A stretch of DNA of 64,000 nucleotides from an uncultured Devosia sp. (GTDB taxonomy: Bacteria; Pseudomonadota; Alphaproteobacteria; Rhizobiales; Devosiaceae), in contig NZ_CAXTKA010000013.1 in NCBI RefSeq assembly GCF_964244875.1, positions 41,577 to 105,576 on the forward strand, read 5' to 3'. The translations under genes and the position numbers were made by a program. Position 1 is the first letter of the stretch, and every line of letters begins with the position of its first letter. The notes below the pieces were generated by a model. That model worked only from the letters and a program-made list of their open reading frames with translations, had not been told where the DNA came from and did no database searches. Shown here one piece after another: positions 1-64,000 of this stretch.

Positions 1-180
1 TTGATGCCGGGCATGTCCGGCACGGAACTTGCCCGCGCGCTGCTGGCCGGCCAGCCAGGGATGAAGGTGCTGGTCGTGTCCGGGTATGCGGACGTCGAAG
101 GGATCGCTCCGGACCTTGCGCGCCTGACCAAGCCCTTCCGGCACCATGATCTGGCGGCAGGCCTTGCGGCGCTGGGTTAA
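1..180 (+). CDS. C-terminal receiver (REC) domain, partial; probably the end of a hybrid kinase or response regulator
   Basis: Manual translation of frame 1: LMPGMSGTELAR...VVSGYA...LTKPF...*; not in the ORF track. Confidence 0.85.
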   Translation: MMPGMSGTELARALLAGQPGMKVLVVSGYADVEGIAPDLARLTKPFRHHDLAAGLAALG

Positions 181-264
181 TGCATGGGCCTGGCCGGCCG
201 ATGGGCGAGCGCCCCCGTCGTCATGGTGTTCGGGTGACGAAATTGTTCTTGGAAGCCAATTCAG

Positions 265-2346
265 ATGTCCGGCGTTGTAGGGGTGACAACCCCAGGAGCT
301 GCCGTGGCCGACGCTGACCAAGACCAAGTTCCTTTTTTCTTGTTGAGCGACACGAACCTGGCACAACAGATCCGGTCTTTTGACTGGGGCAGCACGCCGC
401 TTGGCCCTCCCTCGTCCTGGTCCGCTTCGTTCCGCTCGATGCTCCAATTGCTGCTGGCGAGCAAGCAGCCAATGTTCCTGGCCTGGGGCGCCGAGCGGAC
501 ATGGCTCTATAACGACGCGTTCGTTCCGATCATGGGGCGCAAACACCCAGCTTTGCTGGGCCGGCCGATGCAGGCGGTGTGGGATGAAGCCTGGACCAGT
601 TTGGAGCCGCTCGTGCAGCGCGCCTTCCAGGGCGAGGCGATCCACCAGACGGGCTTTTTTGTTCGGCTCGACCGGCGGGGCGCCGTGGAGGACGCATACT
701 TCAATTTCTCCTATACCCCCATGGTCGCGTCGGACGGCAGCGTAGAGGGGCTGTTCGGCATATGCACCGAAACAACCGGCAGCGTGCTTGCGAACCAGGA
801 AGGCCTGGCCACCGCCTTGAAAGAGCGCGACCGCATATTCGAGATGAGCCCCGACTTGTTCGCCGTGGCCACGTTCGAGGGCATGCTGAGATCGATCAAC
901 CCGGCCTGGTCCCGCCGTCTGGGCAGGCCCGACAGCTTTTTGACCAGCCATCCCTTCAGCGAAATCATCCACCCGGACGACCTGGCCGAAACAGGCGCCG
1001 TGGTTGCTGAATTGCAGGCGGGACGACCCGTTCACCAGTTTCATGTGCGGCTCCTCACCGACCAGAACTTGCCCATCTCCTTTGCCTGGTCGGCCGTGCC
1101 GGGGGTCGAACCGGGCACCTTCTACACCGTCGGCCGCGACATTACCGAGGAAACCGCCGCGGCAGAAAGCCTGCGAGCCGCGCAGGAAGCGTTGCGGCAA
1201 TCCCAGAAAATGGAAGCGGTCGGGCAGTTGACGGGTGGCATTGCCCACGACTTCAACAACATCATCGCCGGCGTCAGCGGAAGCCTCCAGATCATGACCA
1301 CACGGCTCGCCCAGGGTCGTATCGGGGAGGTCGAGCGATACCTGTCGGCGGCCTCAAGCGCTACCCGCCGCGCTGCAGCCCTGACGCAACGACTTTTGGC
1401 TTTCTCGCGACGCCAGACCCTGGACCCCAAGCCTACCGATTTGAACCGGCTGGTGGAGGGCCTGCTGGACCTCATTCATCGCAGTGTCGGTCCGGAGATA
1501 GCCGTCGAGATGGTTGGCAAGGCCGGCATCTGGCCAACCTTCGTGGACGCGAGCCAGCTGGAAAATTCCCTGCTCAACCTGTGCATCAATGCCCGCGATG
1601 CCATGCCGGATGGTGGCAAGATCACCGTGGAAACCGCAAACCGCTGGATGGACGAACGTGCTGCCCAAGAGCGTGGATTGGTTCCCGGCCAATATGTGTC
1701 GCTTTGTGTCAGCGACACCGGGATGGGCATGCCGGCAGACGTCATCGAGCGGGCGTTCGAGCCTTTTTTCACTACCAAACCCGTCGGTCAAGGCACCGGG
1801 CTTGGGCTGTCCATGGTGCACGGGTTTGCCGGTCAATCGGGGGGAACGGTTCGCATCTATTCCGAAGTCGGCGAGGGCACCATGGTGTGCATCTACATAC
1901 CGCGCCTTGTCGGGGATGCAGTCGATGAAGCGGTCGATGGCCAACAGAAGACTGACTCACAGCAGGTGAACGGCGGGCCCACCATCATGCTGGTCGATGA
2001 TGAGCCACTGGTCCGCATGGTGGCTGCCGAGCATCTTGCCGATCTCGGTTACCGGGTCATCGAGGCTGCCGACGCCAGCGAGGCCCTGAGAATGCTGGAC
2101 GCACAAACGTCAATTTCGCTGCTGATCACTGATGTTGGCCTGCCCGGTGGCATGAATGGCCGCCAACTGGCCGATATCGTGCGGGAAAAGCGTCCGAACC
2201 TGGAAGTGCTGTTCATCACCGGCTATGCGGAGAATGCCGTGCTCAACCACGGGCATCTGGCCCATGGCATGCACATGATGAACAAGCCATTTCAGCTCGA
2301 CGCCTTTGCGCGCAAGGTGCGCAACCTGCTGGGATCTTCAGCCTGA
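265..2346 (+). CDS. Hybrid sensor histidine kinase (PAS-like/PAS, HisKA, HATPase, REC)
   Basis: GIAHDFNN H-box, NLCINARDAM N-box, DTGMGM and GTGLGL G-boxes, C-terminal LVDDE...DVGLPGGMNG...KPF. Confidence 0.95.
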   Translation: MSGVVGVTTPGAAVADADQDQVPFFLLSDTNLAQQIRSFDWGSTPLGPPSSWSASFRSMLQLLLASKQPMFLAWGAERTWLYNDAFVPIMGRKHPALLGRPMQAVWDEAWTSLEPLVQRAFQGEAIHQTGFFVRLDRRGAVEDAYFNFSYTPMVASDGSVEGLFGICTETTGSVLANQEGLATALKERDRIFEMSPDLFAVATFEGMLRSINPAWSRRLGRPDSFLTSHPFSEIIHPDDLAETGAVVAELQAGRPVHQFHVRLLTDQNLPISFAWSAVPGVEPGTFYTVGRDITEETAAAESLRAAQEALRQSQKMEAVGQLTGGIAHDFNNIIAGVSGSLQIMTTRLAQGRIGEVERYLSAASSATRRAAALTQRLLAFSRRQTLDPKPTDLNRLVEGLLDLIHRSVGPEIAVEMVGKAGIWPTFVDASQLENSLLNLCINARDAMPDGGKITVETANRWMDERAAQERGLVPGQYVSLCVSDTGMGMPADVIERAFEPFFTTKPVGQGTGLGLSMVHGFAGQSGGTVRIYSEVGEGTMVCIYIPRLVGDAVDEAVDGQQKTDSQQVNGGPTIMLVDDEPLVRMVAAEHLADLGYRVIEAADASEALRMLDAQTSISLLITDVGLPGGMNGRQLADIVREKRPNLEVLFITGYAENAVLNHGHLAHGMHMMNKPFQLDAFARKVRNLLGSSA

Positions 2347-2485
2347 AGACGGCGCCGCCCGTTCATCATGTGCTTCGAGCGAGCAGCGGCCGCGACGGTT
2401 CCTTGCATCTGGGATGCGAGGGTCACCATTGTGGCTGACCTGGCCTCGCATCGCCGATCCTTCCGCCGGTAAACCCGAGCGGGCC

Positions 2486-3211
2486 TTACCAGGGCACCTG
2501 GGTTTGCTCGAAGTAAAAGGCGCCGTTGGGGCCTGAGGCGTCGAGCGTAGCCAGCCAAACGATGCCGGCGGCAGCCTGCTCGACAGTGCGATAGCCAGTG
2601 TGGCCGTTAAAATCGGTCGCAGTGTAGCCGGGGTCGGCCGCGTTGACCTTGATGGCGGTATCGGCCAGTTCTTTGGCGAAGGCGACGGTGACCGCATTCA
2701 AGGCGGTCTTGGAGCTGTTATAGCCCAGGATGTTGACGCCGAAGAACATATTGGCCGGGTCCGACAGCCAGCCAAGAGACCCCAATCCGCTACTCACCAT
2801 GACGATGTTGGCACGCTCCGCGGCCTTGAGCAGCGGCAGGAAAGCCTGGGTGACGCGGATTGGCCCGAAGACATTGGTTTCGTAAATGGCCCGAATATCA
2901 TCGACGCCCTGCTCGCTCGGGGCAACAGGTTGCCGGCCTGGAATGCCAGCATTGTTGATCAGGATATCCAGCTTTCCGTCATGGTCGGAAACCCATGCCG
3001 CAGCGTCGCGTATGCTGGCTTCGTCGGTAACGTCAATCGATAGCGGACGGATGTCCAAGCCTTCGGCCACCAACGCTTGTGCTGCCGACCGCCCGCGCTC
3101 GAGGTCACGGGCGCCCAGCAAAACCCGATAGCCCAGCTTGCCGAGTTGTCGCGCCGTTTCGTACCCGATGCTTTTGTTCGCACCGGTGATGAGTGCCGTC
3201 TTGTTCGTCAT
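2486..3211 (-). CDS. SDR family NAD(P)-dependent oxidoreductase
   Basis: TGANKSIG, NNAG and YNSSK motifs; start moved to the ATG at 3211 behind a GGAG RBS. Confidence 0.93.
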   Translation of the reverse strand: MTNKTALITGANKSIGYETARQLGKLGYRVLLGARDLERGRSAAQALVAEGLDIRPLSIDVTDEASIRDAAAWVSDHDGKLDILINNAGIPGRQPVAPSEQGVDDIRAIYETNVFGPIRVTQAFLPLLKAAERANIVMVSSGLGSLGWLSDPANMFFGVNILGYNSSKTALNAVTVAFAKELADTAIKVNAADPGYTATDFNGHTGYRTVEQAAAGIVWLATLDASGPNGAFYFEQTQVPW

Positions 3212-3299
3212 TGCATTGCTCCTTGTGGCCAAGTGGCCTCGGTGCAGACGGTGTAGCGTTGTTTTGGGTGGTTTGAGAATCGACTAAAAACCGCATACC

Positions 3300-4211
3300 T
3301 TGATCGGCATGGCGAACAATGACGAGCGCATGCACCTTGATGATCTGTCGGTCTTTCTGGCCGTTCTGGAGAGTGGCGGGTTTCGGACCGCAGCCAAGCG
3401 GCTTGGTCTTTCTGCGTCCAGTGTGAGCGAAAAGATCACCCAGCTGGAACTGCGACTGGGCGTGCCGCTTCTGATCCGGACAACCCGAAGCCTGTCGGCA
3501 ACCGAAGCCGGCAGGTCGCTCGCCAATCGAATCGCGCCGCTGTTCATCGAGACCCGGGCCGCGCTGCAGGATGCGGCGAGCGCACAACAGACGGTGCGTG
3601 GCCTGCTCAAGCTGAACGTGACCGGTGCCGTGATGGTGGATATCCTGCCGCCGATCATCGACCGCTTCCTGGCTCGTCATCCCGAGGTGCGGGTCGAGAT
3701 CATGGTCGAAGATCGGCTCGTCGACGTAACCGCTGCAGGCTGCGATGCTGGCATCCGCTATGGAGAGCATTTGGCCCAAGACATGATTGCCATTCCCATC
3801 GGTCCTCGCACCCAACGCCTGGCCTATGCAGCGGCACCGTCTTACCTGCAAGAGCGCGGCATTCCGCAGCACCCCCGAGACGTCCTGAAGCATGATTGTG
3901 TGCGGATGCGCTTTTCCAGCGGCGCGCTCGTAGAGTGGAGTTTCGAGCGGGCGGGAGAGACGCTTACGCTCGATCCACCTGGTCGGCTCATCATCGGGGT
4001 CGATGCAGCACCCGCGGCGATCAATTTTGCACGCGACGGACGCGGCATTGTCGGCACTTTCGAGAACTGGCTCATGCCCTATTTATCGGATGGTACGTTG
4101 CAACCGGTCCTAGCGGATTGGTGGACCAGATTCGAGGGTCCCTGGATCTATTTCTCCAAGCGTTTCATGCCCGCGCCATTACGGGCTTTTCTCGATATGC
4201 TGACGGATTGA
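3300..4211 (+). CDS. LysR family transcriptional regulator (CrgA-like), divergent from the SDR
   Basis: N-terminal HTH F..AA..LG.S.S.VS..I..LE..LGVPLL.RTTR. Confidence 0.95.
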   Translation: MIGMANNDERMHLDDLSVFLAVLESGGFRTAAKRLGLSASSVSEKITQLELRLGVPLLIRTTRSLSATEAGRSLANRIAPLFIETRAALQDAASAQQTVRGLLKLNVTGAVMVDILPPIIDRFLARHPEVRVEIMVEDRLVDVTAAGCDAGIRYGEHLAQDMIAIPIGPRTQRLAYAAAPSYLQERGIPQHPRDVLKHDCVRMRFSSGALVEWSFERAGETLTLDPPGRLIIGVDAAPAAINFARDGRGIVGTFENWLMPYLSDGTLQPVLADWWTRFEGPWIYFSKRFMPAPLRAFLDMLTD

Positions 4212-4276
4212 GGTTGTACCGAGCGCCTCTCGCTGTGCAGGTCAGGGCAGTTCATCGCTTCAGAGCCGGTCGTCCA

Positions 4277-4699
4277 TCAGAGCGCGCGCCTGCCCGGCGC
4301 GTTCAAGATGACCTCTCCATCTTCCTTGGTGAACGGGCCAATATCCGGGTTGGGCAGGATATCGAGCACGACTTCTGAAGGCCTGCAAAGCCGGGTGCCC
4401 TGCTGTGTCACCACGAAAGGCCGGTTGAGCAGGATTGGGTGCATGGCGATGGCATCGAGCAGCGCCGCGTCGTCCAGATGGGGATTGTCGAGGCCAAGGC
4501 CGGCGTAAGGGGTATCCTTCTGGCGCAGCGCCTGGCGCAGGGTCAGTCCGGAAGCCGCAACCAGACCTTTGATCGTGTCGCGGCCGGGCGGCGTTTGCAG
4601 GTAAAGGATGATCCTGGGTTCCTCGCCGGACTGGCGGATCATCGCCAGCGTGTTGCGGGACGTGCCGCAATCGGGGTTGTGGTAGATGGTGATTGTCAT
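4277..4699 (-). CDS. arsC: Arsenate reductase, glutaredoxin-dependent
   Basis: HNPDCGTSR catalytic motif and NRPFVV...RLCRP; C-terminal part of ORF 4277..5440; ATGA overlap with the aquaporin. Confidence 0.95.
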   Translation of the reverse strand: MTITIYHNPDCGTSRNTLAMIRQSGEEPRIILYLQTPPGRDTIKGLVAASGLTLRQALRQKDTPYAGLGLDNPHLDDAALLDAIAMHPILLNRPFVVTQQGTRLCRPSEVVLDILPNPDIGPFTKEDGEVILNAPGRRAL

Positions 4700-5385
4700 G
4701 ATGCAGCTTTCGTTTCGTCCATGGCCAGCCCCGGTCCGTGCAACAGCCAGGTCATCAGGGCCAGCCCCAGCAATGCACCGACCAGTTGAGCGGCGATGAA
4801 CCCGGGCAGGTCCAGCGGACGGATGCCCGAAAATGTGTCGGTCAGGGACCGAGCGATGGCCACGGCGGGATTGGCAAACGAGGTCGATGCGGTGAACCAG
4901 TAAGCAGCGGTGATGTAGAGCCCGACCAGCCAGGGGACGGCAGTCCGCTGGAAGCGCAGTCCGGCCAGAATGACGGTGACCAGGCCAAAGGCAGCTACGC
5001 CCTCGGAAAGCCATTGTGGCCCACCCGTGCGGACGTGTGTCGACACTTGCAGCACGGACTGGGCAAACATGAGATGCGCGGCCATCGTGCCGGTGACGCC
5101 ACCAATTACCTGAACCAGGATATAGAGCCCCGCGTCTGCCGTCTTCAGCTCTTTCCGAAGGGCAAAAACCCATGATATGGCGGGATTGAAATGCGCCCCG
5201 GATATCGGCCCAAATATGGTGATCAACACCACCAGAATAGCGCCCGTGGCGAGGGTGTTGGCAAGCAGTGCCAAACCCGAATCGGTGGTCAGTGTCTGCG
5301 CCATGATCCCCGAACCGACGACGGTGGCGACCAGCAACCCGGTCCCCAGACCTTCTGCCACCAGGCGGCGGGCCAGATTGCTCAT
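4696..5385 (-). CDS. MIP/aquaglyceroporin, AqpS-like arsenite channel
   Basis: Two NPA motifs (HFNPA, FANPA); lies between arsR and arsC. Confidence 0.9.
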   Translation of the reverse strand: MSNLARRLVAEGLGTGLLVATVVGSGIMAQTLTTDSGLALLANTLATGAILVVLITIFGPISGAHFNPAISWVFALRKELKTADAGLYILVQVIGGVTGTMAAHLMFAQSVLQVSTHVRTGGPQWLSEGVAAFGLVTVILAGLRFQRTAVPWLVGLYITAAYWFTASTSFANPAVAIARSLTDTFSGIRPLDLPGFIAAQLVGALLGLALMTWLLHGPGLAMDETKAAS

Positions 5386-5741
5386 GATGCGGCGGAGGTC
5401 GGTACGCGGCAATTTGCGGCCGTCTGGGCAGCCGGCGCACAAATCTCGGGTCGACCCTGGCAGCAATCCTCCATCAGGAAGGCGATGAGCCCGGCCAAGC
5501 CATCATAGTTGGCACAATAGATGATGGAGCGAGCCTCGCGCCGCGAGGTGATCAACCCAGCTCTTTCCAAGTGCGACAGATGAAACGACGCACTTGATGA
5601 GGAAGCGCGCACCGCAGCGCCGACGGCTCCGGCGGCCAGGCCATCGGGCCCCGCGACCACAAGGGTGCGGACCATCCTGAGTCGGGTTTGCTGCGACAAG
5701 GCACCAAACGCATTGAGGGCTTGATGTTCTTCCATTTTCAT
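5382..5741 (-). CDS. arsR: ArsR/SmtB repressor with C-terminal As(III) site
   Basis: wHTH SFHLSHLERAGLI; C-terminal CCQGRPEIC triad as in the A. ferrooxidans ArsR type; start may be 5735. Confidence 0.92.
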   Translation of the reverse strand: MKMEEHQALNAFGALSQQTRLRMVRTLVVAGPDGLAAGAVGAAVRASSSSASFHLSHLERAGLITSRREARSIIYCANYDGLAGLIAFLMEDCCQGRPEICAPAAQTAANCRVPTSAAS

Positions 5742-5770
5742 TTCAATATCTCAACAATAATTGAAATGAA
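5737..5770. promoter_or_regulatory. Perfect 11-12-11 inverted repeat, probable ArsR operator
   Basis: TTCATTTCAAT-N12-ATTGAAATGAA spans most of the divergent arsR/DUF6428 gap. Confidence 0.7.
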
Positions 5771-5782
5771 GGATATCCCATC

Positions 5783-6295
5783 GTGGACGGGCACGCCACC
5801 CCTCTTGTTCCGACCGACGCCTCGCTGGACCAGTTGCTGGCGGCGCTGGAAAGCCACGAGGCCAAGCTATTGGTCATCGACTACGCCGACCGACGCATCC
5901 AGCCCGGCTACCATGTTACCGAGGTCAAGGCGGGTTCCTTCGTCACGCTGGACTGCGGCGGCAACCCCGACGCCTGGCAGGAAACCGTGCTGCAGGTCGA
6001 GGATATTGCGGCCAGCGAGGGGCGCACCTTCATGACCGTGGCCAAGTTTTGCGGCATCCTCGTCCTGGTGGACCGCAAGGTGCGGCTCAACGGCGATGCC
6101 CGGCTGACCTTTGAGGTCAGCCGTCCGGGCGAACCCATGCAGGTGTTCGACGTCGCCGATGTCGCCATCGAAAACGAAACCGCCGTGCTGCGACTCGCAG
6201 CCCGTCCGGCCATCTGCAAGCCCCGTCACCGCGCAGAGCAGGAAGCGGCGGCACCGGCCTGCTGTGCACCCCATGGCAAAACGAGCTGCTGCTAA
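5783..6295 (+). CDS. DUF6428-like Cys-rich protein
   Basis: YHVTEVK...LDCGG...WQET.LQ motif; C-terminal CKP...CC...CC. Confidence 0.75.
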   Translation: MDGHATPLVPTDASLDQLLAALESHEAKLLVIDYADRRIQPGYHVTEVKAGSFVTLDCGGNPDAWQETVLQVEDIAASEGRTFMTVAKFCGILVLVDRKVRLNGDARLTFEVSRPGEPMQVFDVADVAIENETAVLRLAARPAICKPRHRAEQEAAAPACCAPHGKTSCC

Positions 6296-6318
6296 CCGCT
6301 CCGTCCAAGGACTTCACC

Positions 6319-7545
6319 ATGACTTCGCGCATTCCGGCCCGCGCCATCTGGGCGTTGGGCGTGACCCAGATCATTGGCTATGGCACGCTCTACTATTCGT
6401 TCAGCGCGGTCGCACCGACGATCGGGCAGACCTTCGGCTGGCCGCCGGAATGGATTTTCGGCGCTCTGACCATAGCCCTGCTGGCTGGAGGATTGATTTC
6501 CCCCTTCAGCGGACACCTTGTCGACCGCTTCGGGGCCGCGCGCACGATGACAATCGGGTCCATAATCGCTGCCGCATCGCTGGCGCTGGCAGCGGTCGCT
6601 GCAGATGGGTATCTGTTTTCCGCCGCGCTGTTGCTGATGGAATTGGCCTCGACGCTGGTGCTCTATGCGGCGGCCTTTGCGGCGCTGGTGCAGCTCGGCG
6701 GCCGCACTGCGCAGCGCAGCATCACCCATTTGACGCTGATCGCCGGGTTCGCCTCCACCATCTTCTGGCCGCTTACTGCAACGTTGCTGTCCATTATGGA
6801 TTGGCGTGCCGTGTACGGAATATTCGCCGCCATCAACCTGTTGGTCTGTGCGCCGCTGCATTTCCGGCTGGGGCGGATGGGGACCGGCCTTGCCGGCGAA
6901 CCGGCAGGCGAGACCCTCAGCGATCCGAGCGCCGGGCCCGAAGGCGTTATGCCGGTAAACCGGCGTCGGATGGCTTTTGGACTATTGCTGTTCGGCTTCG
7001 CCATCGAAGGCTTCGTGCTCTCGGCCATTTTGCTGCAGATCGTTCCCATCCTGACCGCACTCGGCATGGGCAGCGGCATGCTGCTGGTAACGAGCCTGTT
7101 CGGGCCGGCCCAGGTGTTGTCGCGGCTAACCAACATGATGTTCGGCAAGGATTTTCCCGCGACCCGTCTCGGTATCGTCACGGCCTTGTTGCTCCCGGTG
7201 GGCATTGCGATCCTAGCGCTGACTGCACCATCGATTGCCTGGGCCGTCGCCTTCGCCGTGATGTTCGGCCTCGGCTCGGGTTTGACCAGCATCATATCGG
7301 GATCCTTGCCGCTCGAGCTTTATGGGCGCGAACGGTACGGCGCCAAGTTAGGATGGCTGTCCTCCGCCCGGCAGACGGCCTCGGCCGTCTCGCCCTTCAT
7401 CCTGGCCGTGGTGATGGGCCAGATCGGAGTGCCAGCGGCATTGTGGGCTACCGCCGGCATAGGATCGATTGCTATCGTCGTGTTCGCCGCCATAGCGGTG
7501 CTGGCCACTCATCCGGGAAAATGCAGGCGAGCACTGCTGCGGTGA
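6319..7545 (+). CDS. arsK: MFS arsenite/organoarsenical efflux transporter, ArsK-like
   Basis: N-terminus ALGVTQIIGYGTLYYSF, ITHLTLIAGFASTIFWP, about 12 TM segments, ars context. Confidence 0.8.
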   Translation: MTSRIPARAIWALGVTQIIGYGTLYYSFSAVAPTIGQTFGWPPEWIFGALTIALLAGGLISPFSGHLVDRFGAARTMTIGSIIAAASLALAAVAADGYLFSAALLLMELASTLVLYAAAFAALVQLGGRTAQRSITHLTLIAGFASTIFWPLTATLLSIMDWRAVYGIFAAINLLVCAPLHFRLGRMGTGLAGEPAGETLSDPSAGPEGVMPVNRRRMAFGLLLFGFAIEGFVLSAILLQIVPILTALGMGSGMLLVTSLFGPAQVLSRLTNMMFGKDFPATRLGIVTALLLPVGIAILALTAPSIAWAVAFAVMFGLGSGLTSIISGSLPLELYGRERYGAKLGWLSSARQTASAVSPFILAVVMGQIGVPAALWATAGIGSIAIVVFAAIAVLATHPGKCRRALLR

Positions 7546-7596
7546 CATGACGATCCCGGGGTCAGACTCCTGCAGGCGTCACCCGATTGCACTGGG

Positions 7597-8574
7597 CTAG
7601 GCGGCGTTGACGCCCGTGGTCACCAAGGCAGTCGCGGTCATTTCGTCCGTTATCAGGGTCGTGGGCTGCAGCGTGCGGATGGCGGCGCGGATGGCGTTGT
7701 GCTTTTCCCTGCCACCGGAGATGAGCAGTTTTTCGGGAGTGCGCTTGAGTTTGTCCAGGCTTGCCGAGATCACCCGATAGTTGACCTCGTGATCGACGAT
7801 ATCGCCATCCAGATCGATGAAATTGTACAATACGTCGCCGACGGCGCCGGCATCGATGAGCGACCGCCGGTCGGACTCCGACAGGTAGCCGGTTCGGTAG
7901 CTGGTGGTCAGCGACGAGATGCCGCCAACCGACAAGATCGCGACGTCGAGCTTTTCGGCCATTTCAAAGATTGCCGACAGGCCGCATCGCTCGAGCAGGG
8001 CATGTCGGGTATCGGGGCTGTCGACGACGGCGGGGGCGGGGATCAGGAAGCCTTCGGCCTGAAACAGTTCGGCAAACTGCCAGGCAAATTCGGCGGGGTT
8101 GAAGCGGCGTGCCGCCGCTATCCCCCCCAAGAGCGAAACGACACGAAAGCTGTCCAGCGTGCCACCTGAAATGAAGGGCAAGGTGTTGTAAAGCGTGCGC
8201 CCCCAGCCGACGCCGACGGTCATTCCGGGTCGCATGAGCGCCGAAATCACGCTGCCCGCCGCGGCGGCGATGACCCGTGTCGGATCGCCCTCGGGATCGG
8301 AGAACGGGGCCACCACCACGCGGCCGATGCCAAAGCGGAGCTCCACCTGCCGTTCCAGGCTCACCAGTTCGGCCAGCGGGGCGGAGATCGTCACCCGAAC
8401 TTCGTTGCGCAGGCGGGCGTCGGCAAGCAGGCGGACCACGGCGATGCGGTTGATGCCCAAAAGATTGGCAATCTCGTTCTGGGTTCGTCCTTCGACGTGG
8501 TAAAGCCAGACGGCTCTCGCCCGAAGGCGGTCCGGTTCCTTCTGGGTAAGGGCGGCGATAACGGCCGGCTCCAT
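7597..8574 (-). CDS. SorC/DeoR-type sugar-binding transcriptional regulator
   Basis: AVWLYHVEGRTQNEIA HTH, VGVGWGRTL, GAVGDVL; true start at 8574 inside the chimeric 729-aa ORF. Confidence 0.93.
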   Translation of the reverse strand: MEPAVIAALTQKEPDRLRARAVWLYHVEGRTQNEIANLLGINRIAVVRLLADARLRNEVRVTISAPLAELVSLERQVELRFGIGRVVVAPFSDPEGDPTRVIAAAAGSVISALMRPGMTVGVGWGRTLYNTLPFISGGTLDSFRVVSLLGGIAAARRFNPAEFAWQFAELFQAEGFLIPAPAVVDSPDTRHALLERCGLSAIFEMAEKLDVAILSVGGISSLTTSYRTGYLSESDRRSLIDAGAVGDVLYNFIDLDGDIVDHEVNYRVISASLDKLKRTPEKLLISGGREKHNAIRAAIRTLQPTTLITDEMTATALVTTGVNAA

Positions 8575-8597
8575 GCGTGCCTCACGAGGGGTAACAT

Positions 8598-9895
8598 CTA
8601 GGTCGATGCTTCTACCCCTGCCATAAACCGCATGGCAATTCGAGCGATCCTTTCGGGAACCTCGTAGTGTGGAAGATGTCCGGCACCTTCGACAAGATGC
8701 AGTCCGAACTCGCCGCGAGCAGCCAGGGCCTGCTGGAAAGGCAGCACGCGATCCTGCCGGCCCCACACGATCTGTGCCGGGACTTGCAGCCGGGCCAGCG
8801 CCGGGCGCAAGTCGAAGGTCTGCGTGCCGTCGCGGAACAGGGCGTTGGCCATATCGGCCTGGGCGGCGCGCATGGCCGGGTCGGTGCGCTGCCGGAAGGC
8901 GGCGGCGGCATAGTGGTCGCTGATGGTCTTTGGATCGGCGACCAAGTTGCGCAGCCAGGGCGCAAGGCTCGTGGGATGGCTGGCGCGGGTGATGCCAATC
9001 AAGGTCTCGGCATCGATCTGCGGGCCAAGGCCCGCGGGGGCGATGAGCGTGAGGCTCATACCTGGCGCGGACGGATGTCGGCAATGGCCAGCGCCAGGGC
9101 ACCGCCAAGGGAATGGGCGAGGATGTGGGTGGCGCCCCTGTCCGGCAGGGCGGCGTCGAAGGCCTCGACCAGCATCCTGGCCAGCGCGGCGAAGCTGTCG
9201 ATGCTGCGCTGCGGGGAGCGGCCATGGCCCGGCAAGTCGATGCGGATGAGGGGGCGGTCGACAGCCAATGCGTTTTCGAGCGGGGCCCAGGATTTGGAGT
9301 CGGCGGCGAAGCCGTGCAGCAACAGGAGCGGCATGCCGGTGCCGGGTCGGCGAGTAAGGTTGAGCGCGCCGGGCTGGGGATGCCAGATGGCGGGTGCCGC
9401 AGGCGTCGGCGCGGGGGCCCGGGCCAGGGTGTCGATGTCGTCGCGCTGGATGCGGCCTTGGGGACCGGTGCCGGCAATGTCGGCGAGTTCGAGGCCGGCG
9501 CGGCGCGCAGCGGCCCGGGCGGCCGGGGTGGCGAGGGGGCTGGATAGGTCGAGAGCGGCGGGAGGCGCTGCGGCTGCCTGGGTTGCAACGGGCGCGGCGG
9601 CCTGGACTGGGGGCGGAGGCGAGGTCGCGGCAGCGGGGGGCGGCGTTTCGGTTTCACCTTGGGCATAGAGCCAGGCGATGGCGGCGCCGACTGCAATGCG
9701 GTCGCCGGGTTGGGCGGCGATATGGCGCAGGCGTCCGGAAACCGGCGCTTCCACCTCCATGGCGGCCTTTTCAGTTTCGATATCAAAGAGCGGATCGCCC
9801 TGGCGGACTTCGGCGCCCTCGGCGACGTGCCAGGTGGCGAAGGTGCCGTGGGTCATGTCCATATCGACCTTGGGCATGATGACTTCGGTGGGCAT
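8598..9895 (-). pseudogene. acoC: AcoC-type E2 (lipoyl + E1/E3-binding + alpha/beta-hydrolase-fold domain), frameshifted near 9057
   Basis: IETEKAAMEV lipoyl motif, ATPAARAAARRAG, AHSLGG, GAGHLPH; frames join as RPRQV|SLTLIAPAGLG with one base missing. Confidence 0.85.
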
Positions 9896-9901
9896 GGCGG
9901 G

Positions 9902-10915
9902 TCAGACCTCGCGCCGGACGAGGCGGCGCGCTGCCGCGATAATGGTATCGACCTGCGGGACGGCAGCTTTTTCGAGTTCGGGATTGTAAGGGATGGGCGA
10001 CTCGGCGCCACCCAGGCGCAGGATGGGCGCATCGAGGAAATCGAAGGCATCGCTTTCGGCGATCATGGCGCTGATCTCGGCGCCGACGCCATAGCTCTTG
10101 ACGCCCTCGTAGACCACCAGCAGGCGGCCGGTCTTGCGCACGCTGGCAATGATAGTCTCGTGATCCACCGGCCTGATCGAGCGCAGGTCGATGACTTCGA
10201 TCTCGGCGCCCTCGGCGGCGAGGGTCTCGGCGGCTTCAAGCGCGCGATGCACCATGATGGAACTGGCAACGATGGTGAGCTGGCTGCCGGGGCGGCGGAT
10301 CGCCGCCTTGCCGATAGGCGTGATGTAATGGCCTTCGGGCACATCGCCCTTCATCTTGTAGAGCAGCTTGTGCTCGAAGATCAGCACGGGGTCGGGATCG
10401 TCGAGGGCGGCCAGGAGCATGCCCTTGGCGTCTTCGGGCGTCGAGGGCTGGATGACCTTGAGGCCGGGGACGTGGCCGAACCAGGCTTCAAGGCTCTGGC
10501 TGTGCTGGGCGGCGGCACCAGTGCCAGAGCCCGCGGGCATGCGGAAGACGACCGGGACAGCGGCCTCGCCGCCCAGCATGTAGCGCAGCTTGGCGGCCTG
10601 ATTGACGATCTGCTCCATGGCCAGCGCTGCAAAGTCGGAGAACTGGAACTCGAAGATGGGCTTGAGGCCGGTCAGCGCTGCGCCAACGGCAACGCCGGCG
10701 CCGCCCAGTTCGGAAATCGGCGTGTCGATGACGCGATCGGTGCCGAAACGGTCGACGAGGTCGAGGGTCACCTGGAAGGCGCCGCCATAGACGCCGATAT
10801 CCTCGCCCATCAGCACCACGGTGGGGTCGCGCTCCAAGGCGATGGCCATGGCCTCGCGGATGGCTTCGGCATAGCTCAGGACGCGGGTCTCGGTGGCGGG
10901 GGCAACGGCGTTCAT
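9902..10915 (-). CDS. acoB: TPP-dependent (acetoin/2-oxoacid) dehydrogenase E1 beta subunit
   Basis: [38 protein letters not shown]. Confidence 0.92.
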
Positions 10916-10916
10916 G

Positions 10917-11915
10917 TCAGGCGTCCGCATAGACGAAGCGGGTGACTTCGGAGAGCTTGGGGGACGGGCTGGCCTTGGCGAATTCGATGCCGTCGCGGAC
11001 TTCGGCGCGGGCGGTGGCCGCTATGGTGTCGCCGTCGGCTTCGCTGATGACGCCATGGGCAACCAGCTCGGACCGGAAGCGCAGGATGGGGTCGAGCGCG
11101 ATCCAGGACTCGATCTCGTCCTTGGTGCGGTAGCGGTTGCGGTCGGACTTGGAATGGCCGCGCCAGCGATAGGTCATGTTTTCGACAAGGCTCGGACCTT
11201 CGCCGGCCCGGGCGCGGGCAATGGCGGCATGGGCGGCCTGGGCGATGGCGGAGAAGTCGTTGCCATCCACGGTGACACCCGGCATGGCATAGGCGGCGGC
11301 GCGCTCGGCGATCTGTTTGACGGCGGTGGAACGTTCGGTCGAGGTCGACATGCCGTATTTGTTGTTTTCGCAAACGAAGACGACCGGCAGTTTCCAGATC
11401 GCGGCCATGTTGAGAGCTTCGTGAAAGGCGCCTTCATTGTTGGCGCCGTCGCCAAAGAAGCAGACGGTGACATCGGGCTTGCCCAGCCGCTTCGCCGACA
11501 GGGCCGAACCAACGGCAATGGGCAGACCGCCGCCGACAATGCCATTGGCGCCCAGATTGCCGGTGGTGATATCGGCAATGTGCATCGAGCCGCCGCGACC
11601 GTGGCAATAGCCGGTTTGCTTGCCGAAGAACTCGGCCAGCATGCGCCCCACATCGGCGCCCTTGGCAATGCAATGGCCATGGCCGCGATGGGTCGAGGTA
11701 ATCTTGTCGGTGCGCGCCAGGTCCATGCAGGTGGCCATGGCGCTGGCTTCCTGGCCGATCGACAGGTGCATGGTGCCGTGGATCAGGCCGCGGGTATAAC
11801 TGTCCTCGGCGCCCTCCTCGAAGGCGCGGATCAGATACATCTTGTGCAAGGCCTCGCGCAGGCGTTCGGCCGGGTAGATGCGGATGGCGAAGGGGCGGTT
11901 GTCGATCTCGTTCAT
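10917..11915 (-). CDS. acoA: TPP-dependent (acetoin/2-oxoacid) dehydrogenase E1 alpha subunit
   Basis: [26 protein letters not shown]...ENNKY TPP motif, TYRWRGHS. Confidence 0.92.
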
Positions 11916-11924
11916 ATCTGCCTC

Positions 11925-13247
11925 TCAAGCCTGGCCCAGCATGGCGTCCTGGCGCGCGCGCAAAATGGCGATCTTGCTGCCGGCAAGGACTTGCGTATTG
12001 GCCCTGGTGATCAACTCGCCCTTGCGGATCGTCTGGGTGACCCTGGCGCCCGCCAGCAGACCGCAAGGCAGGGCGCCATGCTGACGGGCCTCGACCGCCT
12101 CCATGATCCAGGCGCGGTAGGTGAACTGGCCGATTTCGTCGAGCGTGTCGCCGACATGCAGGTTCCGCTTGGCGACCGCGCCGACCTCCGCCACCGGCTG
12201 GGGCAGGGGCACCATATCGGCCTTGCCGTAGAGCACGACGCGGGCGCAGGTCAGCGGCACTTCGAGCGAGGTCAGATGGTAGGGGCGGAAAAAAGTGAAG
12301 TAGGGGCCCTGGCCCATTTTGAGGTCTTCCATCCGCTCGCGGACGCGGGGATGGTCCATTTCGGCGACAACGAACACGCCCGGTGCGACGCCCTTGCCAA
12401 TGGTGTAATCGACCCGGCCATCGCCCGAGGAGAGGATGCCGCCAGCCGATTGCGGCACGAGCACGCGATTGAGCTCGTCGCGGCCGACGGCCGGCCCGTG
12501 CATGCCGGGACGGTCGGGGATGAGGCCGGTGGCATTGGCAATGGCGGCCATTTCCACCATGGTCTTGGAGCCATCGACGAATTCGACCAGCATGCGCGGG
12601 TTCATGTGGCGGCTGATCGCCTCTTGCTCATAAAGGTCGGGCGTTGCGTCGATGTTGAGCGGATTGTTCTTGCCCTTGCCGGCGCTGACGATGCGATGGC
12701 CCATGGCGCTGACGAATTCGATGAGCTCCATGCAGGATGACGGCTCGTCGCCGGCGCCGAGCGAATAGATTACGCCCAGGCGTTCGGCCTCGTGGCGCAG
12801 GTAAGCGCCGATGGTGACGTCGGCCTCGACATTCATCATGACCAGATGCTTGCCACGCTCCATGGCGGACAGGCCGATCTCCGCGCCGACGGCGGGAATT
12901 CCGGTGGCGTCGACGACGACGTCGATCAGCCCCGACTCCAGCAGGACCTGGACATTGTCGGTCACGGCCACCTTGCCGGCCTCGATGGCGGCGTTGGCGG
13001 CATCGGTGGTCAAGACCTCGGCGGCGCGCTCGGTATCGCCATAGGCGATTTCGACCGAGCGGCGGGCCGCGCCGGGCTTGAGCTCGCTGATGGCGCCGAT
13101 TTCGATGCCTGTCATGTGGGCGACACGGCTGACGATATCGGTGCCCATTTCCCCGGCGCCGACCAATCCGATGCGGATGGGCGTGCCTCCGGCAGCGCGC
13201 AACGCCAAGTCATTGGCCAAACCGGTGAGCGCGACATTCGTGGGCAT
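11925..13247 (-). CDS. NAD(P)-dependent oxidoreductase, homoserine-dehydrogenase-like with C-terminal SAF domain (COG4091 type)
   Basis: VGAGEMG Rossmann motif, VMMNVEADVTIG, GKGKNNPL, DGSKTMVEM, RPYHLTSLE, AKRNL..GDTLDEIG. Confidence 0.85.
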   Translation of the reverse strand: MPTNVALTGLANDLALRAAGGTPIRIGLVGAGEMGTDIVSRVAHMTGIEIGAISELKPGAARRSVEIAYGDTERAAEVLTTDAANAAIEAGKVAVTDNVQVLLESGLIDVVVDATGIPAVGAEIGLSAMERGKHLVMMNVEADVTIGAYLRHEAERLGVIYSLGAGDEPSSCMELIEFVSAMGHRIVSAGKGKNNPLNIDATPDLYEQEAISRHMNPRMLVEFVDGSKTMVEMAAIANATGLIPDRPGMHGPAVGRDELNRVLVPQSAGGILSSGDGRVDYTIGKGVAPGVFVVAEMDHPRVRERMEDLKMGQGPYFTFFRPYHLTSLEVPLTCARVVLYGKADMVPLPQPVAEVGAVAKRNLHVGDTLDEIGQFTYRAWIMEAVEARQHGALPCGLLAGARVTQTIRKGELITRANTQVLAGSKIAILRARQDAMLGQA

Positions 13248-13279
13248 CGATGCTTCTCCTCCAACTACCCTCAGTTAAA

Positions 13280-13292
13280 TGAACATATGTTC
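13280..13292. promoter_or_regulatory. Palindromic operator (T)GAACATATGTTC, candidate site for the SorC-type regulator
   Basis: Perfect 12-bp palindrome in the divergent intergenic region; degenerate second copy TGAACACATGATA at 13365-13377. Confidence 0.6.
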
Positions 13293-13347
13293 TTTTGTAA
13301 ATCATAAGTTCTAATAATACGGCACCGCGAACCGCGTATTTTGGGTG

Positions 13348-13376
13348 TTGACATGCAAATTGTCTGAACACATGAT
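13348..13376 (+). promoter_or_regulatory. Sigma70-type promoter of the ABC operon
   Basis: TTGACA-N17-CATGAT; overlapped by the second operator copy. Confidence 0.6.
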
Positions 13377-13501
13377 AATTTAGTGTAACGAAAGTACGCC
13401 TTGCGACCGTACGATGCCGCTGTCTCCGAGGAGTGAGGAGAAGAAACCGGCTAGACGATTTTTCGCGACGGAGTAGCCTAATCCAGGGAGGATGATCAGT
13501 T

Positions 13502-15049
13502 ATGGTTTTGGGATCGAAAATGTCTCGCCGTTCGCTGTTGCGGATGGGTACTGCCTTTGGTGTCGTGGGTGTGGCATCGAGCCTGCGGCTTCCTGCTTTC
13601 GCGCAGGACCTGCCGGACATTGACGGCGTGCTCGACGGCATTTCCGTCGATGGCTACGTGCGCGAGGATTACCGTACGCTTTACAAGATGAGCAGCGACC
13701 CGCTGTGGGACCCGGCCAAAGACTGGATCCGCACCGTGGATTGGGAAAAGGTGCGCTCCGAGCAGGCGGGCAAGAGCGTCCGTTTCGCCATCGGCGCTGC
13801 GGATCTTGAGTCGGCCGGCCAAGGACTGGTGCCGTTCGAACAATTGTCGGGGATCAAGGTCGAGCTGGTGCCAATTCCGGACGACAGCTTTTACGACAAG
13901 GCGATCGCCGAATTCATTTCCGGCAATGCCTCGTTCGACGCGCTGCAATTTTTCTCGCCGTGGCTTGGCGATTTCGCCGCGCCGGGCTTTCTGGCCTCGC
14001 TCGACGACTATGCCGCCAAGTGGAACCTGCCGCTCGACGATTTCTATGACACGTACAAGCTGAACTACGGCTATTTCGGCGGCAAGCTGGTGGGACTGCC
14101 GTTCGACTGCGATATCCAGATGGTGCATCTGCGCAAGTCCATCATGGAGCCGATCCTGGGTGGCGAGATCGACCGCGTCAATTCGGTCCCCAGCTATGAC
14201 GAGCTGATCCGGGTGACGGGCGAAGCCGCCAAGCTGGGGGGCGATGTCCGCGGCATCGGCATGATGGGCGCCCGCGGTTTCTAGGCCACCTATACCTGGG
14301 AGCACATTGGCGCCCAGGCCGGACTGCAGCTGTTCGACGAGCAGTTCAACCCCACGCTCACCAGCGAGGCGGGCATCAAGGCCATGGACATCATCCTGGC
14401 GCTGCAGAAAAACGCCATCGAGGGCGTGTCGGCAGCTGGCTGGGGCGAAAACCGCGCCGCCTGGCTGGGCGGCCAGGTCGCCGCCAATATCAGCTGGCAG
14501 GATTCGGGGACGCAGGCGATGCGCCCCGACCAGTCCAAGATCGTCGACGACTTCGTCACCATCTACGAGCCGCGCATCGCCGGCGGCGTATTCGCCCCGC
14601 CCAATATTGCCGGGTCGACCTCCTGTGTGGCCGCCAGCGCGCAGAATCCGGAAGGCGCCTTCCTGATGCTGGCCTTCCTGACCACGTCCTCGATCATGGC
14701 GATGAACGAGGCCAATGCCAATGGCGTCGCGCCCGGCTATCGCTCGGTGCTGGCCAACGCCAAGCTGCGCGCCGTGTCGCAGCCCATGGAAGTGTGGGCC
14801 AACAGCCTCGAACACGCCTGGTGCGCGCCGCGCCTGCCCGGCATGTTCGAAATGGAGCAGGCCCTGGGCAACGAGATCAACCGCGCCATCAGCGGGCAGA
14901 TCTCGGGCAAGGAAGCGCTGGAAAACGGCCAGACCGCCTGGAAGGCGATCATGGAAAAGAACGGCTTCAGCGGCGGCACCGGCCCTGTCGCCTTTGCCGA
15001 TATCAAGCCCGGCCTCTACCAGGGCGAGGGCAAGGCGCTGCCGTTCTGA
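13502..15049 (+). pseudogene. Tat-exported carbohydrate ABC substrate-binding protein with in-frame TAG at 14282-14284
   Basis: SRRSLL Tat motif; reading frame continues GF*ATYTWEHIG into ORF 14384..15049 (same frame), about 515 aa in total. Confidence 0.85.
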
Positions 15050-15119
15050 TGACCACGGACGCGTCCACACCAATCACGGCTGGGGTGGCGCTTCCACCCC
15101 GAGCCTCCCACGCGCCGTG

Positions 15120-15998
15120 ATGCGCCGGCGCAGCCCCTGGCTGCGCCGCGCGTTTCCCTACCTGCTGGTCGGGCCGGCGGTCATCTACCTTCTGGTGATC
15201 ACGCTCTATCCCGGCATTTTCGCCATTTATCAGAGCCTGTTCGTCGTCCGCTTCAATTCCTGGACTTTCGCCGGGCTCAACAATTACGCCGGCATCCTGC
15301 GCGACCGCGAATTCTGGGCGGCGCTGGGCAATACCGCGATCATCGGCAGCATCTCGCTTGCCCTGCAGTCCGGCATCGCGCTGGCGCTGGCCTATTTTGC
15401 CTATCGCGACCCGCTGGTGCGCGGCTGGCGCATCGTCTTTCTCATGCCCATGCTGTTCATGCCCTCGGCTGTCGCGTTCATGTGGAAGCTGGCCTTCAAC
15501 GATGGCCGGGTGATTTCGGATCTCCTGATGCGGCTTGGCCTGGTCGAGACCTATGTCGACTGGACCGGCTCGGAATGGCTGGCGCGCCTGATCCTGATCG
15601 TCGCCGATGTCTGGCAATGGACGCCGTTCCTGTTCATCATTTTCGTCGCGGGCCTGCAGGGGCAGGACCAGGAAATCGAGGAAGCGGCGCGGCTCGACGG
15701 CGCCAGCTGGCCCGCAATCTTCTGGAACATCTCGCTGCCGATGATGCGGCCAATCATCGTGGTCGCGGTGACCCTGCGCGGCATCGATATCACCACCATG
15801 TTCGCCAATGTCTATATCATGACGCAGGGCTCGCCTGGCGGCGCGACGGAGACGATGAGCTACTTCATCTATCGCCAGGGCTTTCGCATGTTCAGCTTCG
15901 GCTATGCCTCGGCCGCCTCGGTGCTGATGCTGATCGTGATGACGATCCTGGCGCAGACCATCGTCAAGCGCGCCTTCCATTCGGGGAAAACGCCATGA
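15120..15998 (+). CDS. Carbohydrate ABC permease 1 (original start may be the ATG at 15049, separated by a frameshift)
   Basis: FAGLNNY, ADVWQWTPF, EEAARLDGAS EAA loop. Confidence 0.9.
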   Translation: MRRRSPWLRRAFPYLLVGPAVIYLLVITLYPGIFAIYQSLFVVRFNSWTFAGLNNYAGILRDREFWAALGNTAIIGSISLALQSGIALALAYFAYRDPLVRGWRIVFLMPMLFMPSAVAFMWKLAFNDGRVISDLLMRLGLVETYVDWTGSEWLARLILIVADVWQWTPFLFIIFVAGLQGQDQEIEEAARLDGASWPAIFWNISLPMMRPIIVVAVTLRGIDITTMFANVYIMTQGSPGGATETMSYFIYRQGFRMFSFGYASAASVLMLIVMTILAQTIVKRAFHSGKTP

Positions 15999-16840
15999 CA
16001 AAGGCGCGAAAGTCCCGCCGGGCGGGAAGCCTGGTGCTGCGCTACCTGGTGCTGGGAAGCTGGGCGCTGGTCTGCCTTGCGCCGATCGTATGGTTTCTTA
16101 CCATCGCCTTCCGACCCCGCACCGAGATCATCACCCCCTCGCCGATCTATTGGCCCACCTTCTCACTCGATGCGTGGACGCTGTTGATCAACGACTGGCC
16201 GATCGGGGACTATCTGCGCAACTCGATCGTGGCGGTGACGGGATCGGTGATCATCGACCTCGCCCTCGCCATCCCCGCCGCCTTCGCGCTCAGCCGCTAC
16301 GAATTCAAGGGGCGGGACGATATCGGTTTCTATATCCTTTCTACCCGCATGATGGCGCCTGCCATCGTGGCGGTGCCGATCTTTTTCCTGTTCCGCTGGC
16401 TGGGGCTGCTCGACACGGTCTGGGCGCTGATGATCATCTATGCGGCGGTCAACCTGTCGCTGGTCACCTGGATCATCCGCTCCTATATGCTCGATATTCC
16501 CAAGGACCTGGAGGACGCGGCGCGCACCAATGGGGCGGGCGATCTGCGCATCATGTGGGAAATCGTGGTGCCGGCGTGCCTGCCGGGCATCATCACCGCA
16601 GCAGTGATCGCGGCAATCTTTGCCATCAACGAATTCCTGTTCACGCTGCTGATCGCCTCCACGTCGGACGCCTATACCATGTCGGTGGCGCTGGCCAATT
16701 TCACCGGCGGGTCGGACGGGGTCATCTACAATGCTATCGCTCTGGTCTCGTTCATCGCGTTCGTGCCGATCCTGGGTCTGGTCATCCTCATCCAGGGGCA
16801 TCTGTCGCGCGGGCTGACCATGGGCGCTGTGAAAGGGTAA
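15995..16840 (+). CDS. Carbohydrate ABC permease 2
   Basis: LEDAARTNGA EAA loop, NEFLF; ATGA overlap with permease 1. Confidence 0.92.
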   Translation: MTKARKSRRAGSLVLRYLVLGSWALVCLAPIVWFLTIAFRPRTEIITPSPIYWPTFSLDAWTLLINDWPIGDYLRNSIVAVTGSVIIDLALAIPAAFALSRYEFKGRDDIGFYILSTRMMAPAIVAVPIFFLFRWLGLLDTVWALMIIYAAVNLSLVTWIIRSYMLDIPKDLEDAARTNGAGDLRIMWEIVVPACLPGIITAAVIAAIFAINEFLFTLLIASTSDAYTMSVALANFTGGSDGVIYNAIALVSFIAFVPILGLVILIQGHLSRGLTMGAVKG

Positions 16841-16844
16841 ACGC

Positions 16845-17891
16845 ATGGCGTCGATCAGGCTGAACAACATCGTCAAGCGCTATGGCGTCTTTACCGGCGT
16901 CGAGAAGATGTCGCTCGACATCGAAGACGAGGAATTCCTAGTGCTGCTGGGGCCCTCGGGCTGCGGCAAGACCACGACCATGCGCATGATTGCCGGGCTC
17001 GATACGCCGACGGAAGGCAGTATCGTCATCGGCGACGAGATCGTGGACGACGTGGATGCGCGCGACCGCGACGTGGCCATGGTGTTCCAGAGCTATGCGC
17101 TCTACCCCAATATGAGCGTTTACGAAAATATCCGCTTTCCGCTGCGCATGCGGGGTGTGCCGGCCAAGGATCAGGACGGGTTGATCCGGCGCGCCGCCAG
17201 CATGGTGGAACTCGAACATCTGCTCGAGCGCAAGCCGGGCGCACTATCGGGCGGCCAGCGCCAGCGTGCCGCGCTGGCCAGGGCCGTGGTGCGCAAGCCA
17301 CAGGTCTTTTTGATGGACGAGCCGCTGTCCAACCTCGATGCCAAGCTGCGCGCGAGCATGCGTGTCCAGATCAAGCACCTGCAGCGCCAGCTCAAGATCA
17401 CCACGATCTATGTGACGCACGACCAGATCGAGGCGATGACGCTGGCCGACCGTATCGTCATCATGGACAAGGGCATCATCCAGCAGATCGGCACGCCCGA
17501 CCAGATCTATTCCAACCCGGCCAATGTGTTCGTCGCCGGCTTCATCGGCGGCCCGCCGATGAACCTGGTCGAGGGGCAGGCCGAGGGCGGGGTGTTTACC
17601 GCGCCCGGCGTCACGGTGCCGTGTCCGCCGCACGTCCGGGGCAAGGTCACCGCGGGTTTCCGGCCGGAGGACTGCCAGATTCCGGGCACGGACGTCGTGG
17701 GTACGGTCTTTGGCGTCGAACCGACGGGCGACATGACCTACCTGACGCTGGACGTGGGGGGCAGGCATATCGAGATCAAGGCGCCGCGCACGTTCCGATC
17801 GCCGATCGACGCTGCCGTCGGCGTGGCGGTCGATCCGGGCCACCTGCACTTCTTCGGGCTTGACGGGCGCAGAATCGAGCGTGCCGAATGA
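16845..17891 (+). CDS. Carbohydrate ABC ATP-binding protein (MalK/UgpC family)
   Basis: GPSGCGKTT, LSGGQRQR, MDEPLSNLDAKLR, THDQIEAMT. Confidence 0.95.
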   Translation: MASIRLNNIVKRYGVFTGVEKMSLDIEDEEFLVLLGPSGCGKTTTMRMIAGLDTPTEGSIVIGDEIVDDVDARDRDVAMVFQSYALYPNMSVYENIRFPLRMRGVPAKDQDGLIRRAASMVELEHLLERKPGALSGGQRQRAALARAVVRKPQVFLMDEPLSNLDAKLRASMRVQIKHLQRQLKITTIYVTHDQIEAMTLADRIVIMDKGIIQQIGTPDQIYSNPANVFVAGFIGGPPMNLVEGQAEGGVFTAPGVTVPCPPHVRGKVTAGFRPEDCQIPGTDVVGTVFGVEPTGDMTYLTLDVGGRHIEIKAPRTFRSPIDAAVGVAVDPGHLHFFGLDGRRIERAE

Positions 17892-18868
17892 GCCCGCGCT
17901 TCGACTATACCGCCGTCGGCTTCATCACCTTCGATGCGCTCTGCCGGCCGGTGACCGATATCGCGCCGGCTGGCGGCACCTACTTTGTCGACGAACTGAC
18001 GCTGGCCGTGTCGGGAGCCGCCGGCAGTGCGGTGATCGTGGCGGCAAAGCATGGCTTGCGGTCGCGCGCCGTCGGCGGCGTCGGCAATGACGATATGGGC
18101 GACTGGGTGCTGCAGAAGCTGGCCCATTATGGGGTGGACACCACCCATATGCAGCGCTGCCCCGGCTTCACCACATCGTCGTCATTGGTCACCACCAGAC
18201 CCGACGGGGCGCGTCCCGCCTTGCACAAGCGTGGGGCGACCGATGGCTTCTTCGTCGCCGACTCACAGATCGACGACGTGCTGGACACCAAGATCCTGCA
18301 TGTCGGGGGCGTCGGCCTGATGAACCGGATGGACGATAGCGGGCGCACCGAGGAATTGATGCGCGAGGCCAAGCGCCGCGGCGTGATCACCACCCTCGAC
18401 ATCTATGCCTCAACGCCAGCCGACCTGTTGAAAGTCGAGCGCCTGCTGCCCCATACCGACTATTTCCTGCCATCGGAGGAGGAGGCCCAGGCGCTGTCGG
18501 GCCTGACCGGCCATCGCAACCTGGCGCAATTCTTGATCGACAGGGGCGCAGCCTGCGTCATTCTCACGCTGGGCGCGGACGGGGCCTATTACCAGCATCG
18601 CAACGGTACGAGCTTCACGCAGGACGCCTACAAGGTCGAGGTGGTCTGCACCTGCGGCTGCGGCGACTGCTTCAACGGCGGCTTTGCCACCGGATTGCAT
18701 TACGGGCTGCCCGATGAAGACAGCATGCGGCTCGCCCAGGCCTCATCGGCCCAGAATGCGACCGGGCTGGGCAGCCAGGCCGGCGTGAGCACCTATCAAA
18801 ACACGCTTGAATTTATCCAGCGGCACGTTGCGCACAACAAGATGCACTTGGTGCGGGCGTTGGGCTAG
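17888..18868 (+). CDS. PfkB family carbohydrate kinase with atypical signature
   Basis: GVGNDDMGDW, FLPSEEEA, LTLGADGA; C-terminal signature VVCTCGCGDCF in place of DTTGAGD. Confidence 0.88.
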   Translation: MSPRFDYTAVGFITFDALCRPVTDIAPAGGTYFVDELTLAVSGAAGSAVIVAAKHGLRSRAVGGVGNDDMGDWVLQKLAHYGVDTTHMQRCPGFTTSSSLVTTRPDGARPALHKRGATDGFFVADSQIDDVLDTKILHVGGVGLMNRMDDSGRTEELMREAKRRGVITTLDIYASTPADLLKVERLLPHTDYFLPSEEEAQALSGLTGHRNLAQFLIDRGAACVILTLGADGAYYQHRNGTSFTQDAYKVEVVCTCGCGDCFNGGFATGLHYGLPDEDSMRLAQASSAQNATGLGSQAGVSTYQNTLEFIQRHVAHNKMHLVRALG

Positions 18869-18894
18869 GCTAATATCGGGCGTCTGGAGGCGAT

Positions 18895-19584
18895 GTGTTC
18901 AAGGAAGTTTCCATGCGGCCCGATCCTGCACCGATCCGCGAAGCGCTGCGCGGCGTGCGGCATGTGCTGCGGCGGGTAAAGGCATCGTTGCGCGATATGC
19001 CAGCCCCGCCATTGCCGGGTCCTGCGGGCGAAATGGCCGGCAGGGCCGTACGGGAAGTGAGCGTGTTCGCGACTGGCCTTGATGCCGCGGCCTCGAACCT
19101 GGCCCGCAAGGTTCTGGGCGGCACGCAAACCAGCGCAATCCAGCTGCCCGAGGACGTGGACAGCGCGGCCTTTGCCGGCGCACTCTATTGGGCGCTGCAG
19201 CATTTCTTCCAGCGGTTCGAGGTACCAGACCAGTTCGTCAGCGAGCTTGCGGCCCGCGCGGCCTATGAAAAAACGCTTGCACTCGCGGGCGAAACCAACG
19301 GACTGGCGGCCGACCTGACACTGCAACTGCTTGCCGACGGCGTAATCCGGGGTCCTGTGCCTGGGGACACCGGTATCATGGCCAGCGACGACCTTCGCCC
19401 GGTCGCGGTGTTTTCCGCAATGCTGTAGTTGCAATCGGAGCGGTCGGACGAGGAGAACGAGCAGGCGCTGCTGGCCGCCCAGGATGTGGCGGTGGCGCTG
19501 CGCACGGACATAGTCGACGCCTCGAAGGCCGGAAATCGCGAGAATTTCACCAGGCTGTACCATGAATTCGCAGCTCACATCTGA
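18895..19584 (+). pseudogene. Hypothetical alpha-helical protein with in-frame TAG at 19426-19428 (start 18895 or 18913)
   Basis: The frame continues past TAG for 51 sense codons (LQSERSDEENEQALL...FAAHI*) to 19584. Confidence 0.6.
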
Positions 19585-20173
19585 GGCGGCGCGCCGGTTC
19601 GCAAGACTGCCGCAAACCAATGCGCCATTGCGCCTGGCAGCGCGCCAGATGCGCTGGTTTCGAGCCGCGTTCGCAAGCTATGTCCGGCAGTCGGGCGAGG
19701 AGCTGGGCGGCGCGTTCGAGATCGACCATACGCGGCTGGGCACGGCATTCGTTTCTTGGCTGCGCGCGCTTGAGCGGGAGCGACCACGCACCGGCGAGGG
19801 TCGTCGGGAGTTCCTCGACTTTGCCGCCAGCCTCATGTTGCAGGAATTGATCAAGACCATGCCGATCAGATTGAGTGGCGCAGTGGGAGTACGGTCCGAC
19901 GCCGGCGCGATGTTCTGGCCGGAAGGCTTCGTGCTGACCCATTTCTGCCTGCTGGTCCACGACGCCGTCATTGCTCAGGAATACAGCGAGAACGCGACGG
20001 TCAGCCCCAAGATCGATCAAGCCGGTTTCTGGTGGACCTATCGCGAAAATGCGACGGAAGACTATCGCTTGTCGGCCGCGTTCTTCCAGAGCCTTCTGGG
20101 GTATCAGCCGGATTGGAACGCGCCGAGCCATTATCGGCACCTGCGCTCGCTCAATCCTGCATTCAGCCACTGA
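19562..20173 (+). CDS. Conserved-looking hypothetical protein
   Basis: 203-aa ORF with aromatic-rich motifs FWPEGF, WWTYRENA, LLGYQPDW; operonic with the upstream gene. Confidence 0.7.
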   Translation: MNSQLTSEAARRFARLPQTNAPLRLAARQMRWFRAAFASYVRQSGEELGGAFEIDHTRLGTAFVSWLRALERERPRTGEGRREFLDFAASLMLQELIKTMPIRLSGAVGVRSDAGAMFWPEGFVLTHFCLLVHDAVIAQEYSENATVSPKIDQAGFWWTYRENATEDYRLSAAFFQSLLGYQPDWNAPSHYRHLRSLNPAFSH

Positions 20174-20248
20174 GTGTACTGACGTCGGCCATTGCCTCAA
20201 TTGGTCGATCTTACGGGTCGGCACAAGGTCGATGCGATGGGACAGGGC

Positions 20249-20344
20249 GCCATAAAAACCTGCATCGGCTCCGGTCAACGTCAAGGTGCCGTCACCTGCC
20301 AGCCTCAGATCTCCAGCGCCCGTTAGGGTACCGGTCAATTTGCC
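20249..20344 (-). pseudogene. Relic of an autotransporter passenger beta-strand repeat
   Basis: GKLTGTLTGAGDLRLAGDGTLTLTGADAGFYG inside the otherwise non-coding ORF 19547..20542; no signal peptide or beta-barrel. Confidence 0.55.
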
Positions 20345-20619
20345 GATCTTGCCCAATGCTATGGCGATCGTGTTGGTTGTTGCGTTCGTCCTCAGCGCCT
20401 CGCGGCTAGCGATTGTCAGAGGCCCTCGATCGGCAAAGCCAAATATTTGCTCTTGCTGTTGAACGCGTGTGATTCGTGTGTCGAACAGGCACATGCTTGG
20501 TGTTGCACTTGCCGTACCGACCTCGATTCCGGCTCCGGGCATTTGGCCGCACTTGTGGTCACAAACGCGATCGAAGGCAGCGGTCCATGCAGACGTATCG
20601 GATAGCGAACGCGCAGCGG

Positions 20620-21726
20620 CTAAAAGGAAGCCTTGATCCCGCCGCTGACGGTATAAACATAGCCGGTGTCCCAGCTTTCACCCTTGGCGTTGGAGCCGGC
20701 GGCCAGCGTGCTCGCCGACACGCCGCCAGTGAGCTGAACACTGGGCGAGATGGTGTAGATTGCGCCCAGGGCGAGACCGTAACGGTCGGTCTGGCTGCCG
20801 GCAGTCAGCACGCCACTGGCGCCGGGCACCGAGGTACCGCGATCCCAGCTTGCGGTGCCGACAAGGCTTAGCTGCTCGCTGATGGCGTGGCCAATACCAG
20901 CGGTAACGGTCAAGCCGTCCCGGTAGCCAAAGCTGGACACCAGCGGCGCACCGATTGTTGTCACCCTCAGGCGCTGCAGGGTGGACCAGTCCACCCACTT
21001 GACCGAGCCAAGGGCCAGCCAACCGGGTGCAATGCCGGTTTGTCCGCGCAGCTCGAAAGATTGGGGGGTGGTGACGTCGGCCGAGGCTGTGCCGCCAAAG
21101 GCGGTACCCTCGAGGGTATAATGCACCGGCGCATTGTAGACGGCGCTGACCCGCAGGGCGTATTCGGGGATTTCATAGGCAAGGCCCGCGCGCCAGCCGG
21201 TGGACCAGCCATCGATGGACAGAGGCCTACTGGTGATCAGGCCGGTGGGAATGGATGCCTGATAGCTCAGGTTCTGGGCGGAGATACCGCCGATCACGCT
21301 GAGAACGCCTGGGCCGGCCTCTATGCCGACAGCACAGGTCAAGCCGGTATCGGTGGAGCGAACGGATTCGCTGACGGCCTGTTGGGTCAAGGCGGCGTAA
21401 GCGTTGGTGCGCGCGGAATTCGACCCATACGGGTTCTGGACCGTAACCAGGCAACTGGCCATGTCGAGGACGTCGGCCTTGAAGCCGACATTGTAATGCA
21501 TGCGCGCAGGGGTGGTTGACACCGTTCCGGGCATGACGCCAGGATTGGTCACGTTCTTTTCAATATGGACATAGGTCGCGGTGGCCTTGGTCGCATAGGG
21601 TGCCGGGTCAAACAGAAGATCCCAGTCGTAACCGTTGGCTTCAAGTCCTCCAGCACAGGCTCCCGCAATAAAAGGGAGACTTGCTGCCAAGCCAGCCATT
21701 GCGCCGAACAGACGCTTCATATTCAT
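20620..21726 (-). CDS. OmpP1/FadL/TodX family outer-membrane transporter
   Basis: Signal peptide then AGGLEANGYDWDLLF, YEIPEYALRVS, WVDWS, terminal Phe. Confidence 0.85.
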   Translation of the reverse strand: MNMKRLFGAMAGLAASLPFIAGACAGGLEANGYDWDLLFDPAPYATKATATYVHIEKNVTNPGVMPGTVSTTPARMHYNVGFKADVLDMASCLVTVQNPYGSNSARTNAYAALTQQAVSESVRSTDTGLTCAVGIEAGPGVLSVIGGISAQNLSYQASIPTGLITSRPLSIDGWSTGWRAGLAYEIPEYALRVSAVYNAPVHYTLEGTAFGGTASADVTTPQSFELRGQTGIAPGWLALGSVKWVDWSTLQRLRVTTIGAPLVSSFGYRDGLTVTAGIGHAISEQLSLVGTASWDRGTSVPGASGVLTAGSQTDRYGLALGAIYTISPSVQLTGGVSASTLAAGSNAKGESWDTGYVYTVSGGIKASF

Positions 21727-21941
21727 GCGGATTCTTCTCGCTCAGCAAATTTTGTTACAGCCCGTTCGAAAACATAGCTGCAATAAGTTAGCCGAACGTC
21801 AAAATGGGCTGCGCACGTGCATCCAAGTCAGTCAGTGCGTGTTGCAAGACTGATGTACCGATGCTGTACGGCTCCGACTGGGAGCGAGCTGTCATGCCGG
21901 CCAACGAGCTGCATATGGCACGCCGGATAAATTATGACCGC

Positions 21942-23426
21942 CTAGGCCGCGTCGCTGACGAGGGTTTGCGCGAGGCCATATTCGTGCAGCTTGCGATAGA
22001 GCGTCGAGCGGCCGATCTTGAGGGCACGAGCAACTTGAGACATGCGGCCGCCATAATGCTCGATGGCAAAAACGATGGCCGCGCGTTCGATTTCGGCCAA
22101 GGCGGTGACTTCGCCCGTGGGGGTGACGAAACGATCGATCGGGGCAATGGTGTCGGGGGCATAGCGTTGGCGGCCCAGGGCATTGTCGATGTGGATCGGA
22201 CTTTGTTGCACGGGCGCTGCCTCGATGGCCCGCGCGGCCAGTTCGCGGCCGCCGGTCTGGGCGACGATCTGGGGAAAATCGACGGTTTCGAGGAAGGCTC
22301 CATCGGTCAGGACGATAGCGCGATAGACTGCGTTTTCCAACTGGCGGATATTGCCGGGCCAGCTGTAGCCGGTCAGCAGGTCGAGCGCGGCGGGCGAAAT
22401 GCCGAGGACGCGCTTGCCGGCTTCGGCGGCGAAGCGGGCGACAAAATGGGTGACCAATGCCGGCACATCCTCGATGCGCTCGCGCAATGGCGGCACGTAG
22501 ATGGGATAGACGTTGAGCCGATAGTACAGGTCCTCGCGAAATTCGCCGGACTTGGCCAGGTTGAGCAGGCGCCGGTTGGTGGCGGAGATGAGCCGGACAT
22601 TGACCCGTTCGGGCCGGGTAGCGCCGAGCGGCTCGATTTCGCCCTCCTGCAGGGCGCGCAGCAGCTTGACCTGGACCGCCTGGGGGAGTTCGCCCACTTC
22701 ATCGAGAAACAGCGTGCCGTTGTGGGCTTCGGCGAACTTGCCTGCCTGGTCGGCGATGGCACCGGTGAAGCTGCCCTTCTTGTGGCCGAACAGGATGGAT
22801 TCCACCAGATTGGGGGGAATGGCGCCGCAGTTGACGGTGATGAACGGCTTGCCGGCGCGATCGCCCGTGCCCTGGATGATGCGGGCAATCAGTTCCTTGC
22901 CGGCGCCGGTCTCCCCTTCGATGAGTACCGGGATGGGGCTTTTGGCGGCCTTGGCACACAGCGAGAGCACGCGGGCCATGGCGGGTGCCTTAGCGATCAT
23001 GTCGGCGGCGGTGAAGGTGCCGGAGCGGCGCGCGCGTTCGGAGCGAATGGCGGTTTCCAGAGCATCCAGCTTCATGGCGTTGCGCAGCGAAATGACCAGA
23101 CGCTCGGGGGCAACCGGCTTGACGAAATAGTCGGCCGCGCCCTGACGCATGGCGGTGACGACGGTTTCGAGCGATGCATTGGCAGTCTGGATGATGACGG
23201 GCGTGGCGAGCCCTTCGCGGGTCATCACTTCCATAACGCCCATGCCGTCGAGGTCGGGCATGACCAGATCAAGGATCATGGCGCCGATATTGCGATCCTC
23301 GCGCAGGATGGCCAGCGCCTGTTCGCCGCCGGTGGCGAGCAAAGGCTTGAAGCCGGCGCGATTGGCCACTTCGGCGGTCAGGCGCAACTGCACCGGATCA
23401 TCGTCAACAATCAGAACCCGCGTCAT
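21942..23426 (-). CDS. tacA: Sigma54-dependent response regulator (REC-AAA+-HTH), TacA-like
   Basis: GETGAGKE, ESILFGHKKGSFTGA, WPGNIRQLEN, IGRSTLYRK; divergent from pepF as in rhizobia; upstream CtrA box. Confidence 0.8.
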   Translation of the reverse strand: MTRVLIVDDDPVQLRLTAEVANRAGFKPLLATGGEQALAILREDRNIGAMILDLVMPDLDGMGVMEVMTREGLATPVIIQTANASLETVVTAMRQGAADYFVKPVAPERLVISLRNAMKLDALETAIRSERARRSGTFTAADMIAKAPAMARVLSLCAKAAKSPIPVLIEGETGAGKELIARIIQGTGDRAGKPFITVNCGAIPPNLVESILFGHKKGSFTGAIADQAGKFAEAHNGTLFLDEVGELPQAVQVKLLRALQEGEIEPLGATRPERVNVRLISATNRRLLNLAKSGEFREDLYYRLNVYPIYVPPLRERIEDVPALVTHFVARFAAEAGKRVLGISPAALDLLTGYSWPGNIRQLENAVYRAIVLTDGAFLETVDFPQIVAQTGGRELAARAIEAAPVQQSPIHIDNALGRQRYAPDTIAPIDRFVTPTGEVTALAEIERAAIVFAIEHYGGRMSQVARALKIGRSTLYRKLHEYGLAQTLVSDAA

Positions 23427-23492
23427 GAACCCTCGGTCGTTTCCCGCTCGAATCGCGGTGTGCCGTTTTGGGAGAAGTTTGCGGGAGCGGAC

Positions 23493-23507
23493 TTAAGAGG
23501 GGATTAA
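23493..23507. promoter_or_regulatory. CtrA binding box upstream of tacA
   Basis: TTAA-GAGGGGA-TTAA (TTAA-N7-TTAA). Confidence 0.75.
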
Positions 23508-23613
23508 TCATGGGAATTTGCCTGATCGACCGGGGTTATCGGTGCCGCTCTTCACATCCGCAGTTCCGCTGGCTATGGTCCGCGCTCATTTCGGACCAGC
23601 CGGAGAGCATGCC

Positions 23614-25425
23614 ATGACCGATCAAGCCGCAAGCCAGAAGGGGCACAATCAGCTGGGGGCCCTGCCGGTCTGGGATCTGGCGGATTTGTATCCGGGCCGG
23701 GACAGCGCCGAGTTCAAGGCTGACCTGGAGCGGGCCAAAGCGGACGCAGCGGCGTTCGAAGCCGACTACAAGGGCAAGCTGACGGAGCTGACCAAGGCCG
23801 GTCGGCTGATCGAGGCCATCACGCGGACGGAGGCGCTGGGCGATTTGACCGGCAAGATCGGCTCGTTCTCGTTTTTGCAGTATGCGCAGAACACCATCGA
23901 TCCCGATCGTGCCAAGTTCATGGGCGATACCAACGAGGCGCTGACGAACCTGTCCACCAAAGTATTGTTTTTCGAGCTGGAGCTGAACCGGATCGATGAC
24001 GATGTGTTGGAGGCGGCCTTCGCACAGAGCCCGGAGCTGGCGCGCTATCGCACCTGGTTCGCCGAACTGCGCAAGGCCAAGCCGTACCAGCTCGACGACA
24101 AGCTCGAAGAGCTGTTCCGCGACAAGTCGGTGACTGCCTATTCGGCGTGGAACCGGCTTTACGACGAGACGCTGGCGAGCCTGCGGCTGGAGGTCGACGG
24201 GGAGACGCTGACGTTGGAAGCGGCGTTGCACCTGTTGTCCGAGCGTGACGGGGCCAAGCGCGAAAGCGCCTATCATGCCATCAGCAAGACGCTGGGTGAA
24301 AACGCGCGGCTGTTCACCCACATCACCAATGTGTTGGCCAAGGACAAGGAAATCTCCGATCGCTGGCGCGGTTACGAGGACATCGCCGACAGCCGGCACA
24401 TGGCCAATTCGGTGGAGCGCGAGGTGGTCGATGCGCTGCAAAGCGCGGTGCGCGAGGCCTATCCGCGGCTCAGCCATCGCTACTACAAGATGAAGGCACG
24501 CTGGTTCGGCAAGGACAAGCTCAATGCCTGGGACCGCAATGCGCCGCTGCCCACCAGCGACGAGCGGACTTGGGACTGGGACAGCGCGGTCTCGACGGTG
24601 CTGGAGGCCTATGGCAAATTTTCGCCCAAGCTGGCGGAAGTGGCGGCGCCGTTCTTCAATTCGGGCTGGATCGATGCGCCGGTGGGGGAGGGCAAGCTTT
24701 CGGGCGCCTTTGCACACCCGACCGTGCCCAGCGCTCATCCCTATCTGATGCTCAACTATATGGGCCGCTCGCGCGATATCATGACGCTGGCCCATGAATT
24801 GGGCCATGGTGTGCATCAGCGCCTGGCGGCGGCACAGGGGCCGCTGCTGAGCAACACGCCGCTGACGCTGGCCGAGACGGCCTCGGTGTTCGGCGAGATG
24901 CTGACGTTCCGCTCGCTTCTGGCCAAGACCACCGATCCCAAGCAGCGCTTTGCACTGCTGAGCTCCAAGGTCGAGGACATGCTCAACACGGTGGTGCGGC
25001 AGATCGCCTTCTACAGCTTCGAGCGCAAGGTGCATACGGCGCGCCGGCAGGGCGAGCTACGAGCCGAGGAAATCAATGCCATCTGGCTGGACGTGCAGGC
25101 GGAATCGCTGGGCGAGGGCATCGCGCTCAACGAGGGCTACGAGATCTTCTGGAGCTATATCCCGCACTTCATCCATTCCCCGTTCTACGTCTATGCCTAT
25201 GCGTTCGGCGATTGCCTTGTGAACTCGCTCTACGCGCAGTATGAGAAGGCCGAAGACGGCTTTGCGGATCGCTATTTCGAACTGCTCAAAGCCGGCGGCT
25301 CCAAGCACCATTCCGAACTGCTGGCGCCGTTCGGGCTTGATGCGAAGGACCCGCAGTTCTGGTCGCTGGGTTTGTCGATGATCGAAGGCTTGATCGACGA
25401 ACTGGACGCAACCAGCCCGAATTGA
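23614..25425 (+). CDS. pepF: Oligoendopeptidase F (M3B)
   Basis: LPVWDLADLY, GAFAHP, TLAHELGHGVH (HExxH), HSPFYVYAYAFG. Confidence 0.95.
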   Translation: MTDQAASQKGHNQLGALPVWDLADLYPGRDSAEFKADLERAKADAAAFEADYKGKLTELTKAGRLIEAITRTEALGDLTGKIGSFSFLQYAQNTIDPDRAKFMGDTNEALTNLSTKVLFFELELNRIDDDVLEAAFAQSPELARYRTWFAELRKAKPYQLDDKLEELFRDKSVTAYSAWNRLYDETLASLRLEVDGETLTLEAALHLLSERDGAKRESAYHAISKTLGENARLFTHITNVLAKDKEISDRWRGYEDIADSRHMANSVEREVVDALQSAVREAYPRLSHRYYKMKARWFGKDKLNAWDRNAPLPTSDERTWDWDSAVSTVLEAYGKFSPKLAEVAAPFFNSGWIDAPVGEGKLSGAFAHPTVPSAHPYLMLNYMGRSRDIMTLAHELGHGVHQRLAAAQGPLLSNTPLTLAETASVFGEMLTFRSLLAKTTDPKQRFALLSSKVEDMLNTVVRQIAFYSFERKVHTARRQGELRAEEINAIWLDVQAESLGEGIALNEGYEIFWSYIPHFIHSPFYVYAYAFGDCLVNSLYAQYEKAEDGFADRYFELLKAGGSKHHSELLAPFGLDAKDPQFWSLGLSMIEGLIDELDATSPN

Positions 25426-25468
25426 TCCTGGGCGACGATGATCGGGCCCGCTGTATTTTGAGGATGAC

Positions 25469-25630
25469 ATGGCTAGCAAGCACGAACCACTGCCCCCCTT
25501 GGAAAAAGAAAGCGCGATGGATTACGCGCAGCACGAACAGACCTATTCGGGCTTCGTGACCGCAGTCAAATACGGCGTTCTGGCCACTGCCGTGTTGGTG
25601 ATCATTCTTTATTTCGCGATCCGTCCCTAA
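25469..25630 (+). CDS. aa3-type cytochrome c oxidase subunit IV-like small membrane protein (53 aa)
   Basis: Manual translation MASKHEPLPPLEKESAMDYAQHEQTYSGFVTAVKYGVLATAVLVIILYFAIRP with GAGGA RBS; missing from the ORF track. Confidence 0.85.
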   Translation: MASKHEPLPPLEKESAMDYAQHEQTYSGFVTAVKYGVLATAVLVIILYFAIRP

Positions 25631-25693
25631 GGTTTTCACCGACCCCGGGCATTGCAGCGAGCCTGCCCCCGGGCGGGCGGGCAGGAGCTTTCT

Positions 25694-27144
<1,451 letters not shown>

Positions 27145-27145
<1 letters not shown>

Positions 27146-27447
27146 TGGAAGCCATCGATCCCTTCACCTTCCGGCTTGCCATTTTCGTGCTGGCGATCTT
27201 CGTGGGATATTTCGTGGTCTGGTCGGTCACTCCGGCGCTGCATACCCCGCTGATGAGCGTGACCAATGCCATCTCCTCGGTGATCGTGGTGGGCGCCTTG
27301 CTCGCCGTGGGCGTGCAATTGGCGACGGACGGCAATTGGGTGTCCAAGGCCTTCGGATTTATTGCGCTGGTGTTTGCCAGCATCAATATTTTTGGCGGTT
27401 TCCTCGTCACCCAGCGCATGCTGGCCATGTACAAGAAAAAGAGTTGA
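27145..27447 (+). CDS. NAD(P) transhydrogenase alpha subunit part 2 (membrane)
   Basis: [31 protein letters not shown]. Confidence 0.95.
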
Positions 27448-27452
27448 TCGCC

Positions 27453-28859
27453 ATGATTTCTGCGGATATCGCGGCCCTGTTCTACCTGCTTTCGGGCGTG
27501 CTGTTCATCCTGGCGCTGCGCGGGCTATCCAACCCACGCTCGGCCCAGCAGGGCAACCGCTTCGGCATGATCGGCATGGGCATCGCCATCGTGACGACGC
27601 TGGCGCTGGCGGCGCCGGTCGATGGGATCAGCTGGGTCTTGATCATTGGCGGGCTGGCGCTGGGCGGGGGCATCGGCGCCTATATGGCGCGCACGGTCAA
27701 GATGACCGACATGCCCCAATTGGTGGCGGCATTCCACTCGCTGGTGGGCCTGGCGGCGGTGTTCGTAGCGGCGGCGGCGCTTTATGCGCCCGAGGCGTTC
27801 GGTATCGGCGTGGTCGGAGCTATCCATGCGCAGGCGCTGGTGGAAATGAGCATCGGGGTGGCGATCGGCGCCTTCACCTTTACCGGTTCGATCATCGCTT
27901 TTGCCAAGCTCAACGGCAATATGAGCGGCAAGCCGATCATCCTGCCGGCGCGCCACGCGATCCATATCGCGATCGGCGTGGTGCTGCTGGGGCTAATCTA
28001 TCTGCTGACCACGACCGGCAACCCGGCCTATTTCTGGCTGATCACCATCCTGGCCCTGGTGCTGGGCGGGCTGATGATCATTCCGATCGGGGGCGCCGAC
28101 ATGCCGGTCGTGGTATCCATGCTCAATTCCTATTCGGGATGGGCGGCGGCGGGCATCGGCTTCACGCTGGGCAATACGGCGCTGATCATCACCGGGGCAC
28201 TGGTCGGCTCGTCGGGCGCGATTCTTTCCTACATCATGTGCAAGGCGATGAACCGCAGTTTCATCTCGGTGATCCTGGGCGGGTTCGGCGGCGACAGCGG
28301 GGCCGCGGCAGACGCCACCGAAGACAATCGCCCGGTCAAGCAGGGCGCGGCGGACGATGCGGCGTTCCTGATGAAGAATGCGGGCAAGGTCATCATCGTG
28401 CCGGGCTATGGCATGGCGGTGGCGCAGGCGCAGCATGCGCTGCGCGAAATGGCCGACCTGCTCAAAAAGGAGGGTGTCACGGTCAAGTACGCCATCCATC
28501 CAGTGGCGGGCCGCATGCCGGGACATATGAACGTGCTGCTGGCGGAAGCCAATGTGCCCTATGACGAAGTGTTCGAGCTCGAGGACATCAATTCCGAATT
28601 TGCGCAATCGGACGTGGCCTTCGTGATCGGGGCCAATGACGTCACCAATCCGGCGGCCAAGACCGACAAGACGTCGCCCATTTACGGTATGCCCGTTTTG
28701 AACGTCGAGGACGCCGGTACGGTGCTGTTCATCAAGCGCGGCATGGCTGCGGGCTATGCGGGGGTGCAGAACGAGTTGTTCTACCGCGACAACACCATGA
28801 TGCTGTTCGGCGACGCCAAGAAGATGACCGAGGACATCGTCAAAGCGCTGGGGCATTGA
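27453..28859 (+). CDS. pntB: NAD(P) transhydrogenase beta subunit
   Basis: MPQLVAAFHSLVG, GGADMPVVVSMLNSYSG, HPVAGRMPGHMNV, GANDVTNP. Confidence 0.97.
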   Translation: MISADIAALFYLLSGVLFILALRGLSNPRSAQQGNRFGMIGMGIAIVTTLALAAPVDGISWVLIIGGLALGGGIGAYMARTVKMTDMPQLVAAFHSLVGLAAVFVAAAALYAPEAFGIGVVGAIHAQALVEMSIGVAIGAFTFTGSIIAFAKLNGNMSGKPIILPARHAIHIAIGVVLLGLIYLLTTTGNPAYFWLITILALVLGGLMIIPIGGADMPVVVSMLNSYSGWAAAGIGFTLGNTALIITGALVGSSGAILSYIMCKAMNRSFISVILGGFGGDSGAAADATEDNRPVKQGAADDAAFLMKNAGKVIIVPGYGMAVAQAQHALREMADLLKKEGVTVKYAIHPVAGRMPGHMNVLLAEANVPYDEVFELEDINSEFAQSDVAFVIGANDVTNPAAKTDKTSPIYGMPVLNVEDAGTVLFIKRGMAAGYAGVQNELFYRDNTMMLFGDAKKMTEDIVKALGH

Positions 28860-28921
28860 CAAACGCGTTCAGTGGCCGGCGAGAACGGCCATTCGCAGCT
28901 TGTGCTGGCTAGGGATTGCAC

Positions 28922-29005
28922 CGTCATCCGCGCGCAAGCGGGGATCCATTTTTTAGCCGCGGAGTACTCAGAACAGAATGGGTTCCCGCGTCCGCGGGAA
29001 TGACG
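28922..29005. repeat. Palindromic intergenic repeat, family C (GTCATxCCCGC...GCGGGAATGAC type)
   Basis: CGTCATCCGCGCGCAAGCGGGGATCCATT ... AATGGGTTCCCGCGTCCGCGGGAATGACG between convergent pntB and slyX. Confidence 0.75.
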
Positions 29006-29038
29006 CCGTGATTGGCAAGACAATGCGACGGCCCGGTT

Positions 29039-29245
29039 TCAATAATGCGGAGGCGGCGGCTCTGTGCTTGGGTCGGCGATGATGCTGACGGCGCGTGCTT
29101 GTTCGTCGAGCAAGTTCACCTTGCGGCTCAGCGCGTCGATCACCGCCCATTGCGCCGTGATGGTGGCGTTCAGCTCCTCTATGGTTTCATCCTGATAAGC
29201 GATGCGGGTTTCCAGGGCGTCGAGCCGGTCGGCTGGGGTGCTCAT
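29039..29245 (-). CDS. slyX: SlyX family protein
   Basis: RLDALETRIAYQDETIEELN...EPPPPHY. Confidence 0.92.
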   Translation of the reverse strand: MSTPADRLDALETRIAYQDETIEELNATITAQWAVIDALSRKVNLLDEQARAVSIIADPSTEPPPPHY

Positions 29246-29396
29246 TGGCGGGCTCCATGGGTGAACGCACGAAGCTTTAAGGTGCGCAGGGACATGGTGC
29301 AATTGCGACGATTGCGGCACTTACTTGACCTAAGGGGAACTTATCGGACGCATTGGCCATTGATGCAGTCGAATAGACCGGCGGCAGGATCCGATC

Positions 29397-29939
29397 ATGT
29401 CGATCATCAGCAGTATTGGCGAGCATCAACACGCGATCGCCCCGGACGGCTTCGGCAATGCGTTCGGCCTTGGCGTCAGCGTGGCAGTGCCGCCACTGGC
29501 CTATTTTGCGGTTGGGGCAACCATGGACGCCATGGGCGTGGCACCGTTGGCAGCGGCGCCATTCGGATTGCCGGCCTGGATTGGCATTGCGGCCATCGCC
29601 GTGATGCTGGCAATGTGGGGCATGGCCCATTTTTTGATGCGGCAGCAGGGCGATGCAGGGCAAGCGGCTGGGCGTTGGGTAGCGGCGCTGATCGCCGGAG
29701 TGATCGTGTTGCAGTTCGCTCTGGCCCTCGCCAATCCGTTCGTGAGTAGCCTGCTGTCCATGCTGGTGCTGCTGAGCGGGATCGTTGCCGTCATGCGGGT
29801 ATCGGCCCTGTCCGGCGCGGCAGCGCTGCTGCTGGCGCCGGGCCTGGTCTGGTTCGGCCTGGGTTCGCTGATCGGCTTCACCACCTTGGCGGGGGGCTGG
29901 TCTCCGCCGTTTGCCCTGGTCGATCACAACAAGCACTGA
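29397..29939 (+). CDS. Membrane protein, possibly TspO/MBR-like
   Basis: About 5 hydrophobic helices; LPAW and LLLAPGLVW resemble TspO. Confidence 0.5.
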   Translation: MSIISSIGEHQHAIAPDGFGNAFGLGVSVAVPPLAYFAVGATMDAMGVAPLAAAPFGLPAWIGIAAIAVMLAMWGMAHFLMRQQGDAGQAAGRWVAALIAGVIVLQFALALANPFVSSLLSMLVLLSGIVAVMRVSALSGAAALLLAPGLVWFGLGSLIGFTTLAGGWSPPFALVDHNKH

Positions 29940-30012
29940 TCCGCGATCTTTGCAGTTACCTCGACATGCGTCCTTGCGACGCCCACCCTTTCGCGCCATG
30001 TGAAGGCGAGAC

Positions 30013-30678
30013 GTGTTCGCCGGCGCGAAGGATGTGCGATTGTCCCGAATTCTCAAGATCGACGTATTCACCGACGTCGTTTGCCCATGGTGCCTGATAG
30101 GCTCGGCACGGCTGGACAAGGCGCTTGCCGACTTGCCCGAGGATGTCGAGGTGATCATCGACAACCATCCATTCTATCTGGATGCCGCAACACCGACCGA
30201 AGGCGTCGTCGTGGCGGACATGCTGCGTGAAAAGTACGGCAAGGACCCTAAGGAAATGTGGGATCGCGTCGAAAGCGAGGCCATGACGGCCGGGATTAGC
30301 CTCGATCTGTCGCAACAACCGCGGATGTTTCCCACCGCCAAGGCGCATACCATTACCAGGCTGGCCAAGCCGCTCGGCGTGCAGCATGAATTGGCCAATG
30401 CCATTGCCGAGGCCTATTTTCTGCAGCACCGCCAGATCAACGACGACAATGTGCTGGCCGATATCGCGGTCGAGTTCGGGTTCGATCGGGGCGATGCGAT
30501 CGATGCGATGAACGACGCTAATGAACTGGCCATCACCGAGCAGTTGGCGGCGCAGGCGTCCGACCAGGGCATTCGCGGCGTGCCGTTTTTCGTGTTCAAC
30601 GAAACCTATGCGCTGAGCGGCGCGCAGCCGCAGGACGTGTTCGAAAAAGCTATTGCCAAGACACTGGAAGAGGCCTGA
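30013..30678 (+). CDS. DsbA/FrnE family oxidoreductase
   Basis: DVVCPWCLIG, GIRGVPFFVFN, LSGAQP. Confidence 0.92.
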   Translation: MFAGAKDVRLSRILKIDVFTDVVCPWCLIGSARLDKALADLPEDVEVIIDNHPFYLDAATPTEGVVVADMLREKYGKDPKEMWDRVESEAMTAGISLDLSQQPRMFPTAKAHTITRLAKPLGVQHELANAIAEAYFLQHRQINDDNVLADIAVEFGFDRGDAIDAMNDANELAITEQLAAQASDQGIRGVPFFVFNETYALSGAQPQDVFEKAIAKTLEEA

Positions 30679-31497
30679 GTGCGTATCGTTCGACCTCTTG
30701 TCTTGGGACTGCTGATCATTCTGGTCTTGGGTTATGGTGCCGTGGTCGGCGCCATGTATGCGATGCAGCGCGACCTGCAATATGACACCAAGGGCGCGAT
30801 CACGCCGCTGGCCGACACGGCGATCGTCGGGGCGGCCGATGTCGCCATTCCCGTGGATGGCAGCGTGGTCAACGGCTGGTACGCGGCGCCGCGGTCGGGC
30901 AAGCCGCTGATCCTGTATTACAAGGGCAATTCGGGCAGCTTCACGGCCGAGCACAAGCGCTACGCCACCTGGATGCAGGCTGGCTACGGGTTCCTGGCGT
31001 TCGATTATCGCGGCTTTCCCGCGTCACGCGGCAGCGTCAGCCAGCAGAGCATTCTCGACGATGCCGTGGCTGCTTTCGACTGGGCCGCGAGCAAGGGCTT
31101 TCCCATGGTGATCTGGGGCCGCTCGCTGGGGTCGGGGCCGTCCACCTATGTGGCCAGCGTGCGCGACGCCGACGCGCTGCTGCTGGAAACGCCGTTCCTG
31201 TCGGCGGTATCGGTGGCAGGCGAGCGCTATCCGTTGCTGCCTGTGGGACTGGTGATGCTGGACCAGTTCCCGGTCAACCAGTGGATCGCCGATGTCGCCG
31301 AGCCGGTGCTGATCGCCCACGGGACGGCGGACACGACGATCGATGTGTCCAATGGCCAGCGGCTCTACGAACTCGTGCCGCGTAAGGACAAGCTCTGGAT
31401 CGTGCCGGACGGCACCCATGGCGATCTGTGGGATCGCGGGCTATGGGGCCAAGCGGAGCCGTTTTTCGAGCGCTCGGAAGCGGCAGCGGGACATTAG
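30679..31497 (+). CDS. Alpha/beta hydrolase with N-terminal membrane anchor
   Basis: FDYRGF, WGRSLGSG, AHGTADTTI, GTHGDL. Confidence 0.9.
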   Translation: MRIVRPLVLGLLIILVLGYGAVVGAMYAMQRDLQYDTKGAITPLADTAIVGAADVAIPVDGSVVNGWYAAPRSGKPLILYYKGNSGSFTAEHKRYATWMQAGYGFLAFDYRGFPASRGSVSQQSILDDAVAAFDWAASKGFPMVIWGRSLGSGPSTYVASVRDADALLLETPFLSAVSVAGERYPLLPVGLVMLDQFPVNQWIADVAEPVLIAHGTADTTIDVSNGQRLYELVPRKDKLWIVPDGTHGDLWDRGLWGQAEPFFERSEAAAGH

Positions 31498-31506
31498 GCG
31501 AGGAAA

Positions 31507-31878
31507 ATGGCAATGCGCAGGATGCTGATCGTTGGAATGATGGCGCTGATGGGCACGAGCGCTATCGCCGCGCCGCTGCCTCTGGCGATCAAAAGCGCGT
31601 CGGTCCAGCCCTCAACGTTTGGCGGCGAGCCAACCATCGTGGTGGAACTGGAGCCCAGCACCCGGCAGGCCTTCGCCAAGCTGACGACGCGGCATGTGGG
31701 GGCAATCCTCGATCTGCTGATCGACGGCGCCGTGGTGTCGTCGCCGCGTATCCAGACGCCGATTGTCGAGGGATCTGTGGTGATCAGCGGCAGCTTTACC
31801 GCCAGCGAAGCGGCCGCGCTGGCGCGGCGGATTTCGGCTGGCGAGGCCCTCGTCGCGGTCGACCTGGCGACGCCCTGA
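31507..31878 (+). CDS. Stand-alone SecD/SecDF P1-head-subdomain protein with signal peptide
   Basis: FAKLTTRHVGAILDLLIDGAVVSSPRIQTPIVEGSVVISG. Confidence 0.7.
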   Translation: MAMRRMLIVGMMALMGTSAIAAPLPLAIKSASVQPSTFGGEPTIVVELEPSTRQAFAKLTTRHVGAILDLLIDGAVVSSPRIQTPIVEGSVVISGSFTASEAAALARRISAGEALVAVDLATP

Positions 31879-31888
31879 TCGGACAAGC

Positions 31889-31917
31889 AAAAACGCCGCC
31901 CCGAGGGACGGCGTTTT
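31889..31917. terminator. Bidirectional intrinsic terminator
   Basis: AAAACGCCG...CGGCGTTTT hairpin between convergent genes. Confidence 0.75.
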
Positions 31918-31937
31918 CAAATTCTCTACAGCAAAAC

Positions 31938-32237
31938 TTAGAACGATGCGGGACGCTCGGGGCGCGGCGCACCGGCGCCGGGTGCACCGGGACGAGCGCT
32001 CTGGCCGGGACGCGGCGCGGGGGTCGGTGCGGGCAGGCCGCTTTCGCGCTGGGCGCGCTTGCGAGCCAGCTTGCGGGCACGACGCACGGCTTCGGCCTTC
32101 TGCCGCGCCTTCTTTTCGGAGGGCTTTTCGTAGTAGTTGCGCAGCTTCATTTCGCGGAAGACGCCTTCGCGCTGCAGCTTTTTCTTGAGCGCGCGCAGCG
32201 CCTGATCAACGTTATTATCGCGAACGACTACTTGCAA
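31938..32237 (-). CDS. rpsU: 30S ribosomal protein S21 with Pro/Gly-rich tail
   Basis: [18 protein letters not shown]...YYEKPSEKK; TTG start. Confidence 0.97.
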
Positions 32238-32402
32238 AGGTCAACCGCCCTTTCGAAGCTTGAAACAATGTGTTGGATGATAGCACAAGGTCAAATAAAA
32301 CCTGCGCCGACCAGCAGAGCCGGTCACCGTGGGCCGCTCTATAGCCCAAGGGCGCATGCTTGTCCACTGTCGGCCGCGTGAAAAACAACTATTTGGCGTC
32401 GT

Positions 32403-33491
32403 TCAAAGCTTCGGCTGCAGCCGGTTGACATGCCCCATCTTGCGCCCCGCTCGTCCTTCGGTCTTGCCATAGAGATGGGGTTGGGCGTGGCCAGTCAATG
32501 CGGCGGGAATTGCCAGAACCTCGTCGCCGATCAGATTCTGCATGACAACATCGGCCAGGCGGGCCGGATCGCCCAGGGGCCAGCCGAGGATGGCGCGGAT
32601 GTGCTGCTCGAACTGGTTGGTGAGACACACGGCCTCGGTCCAGTGGCCGGAATTGTGCACGCGGGGCGCGATTTCGTTGACCAGCAGGGTTGGGCGCTGA
32701 TCCCCAGGGACGACGAAGAATTCGACGCCGAGCACGCCGACATAGTCGAGGGCGATGACGATGGCCTTGGCGATCATGCCGGCATGTTTTTCCAGCGCTG
32801 CGGGGATAGCGGCCGGCACGGTACTGGTGAACAGAATGTGGTCGCGGTGGACGTTTTCGGCGGGATCGAAACTCTTGACCTCGCCGGCAAGGTTGCGGGC
32901 GACGACGACGGAAATTTCCCGCTCGAACGGCACGAAGGCCTCCAGCACCAGAGGCTTGGGGTCGAGCGCCGCAAAGGCCTGCGCGGCGTCGTCGAGATGG
33001 TGCAGCACACGCTGGCCCTTGCCGTCATAGCCCAGGCGCGTGGTCTTGAGCACGGCGGGCAGGCCTAAAGCAGCGATGGCAGCGTCCAGGTCGGCGAGGG
33101 TTGCAACGGGGTAGTGGGGAGCGACGGGGATGTTCTTGCTGGCGAGGAAGGCTTTTTCGGCCAGCCGGTCCTGCGAGATCGCCAGAGCGTTGGCACCCGG
33201 ACGCAAAGGCTTGCGGGCGGCGAGGAACTCGGCGGTCGCGGCGGGGACGTTCTCGAATTCATAGGTGACGACATCGACGGCAGCGGCGAAGGCGGCGAGT
33301 GCGGCCTCGTCATCATAGGCGGCGACTGTCCTGTGGGCGGTCACCTCGAACGCGGGGCTGTGCGGATCGGGGCAGTAGATATGCGTGCGCATGCCCAGCC
33401 GGCTGGCTGCCAGGGACAGCATGCGGCCAAGCTGGCCGCCCCCCAGGATGCCGATCATGGTGCCGGGCGGCAGCGGAGTGGTCTGGGGCAC
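32403..33491 (-). CDS. purK: N5-carboxyaminoimidazole ribonucleotide synthase
   Basis: GILGGGQLGRM, TYEFENVP, GYDGKGQ, NEIAPRVHNSGH; GTG start inferred at 33491. Confidence 0.96.
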   Translation of the reverse strand: MPQTTPLPPGTMIGILGGGQLGRMLSLAASRLGMRTHIYCPDPHSPAFEVTAHRTVAAYDDEAALAAFAAAVDVVTYEFENVPAATAEFLAARKPLRPGANALAISQDRLAEKAFLASKNIPVAPHYPVATLADLDAAIAALGLPAVLKTTRLGYDGKGQRVLHHLDDAAQAFAALDPKPLVLEAFVPFEREISVVVARNLAGEVKSFDPAENVHRDHILFTSTVPAAIPAALEKHAGMIAKAIVIALDYVGVLGVEFFVVPGDQRPTLLVNEIAPRVHNSGHWTEAVCLTNQFEQHIRAILGWPLGDPARLADVVMQNLIGDEVLAIPAALTGHAQPHLYGKTEGRAGRKMGHVNRLQPKL

Positions 33492-33495
33492 GCGG

Positions 33496-33990
33496 CTACT
33501 CGGTATCGGTGGGAAAAAGGGGAACCAGGGCGGACTGGCGAGCGCGGTAGGCATCGAGCCGATCGGCCAGTTCGTCGTCGCCGAGCGCAAGCACTGCGGC
33601 CGCCAGCAAAGCGGCATTGACTGCGCCGGGATGGCCTATGGCCAGGGTGCCCACTGGAATGCCGGCGGGCATCTGCACGATGGAGAGAAGGCTGTCCTGG
33701 CCGGAGAGCGCCTTGGATTGAACCGGAACGCCAAGCACCGGCAGCGGCGTCATGGCGGCGATCATGCCCGGCAAATGGGCGGCGCCGCCGGCCCCGGCAA
33801 TGATGATCTTGAACCCCTCGTCACGCGCACTGCCGGCGAACTCGACCAATCGTTCGGGCGTGCGGTGGGCCGAGACGATCCGCGCCTCGTATTCGATTTC
33901 GAGCGTTTCCAGGGTTTCGGCGGCCAGCCGCATGGTGGGCCAGTCGGACTGGCTGCCCATGACGATGGCGACGCTCGGCTTGGTGAGCAT
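33496..33990 (-). CDS. purE: N5-CAIR mutase
   Basis: [35 protein letters not shown]. Confidence 0.97.
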
Positions 33991-34066
33991 AGAGCTTGAT
34001 CCCCTCATCGCTCCCGCAAAGCGCGGCATTAGCCTAAATGTCGCCACAACTCAAGGCGCGGCGCGC

Positions 34067-34282
34067 TCAGGCGATGATATCGGGAATGAGAATATTCTCG
34101 AGCTGGGCGATGCGGTCCTTGAGCGCCAGCTTGCGCTTCTTGAGGCGCTGAATCAGCATCCGGTCGGCGACTTGGGAATTGGTCAGGGTGTGGATGGCGG
34201 CGTCCAGGTCGGCGTGTTCCTGGCGTTTGGTGGCCAGTTCCAGCCCAAATCCGGCTTCCTGTTCTCTGGTCAGCTCAAGCAT
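34067..34282 (-). CDS. YdcH/DUF465 family coiled-coil protein
   Basis: QEHADLDAAI...RLKKRKLALKDRI. Confidence 0.88.
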   Translation of the reverse strand: MLELTREQEAGFGLELATKRQEHADLDAAIHTLTNSQVADRMLIQRLKKRKLALKDRIAQLENILIPDIIA

Positions 34283-34434
34283 GGTTGGAGGGGCCCCGAA
34301 GCGCAGAACGCCAACATCTGGTTAGCCGATTGTGTGCGGTTTTGCACCTTCTATTCGTTTGCACATGAAGACGGTCGACAAGACGTGAATTTTTTGTGAC
34401 GATAGGCGCGTCAACCAAGCTTAAAGGAGTTGTT

Positions 34435-34611
34435 ATGACGACTGAAGGCCACATCGCGGCGCTCGAAAGGCGGCATCAGGAGTTGGATCGCCAGATCCAG
34501 ACCGAATTGCAGAATACCCGCTACGACGATCTGACGGTTAGCGCGCTCAAGCGCAAAAAACTCGAAGTCAAGGACGAGTTGACGAAGTTCACGGGCGCCA
34601 ACGCCTATTAA
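34435..34611 (+). CDS. YdcH/DUF465 family coiled-coil protein (second paralog)
   Basis: HIAALERRHQELD...LKRKKLEVKDEL; AAGGAG RBS. Confidence 0.88.
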   Translation: MTTEGHIAALERRHQELDRQIQTELQNTRYDDLTVSALKRKKLEVKDELTKFTGANAY

Positions 34612-34674
34612 GTGCGGCAAAAGTTTTTCCCCAGTCGGGAAATAAGGGTCACGGCCATACGCCGCGGCTCTTTT

Positions 34675-35436
34675 TTATGCGCCGAAGAATACGCCCTGGG
34701 CGCCGTCCCAGATCAGCTTGAGGGCGAGGAAAAACACCAGGACATAGGCGATCTGGTAGAAGTACTTGGCCGAGATGCGGCGCACCAGGTAAATGCCCAG
34801 CAGCACGCCGACGATGCCGACCGGGATCAGGGCCGCGGACAGCTCGAGATTCTGGACCGAGAGCTGGCCCAGAAAGAAGTATGGCACCAGCTTGGCGGTG
34901 TTGACGATGCCGAAAAACACCGCCGACGTGCCTGAATAGAGCGCTGGCGACAGGCGCTGGGGCAGCACGTAGATCTGGAACGGCGGCCCGCCCGTGTGTG
35001 AAACGAAGCTGGTGAAGCCGGCAAAGCCGCCCCAGAACACACCCCAAGGGGTTGATGGCGGCAGGCCCTCGAGCTTCTTGCGCAGCGGCAATACGGCGTC
35101 GAGCACGAACAGCAAGGTTACGATACCGACAAATAGCAGCACCACGGCGTCCGAGACGAAGGACCACAGCACCCAGCCGATCAGGGTGCCGATAGCGGCG
35201 CCGGGCAGCATGATCTTGAGAATCTGCCAGGAGAATTCCTTGCGATAGGCATAGACGGCGATGACGTCCATGGCGATCAGCACTGGCAACATCATGCCTG
35301 CGGCATCACGGGCGGGCATGACCAGGGCCAGCAGCGGCACGCCGACAACGCCCAGGCTGCCCAGGAGGCCGGCCTTGGACAGGCCGACGATCAGCACCGC
35401 GATCACGGCGACCGCGACGAAATAGGGATCAGGCAT
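34675..35436 (-). CDS. TauE/SafE sulfite-exporter family membrane protein
   Basis: GLSKAG, GFTSFVSHTGGPP, NTAKLVPY. Confidence 0.9.
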   Translation of the reverse strand: MPDPYFVAVAVIAVLIVGLSKAGLLGSLGVVGVPLLALVMPARDAAGMMLPVLIAMDVIAVYAYRKEFSWQILKIMLPGAAIGTLIGWVLWSFVSDAVVLLFVGIVTLLFVLDAVLPLRKKLEGLPPSTPWGVFWGGFAGFTSFVSHTGGPPFQIYVLPQRLSPALYSGTSAVFFGIVNTAKLVPYFFLGQLSVQNLELSAALIPVGIVGVLLGIYLVRRISAKYFYQIAYVLVFFLALKLIWDGAQGVFFGA

Positions 35437-35461
35437 GGGCAAACTCGGCGGGAAACAGGGG

Positions 35462-37321
35462 TCAGTCAGACTGCGGGGACGGCGATTCGTCAACGGGGCG
35501 CCGGGGCCCGGGCAGGCGGTCTGCGGCCATGGCGTCGTTGAGAAGGCCGATGGACTGGCGGACCAGGCCCACATAGGCGTCCTCGTCGTTGCGCACGGCG
35601 AAGCTGTCGTGCAACAGCTTGTTGTCGTGCTCCTCGAACGCCTTGGCGAGGGCCAGCGCCGCTTCGGGTTTATAGCCCAGCCTCGCCAGCACTTTGGCGC
35701 CCAGGCTGATGGCCGAGAGGAAGGTTTCTCGCTCGAACACCTCCACGCCCAGCTCCATCAATTCGTGGGCATGGCCGCGATCGATGGCACGGGCGGCGAT
35801 GGTGACGTCGGGAAAATGCTGATGCAGATTGCGAGCGATGGTCGAGATGCGGTCGCGCCCGCCCACGGTGATGACCACCAGTTCAGCGCTGGCGACGCCG
35901 GCGGCGTGCAACAGGTCAAGCCGGGAAGCGTCACCGTAAAACACCTTGACGCCGAACTTGCGCACCAGGTCGATCTGGGCCGGATCGTCGTCGATCAGGG
36001 TCATTTCATAGCCCTGCGCGCGCAGCAGGCGGGTGACGATCTGCCCGAAGCGGCCATAGCCGAGCACGACGATCTTGTGGCGGTCATCGATGTCGTCGCT
36101 GTCGCGGGCGTCGCGGCGGGCGTCGAGCTGGGGCGCTACCAGCCGGTCGAAGGCGAGCAGCAGCAGCGGCGTCAGCGCCATCGAGGCGGCGATGGAAACC
36201 GACAGCAGATCGTATTCGACGCCCTCGAAGGCATTGGAGCTTTGCGCGAACTGCAGGATGACGAAGGCGAACTCGCCGGCCTGGCTGAGCAGGATCGCCA
36301 GCAGGAGGCGATCGGCCAGGTGCATGCGGAAAATGGTGGCCAGCGCGAACAGCACGGCGAACTTGACACCGACAAACCCCACCACCAGGGCCAAAAGGCG
36401 CAAGGGCTCGGTCAGCATGATCGAAAACGCGATCGACATGCCCACAGAGATGAAGAACAGCCCCAGCAACAAGCCCTTGAACGGCTCAAGATTGCTTTGC
36501 AGCTCGTGGCGATATTCGCTGTCGGCCAGGAGCACGCCGCCAATAAAGGCGCCGAGGGCCGGCGACAGGCCGACATACTGGGTCAGGAGCGCGGCGCCGA
36601 TGACCAGTGCCAGCCCCAGGGCGGTGAACGCTTCACGCACGCCGGTGCGGGCCACGTAGCCGAGCAGGGGGCGCACCAGATAACGCCCGGCAATAATTGC
36701 GGCAATGAAGAGCCCGATCAGGGTGAGCGGGGTAATCCAATCGGTGGGATTGTCCAGCGCTTCGACGGCATCGGCGATATCGACGCCGACGGCCTGGTTG
36801 ATACCGGAAGTGGCCAGGATGGGAATGGCGGCGAGGATAGGAATAACCGCGACATCCTGGACCAGAAGGATCGCGAGGCCAGCCCGGCCGGTATCGGTCT
36901 TGGTGATGTCGCGCTGCTCGACCGTCTGCATGGCAATGGCAGTCGAGGACATGGCGAGCGCCAGCCCGATAACGACGGCGGCATTCCAGCTCAGGCCGGC
37001 CGCCTGGATGATCACGGTGAGCAAAGCGGCGGTCAGCAGCAATTGGGTCAGCCCGAGGCCGACGACCTTGTGGCGCATGCGCCAGATTTCGGAGGGTTGC
37101 AGCTCCAGTCCGATCAGGAACAGCATCATGACGATGCCGAATTCGGAGGCGTGGCGGATCGTTTCGGTATCGGAGACGAGGCGCAGCCCGTAGGGGCCGA
37201 TCAGCACGCCTGCCGCGAGATAGCCGAGTACGGTGCCCAGCCCCATGGCCTTGAACAGCGGCACCAGCGCGACACTGGCGGCCAGAAGCACGAAAATGGC
37301 CAGCAGGAGATTGTTTTCCAG
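35462..37321 (-). CDS. CPA2 family K+/H+ antiporter (KefB/KefC-like) with KTN domain
   Basis: LGTVLGYLAAGVLIGP, LLVQDVAV, EPFKGLLLGLFF, GYGRFGQ; start uncertain (CTG at 37321 behind AGGAG, or GTG at 37291). Confidence 0.92.
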   Translation of the reverse strand: MENNLLLAIFVLLAASVALVPLFKAMGLGTVLGYLAAGVLIGPYGLRLVSDTETIRHASEFGIVMMLFLIGLELQPSEIWRMRHKVVGLGLTQLLLTAALLTVIIQAAGLSWNAAVVIGLALAMSSTAIAMQTVEQRDITKTDTGRAGLAILLVQDVAVIPILAAIPILATSGINQAVGVDIADAVEALDNPTDWITPLTLIGLFIAAIIAGRYLVRPLLGYVARTGVREAFTALGLALVIGAALLTQYVGLSPALGAFIGGVLLADSEYRHELQSNLEPFKGLLLGLFFISVGMSIAFSIMLTEPLRLLALVVGFVGVKFAVLFALATIFRMHLADRLLLAILLSQAGEFAFVILQFAQSSNAFEGVEYDLLSVSIAASMALTPLLLLAFDRLVAPQLDARRDARDSDDIDDRHKIVVLGYGRFGQIVTRLLRAQGYEMTLIDDDPAQIDLVRKFGVKVFYGDASRLDLLHAAGVASAELVVITVGGRDRISTIARNLHQHFPDVTIAARAIDRGHAHELMELGVEVFERETFLSAISLGAKVLARLGYKPEAALALAKAFEEHDNKLLHDSFAVRNDEDAYVGLVRQSIGLLNDAMAADRLPGPRRPVDESPSPQSD

Positions 37322-37355
37322 ATGAGTCTCCTGCCGGCGCTATGGGGTGAACATG

Positions 37356-38084
37356 CTAGTTGTCGGTGTCGCTCTTGAGCGATTTGAGGCGGGCAAAGAC
37401 CGAGTCCGCGTCGAATTCGTCCTGCTGCTCGGGCGCGTGGTTGGCACCGGTGCCGAAATCGGGGGCATCGGGATCGCTGTGGCCGCGCGCCCCGGAACGG
37501 GCCATCGCCTCTTCGGCGGTCATCAGCGTCGTGCCTTCCTCGGCCTCGTCGGGGCCGACGACACCCTTGGAGGCGCGCTTGACCTCGAGATCGAGATCGA
37601 TCTGGCTGCACAGGCCCAGCGTCACCGGGTCCATTGCCGCCAGGTTGGCGGCATTCCAATGGGTGGATTCGCGCACCGAATCGATGGTCGACTTGGTGGT
37701 GCCAACCAGGCGCATGATCTGGGCATCCTTGAGCTCGGGATGGTTGCGGACCAGCCACTTGATGGCATTGGGGCGCTCGTTGCGACGCGAAATGGGGGTA
37801 TAGCGCGGGCCCTTGCGCTTGGCGGCGGCGACGCGCACCTTGGGTTCCAGCAGCGTCAGGCGATAATTGGGATTGGCTTCGGCCTTCTCGATTTCCTCGC
37901 GCGTCAACTGCCCATTCTGGATCGGATTGGCGCCCATGATGCCGCCAGCGACGTCACCATCGGCGATGCCCTGAACTTCAAGCGGATGCAAGGTACAGAA
38001 CGCGGCGATCTGTTCGAACGACAGCGCCGTGTTGTCGACCAGCCAAACGGCGGTCGCCTTGGGCATCAGCAAGGGCTGGGTCAT
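37356..38084 (-). CDS. trcR: DUF1013 cell-cycle transcription factor TrcR-like
   Basis: MPKATAVWLVDNTALSFEQIA.FC.LHPLEV, GPRYTP, HWNAANL..MDPVTLGLCSQ. Confidence 0.85.
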   Translation of the reverse strand: MTQPLLMPKATAVWLVDNTALSFEQIAAFCTLHPLEVQGIADGDVAGGIMGANPIQNGQLTREEIEKAEANPNYRLTLLEPKVRVAAAKRKGPRYTPISRRNERPNAIKWLVRNHPELKDAQIMRLVGTTKSTIDSVRESTHWNAANLAAMDPVTLGLCSQIDLDLEVKRASKGVVGPDEAEEGTTLMTAEEAMARSGARGHSDPDAPDFGTGANHAPEQQDEFDADSVFARLKSLKSDTDN

Positions 38085-38282
38085 GATAATACTCTCCTCG
38101 TGGCGCGGCCGGTCTTCCTCCGGGCCGCTCCGCCTCTTTGCGTGATGCTGAGGGGGAACACACACAATATATGGGTTTGGTCGTTAAACTGCAACGACAA
38201 TGTCGCTGCAACCATCGCGGCAAAGCCGTGTTGCACATAGCCGGAAGCGGGTTAAGCTTGGATTGGACCGATGGAGGCGGGG

Positions 38283-38465
38283 ATGGACGAGGACGGGATC
38301 GGCAAACCCTTGGGGCACCAAGTCGGCATGGTGCTCGATGCCATGTCGGTGGAAGAATTGCAGGAGCGGATCGCCATGCTCGAGGCCGAGATCGCACGGC
38401 TGAACGGGGCCATCGCGGCGCGCAACAAGACCCGCACCGATGCCGATGCCCTGTTCAAGTTTTAA
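38283..38465 (+). CDS. DUF1192 family small coiled-coil protein
   Basis: MSVEELQERIAMLEAEIARL...ADALFK. Confidence 0.85.
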   Translation: MDEDGIGKPLGHQVGMVLDAMSVEELQERIAMLEAEIARLNGAIAARNKTRTDADALFKF

Positions 38466-38519
38466 CCGGGCTTGGGTTCGGCGGTCAGGCAAGGGGTAAG
38501 GTTAAGAAATTGGCTGCTG

Positions 38520-38535
38520 TTAACGTGCAATTAAC
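38520..38535 (+). promoter_or_regulatory. Consensus CtrA box
   Basis: TTAA-CGTGCAA-TTAAC; extra TTAA half-sites at 38462 and 38502. Confidence 0.8.
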
Positions 38536-38555
38536 GAGTGGGCGGTAACCTCGCC

Positions 38556-38648
38556 TTGTTCAGGCTTTTCTGGATGTTCAGAGCGATTTCTCCCTCTGTT
38601 TGACGCCTCCCTGTTAACTTCGAGAGCCGTTCTTACGGCTCTTTTTTT
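38556..38648 (+). ncRNA. Candidate small regulatory RNA (5' end approximate)
   Basis: Lies between the CtrA box and a strong terminator; has no ORF in the track; two C/U-rich CUCCCU motifs (38590, 38607). Confidence 0.5.
38623..38648 (+). terminator. Intrinsic terminator
   Basis: AGAGCCGT-TCTT-ACGGCTCT followed by a T run. Confidence 0.85.
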
Positions 38649-38764
38649 GTTTGCTGTTTTGGGCAGGTGCTTGATCTTAAAGCTCTTTTCAGGCTGTTGG
38701 CAGTCCGGGGATGACGGGGGCGCGGTTTGCCGCTAGACTGGCGCGCAAAGCCTGTGGAGGATGC

Positions 38765-39283
38765 GTGGCCGAGATCAGCGACAAGGGACAGGCGATCGCC
38801 ATCGGCCCGCGCATCGTGGCGTCGGGCGGGTTCGACCTGTTGTATCGCGAGGGCATGACGCTGATCGAGGAGGTCGCGTCCTATCTCGATAGCGACGGGC
38901 GCGCCGATAGCCGGCTGTTGCCGCGCGAGTCATCGTTTCTGTACGCCACCGAGTCCATGCGCCTGACGACGCGGCTGATGCAGCTGGCCTCGTGGCTATT
39001 GCTGCAGCGGGCGGTCAACGAAGGCGAAATCACCGCCGAAAATGCCCGCTCCGAAAAGGAAAAGGTCAAGTTTTCCGCCACCCCCTCGGAGCGCGGCGGA
39101 CCGGGCTACGAACATCTGCCCGCCGTGCTGCGCGCCTATATCGACAAGGGCGACCGCCTGTTCGACAAGGTCATGCAGTTCGACGTTCTGGAGCGCGGCA
39201 AGGTAAGCCTTGCGGATGCGGGGACGGCCAACGGTATCGTGGATCAGTTGGCGCGGCTCAAGGCGGCGTTCGGGCGAGCGTAG
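38765..39283 (+). CDS. rcdA: DUF1465 regulator of CtrA degradation RcdA
   Basis: LYREGMTLIEEVASYLD..GR, YATESMRLTTRLMQLASWLLLQRAV; GTG behind GGAGG; convergent with rpmE. Confidence 0.88.
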   Translation: MAEISDKGQAIAIGPRIVASGGFDLLYREGMTLIEEVASYLDSDGRADSRLLPRESSFLYATESMRLTTRLMQLASWLLLQRAVNEGEITAENARSEKEKVKFSATPSERGGPGYEHLPAVLRAYIDKGDRLFDKVMQFDVLERGKVSLADAGTANGIVDQLARLKAAFGRA

Positions 39284-39290
39284 CTACTGG

Positions 39291-39437
39291 GTCATCGCGC
39301 CACGCCCTCGTGGTTCGAGGCTCGTGAAGGCTTGCACCTCTCCATGAGGGCTACTGGAAAATCGTGCTGCCTGAGTAGCCCTCATGGTGAGGTGGGAGCG
39401 TAGCGACCCTCGAACCACGAGGGCGTGCCACAATGAT
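39291..39437. repeat. Palindromic MITE/RIME-like repeat, family A copy 1
   Basis: Perfect 20-bp terminal IR CACGCCCTCGTGGTTCGAGG (39301) / CCTCGAACCACGAGGGCGTG (39408) plus internal IR CCATGAGGGCTAC/GTAGCCCTCATGG. Confidence 0.85.
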
Positions 39438-39465
39438 ACGCAAGGATAGTTGTCTCGCCCAAACA

Positions 39466-39493
39466 AAAAGCCCGGCGCAATGGCCGGGCTTTT
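39466..39493 (-). terminator. Intrinsic terminator of rpmE (likely bidirectional)
   Basis: AAAAGCCCGGC-GCAATG-GCCGGGCTTTT. Confidence 0.85.
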
Positions 39494-39513
39494 GAATTCG
39501 CTGGGAACTGGCC

Positions 39514-39735
39514 TTAAATACCGAGGCCCTTGAAGCGTTCCTTGAAGCGCGAGACGCGGCCGCCGCGGTCGAGCAGCTGGCCGGTGCCGCCGGTCCAGGC
39601 CGGGTGGGTCTTGGAGTCGATATCGAGCTGAAGGGTGTCGCCTTCCTTGCCGTAGGTCGACTTGGTCTGGTACTTGGTGCCGTCGGTCATCACCACGTTG
39701 ATCAGGTGGTAGTCCGGATGGATATCGCTCTTCAT
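39514..39735 (-). CDS. rpmE: 50S ribosomal protein L31 (no Zn-binding Cys)
   Basis: [10 protein letters not shown]...[14 protein letters not shown]...GGRVSRF. Confidence 0.97.
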
Positions 39736-39948
39736 GATAGCCTCAAATCAAACGGGCGCCGTGGCGCCCGGAGAACAGGAAACAGGTGTTGGCGGCTTCA
39801 TAGCGAAATCCCGGCAAATCTGCAAGGGCTGCCCGTGAGCTAATATGTCTCGGACAAAGCGGTTGCGGGGTGTTTGGGCAGTCCTTATGTAGCTGGAATG
39901 CCGGACGCGCCGAGGCGCGCCGCTTTTTGTGGATGACAAGCCCCTGCC

Positions 39949-41766
39949 ATGACCGACCAGGCCGTCCCGCTGCCCGCCAATGCCGAAGCCCTTGCCGCGC
40001 CCCTGCCGACGCCGCGCAAGCTGCAGCCGCTGCGGCGCTTGTTGCCGTTCGTCCTGGCCTATCCGTGGCGGCTGGCGCTGACCGTTACCTTTCTGTTGAT
40101 CTCCACCATCGCCTCGCTGGCGATCCCGGCGGCGCTGGGCGGCGTGGTGGACCAGGGCTTTGTCGAGCAGAACCTGTCCAACGTGGCCAGTTACGGCTAC
40201 CTGATCGTGGGCATCGCCGCGATCATGGGCCTGGCCAGCGGGGCACGGTTCTACTTCATTTCGGTGATCGGGGAGCGCGTACTGGCGGATTTGCGCCAGG
40301 CCGTGTTCGTGCACCTGCTGGGCCTCGATGCCCGTTATTTCGACACCCACCGGGTGGGGGAACTGACCAGCCGGCTCAATGGCGACGTGGCGGTGATCCG
40401 CAGCGCCGTGGGCTCGAGCGGCTCGCTGGCTCTGCGCTCGGTGGTCACCATTATCGGCGCGCTGATCATGATGCTGCTGACCAGCCCGGTGCTGACGCTG
40501 GCCGTGGTGATTGCGGCACCGGCGATCTTGTTGCCGCTAATCGCTTACTCGCGACGATTGCGCGGCATGTCGCGGCGCACGCAGGATGCCCTGGCGGATC
40601 TGTCCGCGATGGCGACCGAAATGCTGGGCGCGACGCGCACGGTCAAGTCGTTCACCCAGGAGCAGGTGCAGTCCGGGGTCTATAACGAGCGCAGCGAGGC
40701 GAGCTACCAGGCCGAGGTCAAGCGGCTGTTCGCGCGCTCGGCGCTGGTGGCGCTGGTGATATTCCTGGGGACCTCGGCGATCGTTTTCCTGGTCTGGTGG
40801 GGTGCCCGTTCGGTGTTCGAGGGCACGGTGAGCGCCGGGCAATTGGCGCAGTTCCTGATCTACGCGCTGATGGCGTCGGGCGCCTTGACCAATGTCAGCG
40901 AGGTGCTGGGCACGCTGCAATCGGTGGCCGGCGCGACCGAACGGCTGGTGGAAATCCTCGATACCGAGCCGCAGATCGAGGTGGCGGCGAATCCCAGGCC
41001 CATGCCGGTGCCGCCGCTGGGGACCGTGGTGTTCGAGCATGTCGATTTCAGTTACGAGGGCGCCGGGCGCGATCTGGTGCTGCACGACCTGAGCTTTGCC
41101 GTAGCCAAGGGGCAGACGGTGGCGCTGGTGGGCGCCTCGGGTTCGGGCAAGTCGACGACCCTGTCGCTGTTGCAGCGATTTTACGATGTCACCGGCGGCG
41201 CGATCAAGGTGGATGGGCTGGACGTGCGCGACGTGTCGCCGCTCGAGCTGCGCCGGCGGTTTGCCTATGTCGAGCAGGAGCCGACGATCTTTGCCGGCAC
41301 TGTCGCCGAAAATATCCGCTTCGGCAAGCCCGATGCGAGCGATGCCGAGGTCGAAGCGGCGGCCAAGGCGGCGCTGGTGCATGATTTCGTCATGGATTTG
41401 CCGCAGGGCTATGGCGCCATCGTGGGCGAGCGGGGGGTAATGCTGTCTGGCGGGCAGAAGCAGCGCCTGGCGATCGCCCGCGCCATACTCAAGAACGCGC
41501 CGATCCTGTTGCTGGACGAAGCGACCAGCGCGCTTGACGCACAAAGCGAGCGGCTGGTGCAAACGGCCCTGGAGCATCTGATGGCGGGGCGCACGACGCT
41601 GGTGATTGCCCACCGGCTCGCAACGATCCGCGATGCCGATACGATTCTGGTGCTCGATGGTGGGCGGATCATCGACCAGGGTACGCATGACCAGCTTGTA
41701 GCCAAAGGCGGGCGTTATGCCGAGCTGGCGAAGTTGCAGTTTCGGCTGGATGAGGCGGAGGGGTAG
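39949..41766 (+). CDS. ABC exporter, fused permease/ATPase (MsbA-like)
   Basis: Six TM segments, GASGSGKST, LSGGQKQR, LLDEATSALD, IAHRL. Confidence 0.93.
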   Translation: MTDQAVPLPANAEALAAPLPTPRKLQPLRRLLPFVLAYPWRLALTVTFLLISTIASLAIPAALGGVVDQGFVEQNLSNVASYGYLIVGIAAIMGLASGARFYFISVIGERVLADLRQAVFVHLLGLDARYFDTHRVGELTSRLNGDVAVIRSAVGSSGSLALRSVVTIIGALIMMLLTSPVLTLAVVIAAPAILLPLIAYSRRLRGMSRRTQDALADLSAMATEMLGATRTVKSFTQEQVQSGVYNERSEASYQAEVKRLFARSALVALVIFLGTSAIVFLVWWGARSVFEGTVSAGQLAQFLIYALMASGALTNVSEVLGTLQSVAGATERLVEILDTEPQIEVAANPRPMPVPPLGTVVFEHVDFSYEGAGRDLVLHDLSFAVAKGQTVALVGASGSGKSTTLSLLQRFYDVTGGAIKVDGLDVRDVSPLELRRRFAYVEQEPTIFAGTVAENIRFGKPDASDAEVEAAAKAALVHDFVMDLPQGYGAIVGERGVMLSGGQKQRLAIARAILKNAPILLLDEATSALDAQSERLVQTALEHLMAGRTTLVIAHRLATIRDADTILVLDGGRIIDQGTHDQLVAKGGRYAELAKLQFRLDEAEG

Positions 41767-41790
41767 TCCTCCTGCTCCTCGCGTAATTTT

Positions 41791-41957
41791 CAGTCATCAC
41801 CCTTCTCCCCTTGAGGGAGAAGGTGCCCGAAGGGCGGATGAGGGGTCTCTTGCTTGTGCATTGAAGTATGGGCGCGCGCAGAACCCCTCACCCTGACATT
41901 TCCGCTGAACGCGTCAATGTCTGTCCCTCTCCCACAAGGGGCGAGGGGTGACGACTG
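41791..41957. repeat. Palindromic intergenic repeat, family B copy 1
   Basis: Terminal IR CAGTCATCACCC / GGGTGACGACTG; internal hairpins CCTTCTCCCC-TTGA-GGGAGAAGG and CCCTCTCCCACAAGGGGCGAGGG. Confidence 0.85.
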
Positions 41958-41971
41958 GTAACTCAATGCCC

Positions 41972-42997
41972 TCACCCCTCCGTCAGCTTGAACTCGATGC
42001 GGCGGTTGCGGCGGTAGGCTTCTTCGGTGTCGCCGGGGTCGAGGGGGGTGAATTCGCCGAAGCCGGCGGCGATCAGGCGGTTGGGGGAGACGCCTTTGGT
42101 AACGAGGTACTTGGCTACCGAAATAGCGCGCGAGGCCGAGAGTTCCCAGTTTGAAGGGAACTGGACGTTGGAGATCGGGCGCTTGTCGGTGTGGCCATCG
42201 ATACGCAGGACCCAGTTGATGTCGGACGGGATCTCGGTTTCCAGCTGCAGGATGGCGGCCGCCAAAGCGTCGAGGTCGGGCGTGCCGGCGGCCTGGACGG
42301 TGGCCTGGCCGGGATCGAACAGCACTTCGGACTGGAACACGAAGCGATCGCCGACAATGCGCACATCGGCGCGGCCTTCCAGGATCTGGCGCAGCCGGCC
42401 GAAGAAATCGGAGCGGTAGCGCGATAGATCCTGCACGCGCTGGGCCAGTGCCAGGTTGAGGCGCTTGCCCAGATCGGCGATCTGGGTGCGAGATTCGGTA
42501 TCGCGAGTTTCCGAAGCATTGAGGGCGGCTTCCAGCGCGCCGATCTGGGTGCGCAAGGCCGCCAGCTGCTGGTTGAGCAGGCTGACCTGGGCATTGGCCT
42601 CGTCGGACAGGTCCTGCGCATCGGACAACTCATCGGTCAGGCCGGCGATGGTTTCGTCCTTGCTGGACAGGCCGGTGCCGATACCGGCCAATTGCCCGCT
42701 CAGCTCGGCATTTTCCGCATTGGCGCTGGACAACGTGGCTTGCAGATTGGCGAGCTGGGAGGTTAGGTCGTCGGAGTTTGAGCGCTCAAGCTGCAGCAGG
42801 TCGGTCAGCTCGGCGATCTGCGAATTGAGGCGCGACAAAGCGGTGTCCTTGCCCTGGATCTCGCTGCCCAGGAAGAACTGCGTCAGCATGAACAGCGACA
42901 GCATGAAAATGATGACGAGCAGCAGGCTCGACAGGGCGTCGACGAAGCCGGGCCAGTAATTGGCCTCGATCCTGCGGCGGGAGCGGGCTCCGGGCAT
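41972..42997 (-). CDS. MotB/OmpA-like peptidoglycan-binding protein with long coiled coil
   Basis: YWPGFVDAL TM segment with conserved Asp; IDGHTD, SNWELSASRA, NRRIE. Confidence 0.88.
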   Translation of the reverse strand: MPGARSRRRIEANYWPGFVDALSSLLLVIIFMLSLFMLTQFFLGSEIQGKDTALSRLNSQIAELTDLLQLERSNSDDLTSQLANLQATLSSANAENAELSGQLAGIGTGLSSKDETIAGLTDELSDAQDLSDEANAQVSLLNQQLAALRTQIGALEAALNASETRDTESRTQIADLGKRLNLALAQRVQDLSRYRSDFFGRLRQILEGRADVRIVGDRFVFQSEVLFDPGQATVQAAGTPDLDALAAAILQLETEIPSDINWVLRIDGHTDKRPISNVQFPSNWELSASRAISVAKYLVTKGVSPNRLIAAGFGEFTPLDPGDTEEAYRRNRRIEFKLTEG

Positions 42998-42999
42998 GG

Positions 43000-43995
43000 T
43001 CAGGCGCGCCGATCGGTGTCGTCCTGGTCCAGCATGGCCTGGATCAGATCGCGCAGCTTCTTGTTGGTTTCGCCCTGCTCGACGATGTGGGTGCGCAGAT
43101 CGTCCTGCTCGGTGCGGATATGCTTGACCAGTCCGTCGATGCCGCGCGCCAGTTCGGCCATGGCGCGGATGGCGTTCTGCGAGGAATTCTGGTTCTGCAT
43201 GGTGTTGCCGAGGCTGTCGATCATGGCCTGCATGTCGGCGCCCTGCATGCCCAGGCCATTGGCCTGCATGGCGGTCACCGGATGGTCCAGTTCGGTCATC
43301 GAGGTCATCCAGTCCTCGAGATCGGTGTAAAAGGCGTTCTGCGCCTGGCTGGTCTGCAGATCGAGAAAGCCCAGCACCAGCGAACCGGCAAGGCCGAATA
43401 GCGAGGAGGAGAACGCCGTGCCCATGCCAGCCAGCGGGGCGGTCAATCCCGACTTGAGATTGCCAAACAGGGACGCGGTATCGCCGGCGGTGACATCAAG
43501 CGCATTGATGACGCCGGCGACCGAGGTCACCGTTTCGAGCAGACCATAGAAGGTGCCCATCAGGCCCAGGAAAACCAGCAGGCCGGTGAGATAGCGCGAG
43601 GTATCCTTCGCTTCATCGAGCCGGTTGCCGACGCTGTCCAAAATTGAGCGCATCGAGGACGGGGTGATGATCGCTTCCCCGATCCGCTCGCGCAACAGGC
43701 CCGCCACCGGTGCTAAAAGAATAGGCGGACGCACCGTGCTGGCGGAGCCGTCCTGCAGCGAATTGACCCATTTGACCTCGGGAAACAGGCGGTAAATCTG
43801 GCGGAAGCTGAGGAAAATGCCGACGGCAAGGGTAAAGGCGATCAGCGAGTTGATGAACGGATTGGCCCAGAAGAAGGTATAGATCGTGGTGCCCAGAATG
43901 GCGCCGACCAAAGCCACGATGATCAGGAAGATCACAATCTTGATGAGATAAACGGTGGGGCTGGCAAGATGGTAGGGATCGTAGCCTTGCGTCAT
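43000..43995 (-). CDS. MotA/TolQ/ExbB-like proton channel protein
   Basis: LVFLGLMGTFYGLL and GMGTAFSSSLFGL TM pair, C-terminal coiled coil. Confidence 0.85.
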   Translation of the reverse strand: MTQGYDPYHLASPTVYLIKIVIFLIIVALVGAILGTTIYTFFWANPFINSLIAFTLAVGIFLSFRQIYRLFPEVKWVNSLQDGSASTVRPPILLAPVAGLLRERIGEAIITPSSMRSILDSVGNRLDEAKDTSRYLTGLLVFLGLMGTFYGLLETVTSVAGVINALDVTAGDTASLFGNLKSGLTAPLAGMGTAFSSSLFGLAGSLVLGFLDLQTSQAQNAFYTDLEDWMTSMTELDHPVTAMQANGLGMQGADMQAMIDSLGNTMQNQNSSQNAIRAMAELARGIDGLVKHIRTEQDDLRTHIVEQGETNKKLRDLIQAMLDQDDTDRRA

Positions 43996-44321
43996 CGGTG
44001 TGTGGCCCTGGTCCTGCGCGGCAAATCATCAGCGCGCAGAGTAGTCAGAGCAGATGGGTGTGACAATCGGAAAGGTTAACGCCTGCGGACCTGTGATCGG
44101 CTTTCGGCGCAGGCGCGGCGGCGCTTGCGTCGTCCAGCACCGGCAATTGGCGGACGGCAGCGAGACGTGGTCCGACCCGGGTTGGAGGACGCGAAAATCA
44201 GGATGGATGATGCCCGTTCAGATGCTGGTGCGGCCGTCAATTTGCCTTGTCTGGGGCGTCACGGAAGTTTCGCACGGGGTCGCTAAGCCGGGGCCATCAG
44301 TGCCAGCCGGATGCTCCGCCC

Positions 44322-45056
44322 ATGCCGATCGCTATCGACAAATTCGCCGCCTACTATGCGCGCAGCCAACATCGGGAGCCGCCCCTTCATCTGGGAACGC
44401 GTTATGACCGTGCGGGCCGGTTCCTGCCCGAGCCGGGCAATACCGTGGTCTGCCATCTGGTTGCCGGTTCGGCAACGGAAGCGGCACTGACCGATGCCAA
44501 AACGCGCTACGAGGCTATGCCCGATGCTGCCGGGCTCGCGTTCACGCCGGTCGAAAGTTACCACATGACGCTGTTCCAGGGCATCATCGAGGGCCGGCGA
44601 AGCTATCCGTTCTGGCCGGCCGATGTGGCGAGCGACACGCCGATCGAGGTGATGACGCAGCTCTTGGCCAAGCGGCTCGAGCGGTTGCCGAAGCTGCCTC
44701 CGTTCGCGGTCGAGGTGTCAACGGCGCTGCCGACGGGCCTGTTGGTGGACGGTGCCACGGCGGGGGACCGCCATGCGATGGCGCAATGGCGCAACAGCTT
44801 TGCCGAGGTGTTCGGCTACCGCCACGCCGATCACGAGCAGTACGCGTTTCACATCACCACGGCGTATATGATCGACTGGATCGACGATGCGGCGCTGCCC
44901 GCCTGGCAGGCTATGCTGGACCAGGTATGCACCGAGATCGCCCGGCGCGCGCCGCGGTTGGAGCTGCGGGCGCCGGCGTTCTGCAGCTTTGCCGATATGA
45001 ACTGGTTCGAGGAACTGCGCGTGTTCGAACCTGGGCCGGCTATTGCACAGCCCTGA
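44322..45056 (+). CDS. DUF1868-like 2H phosphoesterase
   Basis: Two HxT motifs (SYHMTLF, FHITTAY); PGNTVVCH. Confidence 0.8.
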   Translation: MPIAIDKFAAYYARSQHREPPLHLGTRYDRAGRFLPEPGNTVVCHLVAGSATEAALTDAKTRYEAMPDAAGLAFTPVESYHMTLFQGIIEGRRSYPFWPADVASDTPIEVMTQLLAKRLERLPKLPPFAVEVSTALPTGLLVDGATAGDRHAMAQWRNSFAEVFGYRHADHEQYAFHITTAYMIDWIDDAALPAWQAMLDQVCTEIARRAPRLELRAPAFCSFADMNWFEELRVFEPGPAIAQP

Positions 45057-45834
45057 TCTGCTTGAGAAGGGCCGCCTGGATGGCTTCGTTGCCGGCAACG
45101 ACCTGGCCGTTCCAGACCGAGCCGGGGGCGCCGGCGTAGTCGGAAACGAAGCCGCCGGCTTCCCTGACCATCAACAGGCCCGGGGCGACATCCCACGGCG
45201 CCAGGCCCGCTTCCCAGACGCCGTCGAAGCGGCCCGAGGCGAGCCAGGCCATGTCCACCGAAATGGAGCCGGTGCGACGGATGCCGGCGACAGCGGGGTT
45301 GATGTGGGCGAGCTGGCGCAATTGCATGGCGTCGTTGGCGGTGCCCTGGGTCTTGATGCCGGTGCACAGTACCGCATCGGCGAGTTGCTTGCGGCCGGCG
45401 ACGCGCAGGCGCTTGCGGTCGTTCATCCAGGCGCCACCACCTTTTTCGGCGGTGTACAGTTCGTCCATCACCGGATTGTAGATCACCGAAGCGACGATGT
45501 CGTTGGCGCGTTCCAGCGCGATGGCGACCGCGAACATCGGCAGGCCATGCAGGAAATTGGTGGTGCCGTCGAGCGGGTCGATGATCCAGCGATGCTGGCC
45601 GTCGGTGCCGGCGACCTCGCCGCCTTCCTCCATCAGGAAGGCATAGGTTGGCCGCGCCTTCTTGAGCTCGTCGAAACAAATTTGCTCGGCGCGCCGGTCG
45701 GCATTGGAGACGAAATCGGCGGGGCCCTTGCGGCTGACCTGCAGGTTCTCGACTTCGCCGAAATCCTTGGTCAGCGACTTGCCGGCCTTGACGGCGGCCT
45801 GGACCATGACATGAAGAATGGCCGAACGTGCCAT
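45040..45834 (-). CDS. suhB: Inositol monophosphatase
   Basis: DFVSNAD, WIIDPLDGTTNFLHG, WDVAPG. Confidence 0.95.
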   Translation of the reverse strand: MARSAILHVMVQAAVKAGKSLTKDFGEVENLQVSRKGPADFVSNADRRAEQICFDELKKARPTYAFLMEEGGEVAGTDGQHRWIIDPLDGTTNFLHGLPMFAVAIALERANDIVASVIYNPVMDELYTAEKGGGAWMNDRKRLRVAGRKQLADAVLCTGIKTQGTANDAMQLRQLAHINPAVAGIRRTGSISVDMAWLASGRFDGVWEAGLAPWDVAPGLLMVREAGGFVSDYAGAPGSVWNGQVVAGNEAIQAALLKQIRAVQ

Positions 45835-45836
45835 GG

Positions 45837-46403
45837 CTAGTCGGCCCGGCGCATATAGGTGACTTCGGTGGTGTCGACCACGATGCGCTCGCCGGTATTG
45901 ACGAACTGGGGCACCATGACCTTGAGGCCATTGGAGAGCTTGGCCGGCTTAAACGAATTGGCGGCGGTCTGGCCCTTGACCGCCGGATCGGCCTCCACGA
46001 CTTCCAAAACGACATTGGGTGGAAAGCGCACGCCGAGCGGGGTTTCCTCGTGCATTTCGACAGTGATCTTCATCCCGTCCTGCAGAAACGCGGCGCGGTC
46101 GCCAACGAATTCCTTGAGCAATTCGATCTGCTCGTAGCTGTCCTGGTCCATGAATACCAGGGCGTCGCCCTGCTCGTAGAGATAGGTAAAATCGCGAAAC
46201 TCGAGGTCGACCTGCTCGACGGTTTCGGCCGAGCGAAACCGCTCGTTGAGCTTGGTGCCGCCCAAAATGGCCTTGAGTTCGACCTGGGCATAGGCACCGC
46301 CCTTGCCCGGCTTGACATGATCGACCTTGACGGCGACCCAGAGGCGATCCTGATGCATGATCGCCATGCCGGGGCGGACTTCGTTGCCGTTGATTTTAGC
46401 CAT
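45837..46403 (-). CDS. efp: Elongation factor P
   Basis: [38 protein letters not shown]. Confidence 0.97.
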
Positions 46404-46521
46404 TGTCTCGTTTTTTCAGGTGATGAGTGTCGGGTGCCGCTGCGCGGCCAGCCCTATTGCGGATGGCTCCGAGCGGCGCCGCTGAAGGGGTGCGCGCTTA
46501 TTGCCCAGAACGGGCGCCGAT

Positions 46522-47595
46522 TCAAGGGTTTTGCGCCGGCGCATCGGCCGCCGGTGCAGTGCTGGCAGCCGGTGCTTCGTTGGCATCGGTGGGGGCCGGC
46601 AGCGTCTGGCCCGCAGGTTCGGGAGCGGCGGCGGCGGGCGCCGTGGCATCGGGCAATTGGGAGGGCCAGAACCGGGCACGCTCCTCGGCGCTGGTCAACT
46701 GATCGGCCGGGATGGAGACCAGGAGACGATCGAGCGCGGGATCGCTCAGGCCCTGGCGGCGGGCCAAGGCGCGCCACATGGCGGCTTGCTCCAGGTTCAG
46801 CGTGGTGCCTTCGCCCGCAGCCAGGAGCTTGGCATAGCGGTTCTGCGCCACGGGGCTGCCGGCCTCGGCGGCGCGCTCATACCAGCTGGCGGCGCCTTGC
46901 GTATCCTTGTCAATGCCTTGGCCCATATAGAGCAGGGTAGCATAATCGATCTGGGCATCCACAAGGCCGGCTTCAGCGGCCAGGCCGATATAGCGGGCGC
47001 CGGCCACCGGATCGGGCAGCGCGCCCGCGCCCTGGATCAGCATGGTGCCGTAGTCATATTGCGCTTCGGGCAATTTGGCATCGGCGGCCTGCTTGAGCAG
47101 TTCGGCGGCCAGCGTCAGGCTGGGCGAGGCATAGGTGCCTTCGACATGGAGCAGCGCCATGTTGTATTTGGCGGGCATATAGCCGGCATCGGCGGCCTTG
47201 CTGAACAGATCGGCGGCGCGCCGGCGATTGATCGGCACGCCCTGGCCCTGTTGATACAGCAAAGCCAGCTCGAAACTGGCCAGCATGTCGCCATTGTCGC
47301 TGGCAAGTTGATACCAGCCGGCGGCACGCTGCGGGTTTTCGGCGACGCCGAGGCCCTTGCAGTAAATTTCGGCGATCAGGGTCTGGGCGGCCGCATCGCC
47401 TTGGCCGGCACGGGGCAAAGCCAGTTCAAGCGCCGTCAGGAAATAGCCGCGCTGAAAGGCGCCAAAGGCCTCGTCGACCTTTTGGCGGGGGCCGAAGATT
47501 TCCTTGCTGATGGTTTCGGCGGGATTGTCCTGTGCCTGCACGCTCGAGACCAGCAGAGCCCAGGCCAGGACGAACCGCGCGATCGGCGCGCGCAT
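46522..47595 (-). CDS. Exported Sel1-repeat protein
   Basis: Signal peptide, repeated A..W...AA..G...AQ..YA.L...G.G motifs. Confidence 0.88.
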   Translation of the reverse strand: MRAPIARFVLAWALLVSSVQAQDNPAETISKEIFGPRQKVDEAFGAFQRGYFLTALELALPRAGQGDAAAQTLIAEIYCKGLGVAENPQRAAGWYQLASDNGDMLASFELALLYQQGQGVPINRRRAADLFSKAADAGYMPAKYNMALLHVEGTYASPSLTLAAELLKQAADAKLPEAQYDYGTMLIQGAGALPDPVAGARYIGLAAEAGLVDAQIDYATLLYMGQGIDKDTQGAASWYERAAEAGSPVAQNRYAKLLAAGEGTTLNLEQAAMWRALARRQGLSDPALDRLLVSIPADQLTSAEERARFWPSQLPDATAPAAAAPEPAGQTLPAPTDANEAPAASTAPAADAPAQNP

Positions 47596-48191
47596 CAGAC
47601 GGGCTCCATCGCTTGGGCAAAGCCGGCGGCAGTCGCGGCAGGCTGGGCGGTCCACAAACTGTCCGACAGCGCGATAAACTCCACCGCGGCGGTCTGGGCG
47701 GTTTGGGGCGTGGCGGCCGGATCGCTCAGTACCGCCGGGATTTCGAAGGTCTCGCTCCACCAGAGCGCCAGGTCCTCGGCGGCGGCGTCGAAAGGACCCG
47801 CCACTGGCCCGAAAAACAGGTAGTCCACGTCCAGCTCGCCGGCCGTCATGGCGTCGTGACGGCTGCCGATATTGCCGGCCCCGACGATGAGAGAGGGCTT
47901 GAGGGCCTTCACCGCAGCCTTGATGGCCATTGCATCGCCACTGACGTGAACGCCATCGGCGCCCAGGCGCTTGGCCAGTGCCGCGTCGTCCTCGACCAGC
48001 ACGGCGCAGCCGGCGCCCTGGCCCACATTGACGATCGCTTGGGCAAGGCGCGTGTAATCGGCTTCGCTGCGCTCGCCGCGCTGCACCAGGATGGCCGCGA
48101 CCGAGGCTGCACCCAAAACAGCCATCAGCGTTTTGGGGAAGCCGTCCGGGTCGGCGGATGCAGGCGTGACGATGAACAGTTGAGCGGCCAT
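47595..48191 (-). CDS. Thiamine-phosphate-synthase-like (ThiE/TenI) protein
   Basis: LAKRLGADGVHV, SRHDAM, DYLFFGP. Confidence 0.8.
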   Translation of the reverse strand: MAAQLFIVTPASADPDGFPKTLMAVLGAASVAAILVQRGERSEADYTRLAQAIVNVGQGAGCAVLVEDDAALAKRLGADGVHVSGDAMAIKAAVKALKPSLIVGAGNIGSRHDAMTAGELDVDYLFFGPVAGPFDAAAEDLALWWSETFEIPAVLSDPAATPQTAQTAAVEFIALSDSLWTAQPAATAAGFAQAMEPV

Positions 48192-48315
48192 GGACTTCCG
48201 GAGCGTTGACGCATGGCGCTCTATGACGCGCCATTTTGGCGACAAAAGGGACGATCACTCCAATAGGCAAAAGGGGGTGCGGACGCAATCGGGCACAATG
48301 GCACCTTGGCAGCAC

Positions 48316-48342
48316 AAAAAAGCGCGCCCCGAAGGGCGCGCT
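48316..48342 (-). terminator. Intrinsic terminator downstream of fba
   Basis: A6-AGCGCGCCC-CGAA-GGGCGCGCT. Confidence 0.8.
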
Positions 48343-48375
48343 GCAGTGAGGCGTTGGGACGCCGGTTGGAAAAGA

Positions 48376-49398
48376 TCAGGCCGCCTGATCGACCGCAGGC
48401 TCCCACTTGCCCAGGGCAGCGAGGGAGTTCATGCGGGCGCGATGAGTGAAGGCGGCTTGCGCCGCGGGGAAATTTTCACGGCGGCCGGCCCAAGTGCGCA
48501 AGGCGACGTTCTGCAGCGCGCGGCCATAGGAGAATGTCAACGGCCAGGGCAGGCCCTTGATCTGGTTGATGGCGGACAGGTGGGCGGTGGCTTCCTCGTC
48601 GGTCTGCCCGCCGGACAGGAAAGCAATGCCCGGAACGGCAGCGGGTACGTGTTCGCGCAGCACCTCGATGGTGCGCTTGGCCACGTCCATGACGCTTGGC
48701 CGGTCGCGCGAGTTGACGCCGGGCAGCACCATATTGGGCTTGAGCAGCATGCCACCGAGATCGACGCCGGCGAGCCGCAATTCCTTGAAGACGTTTTCGA
48801 GCACTTCGCTGGTGACCTGGGCGCAGCGTTCCATCGAGTGATTGCCCGGATCGCCATCGCCGACGACCTCGGGCTCCACCACCGGCACGATCCCCGCTTC
48901 CTGGCAGAGGATCGCGTAGCGGGCCAAAGCATGGGCGTTGGCGCGGATATTGTTGCGGGTGGGGGCGACGTCGTTGATGGTGATAACGCCGCGCCATTTG
49001 GCGAACCCCGCGCCCAGGGTCGCGTAACGCTGCAGGCGCTGGCGCAGGCCATCGAGGCCTTCGGTGATTTTTTCGCCGTTATCGCCCGGCATGGGGAAGG
49101 TGCCGCGATCGACCTTGATGCCCGGGATGACGTCGGCATCGGCCATCATGGCGCGGAACGAAGTCCCGTCGGCGGCCGACTGCTCGAGCGTTTCTTCGGT
49201 CAGGATGACGCCCGAGATGTAGGTCTTCATTGCATCGGTGGAGCGAAACAGCATCTCGCGATAATCGCGGCGCAGATCGAGCGTGTTGGGCAGGTTGATC
49301 TTGGCGAAGCGCTTGGCGATGGTGCCTTCGGATTCGTCGGCGGCCAGGATGCCCTTGCCCGGTTCCATCAGTTTCTGGGCGATCGAGTTCAACGACAT
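48376..49398 (-). CDS. fba: Fructose-bisphosphate aldolase class I
   Basis: GKGILAADES, GIKVDRG, AKWRGV, LLKPNM, FLSGGQ, FSYGRALQ. Confidence 0.96.
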   Translation of the reverse strand: MSLNSIAQKLMEPGKGILAADESEGTIAKRFAKINLPNTLDLRRDYREMLFRSTDAMKTYISGVILTEETLEQSAADGTSFRAMMADADVIPGIKVDRGTFPMPGDNGEKITEGLDGLRQRLQRYATLGAGFAKWRGVITINDVAPTRNNIRANAHALARYAILCQEAGIVPVVEPEVVGDGDPGNHSMERCAQVTSEVLENVFKELRLAGVDLGGMLLKPNMVLPGVNSRDRPSVMDVAKRTIEVLREHVPAAVPGIAFLSGGQTDEEATAHLSAINQIKGLPWPLTFSYGRALQNVALRTWAGRRENFPAAQAAFTHRARMNSLAALGKWEPAVDQAA

Positions 49399-49498
49399 CG
49401 GGTCGGTCCTCCTCTTGGCTTGGATGCGCCAGATTAGACTTTCGTTTCGGAGCGAGCGATTAGACCTAGGGTTATTAGACGAAGGGTGGATGGAACGC

Positions 49499-49786
49499 TC
49501 ATCGCGGTTCGTCCGGCCAAGCTCGAGCTGTATGGATTACCCTGAGGATCCAGACAAGATCGGTCTCTACCCGGTAGACCAATATATAGCTACTTCCTGG
49601 CACCGAGAGTTCACGCGTTGCGGTGACGCGGCCTTCCCTGCCCAGATAGGGCAATCGCGTTAGCTGGTTGGCGCGGTCTTCAAAGCGTTCGTCGAGCCGC
49701 AGAGCCGCGTTTGGATTATCCGCCTCGACATATTCATAGATGAGATCGCGGTCTTTGCGTGCGACGCTCGTCCAGCGCAGCTTCAT
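49499..49786 (-). CDS. Type II TA toxin, RelE/ParE (StbE-like) family
   Basis: WTSVARKDRDLI, PYLGREGR...TREL, YILVYRV, ILRVIHTAR. Confidence 0.9.
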   Translation of the reverse strand: MKLRWTSVARKDRDLIYEYVEADNPNAALRLDERFEDRANQLTRLPYLGREGRVTATRELSVPGSSYILVYRVETDLVWILRVIHTARAWPDEPR

Positions 49787-50085
49787 TTCGCACTGAGTGC
49801 TCGCCGTGTCGCCGCGCGTTTCTCAGCGAAGAAAGTTTCGACTTCCTCGGATGAGTAACCTGGATGCGGATCATCAAGGGCTTCCTGTACCTTCGCGCGA
49901 AACCAACGGTCATATTCTTGGGGATCGCTTGTAAGGTTGAAGGGCAATGCACCTTCGTTTGCCACCTTCGTCAGAAGAATGCGCACCGCGTCAGACACCG
50001 ACAATCCCATCATGGCCAGCACTTCGCTGGCGCGTTCCTTAACGTCGCGATCGATACGGGTCTGGATCAATGCATTTGCGGGCAT
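49783..50085 (-). CDS. Type II TA antitoxin, RelB/DinJ family
   Basis: IQTRIDRDVKERASEVLAMMGLSVSDAVRILL....EGALPF, YDRWFRAKVQEAL. Confidence 0.92.
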   Translation of the reverse strand: MPANALIQTRIDRDVKERASEVLAMMGLSVSDAVRILLTKVANEGALPFNLTSDPQEYDRWFRAKVQEALDDPHPGYSSEEVETFFAEKRAATRRALSAK

Positions 50086-50106
50086 GGTTGTCTCCTCACC
50101 CAGCAA

Positions 50107-50126
50107 TGTAATGCGATTGCATTACA
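50107..50126. promoter_or_regulatory. Palindromic TA operator
   Basis: TGTAATGC-GATT-GCATTACA between the pgk stop and the antitoxin start. Confidence 0.75.
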
Positions 50127-50137
50127 AATCAAGCCAA

Positions 50138-51340
50138 TCACTTCTTCAGCGCATCGACCCCCGGCAAGGGCTTGCCTTCCATCCATTCGAGAAAAGCGCC
50201 GCCGGCGGTGGAGACGTAGGTGAACTGGTCCTTGACGCCGGCATGGGCGAGGGCGGAGACGGTGTCGCCGCCACCTGCGACGGAGACCAGCAGGCCGGCT
50301 TTGGTGCGGGCGGCGACATGCTTGGCGATAGCGACGGTGCCGGCATCGAACGGGGTCATTTCGAAGGCGCCCATCGGGCCGTTCCAGACCACGGTATGGG
50401 CGTCATCGATGGCGCCCATGATGCGCTCGATCGAGGAGGGGCCGATGTCCAGGATCATGCCTTCGGGATCGATGGCTTCGGCGCTGTAGAGGCGGGTTGG
50501 CGAATTGGCCTTGAAGTGCCAGGAGACGACGGCGTCGATCGGCAGGATGATGGCACACCCGCTGTCGATGGCTTTGTCCATGATGCGCAGGGCAGTCTCG
50601 GCCAGGTCCTTTTCGGCCAGCGACTTGCCGACGCCGAAGCCCTGGGCATGCAGAAACGTATTGGCCATGCCGCCGCCGATGACGAGGCCATCGACCTTGG
50701 TGACGAGATTTTCGAGCAGGTCGATCTTGGAGGACACCTTGGCGCCCCCGACAATGGCGACGACGGGTTTTTTCGGCTTGCCGAGACCGGTTTCCAGCGC
50801 CTCGAGTTCGGCCTGCATGGCCAGGCCGGCCGCAGCGGGCAGCAGATGGGCCAGGGCTTCGGTAGAGGCATGGGCGCGGTGGGCGGCGGAAAAGGCATCG
50901 TTGACATAAACGTCGCCAAGGCTGGCTATGCGTTTGGCGAGCTCCGGATCGTTCCTTTCCTCGCCGGGATGGAAACGGGTATTTTCCAAAATGAAGACGC
51001 TGCCGGCGGGGGCATCGTCGATGGCCTTCCTGGCGCCGGAAACATCGAGCCAGTCGGTAGGAATGAAACCGACCTTGTGGCCGGTCAGGTCGGCCACGGT
51101 GGAAGCGACGACTTCGAGGGAGTAATTGGGGTCGACCTTGCCCTTGGGGCGGCCGAAATGGCTGAGCAGGATCGCCTTGCCGTCATGACGCACGATGTCG
51201 CGGATGGTGGGGATCAGCCGCTCGATGCGGGTGGCGTCGCTGACTTTGCCATCGGCGACCGGCACGTTGAGGTCGGCGCGCAGCAGGACGCGCTTGCCGG
51301 TGAGATCGAGTTCATCGAGGGTCTTGAAGGTCGCGCTCAT
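50138..51340 (-). CDS. pgk: Phosphoglycerate kinase
   Basis: [44 protein letters not shown]. Confidence 0.98.
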
Positions 51341-51421
51341 GCTGGTCCCCGCCGTGCCGAAATGTGTCCGTGCGTAGCAGAGTGCGCCGGGAGGGGGAAG
51401 AGGGCGGGTGGCGCGGTTCGT

Positions 51422-51552
51422 GCCACGCCCTTGCGGTTGGAGGCGCTCAAGAACTCGCGCCTCACCATGAGGGGTACTGCGGCGACCGGTTTATCAGCAG
51501 TCCTCGTGGGGAGGCGGCAAACGAAGCCGATCCACGAACCATGACGCGCGGC
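51422..51552. repeat. Degenerate family A repeat, copy 2
   Basis: GCCACGCCCTTGCGGTTGGAGG...CTCACCATGAGGG...CCTCGTGGGGAGG...CACGAACCATGACGCGCGGC aligns by eye to 39299-39428. Confidence 0.7.
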
Positions 51553-51556
51553 CAAT

Positions 51557-51847
51557 CTAGGCGACGGCGACGACGGCGTGGGCCAATTGGCCGAGGAAGA
51601 ACAGCGGCGCGCTGGCGAGGGTTACCGTAGCGAGCGTTCCCAGATCGTCGATCAGCACGTGGCGGGCAAAGCCGTCGCTGGGCCAGGCGGCGAGTCCGAC
51701 ATGGCGGCGGATGGCGCGATCGCGCCAGAGCAGGAAGCCGGTTGCGGCGGCCGGTGGCAGGAGCATGGCCAGGGGCTGGCCGGTCCAGCCGGTGATGACG
51801 GCCGTGGCCGGAATTGCCGGCAGGACTCTGCGCATGACGTGAAACAT
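51557..51847 (-). CDS. Small hypothetical membrane protein
   Basis: 96-aa ORF with 2-3 hydrophobic segments, co-directional with gap/pgk, GGAG RBS. Confidence 0.55.
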   Translation of the reverse strand: MFHVMRRVLPAIPATAVITGWTGQPLAMLLPPAAATGFLLWRDRAIRRHVGLAAWPSDGFARHVLIDDLGTLATVTLASAPLFFLGQLAHAVVAVA

Positions 51848-51918
51848 GATAGCTCCCGAAACGCTGTATGGCGCACAAGTAGCGCGAGTCGATGACTCTG
51901 AGACGACAGGCCTACAGG

Positions 51919-52452
51919 CTAGATGGTGCGTTCAAACAGGCCCGGATAGGCGAGCACAAGACCGTCCGCGTCTATTTCGAGCACGCGTTCGAAATCTGCC
52001 GATTGGAAGCGGAAGTGGGTAGCGTCCAATTTGGTATAAATCTGCTCGTTGCGCCGGACGCTCATGTCGTCGCCATCGATCCAGGCCATCGCAAAGCGTT
52101 GCGGCATGTCCAGGGTCCACTGGCTGCGCCAGACCGGCAGGGAATTGGTCAGCGGCGTCGGCCAGATGTCGATATCGATGCAGCCATGCAGGGCCGACAG
52201 CGGCTCGGCGCGATCGTCGGACCAATTGCCGGCGCCGTCGGCGAATAGTTCGAGGGTTTTGCCGTCGGTGCGATCGAGCTTGAGCGTGCGGGTTTGGCCG
52301 GCCTCGTCAAGCTTGATGCGGTAGAAGAGGCCGTAGGTGGGCGTGATGATGGCGCCGCGCATGCGGGTGTCGCGCTCGGTGGCGATGATATGACAGTGCT
52401 CGGCCGTGACGGGATCGAAGCCACGCCAGCGAATGGATTTGTTCAGGACCAT
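51919..52452 (-). CDS. Putative glycolipid-binding domain protein (DUF1089-like)
   Basis: GCIDIDIWPTPLTNSLPV, Q.YTKL, DADGLVLAYPGLF. Confidence 0.8.
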   Translation of the reverse strand: MVLNKSIRWRGFDPVTAEHCHIIATERDTRMRGAIITPTYGLFYRIKLDEAGQTRTLKLDRTDGKTLELFADGAGNWSDDRAEPLSALHGCIDIDIWPTPLTNSLPVWRSQWTLDMPQRFAMAWIDGDDMSVRRNEQIYTKLDATHFRFQSADFERVLEIDADGLVLAYPGLFERTI

Positions 52453-52604
52453 GGCGCACCGAGTAACCGCTTCTCTCGGGGAAAAGTTAGTCAAAGGGGT
52501 AATGGAAGCCATAATGCAGCGTCAACTGATCCGCGCTTGATCTTCCTACTGGTAGAGGAAGGCTATCGCAGATGACCAAGTCTCTTGGCAAATCCGGCAG
52601 TCGA

Positions 52605-52701
52605 CCCCTCCCCCTGCGGGGGGAGGATCAAAGTGGGGGTTTACCAGCCGCGATATCGAGGCTCTCGTACCCCCACCCAACCTCCCCCTGACAGGGGGAG
52701 C
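52605..52701. repeat. Family B-like palindromic repeat, copy 2
   Basis: CCTCCCCCTGCGGGGGGAGG...GTGGGGGT...ACCCCCAC...CCTCCCCCTGACAGGGGGAG. Confidence 0.75.
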
Positions 52702-52790
52702 AGCCGTCCCGTGGCCGGGGCAGGATCGTGCCAAGCCATGGGCGATAGCCCGCCCTGAGGCGAGGTGTCGACTACTGGCAGTTCAGTGCC

Positions 52791-53798
52791 TTAAAGCGTC
52801 TTGCCCAGGGCCACGGCGGTGTCGGCCATGCGGTTGGAGAAGCCCCATTCGTTGTCGTACCAGGACAGGACCGCGACGAAATTGCCGTCCATCACCTTGG
52901 TCTGGTCGAACGCGACGGTCGAGGAATGGCTGTCGTGGTTGAAATCGATCGAGACATTGGGATGCAGCGTATAGCCCAGAATGCCCTTGAGGGCGCCGTC
53001 GGCATAGCCCTTGATGATCTGGTTGATCTCGTCGGCGGTGGTCGAGCGCTTGGCGATGAACTTGAAATCCACCAGCGACACGTTGGGCGTCGGCACGCGG
53101 ATGGAGACGCCGTCCAGCTTGCCTTTGAGTTCGGGCAGCACCAGACCGATGGCCTTGGCGGCGCCGGTCGAGGTGGGGATCTGGCTGAGCGCTGCGGCGC
53201 GACCGCGATAAAGATCCTTGTGCATGGTGTCGAGCGTGGGCTGGTCGCCGGTGTAGGAATGGATGGTGGTCATCATTCCTTTTTCGATGCCGACCGTTTC
53301 GTTGAGCACATAGGCCAGGGGGGCCAGGCAATTGGTGGTGCAGGACGCGTTGGAGATCACGACGTGATCCTTGGTCAACTGCTGGTGGTTGATGCCATAG
53401 ACCACGGTGAGGTCGGCGCCTTCGGAAGGGGCCGAAACGATGACCTTCTTGGCGCCGGCCTGGAGATGGAGTGCGGCCTTGTCGCGGCTGGTGAAGATGC
53501 CGGTGCATTCCAGCGCGATATCGATGCCCATGGCGGCGTGCGGCAATTCTTCAGGATTGCGGACGGCGGTCACCTTGATGGGGCCACGGCCGACATCGAT
53601 GGTGTCGCCATCGACCACGACGTCGCCCTTGAAGCGGCCATGCACGCTGTCGAAGCGGAACAGATGCGCATTGGTTTCGACCGGGCCCAGATCGTTGATC
53701 GCCACCACTTCGATATCGGTGCGGCCCGCTTCGATGATGGCGCGGAGGACATTGCGGCCGATACGGCCAAAACCATTGATGGCGACGCGAACTGCCAT
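52791..53798 (-). CDS. gap: Glyceraldehyde-3-phosphate dehydrogenase type I
   Basis: [31 protein letters not shown]. Confidence 0.98.
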
Positions 53799-53842
53799 GG
53801 GAGATTCCTTCGAAGGATGGTCAGGGAGGAGGAGAGGCTTTG

Positions 53843-55816
53843 TTACAACTGTGCGGTGACGGCTTCAACAATGGCCTGGGGCGTAATACCAAAGAACTGG
53901 TAGAGCTCGTCGATCGGCCCGGAAGCGCCGAAGGAATTCATGCCGACAAAACGGCCCTTGTCGCCCAAAAGCTTGTCCCAGCTCATCGAGACGCCGGCTT
54001 CCACGGCGACGCGGGCCTTGGCCTTGCCGATGATCTCGGTGCGATAGGCGTCGGACTGGTTGGCGAACAGTTCCATGGAGGGCACCGACACGACGCGGGC
54101 GGAGATGCCCTTTTCGGCCAAGGCCTTCATGCCGTCGATGGCGATGGCCACTTCTGAGCCGGTAGCGAAGATCACGGCTTCCGCATCCAGGTCGCCGATC
54201 AAATTATAGGCGCCCTTGGCCGACTTGTTTTCCATCGTGTACTGGGTGCGCACGGTCGGCAGGTTCTGGCGCGACAGCGCCAGAATGGACGGCGCCGTGG
54301 TGGTTTGCAGCGCCAGCTGCCAGCATTCGGCGGTTTCCACCGCGTCTGCCGGGCGGAATACCTGCAGGTTGGGGATCGCGCGCAGCGCCGACAGGTGCTC
54401 GACCGGCTGGTGGGTCGGACCGTCTTCGCCCAGGCCGATGCTGTCATGGGTCATCACATAGACAACGCGCTGGCCCATCAGGGCCGAAAGGCGGATGGCC
54501 GGGCGGGCGTAGTCGGTAAACACCATGAAGGTGCCACCATAGGGGATCAGCCCGCCATGGAGCGCGATGCCGTTCATGGTCGCGGCCATGCCGTGCTCGC
54601 GAATGCCGTACATCATATAGCGGCCGGTGCGGTCATTGGCGGTGAAGGGCAGGGTTTCCTTGGTATTGGTCAGGTTCGAGCCGGTCAGGTCGGCCGAACC
54701 GCCAAGGGTCTCGGGTATGGCGGCATTGATGATTTCGAGCGCCATCTGGCCGGACTTGCGCGTTGCCACCTTGGGCTGCTCGGCGCTGAGCTTCTTTTTA
54801 TAGGCGTCCATCGCCTCGAGAAAGCCAACCGGCAGCGTGCCATTGGCGCGACGCTCGAACTCGTCCTTGTGGGCGGATGCGGCGATGCGTGACTGCCATT
54901 CGCCGCGAATGTTCTGCGAGCGGGTGCCGGCAGCACGCCAGGTGGAGAGGATTTCGGGGGGCACTTCAAAGGCCGGGTAGGTGATGCCGAGCGCCGCCTT
55001 GGCGCCGGCGATTTCCTCGGCGCCCAGGGGCGAGCCATGCGCGTCCTTAGTGCCGGCCTTTTTAGGCGCACCGAAGCCGATAGTGGTCTTGGCCGCGATC
55101 AGGGTGGGGCGGTCGGACGTGCGGGCTTCGAGCAGGGCCGCCTCGATGGCAGCCTGGTCGTGGCCGTCGATTTCGATGGTGTTCCAATGCATTGCCTTGA
55201 AGCGGGCGATCTGGTCGGTGGAGTCCGAATTGGAGACGGCGCCGTCGATGGTGATCGAATTGTTGTCCCAGATCAGGGTCAGCTTGTTAAGCTTCAGGTG
55301 CCCCGCCAGGGCGATGACTTCCTGGGAAATGCCCTCCATCAGGCAGCCGTCGCCGGCCAGGCACCAGGTATGGTGATCGACCAGGTCATTGCCGAACTCG
55401 GCGGCGAGCCTGGCTTCGGCGATAGCCATGCCCACGGCATTGCCGATGCCCTGGCCAAGCGGCCCGGTCGTGGTCTCGATGCCTTGGGCGAAGTGATATT
55501 CGGGGTGCCCGGCGGTCTTGGAATTGAGCTGGCGGAAGTTCTTGATTTGATCGATCGTCATGTCCTCGTAGCCGAGGAGGTAGAGGCTCGAATAGAGCAG
55601 CATCGAGCCATGGCCGGCCGATAGCACGAAGCGGTCGCGATCGGGCCATTTGCTGTCGGCGGGATCGAACTTCATCACCTTGGTGAACAGGACGGTGGCG
55701 ATATCGGCGCAGCCCATGGGCAGGCCGGGATGGCCCGAATTGGCTTTTTCCACCGCATCCATGGCGAGGGAGCGGATCGCGTTGGCCAAATCGTTCTGCT
55801 GGGCTGTGTTCGTCAT
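53843..55816 (-). CDS. tkt: Transketolase
   Basis: [53 protein letters not shown]. Confidence 0.98.
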
Positions 55817-55994
55817 TGTGCGTTCCGCTCTGTTGGATCAGAAAAACTGTGGAGAAGCGGTTGTGCCAGCCCTCTCCGCAAGGCGGTTCGAGGCATAACA
55901 GGTTCCGATTGCCTGTCAATGACAGCAGGGTTTGCCGGTTGCATGGTTATCACCGGCGGGTCTAACTGGTGGCGGCACGTGTCGAGGGCAGACG

Positions 55995-56279
55995 ATGAGC
56001 GAAAGCGATCCCCAGGACGGCATCGAAGCGGCAACGGCACGGTTCGAGCGGGCCATGGTGCGGCTCGACAGCAGTGTCAAAAGCCTCAACAGCCGCATGC
56101 GCCAGCTCAATCGCATCGAGGTGGACACCCAGCGCCTGGTGACGGAGCGCGCGCGACTGGCCACCGAGCTGGACAAGGCCGCGGCGCGCGCCAAGCGGCT
56201 GGACGACAGCGCTCATGACGTGTCGCGCCGCCTGGTCGAGGCAATGGAGACCGTGCGCGAAGTGTTGGCCAAGGCCTAG
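55995..56279 (+). CDS. DUF4164 family coiled-coil protein
   Basis: RARLATELD...VSRRLVEAMETVREVL; sits upstream of zapA. Confidence 0.8.
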   Translation: MSESDPQDGIEAATARFERAMVRLDSSVKSLNSRMRQLNRIEVDTQRLVTERARLATELDKAAARAKRLDDSAHDVSRRLVEAMETVREVLAKA

Positions 56280-56354
56280 CCTTGGCTTATTGTTGTTGCA
56301 AAGTGTTGGCAGGAAACGGGGCCGCTTCCTGCAACGCTCGGTAGGAGTTCGCGG

Positions 56355-56729
56355 ATGCCTGAAGTCAATGTGGAAATCAATGGCCGCAAATATCGCATGG
56401 CTTGCGAAGAGGGTCAGCAGCAGCATCTTCTGGGATTGGCGGCGCGCTTTAATGCGCAGGTCGAAGGGCTCAAGGGCGCAGTGGGCGAAATCGGCGACAA
56501 CCGGCTGACGGTCATGGCCGGGATCGCGGTGGTGGACGAATTGGCTGAAGCGGAGCGCCGGATCGAGGCGCTGCAGATGGAGGTGACGATCCTGACCCGG
56601 GCCGGGCAAGAGGTGGCGGCGGAATACGATACCCTGGAGGAGCGGTTCGCCACGCGGCTGGGCGAGGCGGCGCGCAAGCTCGAGGCCGTGGCGACGGCGC
56701 TGGACGATACCGCAACGCTGCCGAGCTAG
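56355..56729 (+). CDS. zapA: Cell division protein ZapA
   Basis: VEINGRKYRMACEEGQQQHL, RLTVMAGIAVVDEL. Confidence 0.93.
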   Translation: MPEVNVEINGRKYRMACEEGQQQHLLGLAARFNAQVEGLKGAVGEIGDNRLTVMAGIAVVDELAEAERRIEALQMEVTILTRAGQEVAAEYDTLEERFATRLGEAARKLEAVATALDDTATLPS

Positions 56730-56780
56730 GCATGGCAAAGATTGGCAAAACTTGCTAAGATCGGGGTAAAGGAGAGTGCT

Positions 56781-57044
56781 ATGGCAACGATGAACGTATC
56801 GCTTCCGAGCCAGATGAAGGCGTGGATCGAGGCGCAAGTGCAGACCGGCAAGTACGGAAATTCCAGCGACTACGTGCGTGACCTGGTGCGACGGGACCAG
56901 GAGCGGGCAGATGCGCGCGAGAAATTGCAGCAGATGGTCGATGATGCCTTGGCGAGCGGCATTACGTCCATGACGCGCGAGCAGTTGATGGAGCGGATGC
57001 GGGAAAAGGCGAAAGCGGCGATCGATCAGAAGAAAAGTGCTTAA
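56781..57044 (+). CDS. parD: Type II TA antitoxin, ParD (RHH) family
   Basis: MNVSLP...WIEAQVQTGKYGNSSDYVRDLVRRDQER; AAGGAG RBS. Confidence 0.92.
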   Translation: MATMNVSLPSQMKAWIEAQVQTGKYGNSSDYVRDLVRRDQERADAREKLQQMVDDALASGITSMTREQLMERMREKAKAAIDQKKSA

Positions 57045-57046
57045 GC

Positions 57047-57334
57047 TTGGCCTGGATATTGACTGTAGACGCTTTGTCCGATTTGGACCAGATTGCTGCG
57101 GAGGGGGCTAGGCAATTTGGGTATCGCCAATCCGAGGTCTATGAAATCAGGCTTGGCGAAGCGTTGGACAATCTGGCGGCTAATCCCTATCTGGGTCCGG
57201 AACGCCAGACATCGAGCGGAACCGCCAGGCTCATGCCATGCGGTGCGCACAACATCCTTTACGTGATCGAAAGCGAGGACGTGCTCATCCTGCGCGTTCT
57301 GCATGGGCTGCAGAACTGGTTCGATTTGCTGTAA
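57047..57334 (+). CDS. parE: Type II TA toxin, ParE family
   Basis: LTVDALSDLDQI....RQFG..Q...Y, NPYLG, HNILY, ILRVLHG; TTG start. Confidence 0.88.
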   Translation: MAWILTVDALSDLDQIAAEGARQFGYRQSEVYEIRLGEALDNLAANPYLGPERQTSSGTARLMPCGAHNILYVIESEDVLILRVLHGLQNWFDLL

Positions 57335-57369
57335 CTCCCTTTGCACTCGCGGTGCGAACGCATTATATC

Positions 57370-57527
57370 AAGGCTGCTGCCCGGTGCGTGTGGATACCTT
57401 TTATCCCCGGGGCCTTAACGATCCTAAGGGAGCTGTCCCTGACTGGGCTCCTGGGCTCAGACATACGGCGCCCACCTACGTAAAGTAGGTTCCCGGGATC
57501 GTGTATCCCACGGCCAGGGCGGCACCT
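57370..57527 (+). ncRNA. ssrS: 6S RNA (ends approximate)
   Basis: CCCCGGGGCCTTAACGATCCTAAGGGAGCTGTCCCT...ACATACGGCGCCCACC core; ends pair (GCTGCCC/GGGCGGC); conserved zapA-6S-ygfA position; TTGCAC -35 at 57341. Confidence 0.9.
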
Positions 57528-57557
57528 CATTTCCGGCGGACGGATACGCGGCGCGGC

Positions 57558-58145
57558 ATGGCTGACGACACGATTGAAAACGCCAAGGCGGCATTGCGGG
57601 TCCGGGCGCATGCCACGCGGGCGGCCTTGTCGCAGACGAGCCGCGATGACGCGGCGCTCGCCGTCGCCGAGTATTTTTTCAAGCATATCGATCTGTCGCG
57701 GGGCGAGGTGGTGGCTGCCTATTGGCGCATCCGGGACGAGCTGGATTGCCGGCCGATCCTGGTACGGCTGATGGACAGCTTGCAGCCGGTGGTGCTGCCC
57801 GCCGTGCTGGGTCCGGATGAACCGTTGCAGATGCGGCTTTGGGAGCAGGGCGCCGCGCTTTATCCCGCCGGGTTCGGCACGCTGGCGCCCGCAGAGCTGG
57901 CGCCCCAGGCGCAGCCCGATGTGGTGCTGGTACCGCTCCTGGGGTTCGACAAGGCGGGTACGCGCCTGGGCTATGGCGGCGGCTATTACGATCGCACCCT
58001 GGCCGGGATGAGCAAAAAGCCGCGGGTGATCGGGCTGGCTTTCGCCGCCCAGGAGGTCGATACCATTCCGCGGCAAGCCCATGACATTGCCCTTGATGCC
58101 ATCGTCACCGAAACCGGTGTGCGCCAGTTTGGATCGGCCCGATGA
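57558..58145 (+). CDS. 5-formyltetrahydrofolate cyclo-ligase (YgfA)
   Basis: LVPLLGFDKAGTRLGYGGGYYDRTL, HDIALD.IVTE. Confidence 0.95.
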   Translation: MADDTIENAKAALRVRAHATRAALSQTSRDDAALAVAEYFFKHIDLSRGEVVAAYWRIRDELDCRPILVRLMDSLQPVVLPAVLGPDEPLQMRLWEQGAALYPAGFGTLAPAELAPQAQPDVVLVPLLGFDKAGTRLGYGGGYYDRTLAGMSKKPRVIGLAFAAQEVDTIPRQAHDIALDAIVTETGVRQFGSAR

Positions 58146-58957
58146 AGTTTTTGTTTTTGGGCGATGTCGTGGGCCGCGCCGGGCGCGATGCCATTGCCGA
58201 TCGCCTGCCGGGGATCATCGAGCAATACGGGTTCGATTTCGTCGTGGTCAATGGCGAAAATGCCAGCCATGGGCGCGGCCTGACCGGTCCGCATTTCCAA
58301 GCCATCAAGGATGCCGGCGCCGATATCGTGACCTTGGGCGACCATGCGTTCGACCAGCGCGATACGCTCAGCTTCATCGAGCGCGAGCCCACGTTGATCC
58401 GGCCGATCAACATGCCGGCGGGCACGCCGGGGCGTGGCGCGATGTTCGTCGAGGGCCGCAATGGCCACCGGGTATTGGTGATCAACGCCCTGGGACGGGT
58501 GTTCATGCCCCCGATCGACGATCCGTTCCGGGCCATCGAGGCGGCGGTCGCGGCATGCCCGCTGGGCGAACAGGCCGATGCCATCATCGTGGATTTTCAC
58601 ACCGAGGCGACGTCGGAAATCCAGGGCATGGGGCATTTCCTGGACGGACGAGTAAGCCTGGTCGTGGGCACCCACACCCATATTCCCACCGCCGATCAAC
58701 GGATCCTGCGCGGCGGCACGGCGCTGATGGCCGATGCCGGCATGTGCGGGGACTATGATTCGGTGATCGGGGTGGAACCGGAGGAGCCGATCAACCGGTT
58801 TCTCACCGGTATCATGGGCGGCCGGTTTTCGCCGGCCGAAGGGGCGGCGACGCTGTCGGGCGTGGCGGTCGAAACCGATCCGCGCAGCGGGCTGGCGCTC
58901 AAGGTCGTGCCGGTGCGCGTCGGCGGCGTGCTGGCCCAGGCACTGCCGGAGTTCTAG
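58142..58957 (+). CDS. YmdB/TIGR00282 metallophosphoesterase
   Basis: FLGDVVG, NGEN, TLGDH, DFHTEATSE, GTHTHIPTAD, DAGMCGDYDSVIG. Confidence 0.93.
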   Translation: MKFLFLGDVVGRAGRDAIADRLPGIIEQYGFDFVVVNGENASHGRGLTGPHFQAIKDAGADIVTLGDHAFDQRDTLSFIEREPTLIRPINMPAGTPGRGAMFVEGRNGHRVLVINALGRVFMPPIDDPFRAIEAAVAACPLGEQADAIIVDFHTEATSEIQGMGHFLDGRVSLVVGTHTHIPTADQRILRGGTALMADAGMCGDYDSVIGVEPEEPINRFLTGIMGGRFSPAEGAATLSGVAVETDPRSGLALKVVPVRVGGVLAQALPEF

Positions 58958-59044
58958 CGCCGGCGTGGGGTAGTCCCACCTTCACAATCGGGTTTTGTGC
59001 CCCTATAAGCGGGCAAAATTTCAAAATGCATCCCGGGGGACCGA

Positions 59045-59791
59045 ATGGCCGGCCATTCACATGCCAAGAACATCATGCACCGCAAGGGCAAGAGCGACGC
59101 CGTGCGCTCCAAGGTCTTTTCCAAGCTGGCGCGCGAAATCACCGTTGCCGCCAAGCTGGGCATGCCCGATCCGGCCTTCAATTCGCGTCTGCGCCTGGCC
59201 GTCAACAATGCGCGTGCCCTGTCGATGCCGCGCGACAATATCGAGCGCGCCATCAAGAAGGCGATCGGCAATGACGGCGAAAATTACGAGGAAATCCGCT
59301 ACGAAGGCTATGGCCCCGGTGGCGTGGCCATTATCGTCGAGACCCTGACTGACAACCGCAACCGCACTGCGTCCAACGTGCGCTCGACCTTCTCCAAGAA
59401 TGGCGGCGCCATGGGCGAAACCAATTCGGTCGGCTTCATGTTCGACAAGATCGGGGAGATCGAATATGCGGGCAAGGCCGGCTCGGCCGACAAGATCATG
59501 GAAGCGGCGATCGAGGCGGGCGCCGACGATGTGGAAAGCGACGAGGACGGCCATTGGATCTATACCTCGTTCGAAGCCATGATCGAGGTATCGGCGGCGC
59601 TCGAAAAAGTGCTTGGGGAGGCCGAGTCGATCAAGGCGATCTGGAAGCCGCAGACCAATACGCCGATCGATGCGGAAAAGGGCGCGACGCTGATGAAGCT
59701 GATCGGCCTGCTCGAGGAAGACGATGACGTGCAGAACGTCTATTCCAACTTCGAGATGAGCGACGAGGACATGGCCAAGCTCGACGGCTAG
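59045..59791 (+). CDS. YebC/PmpR family protein
   Basis: [43 protein letters not shown]. Confidence 0.96.
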
Positions 59792-59797
59792 GTTCCG

Positions 59798-60580
59798 TCA
59801 GCCGGCCTGGCTCAGGGCGACCGGTGGATCGTCGGTGGCCTGGATGATGGCGACGCGGTTGCGGCCAGCCTGCTTGGCATTGTAGAGCCGCTGGTCGGCA
59901 ATGCGGAACAGTTCGGCGAAACTGGCGGTCCCCTCGAACACGGCACCGCCAATGCTCACCGAGAGCTGGCGTGGACGACCGTCAGGCGAGAATGCCGCCA
60001 GATTGACCGAACGGCGGATGCGCTCGGCAATGGTTTGGGCGCCGTGCTGGTCGACATTGGGCAGATAGACGCCGAATTCCTCGCCGCCCATGCGGCCGAC
60101 CAGTTCGCCAGGTCTCAGCACGGCGCGGATCGAGCGCGCGATGATGGTCAGCGCCTCGTCGCCCGCATCATGGCCGAACAGATCGTTGATGGCCTTGAAG
60201 TTGTCGGCGTCGATCATCAGCAGGGCGCCGTAAGGCGGGGGGTCGGTGCGGGCAAGCCGTGTCGTGACCTTGCCGGTGAAGGCGCCGCGATTGAGGCAGG
60301 CCGTCAGGCTATCGGTGCGCGCCACGAGGCCCAGACGCAGATTGCTGATCGCCAGGCCCCGGACCCGCATGCTCATGTAAAAGAACAGCGGCATGCCCAA
60401 AAGGACCGGCAGCACGGTGGCGCTGACGATGGAGCGATGTACGGCGCTGGGGCCCAGGCCATCAAAGAACACGGCGTTGAACGCCACTGATACCGCAACG
60501 CAGCCCAGGGTTCCGAGCAGGGTCCAGCGCACGACGCTCGACCAGCTCTGCAAGGCACGGACCAGTCTGGAAGCGGCCAT
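59798..60580 (-). CDS. Membrane-anchored diguanylate cyclase
   Basis: Two TM helices, DADNFKAINDLFGH..GD, intact GGEEF. Confidence 0.92.
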   Translation of the reverse strand: MAASRLVRALQSWSSVVRWTLLGTLGCVAVSVAFNAVFFDGLGPSAVHRSIVSATVLPVLLGMPLFFYMSMRVRGLAISNLRLGLVARTDSLTACLNRGAFTGKVTTRLARTDPPPYGALLMIDADNFKAINDLFGHDAGDEALTIIARSIRAVLRPGELVGRMGGEEFGVYLPNVDQHGAQTIAERIRRSVNLAAFSPDGRPRQLSVSIGGAVFEGTASFAELFRIADQRLYNAKQAGRNRVAIIQATDDPPVALSQAG

Positions 60581-60926
60581 GGACACTCTTTCTGCTCAAC
60601 GCAATCAATGCGTGCGGATATGGGTGGCCAATCAAATCGGCCGATCGATGTGTCGGCGGGCTGGCCTGATCGTTTCGCTGGCGTTTGGCCGTCAGGAGAT
60701 CAGCCGCCAGTTGCGATGCAGCGGTTGCATCTGGCTGGAATAACGCAACGAGGCGTGTGTGCTGGCAGCGGGGGGCCCGCGAAGCGTGCAGGCAGGCAAT
60801 CGGCTGGCGCTCTGGATCATCGCGGTTCTTTCGTGCATTCCCGAGCGTGACACTAGGCAGGGGTGTTGAAGATGGTATTGGCGAGATTGCCGCGATTTTA
60901 TTGATCCCCGGTTTTCCACCGCCGGT

Positions 60927-60941
60927 GTTTCTGCTTTGTTC
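60927..60941 (+). promoter_or_regulatory. Putative alphaproteobacterial LexA (SOS) box upstream of ruvC
   Basis: GTTT-CTGCTTT-GTTC, one mismatch to GTTC-N7-GTTC, 45 bp before the ruvC start. Confidence 0.55.
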
Positions 60942-60985
60942 ACTTTGGGCTTGGTAGGGTGACGCGGGGTAGCTAAAGGTGGGTC

Positions 60986-61492
60986 ATGAACAAGGCTGTG
61001 CGAATCATCGGCATCGATCCAGGCCTGCGCCGTTGCGGCTGGGGCATCATCGCCTCCGAGGGCAGCCGGCTGGCTTTTGTCGCCTGCGGCACGATAACGC
61101 CGCCGGTCGATGGGTCTTTGGCGGATCGGCTGGCAGTGCTGTATTCGGCGTTGACGCAGGTGCTGGAGCGACACGCGCCCGACGAGGCGGCAGTCGAGGA
61201 AACCTTCGTCAATGCCGGTGCGCGGTCGGCGCTGCTGCTGGGGCAGGCGCGCGGCGTGGCGCTGATGACGCCGGCGGCGCATGGCTTGCCGGTGGCCGAA
61301 TATGCCGCCAATCTGGTCAAGAAATCGGTGGTGGGCACCGGCCATGCCGAAAAGGGGCAGGTTGGATTGATGGTCAAGCTGCTGCTGCCCGCGGCCGATG
61401 TCAAAGGCGCCGATGAAGCCGATGCGCTGGCTATCGCCATCTGCCATGCCCATCATCGTGTCGCGGCGCAACGGCTCAAGGCCTCGGCATGA
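60986..61492 (+). CDS. ruvC: Holliday junction resolvase
   Basis: IGIDPGL...[37 protein letters not shown]. Confidence 0.97.
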
Positions 61493-62106
61493 TCGGCAAG
61501 CTCAAGGGCGTCGTCGACAGCTTTGCCGAGGACAGCGCGCTGATCGATGTCGGCGGCGTGTGCTACGAGGTGTTCTGCTCCTCGCGCACGCTGCAGGCGC
61601 TGCCGCGCGTGGGCGAGGCCAGCGTGGTGTTCATCGAAACCGTGGTGCGCGAAGACATGATCCGGCTTTATGGGTTTTCCAGCCAGGCCGAAAAGGCCTG
61701 GTTCACGCTGCTGATGACCGTGCAAGGTGTCGGCGCGCGCGTGGCTCTGGCAATCCTTTCGGCGCTGTCGCCTTCCGAGCTGTCGAGCGCCATCGCCTTG
61801 CAGGACAAGGCGATGATGGGGCGGGCCAATGGTGTGGGCCCCAAATTGGCAGTGCGGCTGGTGACCGAACTCAAGGGCAAGGTGCCGACGACGGGGGCAA
61901 TCGACGCGGGCGTGCTGGGGCTGCAATCGGCGCTGGGCGAGGGCTTGGCGTCGAGCAATATCACCGATGCCGTCTCCGCCCTGACCAATCTGGGCTATTC
62001 CAGCGCCCAGGCCTCGGCGGCCTTGGCGCGGATCGTCGCGCGCGAAGGGGATGGGACACCGACCGAAAAGCTGATCCGGCTGGGACTGCGAGAGCTGAGC
62101 AGTTGA
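61489..62106 (+). CDS. ruvA: Holliday junction branch migration protein A
   Basis: [40 protein letters not shown]. Confidence 0.97.
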
Positions 62107-62110
62107 CGCC

Positions 62111-62170
62111 TTGAAAAGCCCGCGATTCCTTACTACTGTGATATGTAAGGAACTCTCTGGAGGTAAGGAA
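62111..62170 (+). promoter_or_regulatory. Internal TA promoter and operator
   Basis: TTGAAA-N17-TACTGT; IR TTCCTTAC (62126)-N11-GTAAGGAA (62145) and a third GTAAGGAA at 62163. Confidence 0.7.
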
Positions 62171-62457
62171 TGAACGAGCATCTGCAAATATGTGCACGTT
62201 CGAAGATGACCAGCAAAGGCCAGACGACCGTGCCGCGCGAAATTCGCGACGCACTCGGCTTGGCGGAGGGCGTGCAAATCGAATGGGTCGTCAATCAGGC
62301 CGACGGAACGGCGACGATAAAGCCTAGAACACTGCGCGCCGTTGATCTGGCCGGTTTTCTTGGGCCATCTCCTGTAGGGCCGGTAAGCATCGAGCAGATG
62401 AATGAGGGTATCGCAGAGGCGGTGGCGGAGCGCTTTGCGCGAGCTGTGAAGCGATGA
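62170..62457 (+). CDS. AbrB/MazE/SpoVT antitoxin (VapB-like)
   Basis: KMTSKGQTTVPREIRDALGLAEG. Confidence 0.92.
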   Translation: MNEHLQICARSKMTSKGQTTVPREIRDALGLAEGVQIEWVVNQADGTATIKPRTLRAVDLAGFLGPSPVGPVSIEQMNEGIAEAVAERFARAVKR

Positions 62458-62852
62458 TCGGTGTCGACACCAACGTTCTGGTGCGACTTGTTGTTGAAGA
62501 AAATTTTGAGCAAACAGCCTTGGCGATAAGCTTTTTTGATGCACGATCACCGGCTAGCCCTGCGCATATATCCTTGATCGTGATTGCCGAATTGGCGTGG
62601 GTACTCGGCAAAACTTACAAATTTGGCTATGACCGCGTAGCGGCCTTTATAGAGCGGCTCCTTGAAACATCAGACATTGTCGTCGAACGCAGCGACATCG
62701 TGAAATGGGCTCTGGACCAGTTCAATCATGCCAAGATCGATTTTGCCGATTTGCTCATTGCTGAGATCAATCGCCAGGCCGAGTGCGAAGCAACGGTGAC
62801 CTTCGATCGAAATGCCGCCAAGCGTATATCCGGAATGGATCTGCTCGCGTGA
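62454..62852 (+). CDS. PIN-domain toxin (VapC-like)
   Basis: [28 protein letters not shown] acidic catalytic set. Confidence 0.92.
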
Positions 62853-63889
62853 CCCTTACCTCCCCTGCTGCCGGTCGCGACGATCCGCTCGATGTCTCCC
62901 TGCGCCCCACCGGGTTTTCCGAATTCGTCGGGCAGGCGGCGGCGCGGGCCAATCTGGAAGTATTCATCGAGGCGGCCAAAAGGCGTGGCGCAGCGCTGGA
63001 TCACGTGTTGTTCGTGGGGCCGCCCGGGCTGGGCAAGACCACGCTGGCGCAGATCATTTCGCGCGAACTGGGCGTTGGCTTTCGCGCCACGTCCGGCCCG
63101 GTAATCGCTAAGGCGGGGGATCTGGCGGCGCTGCTGACCAATCTGGAAGACCGCGATGTGCTGTTCATCGACGAGATCCACCGGCTCAATCCGGCGATCG
63201 AGGAAATCCTTTATCCGGCAATGGAGGATTACCAGCTCGACCTGATCATCGGGGAGGGGCCGGCCGCCCGTTCGGTGCGGATCGATCTGGCCAAGTTCAC
63301 CCTGGTCGGCGCAACGACGCGCGCGGGCCTTTTGACCACGCCGCTGCGCGACCGTTTCGGCATTCCCGTGCGGCTCAATTTCTACACGCCCGAAGAGCTG
63401 GTGCAGATCGTGACGCGCGGGGCGCGGCTCCTGGGCATGCCGATGGCGCCCGACGGGGCCATGGAGATCGCCCGGCGCTCGCGCGGCACGCCGCGCATTG
63501 CCGGCCGGCTGCTGCGGCGGGTAACCGATTTTGCCTTGGTCGACGGTTCGGGCGAGATCACCCGCGCCATCGCCGACAAGGCGCTGCTGCGGCTCGATGT
63601 CGATGCGCGCGGGCTGGACCAGCTCGACCGGCGGTATCTCACCACCATCGCCGAGTTCTATGGCGGCGGCCCGGTCGGCATCGAAACCATCGCCGCGGCG
63701 CTGAGCGAGCCGCGCGATGCGATCGAGGAGATCGTCGAGCCTTACCTGCTCCAGCAAGGCTTCATCCAGCGCACCTCGCGCGGCCGGATGCTGACCGGGG
63801 CGGCGTTCCAGCATCTTGGCCGGGCCGTGCCCCAAGGCTTTGTCGGCATGCAGGCAAGCCTGTTCGAGGGGCCGGAGGCGGAGGAGTGA
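62849..63889 (+). CDS. ruvB: Holliday junction branch migration helicase B
   Basis: [39 protein letters not shown]; GTG start overlapping the PIN stop (GTGA). Confidence 0.98.
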
Positions 63890-64000
63890 GCGGTCCGCAC
63901 CACTTCCCAATTCGCGTCTACTATGAAGACACAGACTTTTCCGGCAACGTCTATCATGCCGCCTATCTCAAGTTCTTCGAGCGGGGGCGGACGGAATTGC
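63886..64000 (+). CDS. ybgC: Tol-Pal-associated acyl-CoA thioesterase, partial
   Basis: Manual translation [37 protein letters not shown]. Confidence 0.9.

What the first reader, a model, noticed from the sequence alone, without database searches (positions are those of the whole stretch)
5783..6295. DUF6428-like Cys-rich protein as a candidate new arsenic/antimony resistance factor
Seen: it is the first gene of the arsK arm, directly under the putative ArsR operator. It has H-V-T-E, DCGG, CKP and two vicinal Cys pairs (CCAP...SCC). Known: vicinal Cys pairs bind trivalent As in ArsD, ArsR and ArsI. Inference: a metallochaperone, an As(III) buffer feeding ArsK, or an organoarsenical-modifying enzyme. 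I know of no functional characterisation.
Basis: partly seen in the sequence, partly recalled or inferred. Interest (0 to 1): 0.58.

Follow-up and report, generated by a model that had tools for sequence, protein, structure and literature searches.

The report
Uncharacterised cysteine-tailed arsenic-operon protein (DUF6428)
This is a real, intact gene of the widespread but never-tested DUF6428 family. It sits almost everywhere beside the arsenic repressor ArsR, ends in conserved cysteine pairs and has no known fold, so it is a good candidate for a new arsenic-handling protein.

Summary
ORF 5783-6295 (+, GTG start, 170 aa) is a DUF6428/PF20001 protein with the HVTE, DCGG and CKP motifs and two C-terminal Cys-Cys pairs. 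It lies 41 bp from a divergent arsR-aqpS-arsC arm and 23 nt upstream of arsK.

The motifs define the family: 152 of 153 complete homologues keep them and at least one terminal CC. In 80 species genomes, 79 have a divergent arsR directly upstream. In 65 informative metagenome contigs (30-73% GC), 58 have arsR adjacent. A palindrome TCTCAA-N6-TTGA(G/A)A lies 11-43 nt (mostly 14-25) before the start codon in 79 of 81 loci; in the window it is at 5749-5766.

The link is to ArsR and ars operons in general, not to ArsK specifically. A downstream arsK is a minority layout, although it recurs in Deinococcus. Fusions to ArsN2 and to LMWP-type ArsC exist.

A confident AlphaFold model (pLDDT 90.8) matches nothing in the PDB. 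No functional study was found. One paper reports roughly 4-fold arsenic induction of a probable Deinococcus homologue.

Best reading (0.45): an ArsR-controlled cytoplasmic As(III)-binding buffer or chaperone. The main rival is a thiol-dependent enzyme.

The scan has flagged this family before on other DNA.

The parts
4277..4705 (-). arsC, glutaredoxin-type arsenate reductase; last gene of the arsR arm
   Evidence: TIGR00014 133.8 bits (cut-off 106) and PF03960. It overlaps the end of aqpS by 10 nt.
4696..5385 (-). aqpS-like MIP channel (aquaglyceroporin type); the ATG at 5385 overlaps the arsR stop codon as ATGA
   Evidence: PF00230 MIP, E 1.3e-22. The start and overlap were read.
5382..5741 (-). 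arsR, an ArsR/SmtB repressor with a C-terminal CC-X6-C cysteine cluster
   Evidence: NF033788 56.2 bits (cut-off 55) and PF12840. The cysteines were read from the translation.
5737..5770 (.). Perfect 11-nt inverted repeat, TTCATTTCAAT-N12-ATTGAAATGAA, spanning the arsR start codon and the intergenic gap
5749..5766 (.). Conserved operator-like core, TCTCAA-N6-TTGAAA; candidate ArsR binding site for both divergent promoters
   Evidence: A match with at most 2 mismatches lies 11-43 nt (mostly 14-25) before the DUF6428 start in 79 of 81 loci. The background rate is 0.0015 per 120 nt. Binding has not been shown.
5768..5773 (+). GAAGGA ribosome-binding site, 9 nt before the GTG start
   Evidence: Read.
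5783..6295 (+). DUF6428 protein, 170 aa: a globular core (about residues 13-156) plus a C-terminal tail with two Cys-Cys pairs
   Evidence: PF20001 71.7 bits; alignment A1; AlphaFold2 pLDDT 90.8.
6319..7545 (+). arsK, MFS arsenite/antimonite/organoarsenical exporter, co-directional with a 23-nt gap
   Evidence: NF033733 482.8 bits (cut-off 400). It is the only ArsK in the genome.

Best explanation
The gene encodes a soluble cytoplasmic protein of the ArsR regulon that binds trivalent arsenic or antimony, and possibly trivalent organoarsenicals, through thiols. The proposed mechanism has three steps. First, without metalloid, ArsR sits on the palindrome at 5749-5766 and shuts off both divergent promoters; As(III) releases it, and DUF6428 is made together with ArsK. 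Second, the C-terminal tail (CKP, a linker, then CC-X7-CC) catches As(III), probably together with the two conserved core cysteines C58 and C145. This lowers free As(III). Third, the bound metalloid is passed to whatever exit route the host has: ArsK here, Acr3 or AqpS elsewhere. Alternatively it is taken over from ArsC as that enzyme's product. Functionally this would be an ArsD-like buffer or chaperone for operons that lack ArsA/ArsD. Shown here: family membership, the ars/ArsR linkage, the conserved operator-like site, conservation of the cysteines, the fusions and the new fold. Inferred: metalloid binding, hand-off, and any effect on resistance.
For: 1. ArsR linkage. A divergent arsR lies directly upstream in 79 of 80 species genomes, which form 63 clusters at 90% identity. 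arsR is adjacent in 58 of 65 metagenome contigs with enough upstream sequence; their proteins are 23-66% identical to the window protein and the loci span 30-73% GC. Four of the 7 exceptions still have arsN1 or arsC downstream. Plasmids of Thermus, Deinococcus and Mucilaginibacter show the same pairing. 2. Operator. The conserved palindrome occurs in 79 of 81 loci. 3. Cysteines. C145 and C161 are invariant, and C58 and C160 are kept in at least 90%. Of 153 complete homologues, 152 have at least one CC in the tail, 96 have at least two, and 139 end in CC within the last three residues. 4. Fusions to different arsenic enzymes fit a portable binding module. ArsN2::DUF6428 occurs in Deinococcus. 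DUF6428::LMWPc, the ArsC type, forms an 89-member cluster, commonest in Planctomycetota. 5. No ArsD here. This genome is 99.5% complete and has no ArsD, Acr3, ArsB or ArsH, and only a P-loop fragment match to ArsA. Neither ArsA nor ArsD appears among the 25 commonest families (each with at least 2 members) in 148 unclassified neighbour ORFs. 6. Self-sufficient modules exist: arsR-DUF6428 in Thermus oshimai and arsR-DUF6428-MFS in D. deserti. 7. Expression. A probable Deinococcus indicus homologue was reported about 4-fold induced by arsenic (PMC9807832). I made the identification myself, from the peptides that the paper's qPCR primers encode.
Against: No binding, resistance or expression data exist for this protein. 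The core carries many invariant polar residues (H44, T46, E47, D57, E67, Q71, K88, E111, K146). That is more than a simple thiol trap needs and looks like an active site or a specific ligand pocket. With 5-7 cysteines per 170 aa, capacity as a pure buffer would be low. Partner proteins vary between lineages, so there is no single hand-off target. I could not obtain the model coordinates, so it is untested whether C58, C145 and the tail can meet.
Confidence: 0.45

Rival explanations
1. It is an enzyme with a new fold that transforms an arsenical. One example would be a thiol-dependent reductase of arsenate or of pentavalent organoarsenicals, whose trivalent products ArsK can export. Another would be an arsenic-thiol transferase. 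In this reading C58 and C145 are catalytic, and the C-terminal CC pairs act as a mobile redox shuttle, as in the C-terminal tails of MerA and thioredoxin reductase.
For: Nine invariant or nearly invariant polar residues cluster on the long beta-hairpin 44-73 and around the CKP motif. The Asp-Cys pair in DCG is conserved. The tail usually ends in CC plus 0-2 residues. arsR-DUF6428 modules occur without any pump or reductase nearby. The fusion with LMWP-type ArsC could join two steps of one redox pathway. The comparison with the MerA and TrxR tails rests on my own knowledge.
Against: No cofactor-binding or known catalytic motif was found. There are no Pfam, PDB sequence or fold relatives. Most host loci already carry one or two ArsC genes. 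Fusion to unrelated enzymes (ArsN2, ArsC) fits a binding module better than a second catalyst.
Confidence: 0.3
2. It is a partner of ArsR rather than of a transporter. It could be an As(III) donor or sensor adaptor that tunes derepression, or a second-tier regulator, which is how ArsD was first described.
For: ArsR is the only near-universal neighbour, whether divergent or immediately upstream on the same strand. Both proteins carry C-terminal cysteine clusters. Two-gene arsR-DUF6428 modules exist.
Against: No DNA-binding domain was detected. Seven of 65 metagenome loci lack an adjacent arsR. In Deinococcus the fusion form sits behind a MarR regulator instead. Lying next to the repressor gene is also simply where the first regulated gene of an operon lies.
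Confidence: 0.1
3. It is unrelated to metalloids: a hitchhiking gene, or a general thiol-stress protein that happens to lie beside arsR.
For: There is no experimental link for this protein. A few marine AT-rich contigs carry it next to unrelated genes (L116 and L172).
Against: The same neighbourhood recurs in Alphaproteobacteria, Deinococcota and Bacteroidota, and in metagenome loci of 30-73% GC. Fusions to ArsN2 and ArsC exist. The operator-like site is conserved.
Confidence: 0.03

Closest known systems
DUF6428 family (Pfam PF20001), e.g. WP_012092645 beside the ars cluster of Brucella (Ochrobactrum) anthropi ATCC 49188 (PMC13707694)
   Same: Same family by HMM score. Same divergent position relative to arsR. 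Same motifs and cysteine tail. That paper also calls the function unknown and cites CDART fusions to ArsI and ArsN.
   Different: Here arsK follows on the same strand, and the arsR arm is arsR-aqpS-arsC rather than arsR-arsC-arsC-acr3-arsH-arsK. The ArsI fusion mentioned in the paper was not seen in my searches. ArsN2 and LMWP-ArsC fusions were seen.
ArsD arsenic metallochaperone (PF06953)
   Same: Both are small cytoplasmic proteins encoded right after arsR. ArsD has vicinal cysteine pairs, including C-terminal ones, and binds As(III) for hand-off to an exporter (my own knowledge of ArsD). DUF6428 occupies the same operon slot in arsR-DUF6428-arsN-arsC-acr3 operons.
   Different: There is no sequence similarity (no PF06953 hit at E up to 5). 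ArsD was not among the fold matches. ArsD serves the ArsA ATPase, whereas DUF6428 loci and this genome lack ArsA/ArsD.
smtB-smtA divergent pair (an ArsR/SmtB repressor and the metallothionein it controls)
   Same: A divergent arrangement of an ArsR-family repressor and a cysteine-bearing metal-binding protein around a shared palindromic operator (my own knowledge of smtAB; window layout).
   Different: SmtA is a 56-aa cysteine-rich zinc cluster protein. DUF6428 has a 130-aa conserved globular core and only 5-7 cysteines. There is no sequence relation.
C-terminal Cys-Cys tail of mercuric reductase MerA, and the C-terminal CC-X5-C site of the Acidithiobacillus-type ArsR
   Same: A flexible C-terminal vicinal cysteine pair that captures a thiophilic metal(loid) and delivers it to a buried site (MerA) or senses it (ArsR). 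This rests on my own knowledge.
   Different: The host domains are unrelated. The resemblance is an analogy only and was not tested here.

Membership tests
DUF6428 (PF20001) | Pfam HMM score above the gathering cut-off over the full domain | tested here: met
   71.7 bits against a cut-off of 28.7; residues 16-170 cover profile positions 2-155 of 155.
DUF6428 (PF20001) | Family signature [YF]H[VIL]TE ... DCG ... W-x-E-x3-Q ... CK[PA] ... terminal CC | tested here: met
   All are present in the window protein. They are invariant or kept in at least 90% of alignment A1, and 152 of 153 complete homologues have them.
DUF6428 (PF20001) | Typical genomic context: adjacent to arsR within an ars locus | tested here: met
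   In the window, arsR is divergent at 41 bp. The same holds in 79 of 80 genomes and 58 of 65 metagenome contigs.
ArsR regulon member | ArsR-type palindromic operator between the repressor gene and the target gene | tested here: met
   TCTCAA-N6-TTGAAA at 5749-5766 lies within a perfect 11-nt inverted repeat. It is conserved in 79 of 81 loci against a background of 0.0015 per 120 nt.
ArsR regulon member | ArsR binding to the site and As(III)-dependent derepression | not testable with these tools
   This needs EMSA or footprinting and reporter or qRT-PCR assays. The only indirect support is the reported 4-fold induction of a probable Deinococcus indicus homologue (PMC9807832).
ArsD metallochaperone (PF06953) | Sequence membership in PF06953 | tested here: not met
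   No PF06953 hit for the window protein or for any of the 72 aligned members at E up to 5.
ArsD metallochaperone (PF06953) | Thioredoxin-like fold with the N-terminal Cys12-Cys13-Cys18 site | tested here: inconclusive
   ArsD did not appear among the Foldseek or VIA matches, but absence from those lists does not exclude a fold. The N-terminal CC-X4-C motif is absent from the sequence.
ArsD metallochaperone (PF06953) | ArsA ATPase partner encoded with it | tested here: not met
   The genome gives only a non-specific P-loop fragment match to PF02374 (positions 8-44 of 305). No ArsA appears among the 25 commonest families (each with at least 2 members) in neighbour ORFs of metagenome loci.
Bacterial metallothionein (SmtA type) | Short cysteine-rich metal-cluster protein recognised by the Pfam metallothionein models | tested here: not met
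   Only PF20001 is matched. Cysteine content across the family is about 3.6%.

The most novel reading that the evidence does not exclude
DUF6428 founds a new-fold class of arsenic-handling proteins. It would be either the missing cytoplasmic As(III) chaperone for secondary exporters and channels (ArsK, Acr3, AqpS), which have no known chaperone, or a new thiol-dependent arsenic enzyme. It is present in hundreds of species: at least 426 species genomes hold close relatives alone. It was seen in Alphaproteobacteria, Deinococcota, Bacteroidota and Planctomycetota, and it spreads on plasmids and genomic islands.
Probability: 0.4. Interest if true: 0.7.

Novelty: new variant of a known kind. Interest (0 to 1): 0.55.

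Why it matters
Arsenic resistance operons are among the best-studied bacterial detoxification systems, and each newly assigned ars gene has revealed new arsenic chemistry. DUF6428 is one of the most consistently ars-linked genes that still has no function. It is the first regulated gene after arsR in many operon types. It carries a conserved cysteine tail, is fused to two different arsenic enzymes, and has a confidently predicted fold with no relative in the PDB.

If it is a chaperone, it would answer how pumps without an ATPase (ArsK, Acr3) receive As(III). If it is an enzyme, it adds a reaction to the arsenic cycle.

The five-gene locus in this window is a clean test case. ArsK is the only recognisable pump in a 99.5%-complete genome, so the arsK-alone versus both-genes comparison should be easy to read.

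Tried and rejected
1. Known relatives by sequence. phmmer and profile hmmsearch against PDB sequences found nothing meaningful. Pfam at E up to 5 on all 72 aligned members gave only DUF6428. NCBIfam and PHROGs gave no hit.

2. Known fold. The best Foldseek PDB match had E 0.09. The best match in the VIA wide search had Z 3.1, where unrelated models usually reach Z 7-8. Six of its top ten matches are glutamine synthetase N-terminal domains, but at Z of about 3 I do not count this as a fold assignment.

3. Fused forms. Two 'longer' searches found only one fused form, a hydrolase-DUF6428 chimera on a 2-kb contig that may be an artefact. The ArsN2 and LMWPc fusions came from the representative search and the Atlas. 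The ArsI fusion cited in PMC13707694 was not seen.

5. Phage occurrence, claimed in an earlier scan note. The viral pattern scan gave 0 hits and PHROGs gave 0 hits. The claim was not reproduced here.

6. Dedicated ArsK partner. Rejected as a general rule on the neighbourhood counts.

Distances between C58, C145 and the tail cysteines could therefore not be measured.

8. The literature searches for a characterised equivalent under another name found none.

Full report
**Observation**

The ORF at 5783-6295 (+) exists as described. It has a GTG start, 170 codons and a TAA stop. A GAAGGA ribosome-binding site lies 9 nt upstream. The translation shows GYHVTEVK, LDCGG, ICKPRH and the tail ACCAPHGKTSCC. 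It scores 71.7 bits against PF20001 (DUF6428), where the cut-off is 28.7, and covers the whole profile. No NCBIfam model names it. It has no hydrophobic N-terminus, so it is read as cytoplasmic.

**Locus**

On the minus strand, arsR (5382-5741), an aqpS-like MIP channel (4696-5385) and a glutaredoxin-type arsC (4277-4705) form one arm with overlapping stop and start codons. On the plus strand, the DUF6428 gene is followed after 23 nt by arsK (6319-7545; NF033733 482.8 bits, above the equivalog cut-off of 400).

The 41-bp gap between arsR and the DUF6428 gene is AT-rich. It contains a perfect 11-nt inverted repeat at 5737-5770.

The genome is 99.5% complete. It has one DUF6428 gene and one ArsK. 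It has no Acr3, ArsB, ArsD or ArsH, and no real ArsA. This five-gene locus is therefore the only ars system I could recognise, and ArsK is its only pump. The best homologues are from Devosia, at up to 73% identity, so the host is probably a member of the Devosiaceae.

**Family**

A word-based search found 845 proteins. An exhaustive search of 50%-identity representatives found 507, of which 211 had E at or below 1e-10.

In an alignment of 72 full-length members at 26-66% identity:
- T46, E47, D57, E111, C145, K146 and C161 are invariant.
- H44, C58, G59, W65, E67, Q71, K88, I92 and C160 are kept in at least 90%.

After the CK[PA] motif, every member has a low-complexity linker and one to three Cys-Cys pairs. 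Among 153 complete genes from genomes and metagenomes, 152 have at least one tail CC, 96 have at least two, and 139 end in CC within the last three residues. C90 of the window protein is not conserved.

**Neighbourhood**

In 80 species-representative genomes with close relatives (51-73% identity, all Alphaproteobacteria, 63 clusters at 90% identity), 79 have a divergent arsR directly upstream. ArsK is somewhere in the locus in most of them. It lies downstream on the same strand, as in the window, in only 8.

Ten of these loci are one segment of at least 20.5 kb that is 98.2-99.99% identical across several genera. They are not independent.

For an independent and broader sample I scanned metagenome contigs with a degenerate pattern for YH[VI]TE[VI]K-N21-DCG. 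The 80 contigs span 30-73% GC, and their proteins are 23-66% identical to the window protein.
- Of 65 contigs with at least 500 nt upstream, 58 have arsR adjacent: 24 divergent and 34 co-directional.
- Four of the 7 exceptions still have arsN1 or arsC downstream.
- The next gene downstream, in 59 contigs with at least 600 nt downstream, is ArsN1 in 18, LMWP-type ArsC in 17, ArsN2 in 3, ArsK in 1, and none or other in 20.

Annotated plasmids agree:
- Thermus oshimai: arsR-hyp-DUF6428, with no other ars gene.
- Mucilaginibacter: arsR-DUF6428-arsN1-like GNAT-arsC-hyp-acr3 (the GNAT is best matched by ArsN1 family A but scores below its cut-off).
- Deinococcus gobiensis: arsN2-arsR-DUF6428.
- D. 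deserti: arsR-DUF6428-MFS.
- Agrobacterium Ti plasmids and Ensifer: arsK-arsR divergent from DUF6428.

**Operator**

The palindrome TCTCAA-N6-TTGA(G/A)A, allowing at most 2 mismatches, lies 11-43 nt (mostly 14-25) before the DUF6428 start in 79 of 81 loci. The background rate is 0.0015 per 120 nt. In the window it is TCTCAACAATAATTGAAA at 5749-5766, inside the longer inverted repeat. It is the obvious candidate for the ArsR site controlling both divergent promoters. Binding has not been shown.

**Fusions and pairings**

- P0218 and 20 cluster members from Deinococcus are ArsN2::DUF6428 fusions (NF040501 142 bits, cut-off 125).
- The ESM Atlas lists a 64-member GNAT-DUF6428 cluster and an 89-member DUF6428-LMWPc cluster, commonest in Planctomycetota.
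- In D. ficus, D. aetherius and D. deserti, the DUF6428 gene or the fusion is followed, with overlapping or abutting codons, by an MFS transporter whose best NCBIfam match is ArsK. These score 88-102 bits, far below the cut-off, and the D. deserti one (the only one compared) is 34% identical to the window ArsK over its first 150 residues.

DUF6428 followed by an ArsK-like MFS thus recurs in a second phylum, but it is not the general rule.

**Structure**

AlphaFold2 on alignment A1 gives pLDDT 90.8 and pTM 0.82. The model is an alpha+beta fold with a long hairpin (44-56 and 62-73) whose turn is the DCGG motif, a helix at 86-100, three further strands, and a helix at 146-156 that starts at CKP.

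From the hairpin register I infer two conserved faces. E47, K49, E67, Q71 and W65 share one face. H44, T46 and D74 share the other.

The best Foldseek match against the PDB has E 0.09. The exhaustive VIA search peaks at Z 3.1. Sequence and profile searches of PDB chains find nothing. The fold is therefore unrepresented among solved structures, as far as these tools can see.

**Literature**

Only one held paper names DUF6428 (PMC13707694, 2026). It places the gene beside the ars cluster of a 50-kb alphaproteobacterial island, calls its function unknown, and cites domain fusions to ArsI and ArsN.

A study of Deinococcus indicus DR1 reports about 4-fold arsenic induction of a 'hypothetical protein CBQ26_01570' listed next to arsR1 (PMC9807832). 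Its qPCR primers encode TNRKFL and QYHVSH. These match the Deinococcus-type DUF6428 protein P0198, which has TNRKFL and, 38 residues later, QYHVTH. That gene is therefore very probably a DUF6428 member. This identification is my inference.

Other searches found no characterised equivalent under another name.

**Interpretation**

The safest statement, at about 0.95, is that this is an ArsR-controlled gene of the ars system. Thiol binding of trivalent metalloid is likely, at about 0.7. This rests on the invariant cysteines and on the known chemistry of vicinal thiols in ArsD, ArsR and ArsI.

Between binding protein and enzyme I lean towards a binding, buffering or hand-off protein (0.45), for four reasons:
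- The domain is fused to unrelated arsenic enzymes.
- It sits in the operon slot that ArsD holds elsewhere.
- It occurs where ArsA and ArsD are absent.
- It works with varied exit routes.

The many invariant polar residues keep an enzymatic role very much alive (0.3). A role as an ArsR partner (0.1) would explain why ArsR is the one constant neighbour.

**Novelty**

The family and its ars association are already catalogued, and this scan has flagged it several times on other DNA. This copy is thus a typical member, in a minority arrangement with arsK.

What remains new to the field is any function, and a fold without solved relatives. I rate it a new variant of a known kind, namely ars accessory proteins, with moderate interest.

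**Limits**

No coordinates, multimer predictions or experiments were available. My neighbour classification used exemplar-based tblastn and phmmer searches, so highly diverged ArsR genes may have been missed. That would make the ArsR counts lower bounds.

Noticed in passing
L040-L050 (all except L045; genome-contig loci), whole length: A segment of at least 20.5 kb carrying arsK-arsH-acr3-arsC-arsC-arsR/DUF6428 plus metal-resistance genes is 98.2-99.99% identical in Mesorhizobium, Aminobacter, Falsochrobactrum, Pseudochelatococcus, Aureimonas, Chelativorans, Paracoccus and Parvularcula assemblies. This indicates recent horizontal spread. It is probably the synteny block of PMC13707694.
   Followed up: partly
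PMC9807832; P0198: The arsenic-induced 'hypothetical protein CBQ26_01570' of Deinococcus indicus DR1 is very probably a DUF6428 member. Its qPCR primers encode TNRKFL and QYHVSH, which match the Deinococcus-type protein P0198. The paper did not recognise the family.
   Followed up: partly
model of window 5783-6295; metagenome loci L100-L179: Six of the ten best (but weak, Z 2.5-3.1) structural matches are N-terminal domains of glutamine synthetase-family enzymes. The commonest downstream neighbour is ArsN1, which detoxifies the glutamine synthetase inhibitor arsinothricin. This may be coincidence and is unexplained.
   Followed up: no
window 5382-5385 and 4696-4705: The arsR stop and the aqpS start overlap as ATGA, and aqpS and arsC overlap by 10 nt, so the arsR-aqpS-arsC arm looks translationally coupled. 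The ORF list's 387-aa ORF at 4277-5440 is arsC with a spurious upstream extension through aqpS.
   Followed up: no
whole genome G000: The 99.5%-complete genome has no Acr3, ArsB, ArsD or ArsH, and no real ArsA. ArsK and the AqpS-like channel are the only recognisable As(III) exit routes.
   Followed up: yes
L098:1888-2414 (Ensifer adhaerens plasmid): A 'GDCCVxC domain-containing (seleno)protein' and a DUF6494 protein lie between arsH and arsK near the DUF6428 gene. This is another small cysteine-motif protein in an ars neighbourhood.
   Followed up: no
metagenome loci L100-L179, within about 4 kb of the DUF6428 gene: Several families recur among otherwise unclassified neighbours: TM2 domain (9), Acetyltransf_5 (8), Glyoxalase (8; possibly ArsI-like), DUF1801 (7), DUF4199 (5) and acyltransferases (5).
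   Followed up: no
L096:3741-6965 and L221:3090-5754 (Deinococcus plasmids): In D. ficus and D. aetherius, the ArsN2::DUF6428 fusion and its ArsK-like MFS sit behind a MarR-family regulator rather than an ArsR. This recalls the MarR subfamily reported to regulate arsenic genes (bioRxiv 10.1101/2021.08.12.456183, listed).
   Followed up: no
Viral contigs; PHROGs: An earlier scan note says the family also occurs in phages. My degenerate-pattern scan of viral contigs and a PHROGs search of three members found nothing.
   Followed up: partly

Follow-up and report, generated by a model that had tools for sequence, protein, structure and literature searches.

A conserved gene cluster that pairs DXR-II with an acetoin dehydrogenase-like complex and may serve methylerythritol catabolism

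We analyzed a 64-kb stretch of DNA from an uncultured Devosia sp., referred to here as the window, and found at positions 7597-20173 two tightly packed divergent operons, 12 genes in all, that we lean toward reading as a cluster for the catabolism, and incidentally the salvage, of 2-C-methyl-D-erythritol (ME), a branched C5 polyol. The initial annotation had proposed a self-contained pathway for a sugar or polyol that it left unnamed. Its substrate can now be given as a specific prediction, namely ME or, less likely, 1-deoxy-D-xylulose (DX). "Self-contained" was too strong, since E3 must come from elsewhere and three genes are broken in the window genome.

In the proposed pathway, the CUT1 ABC system would import ME and the PfkB kinase would convert it to MEP, with a glucitol-type PTS covering both import and phosphorylation in other genera. 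DXR-II, acting in reverse, would then oxidize MEP to DXP, which like acetoin is a methyl ketol with a CH3-CO-CHOH- head group. E1 alpha/beta would cut DXP between C2 and C3, releasing glyceraldehyde 3-phosphate (GAP) and placing the C2 unit onto the lipoyl arm of E2. E2 would produce acetyl-CoA, and a housekeeping E3 would reoxidize the lipoate. The DXR equilibrium favors MEP, so reverse flux would rely on E1 removing DXP. The SorC protein, probably a sensor of MEP or DXP, would govern both operons from their shared intergenic region, and hypA and hypB would be conserved accessories outside the assigned steps; since they fit nowhere in the scheme, one step may be missing. The order of import, phosphorylation, oxidation to a ketol and TPP/lipoate-dependent C-C cleavage is the one that the initial annotation had suggested.

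Gene content and decay of the window cluster

All of the genes that had been named in the divergent operons are present:

7597-8574, minus strand: SorC/DeoR-type transcriptional regulator, 325 aa (Pfam Sugar-bind PF04198, E 5e-53, plus N-terminal HTH)
8598-9895, minus strand: AcoC-type E2 pseudogene with lipoyl, E3-binding and alpha/beta-hydrolase fold regions (Pfam; NCBIfam NF011457)
9902-10930, minus strand: TPP-dependent dehydrogenase E1 beta, 342 aa, intact (Pfam Transket_pyr and Transketolase_C; NCBIfam PRK09212, 402 bits)
10917-11915, minus strand: TPP-dependent dehydrogenase E1 alpha, 332 aa, intact (Pfam E1_dh, E 6e-90)
11925-13247, minus strand: DXR-II/DRL (DXP reductoisomerase type II), 440 aa, intact, heading its operon (Pfam DRL_cat PF21135, E 5e-66)
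13248-13501, no strand: divergent control region with conserved TGAAC/GTTCA repeats and a promoter-like site
13502-15049, plus strand: CUT1-family periplasmic SBP pseudogene, 515 aa if read through (Pfam SBP_bac_1, E 7e-24)
15120-15998, plus strand: ABC permease 1, 292 aa (Pfam BPD_transp_1; orthologues in the closest relatives 82-84% identical)
15995-16840, plus strand: ABC permease 2, 281 aa, its start overlapping the permease 1 stop (Pfam BPD_transp_1; orthologues in relatives)
16845-17891, plus strand: MalK/UgpC-type ABC ATPase, 348 aa (Pfam ABC_tran, OB_MalK, TOBE_2)
17888-18868, plus strand: PfkB-family sugar/polyol kinase, 326 aa (Pfam PfkB, E 9e-42)
18895-19581, plus strand: hypA, conserved hypothetical, pseudogene, about 228 aa if read through (orthologues 228-254 aa)
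19562-20173, plus strand: hypB, conserved hypothetical, 203 aa (orthologues in ABC-type and PTS-type clusters)

The minus-strand operon thus runs from DXR-II through E1 alpha, E1 beta and E2 to the SorC regulator, and the plus-strand operon from the SBP through permease 1, permease 2, the ATPase, the PfkB kinase and hypA to hypB. A tblastn search with a cluster-linked lpdA as the query found no E3 homologue in the whole 64-kb window, and the cluster holds no butanediol dehydrogenase, which bears out both absences reported in the initial annotation. There is likewise no AcoR-type activator in the cluster. A sigma-54 regulator encoded nearby (21942-23426) is an NtrC-type response regulator; it is missing among the genes called next to the clusters of loci L001-L004.

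The pathway is being lost in the window genome, in which the SBP, E2 and hypA genes are pseudogenes. The SBP gene carries an in-frame TAG at 14282-14284, a TGG-to-TAG change at a position that is Trp in all 25 of the orthologues examined. E2 is split into reading frames of 279 and 153 aa by a 1-nt deletion near 9056-9059, where its orthologues are unbroken, and hypA has a TGG-to-TAG change that creates an in-frame stop at 19426-19428, at an invariant Trp. All three lesion sites are intact and conserved in the aligned orthologues. The initial annotation had implied the first lesion by referring to a repaired binding protein, and had not reported the other two. DXR-II, E1 alpha/beta, the kinase, both permeases, the ATPase and the regulator are intact, but with three broken genes the window copy is probably nonfunctional.

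The COG4091/SAF protein is a DXR-II orthologue

The COG4091/SAF protein, which had been described as lacking an established substrate, is a DRL_cat protein and is orthologous over its full length to Brucella abortus DRL/DXR-II (PDB 3UPL/3UPY; HMMER E 1e-189), an enzyme that interconverts DXP and MEP (Carretero-Paulet 2013, PMC3847144). The two proteins are 68% identical in our alignment, belong to the same family and clade, and share a DRL_cat plus SAF architecture. K191, K193, T229 and H250 are invariant among the aligned sequences, indicating that the catalytic and substrate-anchoring residues have been kept. The Brucella-type gene, reportedly the subject of a 2010 paper by Sangari, differs in its setting, being solitary between a HAD hydrolase gene and pntAB, whereas the window gene heads an E1 alpha/beta-E2 operon. 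Likewise, the Brucella-type enzyme is biosynthetic in a host that lacks DXR-I, whereas the window enzyme is predicted to work in the opposite direction in vivo, from MEP to DXP. In a crude NJ tree, most copies of the clade that encloses the solitary Brucella-type DXR-II are E1-linked. DXR-I is found alongside DXR-II in S. fredii NGR234 and Roseobacter litoralis (Table S3); thus, the DXR-II of the NGR234 cluster, which sits on pNGR234b, is dispensable for biosynthesis.

The family may also act beyond MEP, given that DXR-II-signature homologues occur in other polyol and branched-sugar contexts. In Firmicutes-type loci they adjoin genes for an apiosidase (as in L087), FGGY kinases, Zn-ADHs and a class II aldolase (as in L088). 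This raises the alternative, which we regard as unlikely, that the cluster serves some other polyol or branched sugar, with the cluster-linked DXR-II paralogue oxidizing another polyol phosphate to a ketol for E1/E2 and acting on DXP and MEP only as a side activity. Such a reading would accommodate hypA and hypB, which fit nowhere in the ME scheme, and an SBP and a PfkB kinase that have no close characterized relative. It is at odds with the 68% identity of the window protein to an enzyme whose DXP/MEP specificity is proven and with its retained substrate-anchoring residues. It also fits poorly with the reported function of both O. anthropi DXR-II paralogues, which rescue a dxr mutant of E. 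coli (PMC3847144) and one of which is cluster-linked, and the ME scheme reaches central metabolism without extra enzymes.

Conservation of the core and replacement of the uptake system

The gene set, whose co-conservation the initial annotation had named as a test of its reading, is not arranged by chance, because relatives with intact clusters keep the same 12-gene layout and, of 80 related loci from the alphaproteobacterial orders Rhodobacterales and Hyphomicrobiales, 72 keep a core in which DXR-II is followed directly by E1 alpha and E1 beta, with the lipoyl E2 next. The same DXR-II-E1-E2 linkage is found on rhizobial megaplasmids and in a distant lineage (L089), where DXR-II identity drops to about 40%. 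Strains whose cluster is intact include S. fredii NGR234, O. anthropi ATCC 49188, Pannonibacter phragmitetus DSM 14782 and Rhodobacter ruber CCP-1. The E2 is either AcoC-type or a classical 2-oxoacid_dh protein, sometimes with lpdA added; the interchange of E2 types suggests that the conserved element is lipoate-dependent oxidative cleavage to an acyl-CoA.

Uptake and phosphorylation are provided either by a CUT1 ABC importer and a PfkB kinase, as in the window, or, in many related clusters, by a glucitol-type PTS with an HPr-EI fusion, as in Ochrobactrum, Mesorhizobium, Phyllobacterium, Shinella and Paracoccus; L020 and L022 have PTS and PfkB together. This non-orthologous displacement suggests uptake of the substrate as a polyol phosphate. 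In Ochrobactrum, Mesorhizobium and others, the PTS genes lie on the flanks of the DXR-II-E1-E2 operon and encode the same transporter type as the Salmonella sorbitol PTS, a known ME importer (Testa, Cornish & Poulter 2004, as cited in PMC3994034), and from PTS chemistry its uptake of ME would be expected to yield MEP. In Salmonella, ME uptake is a side activity put to experimental salvage use, whereas the clusters described here hard-wire a dedicated PTS, or in the window an ABC importer and kinase, to the enzymes.

A cluster for DX would account for the enzyme identities just as well: DX would be imported and phosphorylated by PfkB to DXP, which E1/E2 would convert to acetyl-CoA and GAP, while DXR-II, keeping its known direction, diverted part of the DXP to MEP as salvage. 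E. coli has a sugar kinase that phosphorylates free DX (Wungsintaweekul 2001, as cited in PMC3424233). We nevertheless consider this reading doubtful, since it makes DXR-II dispensable for catabolism, yet DXR-II heads the E1/E2 operon and is the most constant partner of E1, and hosts such as NGR234 already have DXR-I. Moreover, where another uptake system stands in, it is a PTS of the glucitol or galactitol type, which transports polyols, not ketoses.

The window SBP is matched only weakly by its nearest structures, the sugar/polyol SBPs 5IAI, 5CI5 and 4RYA ("Sorbitol"), and the ATPase is UgpC-like (NCBIfam, 411 bits, slightly under the cut-off). The kinase meets no NCBIfam equivalog cut-off and is nearest in structure to KDG kinase and sulfofructose kinase; we predict that it is a methylerythritol 4-kinase. 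The regulator is DeoR/LsrR-like in NCBIfam, under the cut-offs, and has an orthologue in most related clusters. Alignment of 10 orthologous intergenic regions revealed invariant blocks; the TGAAC/GTTCA repeats of the control region are candidate SorC operators, and a promoter scan found a promoter-like TTGACA-17-CATGAT at 13348-13376 (plus strand). A SorC regulator together with conserved operator-like repeats fits control by a sugar phosphate. The Brucella erythritol (ery) cluster, a polyol catabolic cluster with a SorC-type regulator, is similarly built of divergent operons for an importer, a polyol kinase, a polyol-phosphate dehydrogenase and a SorC-family repressor, but it has a dehydrogenase of another family, another substrate and no TPP/lipoate cleavage.

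hypA matches no Pfam family. Its orthologues share the C-terminal end ...LWLQS...HV, and a distant homologue, hyp261, is located in PTS-type clusters. hypB, which has no Pfam or NCBIfam match and 9 homologues in a set of 5.8 billion proteins, accompanies the cluster with either uptake system. Its AF2 model is all-alpha (pLDDT 81.5) and has no PDB fold match (best E 0.86).

An E1/E2 complex predicted to cleave DXP

The nearest solved structure to E1 alpha is human PDH E1 alpha (E 4e-65), and E1 beta has orthologues of 76-87% identity that stand behind E1 alpha in loci long enough to show it. Family models do not separate the window E1 alpha/beta into PDH-type versus acetoin-type E1. We predict that this E1 cuts DXP at C2-C3. 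DXS, in established chemistry, is a TPP enzyme that handles the same bond, the partners being hydroxyethyl-TPP and GAP. However, DXS is single-chain and non-lipoate and makes the bond from pyruvate with release of CO2, whereas the two-subunit window E1 would break it and pass the C2 unit on to lipoate. The chemistry has a precedent in the formation of 1-deoxyketoses by acetoin and pyruvate dehydrogenases (Yokota & Sasajima 1986, as cited in PMC3424233).

The adjacency of E1 and DXR-II could also suggest a biosynthetic role, in which E1 alpha/beta would be an alternative DXP synthase (pyruvate and GAP to DXP) and DXR-II would then make MEP; indeed, PDH E1 is capable of DX(P) formation, and E. 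coli deficient in dxs can be rescued by mutations in aceE (PMC3424233). We find this very improbable: a synthase needs no lipoyl E2 or E3, yet these are conserved, the cluster includes an importer, a kinase or PTS and a sugar-phosphate-type repressor, and the decay of several genes in the window would be unexpected if the pathway were essential.

Like the window cluster, the AcoABC(L) systems of Cupriavidus necator, Pelobacter carbinolicus and Bacillus subtilis pair a heterodimeric TPP E1 alpha/beta with an AcoC-type E2, and the predicted chemistry is the same, a methyl alpha-ketol being split oxidatively to acetyl-CoA and an aldehyde. Unlike them, the window-type cluster has as its predicted substrate a phosphorylated C5 ketol, DXP, with GAP as the aldehyde product, a SorC regulator in place of the sigma-54 AcoR, and a constant pairing with DXR-II and a polyol uptake/phosphorylation module. 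The window E2, when read through, has Biotin_lipoyl, E3_binding and Abhydrolase domains (Pfam) and scores 347 bits on NF011457, above the equivalog cut-off of 307 for acetoin dehydrogenase E2, and some acoABC operons are known to lack an E3 gene; still, a plain acetoin (or 2,3-butanediol) operon that merely adjoins a sugar transporter, from which the initial annotation had also set the cluster apart, is hardly credible, since the cluster combines SorC regulation with sugar-type import and a kinase or polyol PTS, there is no AcoR (the nearby sigma-54 protein being of the NtrC type) and no butanediol dehydrogenase, a classical E2 substitutes in many clusters, and the partnership of DXR-II, kinase or PTS, and SorC lasts across orders.

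Implications

We found no paper in the open-access literature that describes such a cluster or pathway. It is thus a conserved yet undescribed cluster in which DXR-II, an alternative isoprenoid enzyme, is coupled to an acetoin dehydrogenase-like complex, a sugar importer and a kinase. ME is a plant and algal polyol, and its catabolism by this route, if true, could explain why DXR-II exists.

Organization of the cluster and its control region

The region at 7597-20173 consists of two close-packed operons that diverge from a short control region, and its features are as follows.

Features of the cluster (window coordinates, strand, description)
7597-8574, minus: SorC-type regulator (PF04198)
8598-9895, minus: E2, with lipoyl, E3-binding and alpha/beta-hydrolase domains (Pfam, NCBIfam NF011457)
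9902-10930, minus: E1beta (Transket_pyr and Transketolase_C), with a 14-nt overlap with E1alpha
10917-11915, minus: E1alpha (Pfam E1_dh)
11925-13247, minus: oxidoreductase, DXR-II (Pfam DRL_cat)
13248-13501, no strand: control region between the divergent operons, 254 bp
13502-15049, plus: CUT1 solute-binding protein, SBP (SBP_bac_1)
15120-15998 and 15995-16840, plus: two BPD_transp_1 permeases (Pfam)
16845-17891, plus: MalK-type ATPase (TOBE domain)
17888-18868, plus: PfkB kinase (PF00294)
18895-19581 and 19562-20173, plus: the hypothetical genes hypA and hypB (no family match)

Gene and domain calls bear out the gene content and divergent arrangement described in the initial annotation, as well as its statement that an E3 gene is missing: a lpdA homologue was found nowhere in the 64-kb window. 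The PGAP labels for the parts of the cluster are generic ("NAD(P)H-dependent oxidoreductase", "TPP-dependent dehydrogenase E1", "sugar kinase" and "hypothetical protein"), and an Rfam scan of 7000-21000 produced no match. Alignment of orthologous intergenic regions revealed TGAAC/GTTCA repeats and a TTGACA box within invariant blocks common to these regions, and the TTGACA box coincides with a promoter-like site detected at 13348-13376 by a promoter scan. The repeats are candidate SorC operators, and the TTGACA site is a candidate promoter for the transporter operon. The SorC regulator carries a C-terminal Sugar-bind domain (PF04198, E 5e-53), and its N-terminal HTH matches are weak.

Several genes flank the cluster. 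Just upstream, at 4277-7545, are genes for an ArsC-family protein, a DUF6428 protein and an MFS transporter, a small group that looks arsenic- or metalloid-related. Directly downstream of hypB is a FadL/OmpP1/TodX-type outer-membrane channel (20620-21726, minus strand), which does not appear next to the cluster in the related loci L001-L004. A plus-strand ORF at 21804-23507 (567 aa, no Pfam match) overlaps a minus-strand gene at 21942-23426 with REC, Sigma54_activat and HTH_8 domains; here the minus-strand gene, an NtrC-type response regulator and not AcoR, is the real one. Approximately 5 kb downstream of the cluster are pntA and pntB, encoding NAD(P) transhydrogenase (25652-28859, plus strand). 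The same pair is found directly beside a solitary Brucella-type DXR-II gene (locus L090, 11433-14587), and its presence near both loci may be a coincidence, or it may go back to common ancestry or to a link through NADPH.

The oxidoreductase belongs to the DXR-II family

The oxidoreductase matches DRL_cat (PF21135) with an E-value of 5e-66, together with an N-terminal NAD_binding_3 domain (E 6e-8) and a C-terminal SAF domain (E 1e-3). It aligns end-to-end with Brucella abortus DRL/DXR-II (PDB 3UPL/3UPY) with an E-value of 1e-189 and 68% identity. DXR-II has been distinguished from DLO1 and DLO2, relatives that lack DXR activity, by Thr229 and His250 and by Lys191 and Lys193, which anchor fosmidomycin and substrate (PMC3847144). 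All four residues are invariant when the window protein is aligned with B. abortus DRL, and by this alignment the oxidoreductase falls in the DXR-II clade rather than with DLO1 or DLO2. The initial annotation had described it as a COG4091 protein without an established substrate. Given the orthology with Brucella DRL and the signature residues, that description fails, since DXP and MEP are the established substrates of the family.

DXR-II is an alternative DXP reductoisomerase in the MEP pathway (PMC3847144), and purely by orthology we predict that the window protein catalyzes DXP + NADPH <-> MEP + NADP+. Both DXR-II paralogues of Ochrobactrum anthropi complement an E. coli dxr mutant, and both paralogues of M. 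loti are reported to be functional (PMC3847144). One of the two O. anthropi paralogues is the cluster-linked gene. NCBI calls the Brucella-type enzyme "1-deoxy-D-ribulose 5-phosphate reductoisomerase", apparently in error for deoxy-xylulose, and labels cluster-linked paralogues just "NAD(P)H-dependent oxidoreductase" or "homoserine dehydrogenase".

The E1/E2 complex compared with acetoin dehydrogenase

The E1 and E2 parts of the cluster are shared with the acetoin system, acoABCL with AcoR. The E1alpha and E1beta genes beside E2 encode E1_dh, Transket_pyr and Transketolase_C domains of the TPP-dependent 2-oxoacid/acetoin dehydrogenase type; neither family models nor PDB matches separated AcoA/B from PDH E1 for the window E1. 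The domain set of E2 (lipoyl, E3-binding and alpha/beta-hydrolase fold) is of the AcoC type, and its read-through protein scores 347.4 bits on NCBIfam NF011457 (acetoin dehydrogenase E2; cut-off 307), although the reading frame is not intact. Its single lipoyl domain is normal, since the E2 proteins of relatives have one or two. Its nucleophile-elbow motif is AHSLGG, and most aligned orthologues have GHSLGG.

Unlike the acetoin system, which is governed by the sigma-54 activator AcoR, the cluster has a SorC-type regulator and lacks lpdA in the window. We looked for AcoR, acoL (E3) and butanediol dehydrogenase in the cluster and found none of them, the regulator being SorC. The sigma-54 regulator near the cluster is of the NtrC type and does not appear in L001-L004 among the genes called next to the cluster. 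An ordinary acetoin operon was rejected as unlikely: the cluster has neither an AcoR-type activator nor a butanediol dehydrogenase, many clusters have a classical E2 instead, and the association with DXR-II, SorC and a kinase or PTS holds across orders. A biosynthetic reading of the cluster as a DXS bypass was also rejected as unlikely, since DXP synthesis would require no lipoyl E2 or E3 and the cluster includes an importer and a kinase or PTS.

Conservation of the gene set across genomes

The nearest homologues of the window DXR-II are from Rhodobacterales and are 82-91% identical to it; the closest relative in our genome scan has a DXR-II protein of 86% identity. The scan used one genome per species and yielded 80 loci from Rhodobacterales and Hyphomicrobiales. 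E1alpha directly follows DXR-II in 72 of these 80 loci, and E1beta comes next in nearly all loci that are long enough, while 8 of the 80 have no E1/E2 within 10 kb of DXR-II. Thus, the gene set is co-conserved, a point on which the initial annotation had made its reading depend. The full 12-gene layout is intact in Fuscovulum and other contigs, and the order DXR-II-E1alpha-E1beta-E2 is kept in a distant lineage whose DXR-II is only ~40% identical. Megaplasmids carry copies of the cluster in Sinorhizobium americanum, S. fredii NGR234, Rhizobium etli, Allorhizobium, Aminobacter and Nitratireductor.

The type of E2 varies. In S. americanum it is a classical 2-oxoacid_dh acyltransferase followed by lpdA, and in Mesorhizobium it is likewise of the classical type. 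Since the lipoyl arm stays while the E2 type changes, the conserved function would be lipoate-dependent oxidative transfer of an acyl unit. S. fredii NGR234, which carries the cluster, and Roseobacter litoralis have DXR-I as well, indicating that a biosynthetic role of DXR-II is redundant there.

Importer, kinase and hypothetical proteins

By its domains the CUT1 importer is complete (SBP_bac_1, two BPD_transp_1 permeases and a MalK-type ATPase with TOBE), except that the SBP gene has a premature TAG. The kinase contains a full-length PfkB domain (PF00294, E 9e-42) and scores below every NCBIfam equivalog cut-off. Homology gave only weak matches for the ligands of the SBP and the kinase.

The ABC importer and PfkB kinase are also present in clusters of Rhodobacterales, Sinorhizobium, Stappia and Pannonibacter. 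Their place is taken by a glucitol-type PTS, frequently accompanied by an HPr-EI fusion, in Ochrobactrum (Brucella) anthropi and tritici, Mesorhizobium, Phyllobacterium, Shinella and Paracoccus onubensis, and in Ochrobactrum a galactitol-type PTS also adjoins the DXR-II-E1-E2 operon. A DXR-II-signature homologue in Eubacteriales lies directly 3' of a glucitol-type PTS. Because a phosphorylating polyol transporter replaces importer and kinase together, the substrate would arrive as a polyol phosphate, and this exchange of uptake systems points to a polyol substrate. The sorbitol PTS has been reported to be the importer of 2-C-methyl-D-erythritol (ME) in Salmonella (Testa et al. 2004, as cited in PMC3994034).

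Both hypA and hypB accompany the cluster under either uptake system (hypB as detected by tblastn, hypA in PTS-type clusters as a distant homologue). No family match was obtained for hypA, including its read-through protein. A search for hypB found no Pfam or NCBIfam match and 9 homologues only, with conserved motifs FWPEG and WW(T/S)YREN. Its AF2 model is all-alpha and confident (pLDDT 81.5), and comparison of the model with the PDB gave no significant fold match. Judging by this model, hypB may represent a new fold or function.

Lesions in the window copy

Three genes of the window copy carry disabling lesions, and the aligned orthologues are intact and conserved at all three sites. In the SBP gene, TGG at 14282-14284 has become a premature TAG, and the residue is Trp in 25 of 25 aligned orthologues. 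In hypA, the same TGG-to-TAG change at 19426-19428 affects an invariant Trp, and the frame stays open beyond it to 19581. Either nonsense lesion may reflect a true G-to-A mutation or an error of sequencing. Near 9056-9059, the loss of 1 nt splits the E2 gene into frames of 279 aa and 153 aa where orthologues are continuous; neither this deletion nor the hypA stop had been recorded in the initial annotation. The DXR-II gene is still intact beside the broken genes. Both hypA and hypB have diverged from their relatives beyond what the divergence of DXR-II predicts, suggesting relaxed constraint. Given the three broken genes and this divergence, the window copy of the cluster probably no longer functions and is on its way out of the genome.

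A proposed route from methylerythritol to central metabolism

We propose that ME would be imported and then phosphorylated to MEP, which DXR-II, working in reverse, would convert to DXP. With the structure CH3-CO-CHOH-R, DXP presents the same head group as acetoin; E1alpha/beta would break its C2-C3 bond, releasing GAP and passing the C2 unit to lipoate, from which E2 would form acetyl-CoA, and a housekeeping E3 would close the cycle. Three enzymes would thereby bring a polyol phosphate to central metabolism, accounting for every cluster enzyme that has an assigned family. Beyond family identity and gene linkage, we infer the steps of this route, namely the direction of DXR-II, the substrate of E1 and the ligands of the kinase and SBP. 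Acetoin and pyruvate dehydrogenases have been reported to form 1-deoxyketoses (Yokota & Sasajima 1986, as cited in PMC3424233). The route would combine known kinds of parts in a new way, joining a polyol-phosphate dehydrogenase route to a complex of the acetoin/2-oxoacid-dehydrogenase type, in a window copy that has decayed. In open-access full text we found no paper that links DXR-II to aco-like genes or describes methylerythritol catabolism, degradation or utilization.

Origin of DXR-II

Our broader reading, which we put forward tentatively and rate slightly below an even chance, is that DXR-II originated as the MEP dehydrogenase in a dedicated ME catabolic pathway and not as a spare isoprenoid enzyme. 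For its second step this pathway would use a new lipoate-dependent "DXP dehydrogenase" complex, a reverse DXS made of acetoin-dehydrogenase-like parts that yields acetyl-CoA and GAP; the solitary DXR-II of Brucella would be a domesticated remnant of the cluster, and the window cluster an intermediate stage.

The solitary Brucella-type DXR-II is 96% identical to the crystallized enzyme, and its neighbors are a HAD hydrolase and pntAB. This HAD (L090/L091, 9162-9833) is 58% identical to the HAD of PTS-type clusters (L063, 16413-17117), a homology by which the solitary locus may be what remains of the cluster. A crude NJ tree without support values places the solitary Brucella-type branch among the E1-linked copies and shows the other solitary copies scattered. 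This pattern suggests, for Alphaproteobacteria, an ancestral clustered state from which solitary housekeeping copies would be derived.

More distant homologues keep other company. In a Bacillota contig (L087, 1059-10079), a DXR-II-signature homologue occurs with SorC, an FGGY kinase, a SIS protein, a Zn-ADH, a fucose-isomerase-like protein and an apiosidase. In Eubacteriales (L088, 5504-12325), a complete glucitol-type PTS is followed by the DXR-II-signature gene, a class II aldolase, a Zn-ADH and an Fe-ADH, without E1/E2; this variant may process DXP differently. With an apiosidase or a class II aldolase as neighbors of these homologues, the family may act on further branched substrates; the L087 context points to possible rearrangement of other branched-chain sugar phosphates, for example ones related to apiose.

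The puzzle of DXR-II dates from 2010. The enzyme is found alongside DXR-I, and also in bacteria that have only the mevalonate pathway or have neither pathway (PMC3847144), and a 2026 review considers its distribution still unexplained (PMC13001223). If our reading is correct, a catabolic origin would explain the patchy spread of DXR-II, its redundancy with DXR-I in many genomes and its presence without the MEP pathway (PMC3847144). It would also provide a new catabolic route for ME, a widespread polyol from plants, algae and isoprene, and a new class of substrate for complexes of the acetoin/2-oxoacid-dehydrogenase type. A module feeding ME into MEP for isoprenoid engineering could come from the cluster, and the reading is relevant to efforts to target DXR-II of Brucella with antibacterials.

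What the first reader, a model, noticed from the sequence alone, without database searches (positions are those of the whole stretch)
38500..38650. Candidate CtrA-driven small RNA with two anti-Shine-Dalgarno motifs directly upstream of rcdA
Seen: consensus TTAA-N7-TTAAC (38520-38535), then about 90 nt with no listed ORF containing a CAGAG/CTCTG hairpin with a C/U-rich loop (CUCCCU, 38590), a second CCUCCCU (38606), and a perfect 8-bp terminator with a U tract, ending about 115 nt before rcdA. Known: CtrA boxes overlap the -35 of activated promoters, alphaproteobacterial Hfq sRNAs use CUCCC seeds against GGGAG/GGAGG RBSs, and RcdA delivers CtrA to ClpXP. Inference: either a cell-cycle sRNA in the CtrA regulon, or a terminating leader that gates rcdA read-through (rcdA itself has a GGAGG RBS). 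Both would be a feedback layer on CtrA proteolysis. I cannot assign it to a named family.
Basis: partly seen in the sequence, partly recalled or inferred. Interest (0 to 1): 0.72.

Follow-up and report, generated by a model that had tools for sequence, protein, structure and literature searches.

The report
Known sRNA with CtrA-box promoter
The stretch upstream of rcdA encodes a roughly 91-nt small RNA of an already described family (Rfam BjrC1505, S. meliloti SmelC671/sm84); what may be new is that its promoter carries a CtrA cell-cycle box conserved across more than 100 species, and that in many relatives its seed matches the ribosome-binding site of rcdA.

Summary
TTAA-N7-TTAAC lies at 38520-38535 and is unique in the 64 kb window (0.00 expected). 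It is followed by two hairpins, a single-stranded CCUCCCU at 38606-38612, and an intrinsic terminator at 38622-38648.

The RNA is not unnamed. It scores 56.8 bits against Rfam RF02356 BjrC1505 (gathering score 50). It sits in the same DUF1192 > sRNA > rcdA slot as S. meliloti SmelC671/sm84, which has been detected by Northern blot and RNA-seq.

In 120 related loci, almost all Hyphomicrobiales:
- The CtrA-type box is the most conserved promoter element, at a fixed offset (114 of 116 loci match at least 7 of 8 half-site bases).
- Hairpin 1 covaries.
- The seed's three free positions are invariant.

A published A. fabrum transcription start, labelled as a "secondary rcdA" start, puts the box's first base at -39. 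That is the geometry of CtrA-activated promoters in Caulobacter.

An independent, probably CtrA-activated sRNA is therefore well supported. The rcdA-leader idea is disfavoured.

rcdA as a direct target is suggestive: its Shine-Dalgarno reads GAGGCGU in many lineages. The signal is limited to some lineages, and in this window the match is only 5 nt.

No transcript or CtrA-binding data exist for this organism.

The parts
38271..38465 (+). DUF1192 gene (64 aa). This is the upstream neighbour. No terminator of its own lies before the sRNA terminator.
   Evidence: Pfam PF06698, E 8.9e-17. No + strand terminator between 38465 and 38622. The same neighbour is present in about 90 of the 120 loci and in S. 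meliloti as SMc03988.
38502..38506 (+). Extra TTAAG half-site 18 nt upstream of the box, within GGTTAAGAAA. Conserved only in the Devosia-group loci.
   Evidence: Seen in the window, L045 and L058. L052 and L063 carry GGTTAC at the same place. Function not tested.
38520..38535 (+). CtrA-type box TTAA-N7-TTAAC (GTTAAC...TTAAC, near-palindromic). Inferred activator site overlapping the -35 region of the sRNA promoter.
   Evidence: Unique in the window. At least 7 of 8 half-site bases at a fixed offset in 114 of 116 loci, against 0.35% of background windows. It is the highest-information block among 62 representatives less than 70% identical. Its 5' base is at -39 from the mapped A. fabrum start. 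Caulobacter full CtrA motifs start near -35, and at -39 for ctrA P2.
38544..38549 (+). -10-like element GGTAAC. Relatives carry TATGAC, CATTAC or TATAAC here.
   Evidence: Aligned position is conserved 9-10 nt after the box. In A. fabrum the equivalent ATTAC ends at -8. No sigma-70 consensus promoter is found in the region.
38558..38648 (+). Inferred sRNA transcript of about 91 nt. The start is placed at 38557-38559 by transfer from the A. fabrum start. The 3' end is the U tract.
   Evidence: Rfam RF02356, 56.8 bits. My covariance model R1 matches 38555-38615. S. meliloti SmelC671 is 101 nt by RNA-seq and about 80 nt on Northern blots. No RNA run exists for this organism.
38558..38575 (+). Hairpin 1: GUUCAGG / CUUU / UCUGGAU (7 pairs, 3 of them G-U).
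   Evidence: 4 of 6 modelled pairs show changes on both sides across 92 distinct sequences, and 97.7% of cells are paired. Stem variants include ATCCAG/CTGGAT, GTCCGG/CCGGAC, GTCCC/GGGAC and ATCCAC/GTGGAT.
38579..38598 (+). Hairpin 2: CAGAG ... CUCUG with a C/U-rich loop. This is the Devosia variant of the common GAGUGG-CUCCUGU-CCACUC.
   Evidence: 2 of 6 pairs show compensatory changes, and 99.6% of cells are paired.
38599..38616 (+). Single-stranded seed UUUGACGCCUCCCUGUUA, with CCUCCCU at 38606-38612.
   Evidence: Lies outside the conserved helices and is unpaired in the centroid fold. Near-invariant in the Rfam consensus. The three positions left free in my search pattern are G, G, T in all 117 sequences.
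38622..38648 (+). Intrinsic terminator: GAGAGCCGU-UCUU-ACGGCUCUU plus U7.
   Evidence: 44 distinct compensating stem versions across the loci. RNA-run contigs of Bradyrhizobium end exactly at the homologous U tract.
38677..38691 (+). Second, weaker CtrA-like box TTAA-N7-TTCA between the terminator and rcdA. Candidate promoter element of rcdA itself.
   Evidence: 7 of 8 match, conserved in Devosia loci L045, L048 and L101. At least 7 of 8 in 21% of loci, against 0.6% of background. S. meliloti has TAACCCTTTCTTAAG 38 nt after the SmelC671 3' end and 34 nt before the rcdA start at 2986607.
38756..38760 (+). rcdA Shine-Dalgarno GGAGG. Only 5 nt are complementary to the seed in this genome.
   Evidence: Relatives carry GAGGCGU, GGAGGCGUC or AGGGAGGCG here.
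38765..39283 (+). rcdA (DUF1465, adaptor for CtrA proteolysis). GTG 38765 is the likely start; ATG 38711 opens the longest ORF.
   Evidence: Pfam PF07323, E 8e-50. It is the same-strand downstream neighbour in nearly every locus with enough sequence.

Best explanation
This is the Devosia orthologue of the sRNA family known as BjrC1505 (Rfam RF02356), SmelC671/sm84 or ReC71.

**Shown**
- It belongs to the family.
- It has the conserved architecture and the same gene neighbourhood.
- The RNA structure covaries.

**Inferred from homology**
- Transcription starts at about 38558. The promoter's -35 region is replaced by a full CtrA box (38520-38535, 5' base near -38) with a weak -10 (GGTAAC).
- Transcription stops at the intrinsic terminator (38622-38648), giving an RNA of about 91 nt. 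DUF1192 read-through transcripts probably share this terminator.

**Inferred**
- Phosphorylated CtrA activates this promoter, so the sRNA accumulates when CtrA is active.

**Inferred by analogy with other alphaproteobacterial C-rich sRNAs**
- The RNA acts in trans through its invariant single-stranded seed UUGACGCCUCCCUGU. The seed would pair with G-rich ribosome-binding regions and lower translation.

**Suggestive only**
- One target may be the adjacent rcdA mRNA. CtrA would then restrain or delay synthesis of the adaptor that delivers it to ClpXP.
For: **Family membership**
- 56.8 bits against a gathering score of 50.
- 8 of 8 tested relatives score 55-129 bits, including B. diazoefficiens.
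- The DUF1192 > sRNA > DUF1465 order is the same as for SmelC671.

**Independent gene**
- It is single-copy in 93 of 93 sources.
- Hairpin 1 covaries: 4 of 6 pairs change on both sides, 0 of 500 shuffles reach the observed values, and slid controls pair in only 20-49% of cells.
- The terminator stems compensate.
- Discrete RNAs are reported in S. meliloti and M. extorquens.

**Promoter**
- The box is unique in the window.
- It is conserved at a fixed offset in 114 of 116 loci and is the most informative block of the upstream region.
- In A. fabrum C58, the start at 824764 has TTAA-N7-TTAA beginning at -39 and ATTAC ending at -8.
- Caulobacter CtrA-activated promoters carry the full motif with its 5' base near -35, and at -39 for ctrA P2. 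Six Caulobacter ncRNAs, and rcdA, are CtrA-controlled.
- No sigma-70 consensus is present, and no promoter motif was assigned to SmelC671.
- In S. meliloti, CtrA ChIP-seq finds binding at the "rcdA promoter" although rcdA mRNA does not respond to CtrA depletion.

**Seed and target**
- The seed is invariant.
- A perfect complement of at least 7 nt occurs in 43% of rcdA 5' regions. The figures are 6.7% for random segments, 15% for DUF1192, 3.6% for rpmE and 0% for trcR.
- The dominant word is GAGGCGU, placed at the SD.
- CGU follows GAGG in 54% of rcdA contexts, against 4.4% of other SD-like contexts.
Against: - No RNA run exists for this organism, so the start and the expression are inferred.
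- RNA contigs from Bradyrhizobium and from metatranscriptomes run across the box region. The Rfam model also starts upstream of the box. Longer read-through species therefore exist, and an upstream start in some lineages is not excluded.
- About half of the loci have a 7 of 8 box: TTTA in Bradyrhizobium and TTAG in Methyloceanibacter.
- No CtrA-binding or CtrA-dependence data resolve this box. The S. meliloti ChIP peak could come from the second, rcdA-proximal box.
- A published S. meliloti CtrA-motif scan lists only that downstream box.
- SmelC671 has no Hfq co-IP entry in the review table, and it was detected in all bulk conditions tested.
- Complementarity to rcdA is limited to some lineages: 5 of 24 deep clusters.
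- Duplex-energy z-scores are modest, -0.5 to -0.9.
- In this window the match is only 5 nt.
Confidence: 0.7

Rival explanations
1. It is a cis-acting terminating leader of rcdA. Transcription from the CtrA-box promoter mostly stops at the hairpin, and regulated read-through (or cis pairing of the anti-SD with the rcdA SD in read-through transcripts) sets rcdA expression.
For: It lies on the same strand, directly upstream of rcdA, in nearly all loci. The A. fabrum start was itself annotated as a secondary rcdA start with a 263-nt UTR. Some RNA contigs continue past the terminator (X8, X18). The seed is complementary to the rcdA SD in many lineages, and this pairing could equally act in cis.
Against: The terminator is strong and conserved: 8-11 GC-rich pairs plus U6-8. 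The spacing from terminator to rcdA is variable and unconserved, 53-350 nt. rcdA has its own starts downstream of the sRNA in S. meliloti (2986607 and others) and A. fabrum (824954), and often its own CtrA-like box. Discrete RNAs of about 80-100 nt are seen on Northern blots. No alternative anti-terminator pairing is evident. rcdA mRNA is unaffected by CtrA depletion in S. meliloti.
Confidence: 0.1
2. The hairpin is merely the terminator of the DUF1192 mRNA. The "sRNA" would be its 3' UTR or a stable degradation or processing product, and the TTAA repeats would be incidental.
For: No other terminator follows DUF1192. RNA contigs in Bradyrhizobium runs extend from upstream of the box to the terminator.
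Against: The box and the -10-like element are conserved at a fixed distance while the surrounding sequence is not. A primary start was mapped immediately downstream of them in A. fabrum by dRNA-seq. Hairpin 1 covaries and the seed is invariant, which a plain 3' UTR would not need. The cassette is kept where DUF1192 lies 300-700 nt away (L050, L071, L097).
Confidence: 0.08
3. The RNA is an independent sRNA, but the conserved TTAA-N7-TTAA element is not used by CtrA as an activator. It could be bound by another factor, act as a repressor site, or simply be the AT-rich core of an unusual promoter.
For: Many lineages have an imperfect half-site: TTTAC, TTAGG or GTAAC. SmelC671 was detected in all bulk conditions. 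No direct binding data exist for this box.
Against: The 11-bp phasing and the TTAA halves are exactly the conserved positions. The position relative to the mapped start (-39) equals that of CtrA-activated promoters. CtrA ChIP-seq signal exists at this intergenic region in S. meliloti. The neighbours are cell-cycle genes: trcR, rcdA and a second box.
Confidence: 0.15

Closest known systems
BjrC1505 / SmelC671 (sm84) / ReC71 sRNA family (Rfam RF02356)
   Same: It scores above the family's gathering threshold. It occupies the same DUF1192 > sRNA > rcdA(DUF1465) slot. It has the same hairpins, the same UGUUUGACGCCUCCCUGUU stretch and the same terminator. The family is reported in Rhizobiaceae, Brucellaceae, Phyllobacteriaceae, Bradyrhizobiaceae and Methylobacteriaceae.
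   Different: It is a Devosiaceae member with a variant hairpin 2 (CAGAG/CUCUG, loop UUUCUCC instead of CUCCUGU) and a low score (56.8 bits). The Rfam model's first 45 or so positions align to what is here promoter DNA, namely the box and the -10. None of the papers I could search links the family to CtrA or to rcdA as a target. The only stated function is a predicted acetolactate synthase target.
CcnA of Caulobacter crescentus
   Same: Works alike, by inference. CcnA is an ncRNA whose promoter has a CtrA site and whose level follows CtrA. It uses a C-rich unpaired motif (CCCC) against G-rich RBS regions of cell-cycle mRNAs. The CcnA authors found no clear homologue in S. meliloti.
   Different: No sequence relationship is detected; the only Rfam hit is RF02356. 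CcnA is 182 nt and lies in the replication origin, not upstream of rcdA. Its shown targets are ctrA (activation) and gcrA. None of this has been shown for the present family.
MmgR / alpha-r8 (Rfam RF00519 suhB) and other anti-SD sRNAs of alpha-rhizobia (AbcR1/2, NfeR1)
   Same: A short sRNA with an unpaired CCUCCCU followed by a terminator. There is local similarity to the suhB model over 38585-38656.
   Different: The score is 23.2 bits against a gathering score of 41, so it is not a member. The 5' domain, the genomic context and the promoter type all differ.
EcpR1 (SmelC291) and GspR (SmelC775), the S. meliloti cell-cycle sRNAs
   Same: Trans-acting sRNAs in the same order of bacteria that act on the cell-cycle regulator mRNAs dnaA, gcrA and ctrA.
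   Different: The loci differ: divK-pleD/rpmG and SMc03844/45. They are induced by stress or stationary phase, with no CtrA box reported. GspR is restricted to Sinorhizobium.

Membership tests
Rfam RF02356 BjrC1505 (= SmelC671/sm84) | Covariance-model score at or above the curated gathering score (50 bits) | tested here: met
   56.8 bits, E 5.5e-08, full-length match at 38512-38648. Relatives score 55-129 bits.
Rfam RF02356 BjrC1505 (= SmelC671/sm84) | Microsynteny: lies between a DUF1192 gene and the DUF1465/rcdA gene, on the same strand | tested here: met
   Pfam assignments of both neighbours. Published S. meliloti coordinates are SMc03988 / SmelC671 / SMc03989. The same order holds in the 120 loci.
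Rfam RF02356 BjrC1505 (= SmelC671/sm84) | Rho-independent terminator and conserved internal hairpins | tested here: met
   Terminator. Hairpins 1 and 2 are paired in 98.7% of cells, with 6 of 12 pairs changed on both sides.
Rfam RF02356 BjrC1505 (= SmelC671/sm84) | Expressed as a discrete small transcript | not testable with these tools
   No RNA run holds this genome. Related metatranscriptome contigs are of low depth and not delimiting. Expression is documented for relatives only.
CtrA-activated promoter (full-motif class) | TTAA-N7-TTAA(C) motif | tested here: met
   38520-38535, unique in the window. Conserved in 114 of 116 loci at 7 of 8 or better.
CtrA-activated promoter (full-motif class) | 5' base of the motif at about -35 to -39 from the transcription start | tested here: inconclusive
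   The start is not mapped in this organism. In the A. fabrum orthologue the motif starts at -39 from a dRNA-seq start, matching Caulobacter. Transfer to the window gives -37 to -39.
CtrA-activated promoter (full-motif class) | CtrA binding and CtrA-dependent, cell-cycle-phased transcription | not testable with these tools
   Only indirect evidence exists: a S. meliloti ChIP-seq peak assigned to the rcdA promoter region, not resolved between the two boxes.
CcnA (Caulobacter) | Sequence or structure homology to CcnA and location in the replication origin | tested here: not met
   The only family reaching threshold is RF02356. Whether Rfam holds a CcnA model was not checked, so this rests mainly on location: between DUF1192 and rcdA, not at an origin. 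Functional resemblance only.
MmgR / suhB RF00519 | Score at or above the gathering score (41 bits) | tested here: not met
   23.2 bits, E 0.013 in a 451-nt search.
Hfq-dependent anti-SD sRNA | Hfq binding, and base pairing at target ribosome-binding sites | not testable with these tools
   The SmelC671 row has empty Hfq co-IP and promoter-motif cells in the review table. Pairing is predicted only.

The most novel reading that the evidence does not exclude
The SmelC671/BjrC1505 family would be the CtrA-activated, cell-cycle-phased riboregulator of the Hyphomicrobiales, the functional counterpart of Caulobacter CcnA that was not found in S. meliloti. Its invariant seed (ACGCCUCCC) would occlude the Shine-Dalgarno of the adjacent rcdA mRNA (GAGGCGU in many lineages). 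Together with the second, rcdA-proximal CtrA box, this would form an incoherent feed-forward loop in which CtrA both transcribes rcdA and delays its translation. That would time CtrA's own ClpXP-dependent destruction. It would also explain why CtrA binds the "rcdA promoter" in S. meliloti without changing rcdA mRNA.
Probability: 0.3. Interest if true: 0.75.

Novelty: new member of a known kind. Interest (0 to 1): 0.5.

Why it matters
The RNA itself is ordinary, another member of a catalogued family. That family, however, has had no known regulator or verified target since 2008-2012.

This analysis supports three points:
- Its promoter is a CtrA-box promoter conserved across the order.
- CtrA boxes and distal transcription starts that published work assigned to rcdA, explicitly in A. 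fabrum and possibly in S. meliloti, probably belong to this sRNA.
- rcdA's ribosome-binding site is often complementary to the seed.

If confirmed, this would add an RNA layer to the control of CtrA proteolysis in rhizobia, Brucella relatives and other Hyphomicrobiales. It would also give a concrete candidate for the CcnA-like function sought in S. meliloti. The experiments are simple in existing model strains, which already have CtrA depletion strains, synchronisable cultures and GFP fusion systems.

Tried and rejected
- **Identity with EcpR1 or GspR.** Rejected: they lie at different loci.
- **MmgR/suhB membership.** Rejected at 23 bits against a gathering score of 41.
- **MAFFT plus RNAalifold on 117 sequences.** It found no hairpins because the indel-rich stems were misaligned. 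I replaced it with a covariance-model alignment.
- **Transcript ends from public runs.**
  - No run holds this genome.
  - Contigs from Bradyrhizobium runs and from metatranscriptomes confirm the 3' end but merge with upstream read-through, so they cannot place the start.
- **Published B. japonicum start sites.** The supplement is cut before the locus, and the Madhugiri 2012 paper is not held.
- **S. meliloti start-site table rows for SmelC671.** Not in the stored part.
- **S. meliloti DNA.**
  - The plasmid collection gave no match.
  - The RcdA homologue search returned Mesorhizobium-like proteins only.
  - The sRNA's own box in S. meliloti therefore remains unexamined.
- **CpdR next to the sRNA in Bradyrhizobium** (a guess from the name "1505"). 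Not found in the loci.
- **Duplex-energy tests of seed against the rcdA 5' region.** These gave only modest shifts, mean z of -0.5 to -0.9. The exact-complement test was more informative, but it weakens at deep-lineage level.
- **A 9-codon ORF inside the RNA (38574-38603).** Dismissed because it is absent from relatives.
Full report
**1. What is in the sequence**

The intergenic region 38466-38764 lies between two genes on the + strand. One is a 64-aa DUF1192 gene (38271-38465). The other is a DUF1465 gene, the RcdA family (ORF 38711-39283; likely start GTG 38765 behind GGAGG). A TrcR cell-cycle regulator gene diverges upstream, and rpmE converges downstream.

- TTAACGTGCAATTAAC lies at 38520-38535.
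- The CAGAG/CUCUG hairpin lies at 38579-38598.
- CCUCCCU lies at 38606-38612.
- An 8-bp (plus one G-U) terminator with a U7 tract lies at 38622-38648.

The box is the only TTAA-N7-TTAAC in 64 kb, against 0.00 expected. No ORF of 30 aa or more occupies the stretch. The 106-nt RNA folds with z = -2.7.

**2. It is a named family**

Rfam's gathering-threshold scan gives RF02356 BjrC1505 at 38512-38648, with 56.8 bits against a gathering score of 50. The next best family, suhB/MmgR, reaches only 23 of 41 bits.

The literature describes the S. meliloti sRNA sm84 = SmelC671 (R. etli ReC71).
- It lies between SMc03988 (DUF1192) and SMc03989 (DUF1465/rcdA), on the same strand, at coordinates 2986421-2986521.
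- It is about 101 nt by RNA-seq and about 80 nt on Northern blots.
- It has relatives in Rhizobiaceae, Brucellaceae, Phyllobacteriaceae, Bradyrhizobiaceae and Methylobacteriaceae (PMC2573895, PMC3927594).

BjrC1505 was also confirmed by Northern blot in Methylorubrum extorquens. The only function mentioned there is a predicted acetolactate-synthase target (bioRxiv 10.1101/2022.01.24.477521).

It is not EcpR1 (divK/rpmG locus) and not GspR. The RNA as such is therefore not new.

**3. Comparative anatomy**

I made an exact-pattern scan of one genome per species with CTCTGTTTNACNCCTCCCNGT. Nearly all are Hyphomicrobiales, plus Parvibaculum: Bradyrhizobium, Afipia, Nitrobacter, Pseudolabrys, Devosia, Stappia, Roseibium, Bosea, Microvirga, Ancylobacter, Chelatococcus, Methyloceanibacter, Hyphomicrobium and others.

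The closest relatives are Devosia. D. limi RcdA is 86% identical and L31 is 99% identical, so the window is probably from a Devosia species.

Three results follow.
- Eight of eight tested loci pass RF02356, including B. diazoefficiens at 129 bits.
- rcdA follows on the same strand wherever enough sequence is held. DUF1192 precedes in about 90 loci.
- A 60-position covariance model of hairpin 1, hairpin 2 and the seed finds exactly one copy in each of 93 sources.

On that alignment, 98.7% of cells pair. Six of 12 pairs show changes on both sides: 4 of 6 in hairpin 1 and 2 of 6 in hairpin 2. No shuffle out of 500 reaches the observed values, and slid controls pair in only 20-49% of cells. The terminator shows 44 compensating stem versions.

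The hairpin-2 loop is CUCCUGU in most lineages. It is UUU, CAC or UCG in several, and UUUCUCC in Devosia. Only the downstream CCUCCCU is therefore a universal unpaired C-rich motif.

Invariance of the seed is partly imposed by my search pattern. However, its three free positions are identical in all 117 sequences, and the Rfam consensus agrees.

**4. The promoter**

I anchored each locus on the best TTAA-N7-TTAA match 66-83 nt upstream of the seed.
- 51 loci match 8 of 8 half-site bases and 63 match 7 of 8, out of 116.
- Scores of 7 or more occur in only 0.35% of background windows.
- Among 62 representatives less than 70% identical over this region, the two half-sites are the most informative columns. 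They are followed by GCTTTC and a -10-like (T/C)AT(G/T/A)AC 9-10 nt later. Sequence further upstream is not conserved.

The region shows conservation without covariation, whereas hairpin 1 immediately downstream covaries. That pattern fits promoter DNA followed by transcribed RNA.

The Rfam model's first 45 or so positions cover the box. In the window they align with many non-canonical pairs. I read that as a seed alignment whose 5' end is too long.

Direct support comes from the dRNA-seq start-site table of A. fabrum C58 (PMC10469942, supplement).
- A start at 824764 (+) is labelled "Atu3742 secondary", with a 263-nt UTR.
- Its -50..+1 sequence is TTCGTTTACCATTAACCAAAAATTAAGCTTTCTGAGAGATTACTATACATG. 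I read the last base of this 51-nt column as the start (my assumption about the table's convention).
- This is the same architecture, with the box starting at -39 and ATTAC ending at -8.
- A separate "primary" rcdA start lies 190 nt downstream.

In Caulobacter, full CtrA motifs of activated promoters have their 5' base near -35, and at -39 at ctrA P2. Six ncRNAs, and rcdA, belong to that regulon (PMC4287350).

By transfer, the window's start is at 38557-38559 and the RNA is about 91 nt. This fits the 101 nt reported for SmelC671. No sigma-70 consensus is present, and the review table assigns no promoter motif to SmelC671.

**5. Reinterpreting published CtrA data**

Pini et al. found CtrA ChIP-seq binding in the "rcdA promoter region" of S. 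meliloti, but no change in rcdA mRNA on CtrA depletion (PMC4433202). The agrobacterial study noted CtrA sites "further upstream" than in Caulobacter and multiple rcdA starts. Both observations are what one expects if the distal box and start belong to the sRNA.

There is a caveat. Schlüter et al. list a CtrA motif (TAACCCTTTCTTAAG, 2986559-73) that lies 38 nt downstream of the SmelC671 3' end and 34 nt upstream of an rcdA start. A second, rcdA-proximal box therefore exists.

I find such a second box enriched between terminator and rcdA in the loci. It scores at least 7 of 8 in 21% of loci, against 0.6% of background. It is perfect in the Rhizobiaceae- and Phyllobacteriaceae-like loci. In the window it is a 7 of 8 version at 38677-38691, conserved among Devosia.

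I could not retrieve the S. meliloti DNA to inspect the sRNA's own box there.

**6. Leader or independent sRNA?**

Four observations argue for an independent gene.
- The terminator is strong and conserved.
- The spacer from terminator to rcdA is 53-350 nt and unconserved.
- rcdA has its own mapped starts.
- Discrete small RNAs are seen in relatives.

DUF1192 has no terminator of its own. RNA-run contigs of Bradyrhizobium extend from upstream of the box and stop exactly at the sRNA's U tract (X5, X22). The terminator is therefore shared with DUF1192 read-through transcripts. These contigs cannot resolve an internal start.

**7. Mechanism and target**

The likeliest mechanism is trans pairing of the invariant unpaired UUGACGCCUCCCUGU with G-rich ribosome-binding regions. 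This rests on analogy with other alphaproteobacterial C-rich sRNAs, which is my own knowledge plus the CcnA paper.

I tested the neighbours as candidate targets.
- Duplex energies gave only modest shifts for rcdA, mean z of -0.5 to -0.9. The other neighbours gave about 0 to +0.6.
- Exact complementarity was clearer. A perfect complement of at least 7 nt occurs in 43% of rcdA 5' regions. The figures are 6.7% for random segments, 15% for DUF1192, 3.6% for rpmE and 0% for trcR.
- The recurring word is GAGGCGU, 5-10 nt before the start codon. It consists of the SD plus a CGU extension that does not match the 16S 3' end as I recall it.
- It occurs in Xanthobacteraceae and Bradyrhizobiaceae, and in Roseibium/Labrenzia (L016, L084) and L036. 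D. limi has GGAGGCGUC and Chelatococcus has AGGGAGGCG.
- CGU follows GAGG in 54% of rcdA contexts, against 4.4% of other SD-like contexts in the same loci. Fisher's P is about 1e-21, not corrected for phylogeny.

After clustering by RcdA identity the signal persists but weakens. It holds in 17 of 54 clusters at 80% identity and in 5 of 24 at 65% identity, against 6.7% in the per-segment background. In this window only GGAGG (5 nt) matches. I therefore rate "rcdA is a direct target" as suggestive, at about 0.3 for the family and lower for this genome.

If it is true, and given the two boxes, CtrA would both transcribe rcdA and delay its translation through the sRNA.

**8. Verdict**

- The RNA is a new member of a known family.
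- The CtrA-box promoter has strong comparative support, plus one experimental start in a relative.
- The leader model is disfavoured.
- The feedback on CtrA proteolysis is an attractive and testable hypothesis, but it is unproven.
- The searchable literature holds no paper connecting this family with CtrA, though subscription journals were not searched. From memory only, and not verifiable here, the 2012 BjrC1505 paper reported lower levels in nodules. That would fit loss of CtrA in bacteroids.

Noticed in passing
window 57371-57529 (+): 6S RNA (SsrS): Rfam RF00013, 72.6 bits against a gathering score of 46.4.
   Followed up: no
window 39292-39436: Nested inverted repeats lie between the rcdA stop and rpmE. 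The outer arms are 33 nt (39292-39324 and 39404-39436, 88% complementary). The inner arms are 26 nt (39330-39355 and 39374-39399). Together they would form a hairpin of about 145 nt, resembling a REP- or MITE-like element. A separate GC hairpin with a T-run follows at about 39458-39495.
   Followed up: partly
window 23493-23507: This is the only other TTAA-N7-TTAA in the window (TTAAGAGGGGATTAA). It lies in the divergent region between an ORF on the minus strand (21942-23426) and a peptidase-like ORF (23518-25425). By eye the first looks like a receiver-domain, sigma-54-type activator and the second like an M3 oligoendopeptidase; neither was scanned against Pfam. This may be another CtrA-regulon promoter.
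   Followed up: no
window 38677-38691: A second, weaker CtrA-like box (TTAAAGCTCTTTTCA) lies between the sRNA terminator and rcdA. It is conserved in Devosia loci and paralleled by perfect boxes in Rhizobiaceae- and Phyllobacteriaceae-like loci and in S. meliloti. It favours GTG 38765 as the rcdA start.
   Followed up: yes
window 37356-38165 (-) to 39283: There is a cluster of cell-cycle genes: trcR (PF06242, transcriptional cell cycle regulator) diverges from DUF1192-sRNA-rcdA. trcR lies within about 2.5 kb upstream in about 28 of the loci.
   Followed up: partly
window 38512-38556, and L027:7380-7425: The first 45 or so positions of the Rfam RF02356 model align to the CtrA box and the -10 region. 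These lie upstream of the start mapped in A. fabrum. The 5' helices of the model are full of non-canonical pairs in the window. The family model probably includes non-transcribed promoter DNA.
   Followed up: partly
L113:1563-1670 (Bradyrhizobium MAG, contig NZ_JAFAVV010000005.1): Here the sRNA cassette lies on the strand opposite to both DUF1192 and rcdA. This is either a local inversion or an assembly artefact.
   Followed up: no
window 38574-38603: A 9-codon ORF lies inside the sRNA (ATG TTC AGA GCG ATT TCT CCC TCT GTT TGA). The ATG is absent from the other lineages, so it is probably fortuitous.
   Followed up: partly
L001, L010, L014 and other Bradyrhizobium loci, about -110 to -95 from the seed: A genus-conserved GGCCGACATGGCAAAC lies about 30 nt upstream of the box, preceded by a small TCGGCC..GGCCGA hairpin. 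RNA contigs begin or continue there. This could be an additional upstream start or a processing site specific to Bradyrhizobium.
   Followed up: no

Follow-up and report, generated by a model that had tools for sequence, protein, structure and literature searches.

Between ruvA and ruvB of an uncultured Devosia sp. lies a toxin-antitoxin cassette that very probably controls, to some degree, the expression of the gene behind it. By its sequence the cassette is a VapBC type II toxin-antitoxin of ordinary type, ~745 bp long, with a promoter and operator of its own and a toxin predicted to act as a ribonuclease. Comparison shows that this cassette lineage has long been resident at the ruvA/ruvB slot in the Devosiaceae and the Rhizobiaceae sensu lato, and that the cassette behaves as exchangeable cargo and is no permanent component of the repair pathway. 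The way in which it joins ruvB makes it very probable that ruvB expression depends on it.

The locus lies in a window of 64,000 nucleotides (the whole stretch of DNA analysed) and consists of a co-directional string of ruvC, ruvA, an AbrB/MazE-type antitoxin, a PIN toxin and ruvB (60986-63889, Table 1). All five genes were identified by domain searches (Pfam and NCBIfam) as encoding RuvC, RuvA, a MazE/AbrB-type antitoxin, a PIN protein and RuvB. The original prediction had placed a promoter, operator, antitoxin and PIN toxin, in that order, between ruvA and ruvB; every one of these features was found at its place, and the assignment of the inserted ruv-operon genes to the VapBC type is borne out by the domain calls and by comparison. 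The host operon string is ruvC-ruvA-ruvB-ybgC, with the cassette placed at the ruvA/ruvB junction. The ruvC stop and ruvA start overlap as ATGA (61489-61492), as do the antitoxin and toxin genes (62454-62457). No terminator-like site was found in the ruvA-ruvB interval, and there was no integrase or transposase near the locus.

Table 1. Features of the ruv locus and its inserted cassette, in window coordinates.
Feature	Position	Strand	Details
LexA-box-like direct repeat GTTTCTGCTTTGTTC	60927..60941	+	~59 nt before ruvC ATG; GTTT-N7-GTTC
CTTGGTAGGGT motif	60950..60960	+	conserved in all Devosia loci
ruvC	60986..61492	+	PF02075, E = 2.7e-44; TIGR00228
ruvA	61489..62106	+	TIGR00084, 187 bits
Cassette promoter (predicted)	62110..62138	+	-35 CTTGAA 62110-62115, 17-nt spacer, -10 CTACTG 62133-62138
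GANTC site GATTC	62124..62128		present here; not kept in relatives
Palindromic operator (predicted), TTCCTTAC-N11-GTAAGGAA	62126..62152		spans -10 and likely transcription start
Antitoxin Shine-Dalgarno (SD) GGAGG 62159-62163 and third GTAAGGAA copy 62163-62170	62159..62170	+	copy reaches antitoxin ATG
AbrB/MazE/SpoVT-type antitoxin (VapB-like), 95 aa	62170..62457	+	PF04014, 32.8 bits vs cut-off 24.7
PIN-domain toxin (VapC-like), 132 aa	62454..62852	+	PF01850, 39.5 bits vs cut-off 23.6
GTGA, ruvB start on toxin stop	62849..62852	+	same NTGA overlap in 52/55 loci
ruvB	62849..63889	+	NF000868, 504 bits; single copy in genome

The toxin retains four acidic active-site residues (D5, E46, D99 and D118) that are invariant among 13 sequences of 35-50% identity. 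A search of its profile against PDB sequences gave no VapC (the best match was PcrIIC1, 8WMM) and a fold search was therefore needed; the AF2 model (pLDDT 92) had VapC20 and VapBC of M. tuberculosis and VapC15 as its top Foldseek matches in the PDB. The antitoxin profile matched nothing significantly among PDB sequences. An antitoxin start at ATG 62206 was considered and dropped: the start at 62170 is preceded by a GGAGG SD and opens the conserved N-terminal extension MNE... common to relatives. In gene order, the 4-nt antitoxin/toxin overlap, the PIN fold, the four acidic residues and a palindromic promoter operator, the pair resembles VapBC2 of Rickettsia felis (3ZVK) and VapC20 of M. tuberculosis (5WZ4). 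However, the Devosia toxin differs from these in the fusion of its stop to a housekeeping gene's start, and it shares only 16-23% sequence identity with solved VapCs.

Promoters of rhizobia have the consensus CTTGAC-N17-CTATAT. The cassette promoter was called because of its likeness to this consensus and its conservation, nearly all relatives having CCTTG 0-5 nt past the ruvA stop and CTA after the left operator arm; a strict scan of 60500-64000 for E. coli-type sigma-70 promoters gave no match, the cassette promoter included. The predicted operator is composed of one inverted copy, TTCCTTAC (62126-62133), and two direct copies of GTAAGGAA (62145-62152 and 62163-62170), such that a palindrome plus one extra copy gives a layout of three. 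GTAAGGAA is rare, with 20 occurrences against 49 expected on both strands of the whole 3.66-Mb genome, and the cassette promoter is the sole place in the genome with at least two copies within 60 nt. It also holds the sole genomic instance of a CCTTAC-N4-16-GTAAGG palindrome. Promoter and palindromic operator are both kept in relatives; the operator is found at ruv-linked loci and with homologous pairs away from ruv in Gammaproteobacteria, Acidobacteriota and other phyla, and several relatives also have a third copy at the antitoxin start codon. The triple operator had been predicted, as had a GANTC site overlapping it, and both are present. However, the G-A ahead of TTCC is retained in only ~4/14 Devosia cassette promoters, which leaves a role for it as a CcrM site, in a CcrM/GcrA-controlled promoter, unsupported.

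The overlap of toxin stop and ruvB start was found in 52/55 loci, from four named families and two separate toxin clades, although the loci are kin by descent and both these counts and the Mann-Whitney test given below overstate independence. The GTGA overlap originally described is therefore confirmed and widely kept. The GTG at 62849 is the sole in-frame start codon of ruvB in some relatives, which supports that start; a longer ruvB from GTG 62783 was rejected, its frame being closed or without a start codon in several relatives. Upstream of the GTG there is only a GGA, 9 nt away, with a predicted 16S-tail duplex of -4.1 kcal/mol, in agreement with the earlier statement that ruvB has no clear ribosome binding site. 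Behind the cassette the duplex averages -4.2 kcal/mol (52 loci), as against -6.7 kcal/mol at 14 empty junctions in which ruvA abuts ruvB (Mann-Whitney p = 1.6e-6). The exception is the second toxin type (G019, G031, G036), where ruvB has a good SD (-7.2 to -7.8 kcal/mol). Where the junction is empty, an NTGA overlap joins ruvB to ruvA directly and a GGGAG stands 8 nt upstream, and therefore the cassette would have displaced a pre-existing coupling. The antitoxin SD is perfectly complementary over 10 nt to ruvB codons 2-5, but this match is not kept in relatives and was taken as chance. Taken together, the conserved overlap and the weaker SD back the proposed translational coupling of RuvB to the toxin, and such coupling, with an additional, putatively autorepressed promoter for ruvB, is well supported by comparison.

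The cassette is seamlessly inserted, its 5′ edge being the predicted -35 element directly behind ruvA and its 3′ edge the toxin stop on the ruvB start. We consider the following working of the locus probable. ruvB would be carried on RNA that reads through from ruvC, whose promoter probably has a weak LexA operator, with the cassette promoter as a second source of transcription that may be repressed, via the palindrome, by the antitoxin or the toxin-antitoxin complex. Ribosomes ending on the toxin frame would re-initiate at the GTG and, because the SD of ruvB itself is weak, this would be the main source of ruvB translation.

Alternatively, the cassette could be a neutral or selfish passenger in a permissive junction, with ruvB translated from the weak site in front of it and the overlap left as a historical by-product without regulatory effect. 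The TGA of the overlap is intrinsic to ruvB codons 1-2 (NTG-ACC/AGC), whatever stands upstream, and therefore part of the overlap comes free. We found no stable or conserved RNA structure hiding the ruvB start (MFE z = +1.9 versus shuffles, and an empty alifold consensus over 50 loci), which therefore leaves room for independent ruvB initiation. Set against this are the seamless 3′ edge, which recurs with two toxin clades, and the SD, which is weaker than at empty junctions. Furthermore, in four genomes (G006, G033, G010, G015) where other cargo has replaced the toxin, the final 20-25 nt of its gene still stand before ruvB. That the slot turns over freely, takes unrelated cargoes and, in other families of the order, has unrelated genes between ruvA and ruvB fits a passenger well; weighing both sides, we regard this explanation as possible but rather unlikely.

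The turnover is seen within the genus. A homologous cassette occupies the same slot in 14/36 Devosia genomes (the type strain D. subaequoris DSM 23447 is one cassette carrier), and also in Rhizobium, Allorhizobium, Neorhizobium, Mesorhizobium, Aliihoeflea, Oceaniradius and Roseitalea. All Devosia toxin homologues (14/14) lie between ruvA and ruvB and, of the ruv-linked toxins, 50/53 fall in one clade, the label needing 2 changes on the tree versus 32.7 when shuffled. The Devosia slot holds the present cassette, a second VapBC type, one of three unrelated cargoes (alternative cargoes had no match in Pfam) or nothing. ruvA-ruvB adjacency is mixed among related soil bacteria, many of which share the slot's cassette, have it exchanged for something else or have nothing there; 14/36 Devosia have no insert, a further 8 carry unrelated cargo, and sister species differ. 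Slot content requires 19 changes on the tree of the 36 Devosia, the same as for shuffled labels, and so has no phylogenetic signal, contradicting the expectation that the module would be hard to lose.

This lack of signal also fits a hotspot flanked by core genes, in which anti-phage or conflict cargo, i.e. small defence or addiction genes, would be swapped by homologous recombination via the ruvA and ruvB flanks. Identity is 34-64% for toxin and antitoxin but 88-97% for the accompanying RuvB, empty-junction alleles (e.g. ...GCGTTTGACC) are common to the non-sister genomes G027 and G029, whose ruvA-ruvB junction reads TTGA, and the missing integrase or transposase is in keeping with such exchange. 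However, PADLOC matched neither the toxin and antitoxin nor the alternative slot cargoes, and as an explanation of the cassette we hold a defence hotspot to be unlikely. A hotspot of this kind is compatible with the coupling model.

The original prediction also placed a putative LexA box before ruvC. The site is present, one mismatch from GTTC-N7-GTTC, and GTT[T/G]-N7-GTTC occurs at ~-59 in 30/30 of the Devosia loci looked at; among the loci inspected from Rhizobiaceae and Phyllobacteriaceae, most have it too. Since this position is kept across families, SOS control of the ruvC promoter, with co-induction of the toxin-antitoxin genes, is plausible. LexA sites have been predicted at alphaproteobacterial ruvCAB promoters (PMC3323433), and ruvC of Caulobacter is a late, SOS-induced gene (PMC12700426). 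Variant boxes occur elsewhere in the same genome, recN having GTTG-N7-GTTC and recA GTGC-N7-GTTC-N7-GTTT. SOS co-induction is favoured by the position of the site, shared by three families, and its likeness to the recN variant, but weakened by the imperfect match: with a matrix derived from boxes of the same genome the ruvC site scores 7.5 bits versus 20-34 for 16 genomic boxes, and ~318 sites score as well, so that the matrix alone does not pick it out. The nearby CTTGGTAGGGT motif may serve the ruvC promoter as an extended -10 (TGnTAnnnT).

From coupling and SOS co-induction it had been suggested that the module may act as a DNA-damage checkpoint; on this model ruvB would anchor it, and toxin activity would pause growth during repair. 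The conserved site before ruvC and the two published reports above are on the side of this idea, but we found nothing in support of the checkpoint itself. The slot is empty or filled with other cargo in so many Devosia, sister species included, that the repair pathway evidently does not need the module. Moreover, many phyla have this toxin-antitoxin family, with the same operator, at sites not linked to ruv, and the cassette's own promoter has no LexA box. A checkpoint is accordingly very improbable.

Among known systems the nearest is in R. leguminosarum bv. viciae 3841, where RL3987/RL3988 are vapB/vapC beside ruvA/ruvB (PMC11406972, a paper that touches on this neighbourhood only briefly) and RL3986 is ruvC (10.1101/2020.05.07.082560). 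There too an AbrB-type antitoxin and a PIN toxin lie within ruvCAB of a Rhizobiales bacterium, and transposon insertions in this vapBC share a phenotype class with insertions in ruvA and ruvB (PMC11406972), which fits membership of vapBC in the operon. However, the gene numbers put that pair between ruvC and ruvA rather than between ruvA and ruvB and, judged by size (87 + 133 aa), it fits a distinct 'first-slot' pair that we saw in Rhizobiaceae loci. ruvCAB operons broken by inserted genes are also known from the Vibrionaceae (PMC3323433). These likewise have foreign genes between the ruv genes of an SOS-controlled operon, but in another clade, with inserts not described as toxin-antitoxin pairs and no seamless coupling reported. 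Toxin-antitoxin pairs are co-transcribed with housekeeping or SOS genes in E. coli relA-mazEF and dinB-yafNO and in Caulobacter higBA. The last of these is an SOS gene (PMC13384398). In all three, as is probable in Devosia, toxin-antitoxin and stress or repair gene are on one transcript; however, the pair stands at the operon end or beside it, whereas the Devosia pair is mid-operon and would carry the translation start context of a downstream gene of an essential pathway.

A bolder proposal, which we put forward tentatively, is that the ruvCAB junctions of Devosiaceae and Rhizobiaceae are dedicated integrase-free slots, whose seamless cassettes are swapped between species by recombination in the ruv flanks. 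The resident VapBC would have taken over the promoter and translation start of ruvB, and toxin translation would be required for RuvB, making it a translational 'hostage' rather than one of protein stability.

Toxin-antitoxin pairs are usually seen as free-standing accessory genes, whereas here one lineage has long been inside a core repair operon. In dozens of species the promoter-proximal and translation-start context of ruvB comes from this lineage. Within a single genus, Devosia, turnover of the slot is as rapid as that of a defence hotspot. Sister species of Devosia with the present cassette, the second VapBC type, other cargo or an empty slot form a clean natural comparison set in which to ask how selfish cassettes get into operons, and out of them again, with the operon left intact. 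If the coupling is true, the supply of RuvB would be tied to the regulatory state of a toxin-antitoxin module, and this would bear on how rhizobia that are colonising roots withstand oxidative bursts and damage to their DNA.

A single co-directional string running from ruvC to a ybgC-like gene was identified in the window from the ORF listing, the sequence and Pfam and NCBIfam matches (see table). Neighbouring genes in this string overlap by 4 nt at all junctions, with the sole exception of that between ruvA and the antitoxin, and no terminator-like site was found from ruvA to ruvB. Toxin and ruvB are each single-copy in the genome. A yebC-family gene upstream of ruvC is the arrangement of many bacteria; here a GGDEF diguanylate cyclase gene separates the two. 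Both antitoxin and toxin match Pfam above the curated cut-offs, and the PIN acidic tetrad (D5, E46, D99, D118) is kept in 13 homologues of merely 35-50% identity. The best PDB matches of an AlphaFold2 toxin model (pLDDT 92) were M. tuberculosis VapC20 and other VapC toxins, at 16-23% identity. A sequence search of the PDB found no VapC, so no close relative of this toxin subfamily has a solved structure. Antitoxin and toxin form a genuine VapBC-type module.

Features of the ruv string and cassette in the window, and SOS boxes on contigs (C) of the genome
Feature	Position	Remark
yebC-like gene	59045-59791	
GGDEF gene	59798-60586	strand opposite to ruv string
ruvC	60986-61492	
ruvA	61489-62106	ATGA overlap with ruvC
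ruvA-antitoxin spacer		63 nt
CTTGAA	62110-62115	then 17-nt spacer, then CTACTG at 62133-62138
Palindrome TTCCTTAC ... GTAAGGAA	62126-62133 ... 62145-62152	
GGAGG	62159-62163	
GGAGGTAAGG	62159-62168	antitoxin Shine-Dalgarno (SD) and third operator copy
Third GTAAGGAA copy	62163-62170	extends to antitoxin ATG
AbrB/MazE/SpoVT-type antitoxin	62170-62457	95 aa
PIN protein (toxin)	62454-62852	132 aa; ATGA overlap with antitoxin
ruvB	62849-63889	GTGA overlap with toxin
CCTTACCTCC	62854-62863	ruvB codons 2-5
ybgC-like thioesterase frame	GTG at 63886	overlaps ruvB stop TGA (63886-63889)
recA SOS box	C11:118842-118867	
recN SOS box	C19:8910	
lexA SOS box	C5:101682-101721	
ssb SOS box	C12:57657-57978	

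A toxin homologue was found in 14 of 36 genomes of Devosia, the genus of the window, and lay between ruvA and ruvB in all 14; the loci of two of the genomes, G005 and G021, match records of D. subaequoris and D. oryzisoli. The toxin alignment was also scanned against one genome per species and 80 loci were kept, 41 of which had ruvA upstream and ruvB downstream. The ruv-linked loci came from Devosia, Rhizobium, Allorhizobium, Neorhizobium, Mesorhizobium, Allomesorhizobium, Aliihoeflea, Kumtagia, Oceaniradius and Roseitalea; homologues from Gammaproteobacteria, Acidobacteriota, Bacteroidota and other phyla did not adjoin ruv genes. In an even sample of the order (201 genomes), five of the 22 best-scoring toxin matches inspected were ruv-linked (G000, the genome of the window, and G009, G061, G223 and G160), all within two GTDB family codes (f1 and f27). 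One group of the toxin tree unites 50 of the 53 ruv-linked sequences (SH-aLRT 80), whilst a second VapBC type, TA2 (Devosia G019, G031, G036), falls in a well-supported clade of its own. On this tree, ruv linkage requires 2 changes versus 32.7 with shuffled labels. The layout is old and common to these genera.

The sequence features listed in the original prediction were all present, and they are not due to chance, since the ruvA-antitoxin spacer holds both the sole GTAAGGAA cluster and the sole CCTTAC-N4-16-GTAAGG palindrome of the 3.66-Mb genome, where GTAAGGAA is rarer than expected (20 occurrences versus 49). The arrangement CCTTG ... TTCCTTAC-TA-N8-10-GTAAGGA(A) ... SD ... ATG is kept in essentially all ruv-linked loci. 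The CCTTAC/GTAAGG palindrome also precedes homologous pairs of distant phyla that are unconnected with ruv, frequently with an additional GTAAGG beside the start codon, which argues that it is the family's own predicted operator and was brought in with the cassette. The half-site is kept before non-ruv AbrB-PIN homologues of Gammaproteobacteria, Acidobacteriota, Calditrichota, Bacteroidota and others (among loci L064-L129), a conservation unusually deep for a toxin-antitoxin operator. The example of other AbrB-type VapB antitoxins suggests that the predicted operator mediates autorepression; more speculatively, because it sits within the ruvC-to-ruvB transcription unit, a complex bound there could also impede upstream read-through. 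A role for the overlapping CcrM site was unsupported. GGAGGTAAGG is perfectly complementary to CCTTACCTCC, 685 nt apart; this complementarity is not kept in relatives and is probably due to chance. The ACCTCC of ruvB, an anti-SD-like string, is found in most relatives.

The TGA of the toxin and the ruvB start codon overlap in an ATGA, GTGA or TTGA at 52 of 55 loci, which represent 50 of the 53 distinct toxins; the three loci lacking the overlap have extra DNA past the toxin. At empty junctions the ruvA TGA overlaps the ruvB start likewise, with GGGAG 8 nt upstream, within ruvA, which suggests that ruvA-ruvB coupling would be the ancestral state and that the cassette took over ruvA's place. The predicted SD/anti-SD duplex averaged -6.7 kcal/mol at 14 empty junctions versus -4.2 at 52 cassette junctions (Mann-Whitney p = 1.6e-6 overall, 6e-5 within Devosia, for loci that are related by descent), with the exception of TA2 (-7.2 to -7.8 kcal/mol). 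The overlapping TGA is encoded by ruvB codons 1-2 (NTG-ACC/AGC), whatever stands upstream, and no conserved RNA structure masking the ruvB start was found. The cassette edges are strikingly exact: CCTTG (the -35) lies 0-5 nt past the ruvA stop at the 5′ edge, and the toxin stop forms the 3′ edge. In G006, G033, G010 and G015 other genes replace the toxin, yet its last 20-25 nt (...GGAATGGACCTGCTCGCGTGA) persist before ruvB. The interpretation that RuvB synthesis would be coupled to the toxin and subject to autorepression is well supported by these comparisons.

SOS co-induction of the pair had also been proposed. The LexA boxes of this genome are of the alphaproteobacterial type (GTTC-N7-GTTC, T-rich spacer): two precede lexA and three precede ssb, and boxes also stand before radA, rmuC and an imuA-like gene. 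The candidate site before ruvC, GTTTCTGCTTTGTTC, has one mismatch to the box and scores 7.5 bits versus 20-34 for the 16 boxes of the matrix, a score equalled by ~318 genomic sites. In favour of the site, GTT[T/G]-N7-GTTC is found ~59 nt before ruvC in 30/30 Devosia loci and in the majority of those checked from Rhizobiaceae and Phyllobacteriaceae, and in this genome recN has GTTG-N7-GTTC and recA a triple repeat (GTGC-N7-GTTC-N7-GTTT). Moreover, ruvC is a late SOS gene in Caulobacter (PMC12700426) and LexA sites are predicted in alphaproteobacterial ruvCAB promoters (PMC3323433). We consider LexA control of ruvC fairly likely. No LexA box was found in the cassette promoter; if SOS acts on the pair, it would therefore do so via read-through. 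Co-induction is plausible.

Slot contents (the ruvA-ruvB junction) were tallied in the 36 Devosia genomes. The slot was empty in 14, and held the cassette type of the window (TA1) in 11, TA2 in three, a signal-peptide protein of about 107 aa in four, a 163-aa multi-pass membrane protein in two, and a 114-aa ORF in two (one with an additional 168-aa ORF). The non-TA cargo of G006, G033, G010 and G015 (L041, L046, L029, L034) is the 107-aa secreted protein or the 114-aa ORF with or without the 168-aa ORF, none with a Pfam or PADLOC match. Slot states require 19 changes on the ruvC+ruvA+ruvB DNA tree versus 19.0 with shuffled labels, and well-supported sister pairs differ: G005 (TA1) and G027 (empty), G019 (TA2) and G003 (membrane protein). 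Identity among the TA proteins is 34-64%, versus 88-97% for RuvB. The empty junction of G027 (...GCGTTTGACC) is that of the non-sister G029 and not a scar of the G005 cassette, which points to allele exchange, probably via conserved flanks. A perfect direct repeat of 17 nt, GGAGTTGAGTAGTTGAG (L023:2103-2119 and 2599-2615), lies on either side of the G003 insert and duplicates the ruvA-stop/ruvB-start junction. The slot is hypervariable in Devosia, contradicting the expectation that the module is hard to lose; it turns over freely, and anchoring of the module by ruvB is unsupported.

In other families of the order the ruvA-ruvB junction holds unrelated genes (L135-L143), whose products, from translations read by eye, appear to be multi-pass membrane proteins, GNAT-like, Uma2-like nuclease, LysE-like exporter, DksA/TraR-like and L,D-transpeptidase-like proteins; the junction is a general insertion point in the order. 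In 10 of 41 Rhizobiaceae-type loci (L060, L062, L067, L069, L086, L102, L106, L111, L120 and L122, from Rhizobiaceae and Phyllobacteriaceae), ruvC and ruvA are separated by a second, unlike AbrB-PIN pair (MRVTEKGQVTIPK... plus ...LIDTNVLID...APDTHP; decayed in L089), giving the order ruvC-TA-ruvA-TA-ruvB. Its stop overlaps the ruvA ATG in L067, L086 and L089. By size and position its counterpart in R. leguminosarum 3841, where ruvC is RL3986 (10.1101/2020.05.07.082560), is RL3987/RL3988, the sole published mention found for this pair (PMC11406972). Transposon insertions in vapB, vapC, ruvA and ruvB of that strain fall into one phenotype class (PMC11406972), which fits with co-transcription and polarity. 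The variability of the Devosia slot shows that RuvABC function does not need the module, and the suggested DNA-damage checkpoint is unsupported. The module is of an ordinary kind; its configuration is notable, conserved and largely undescribed.
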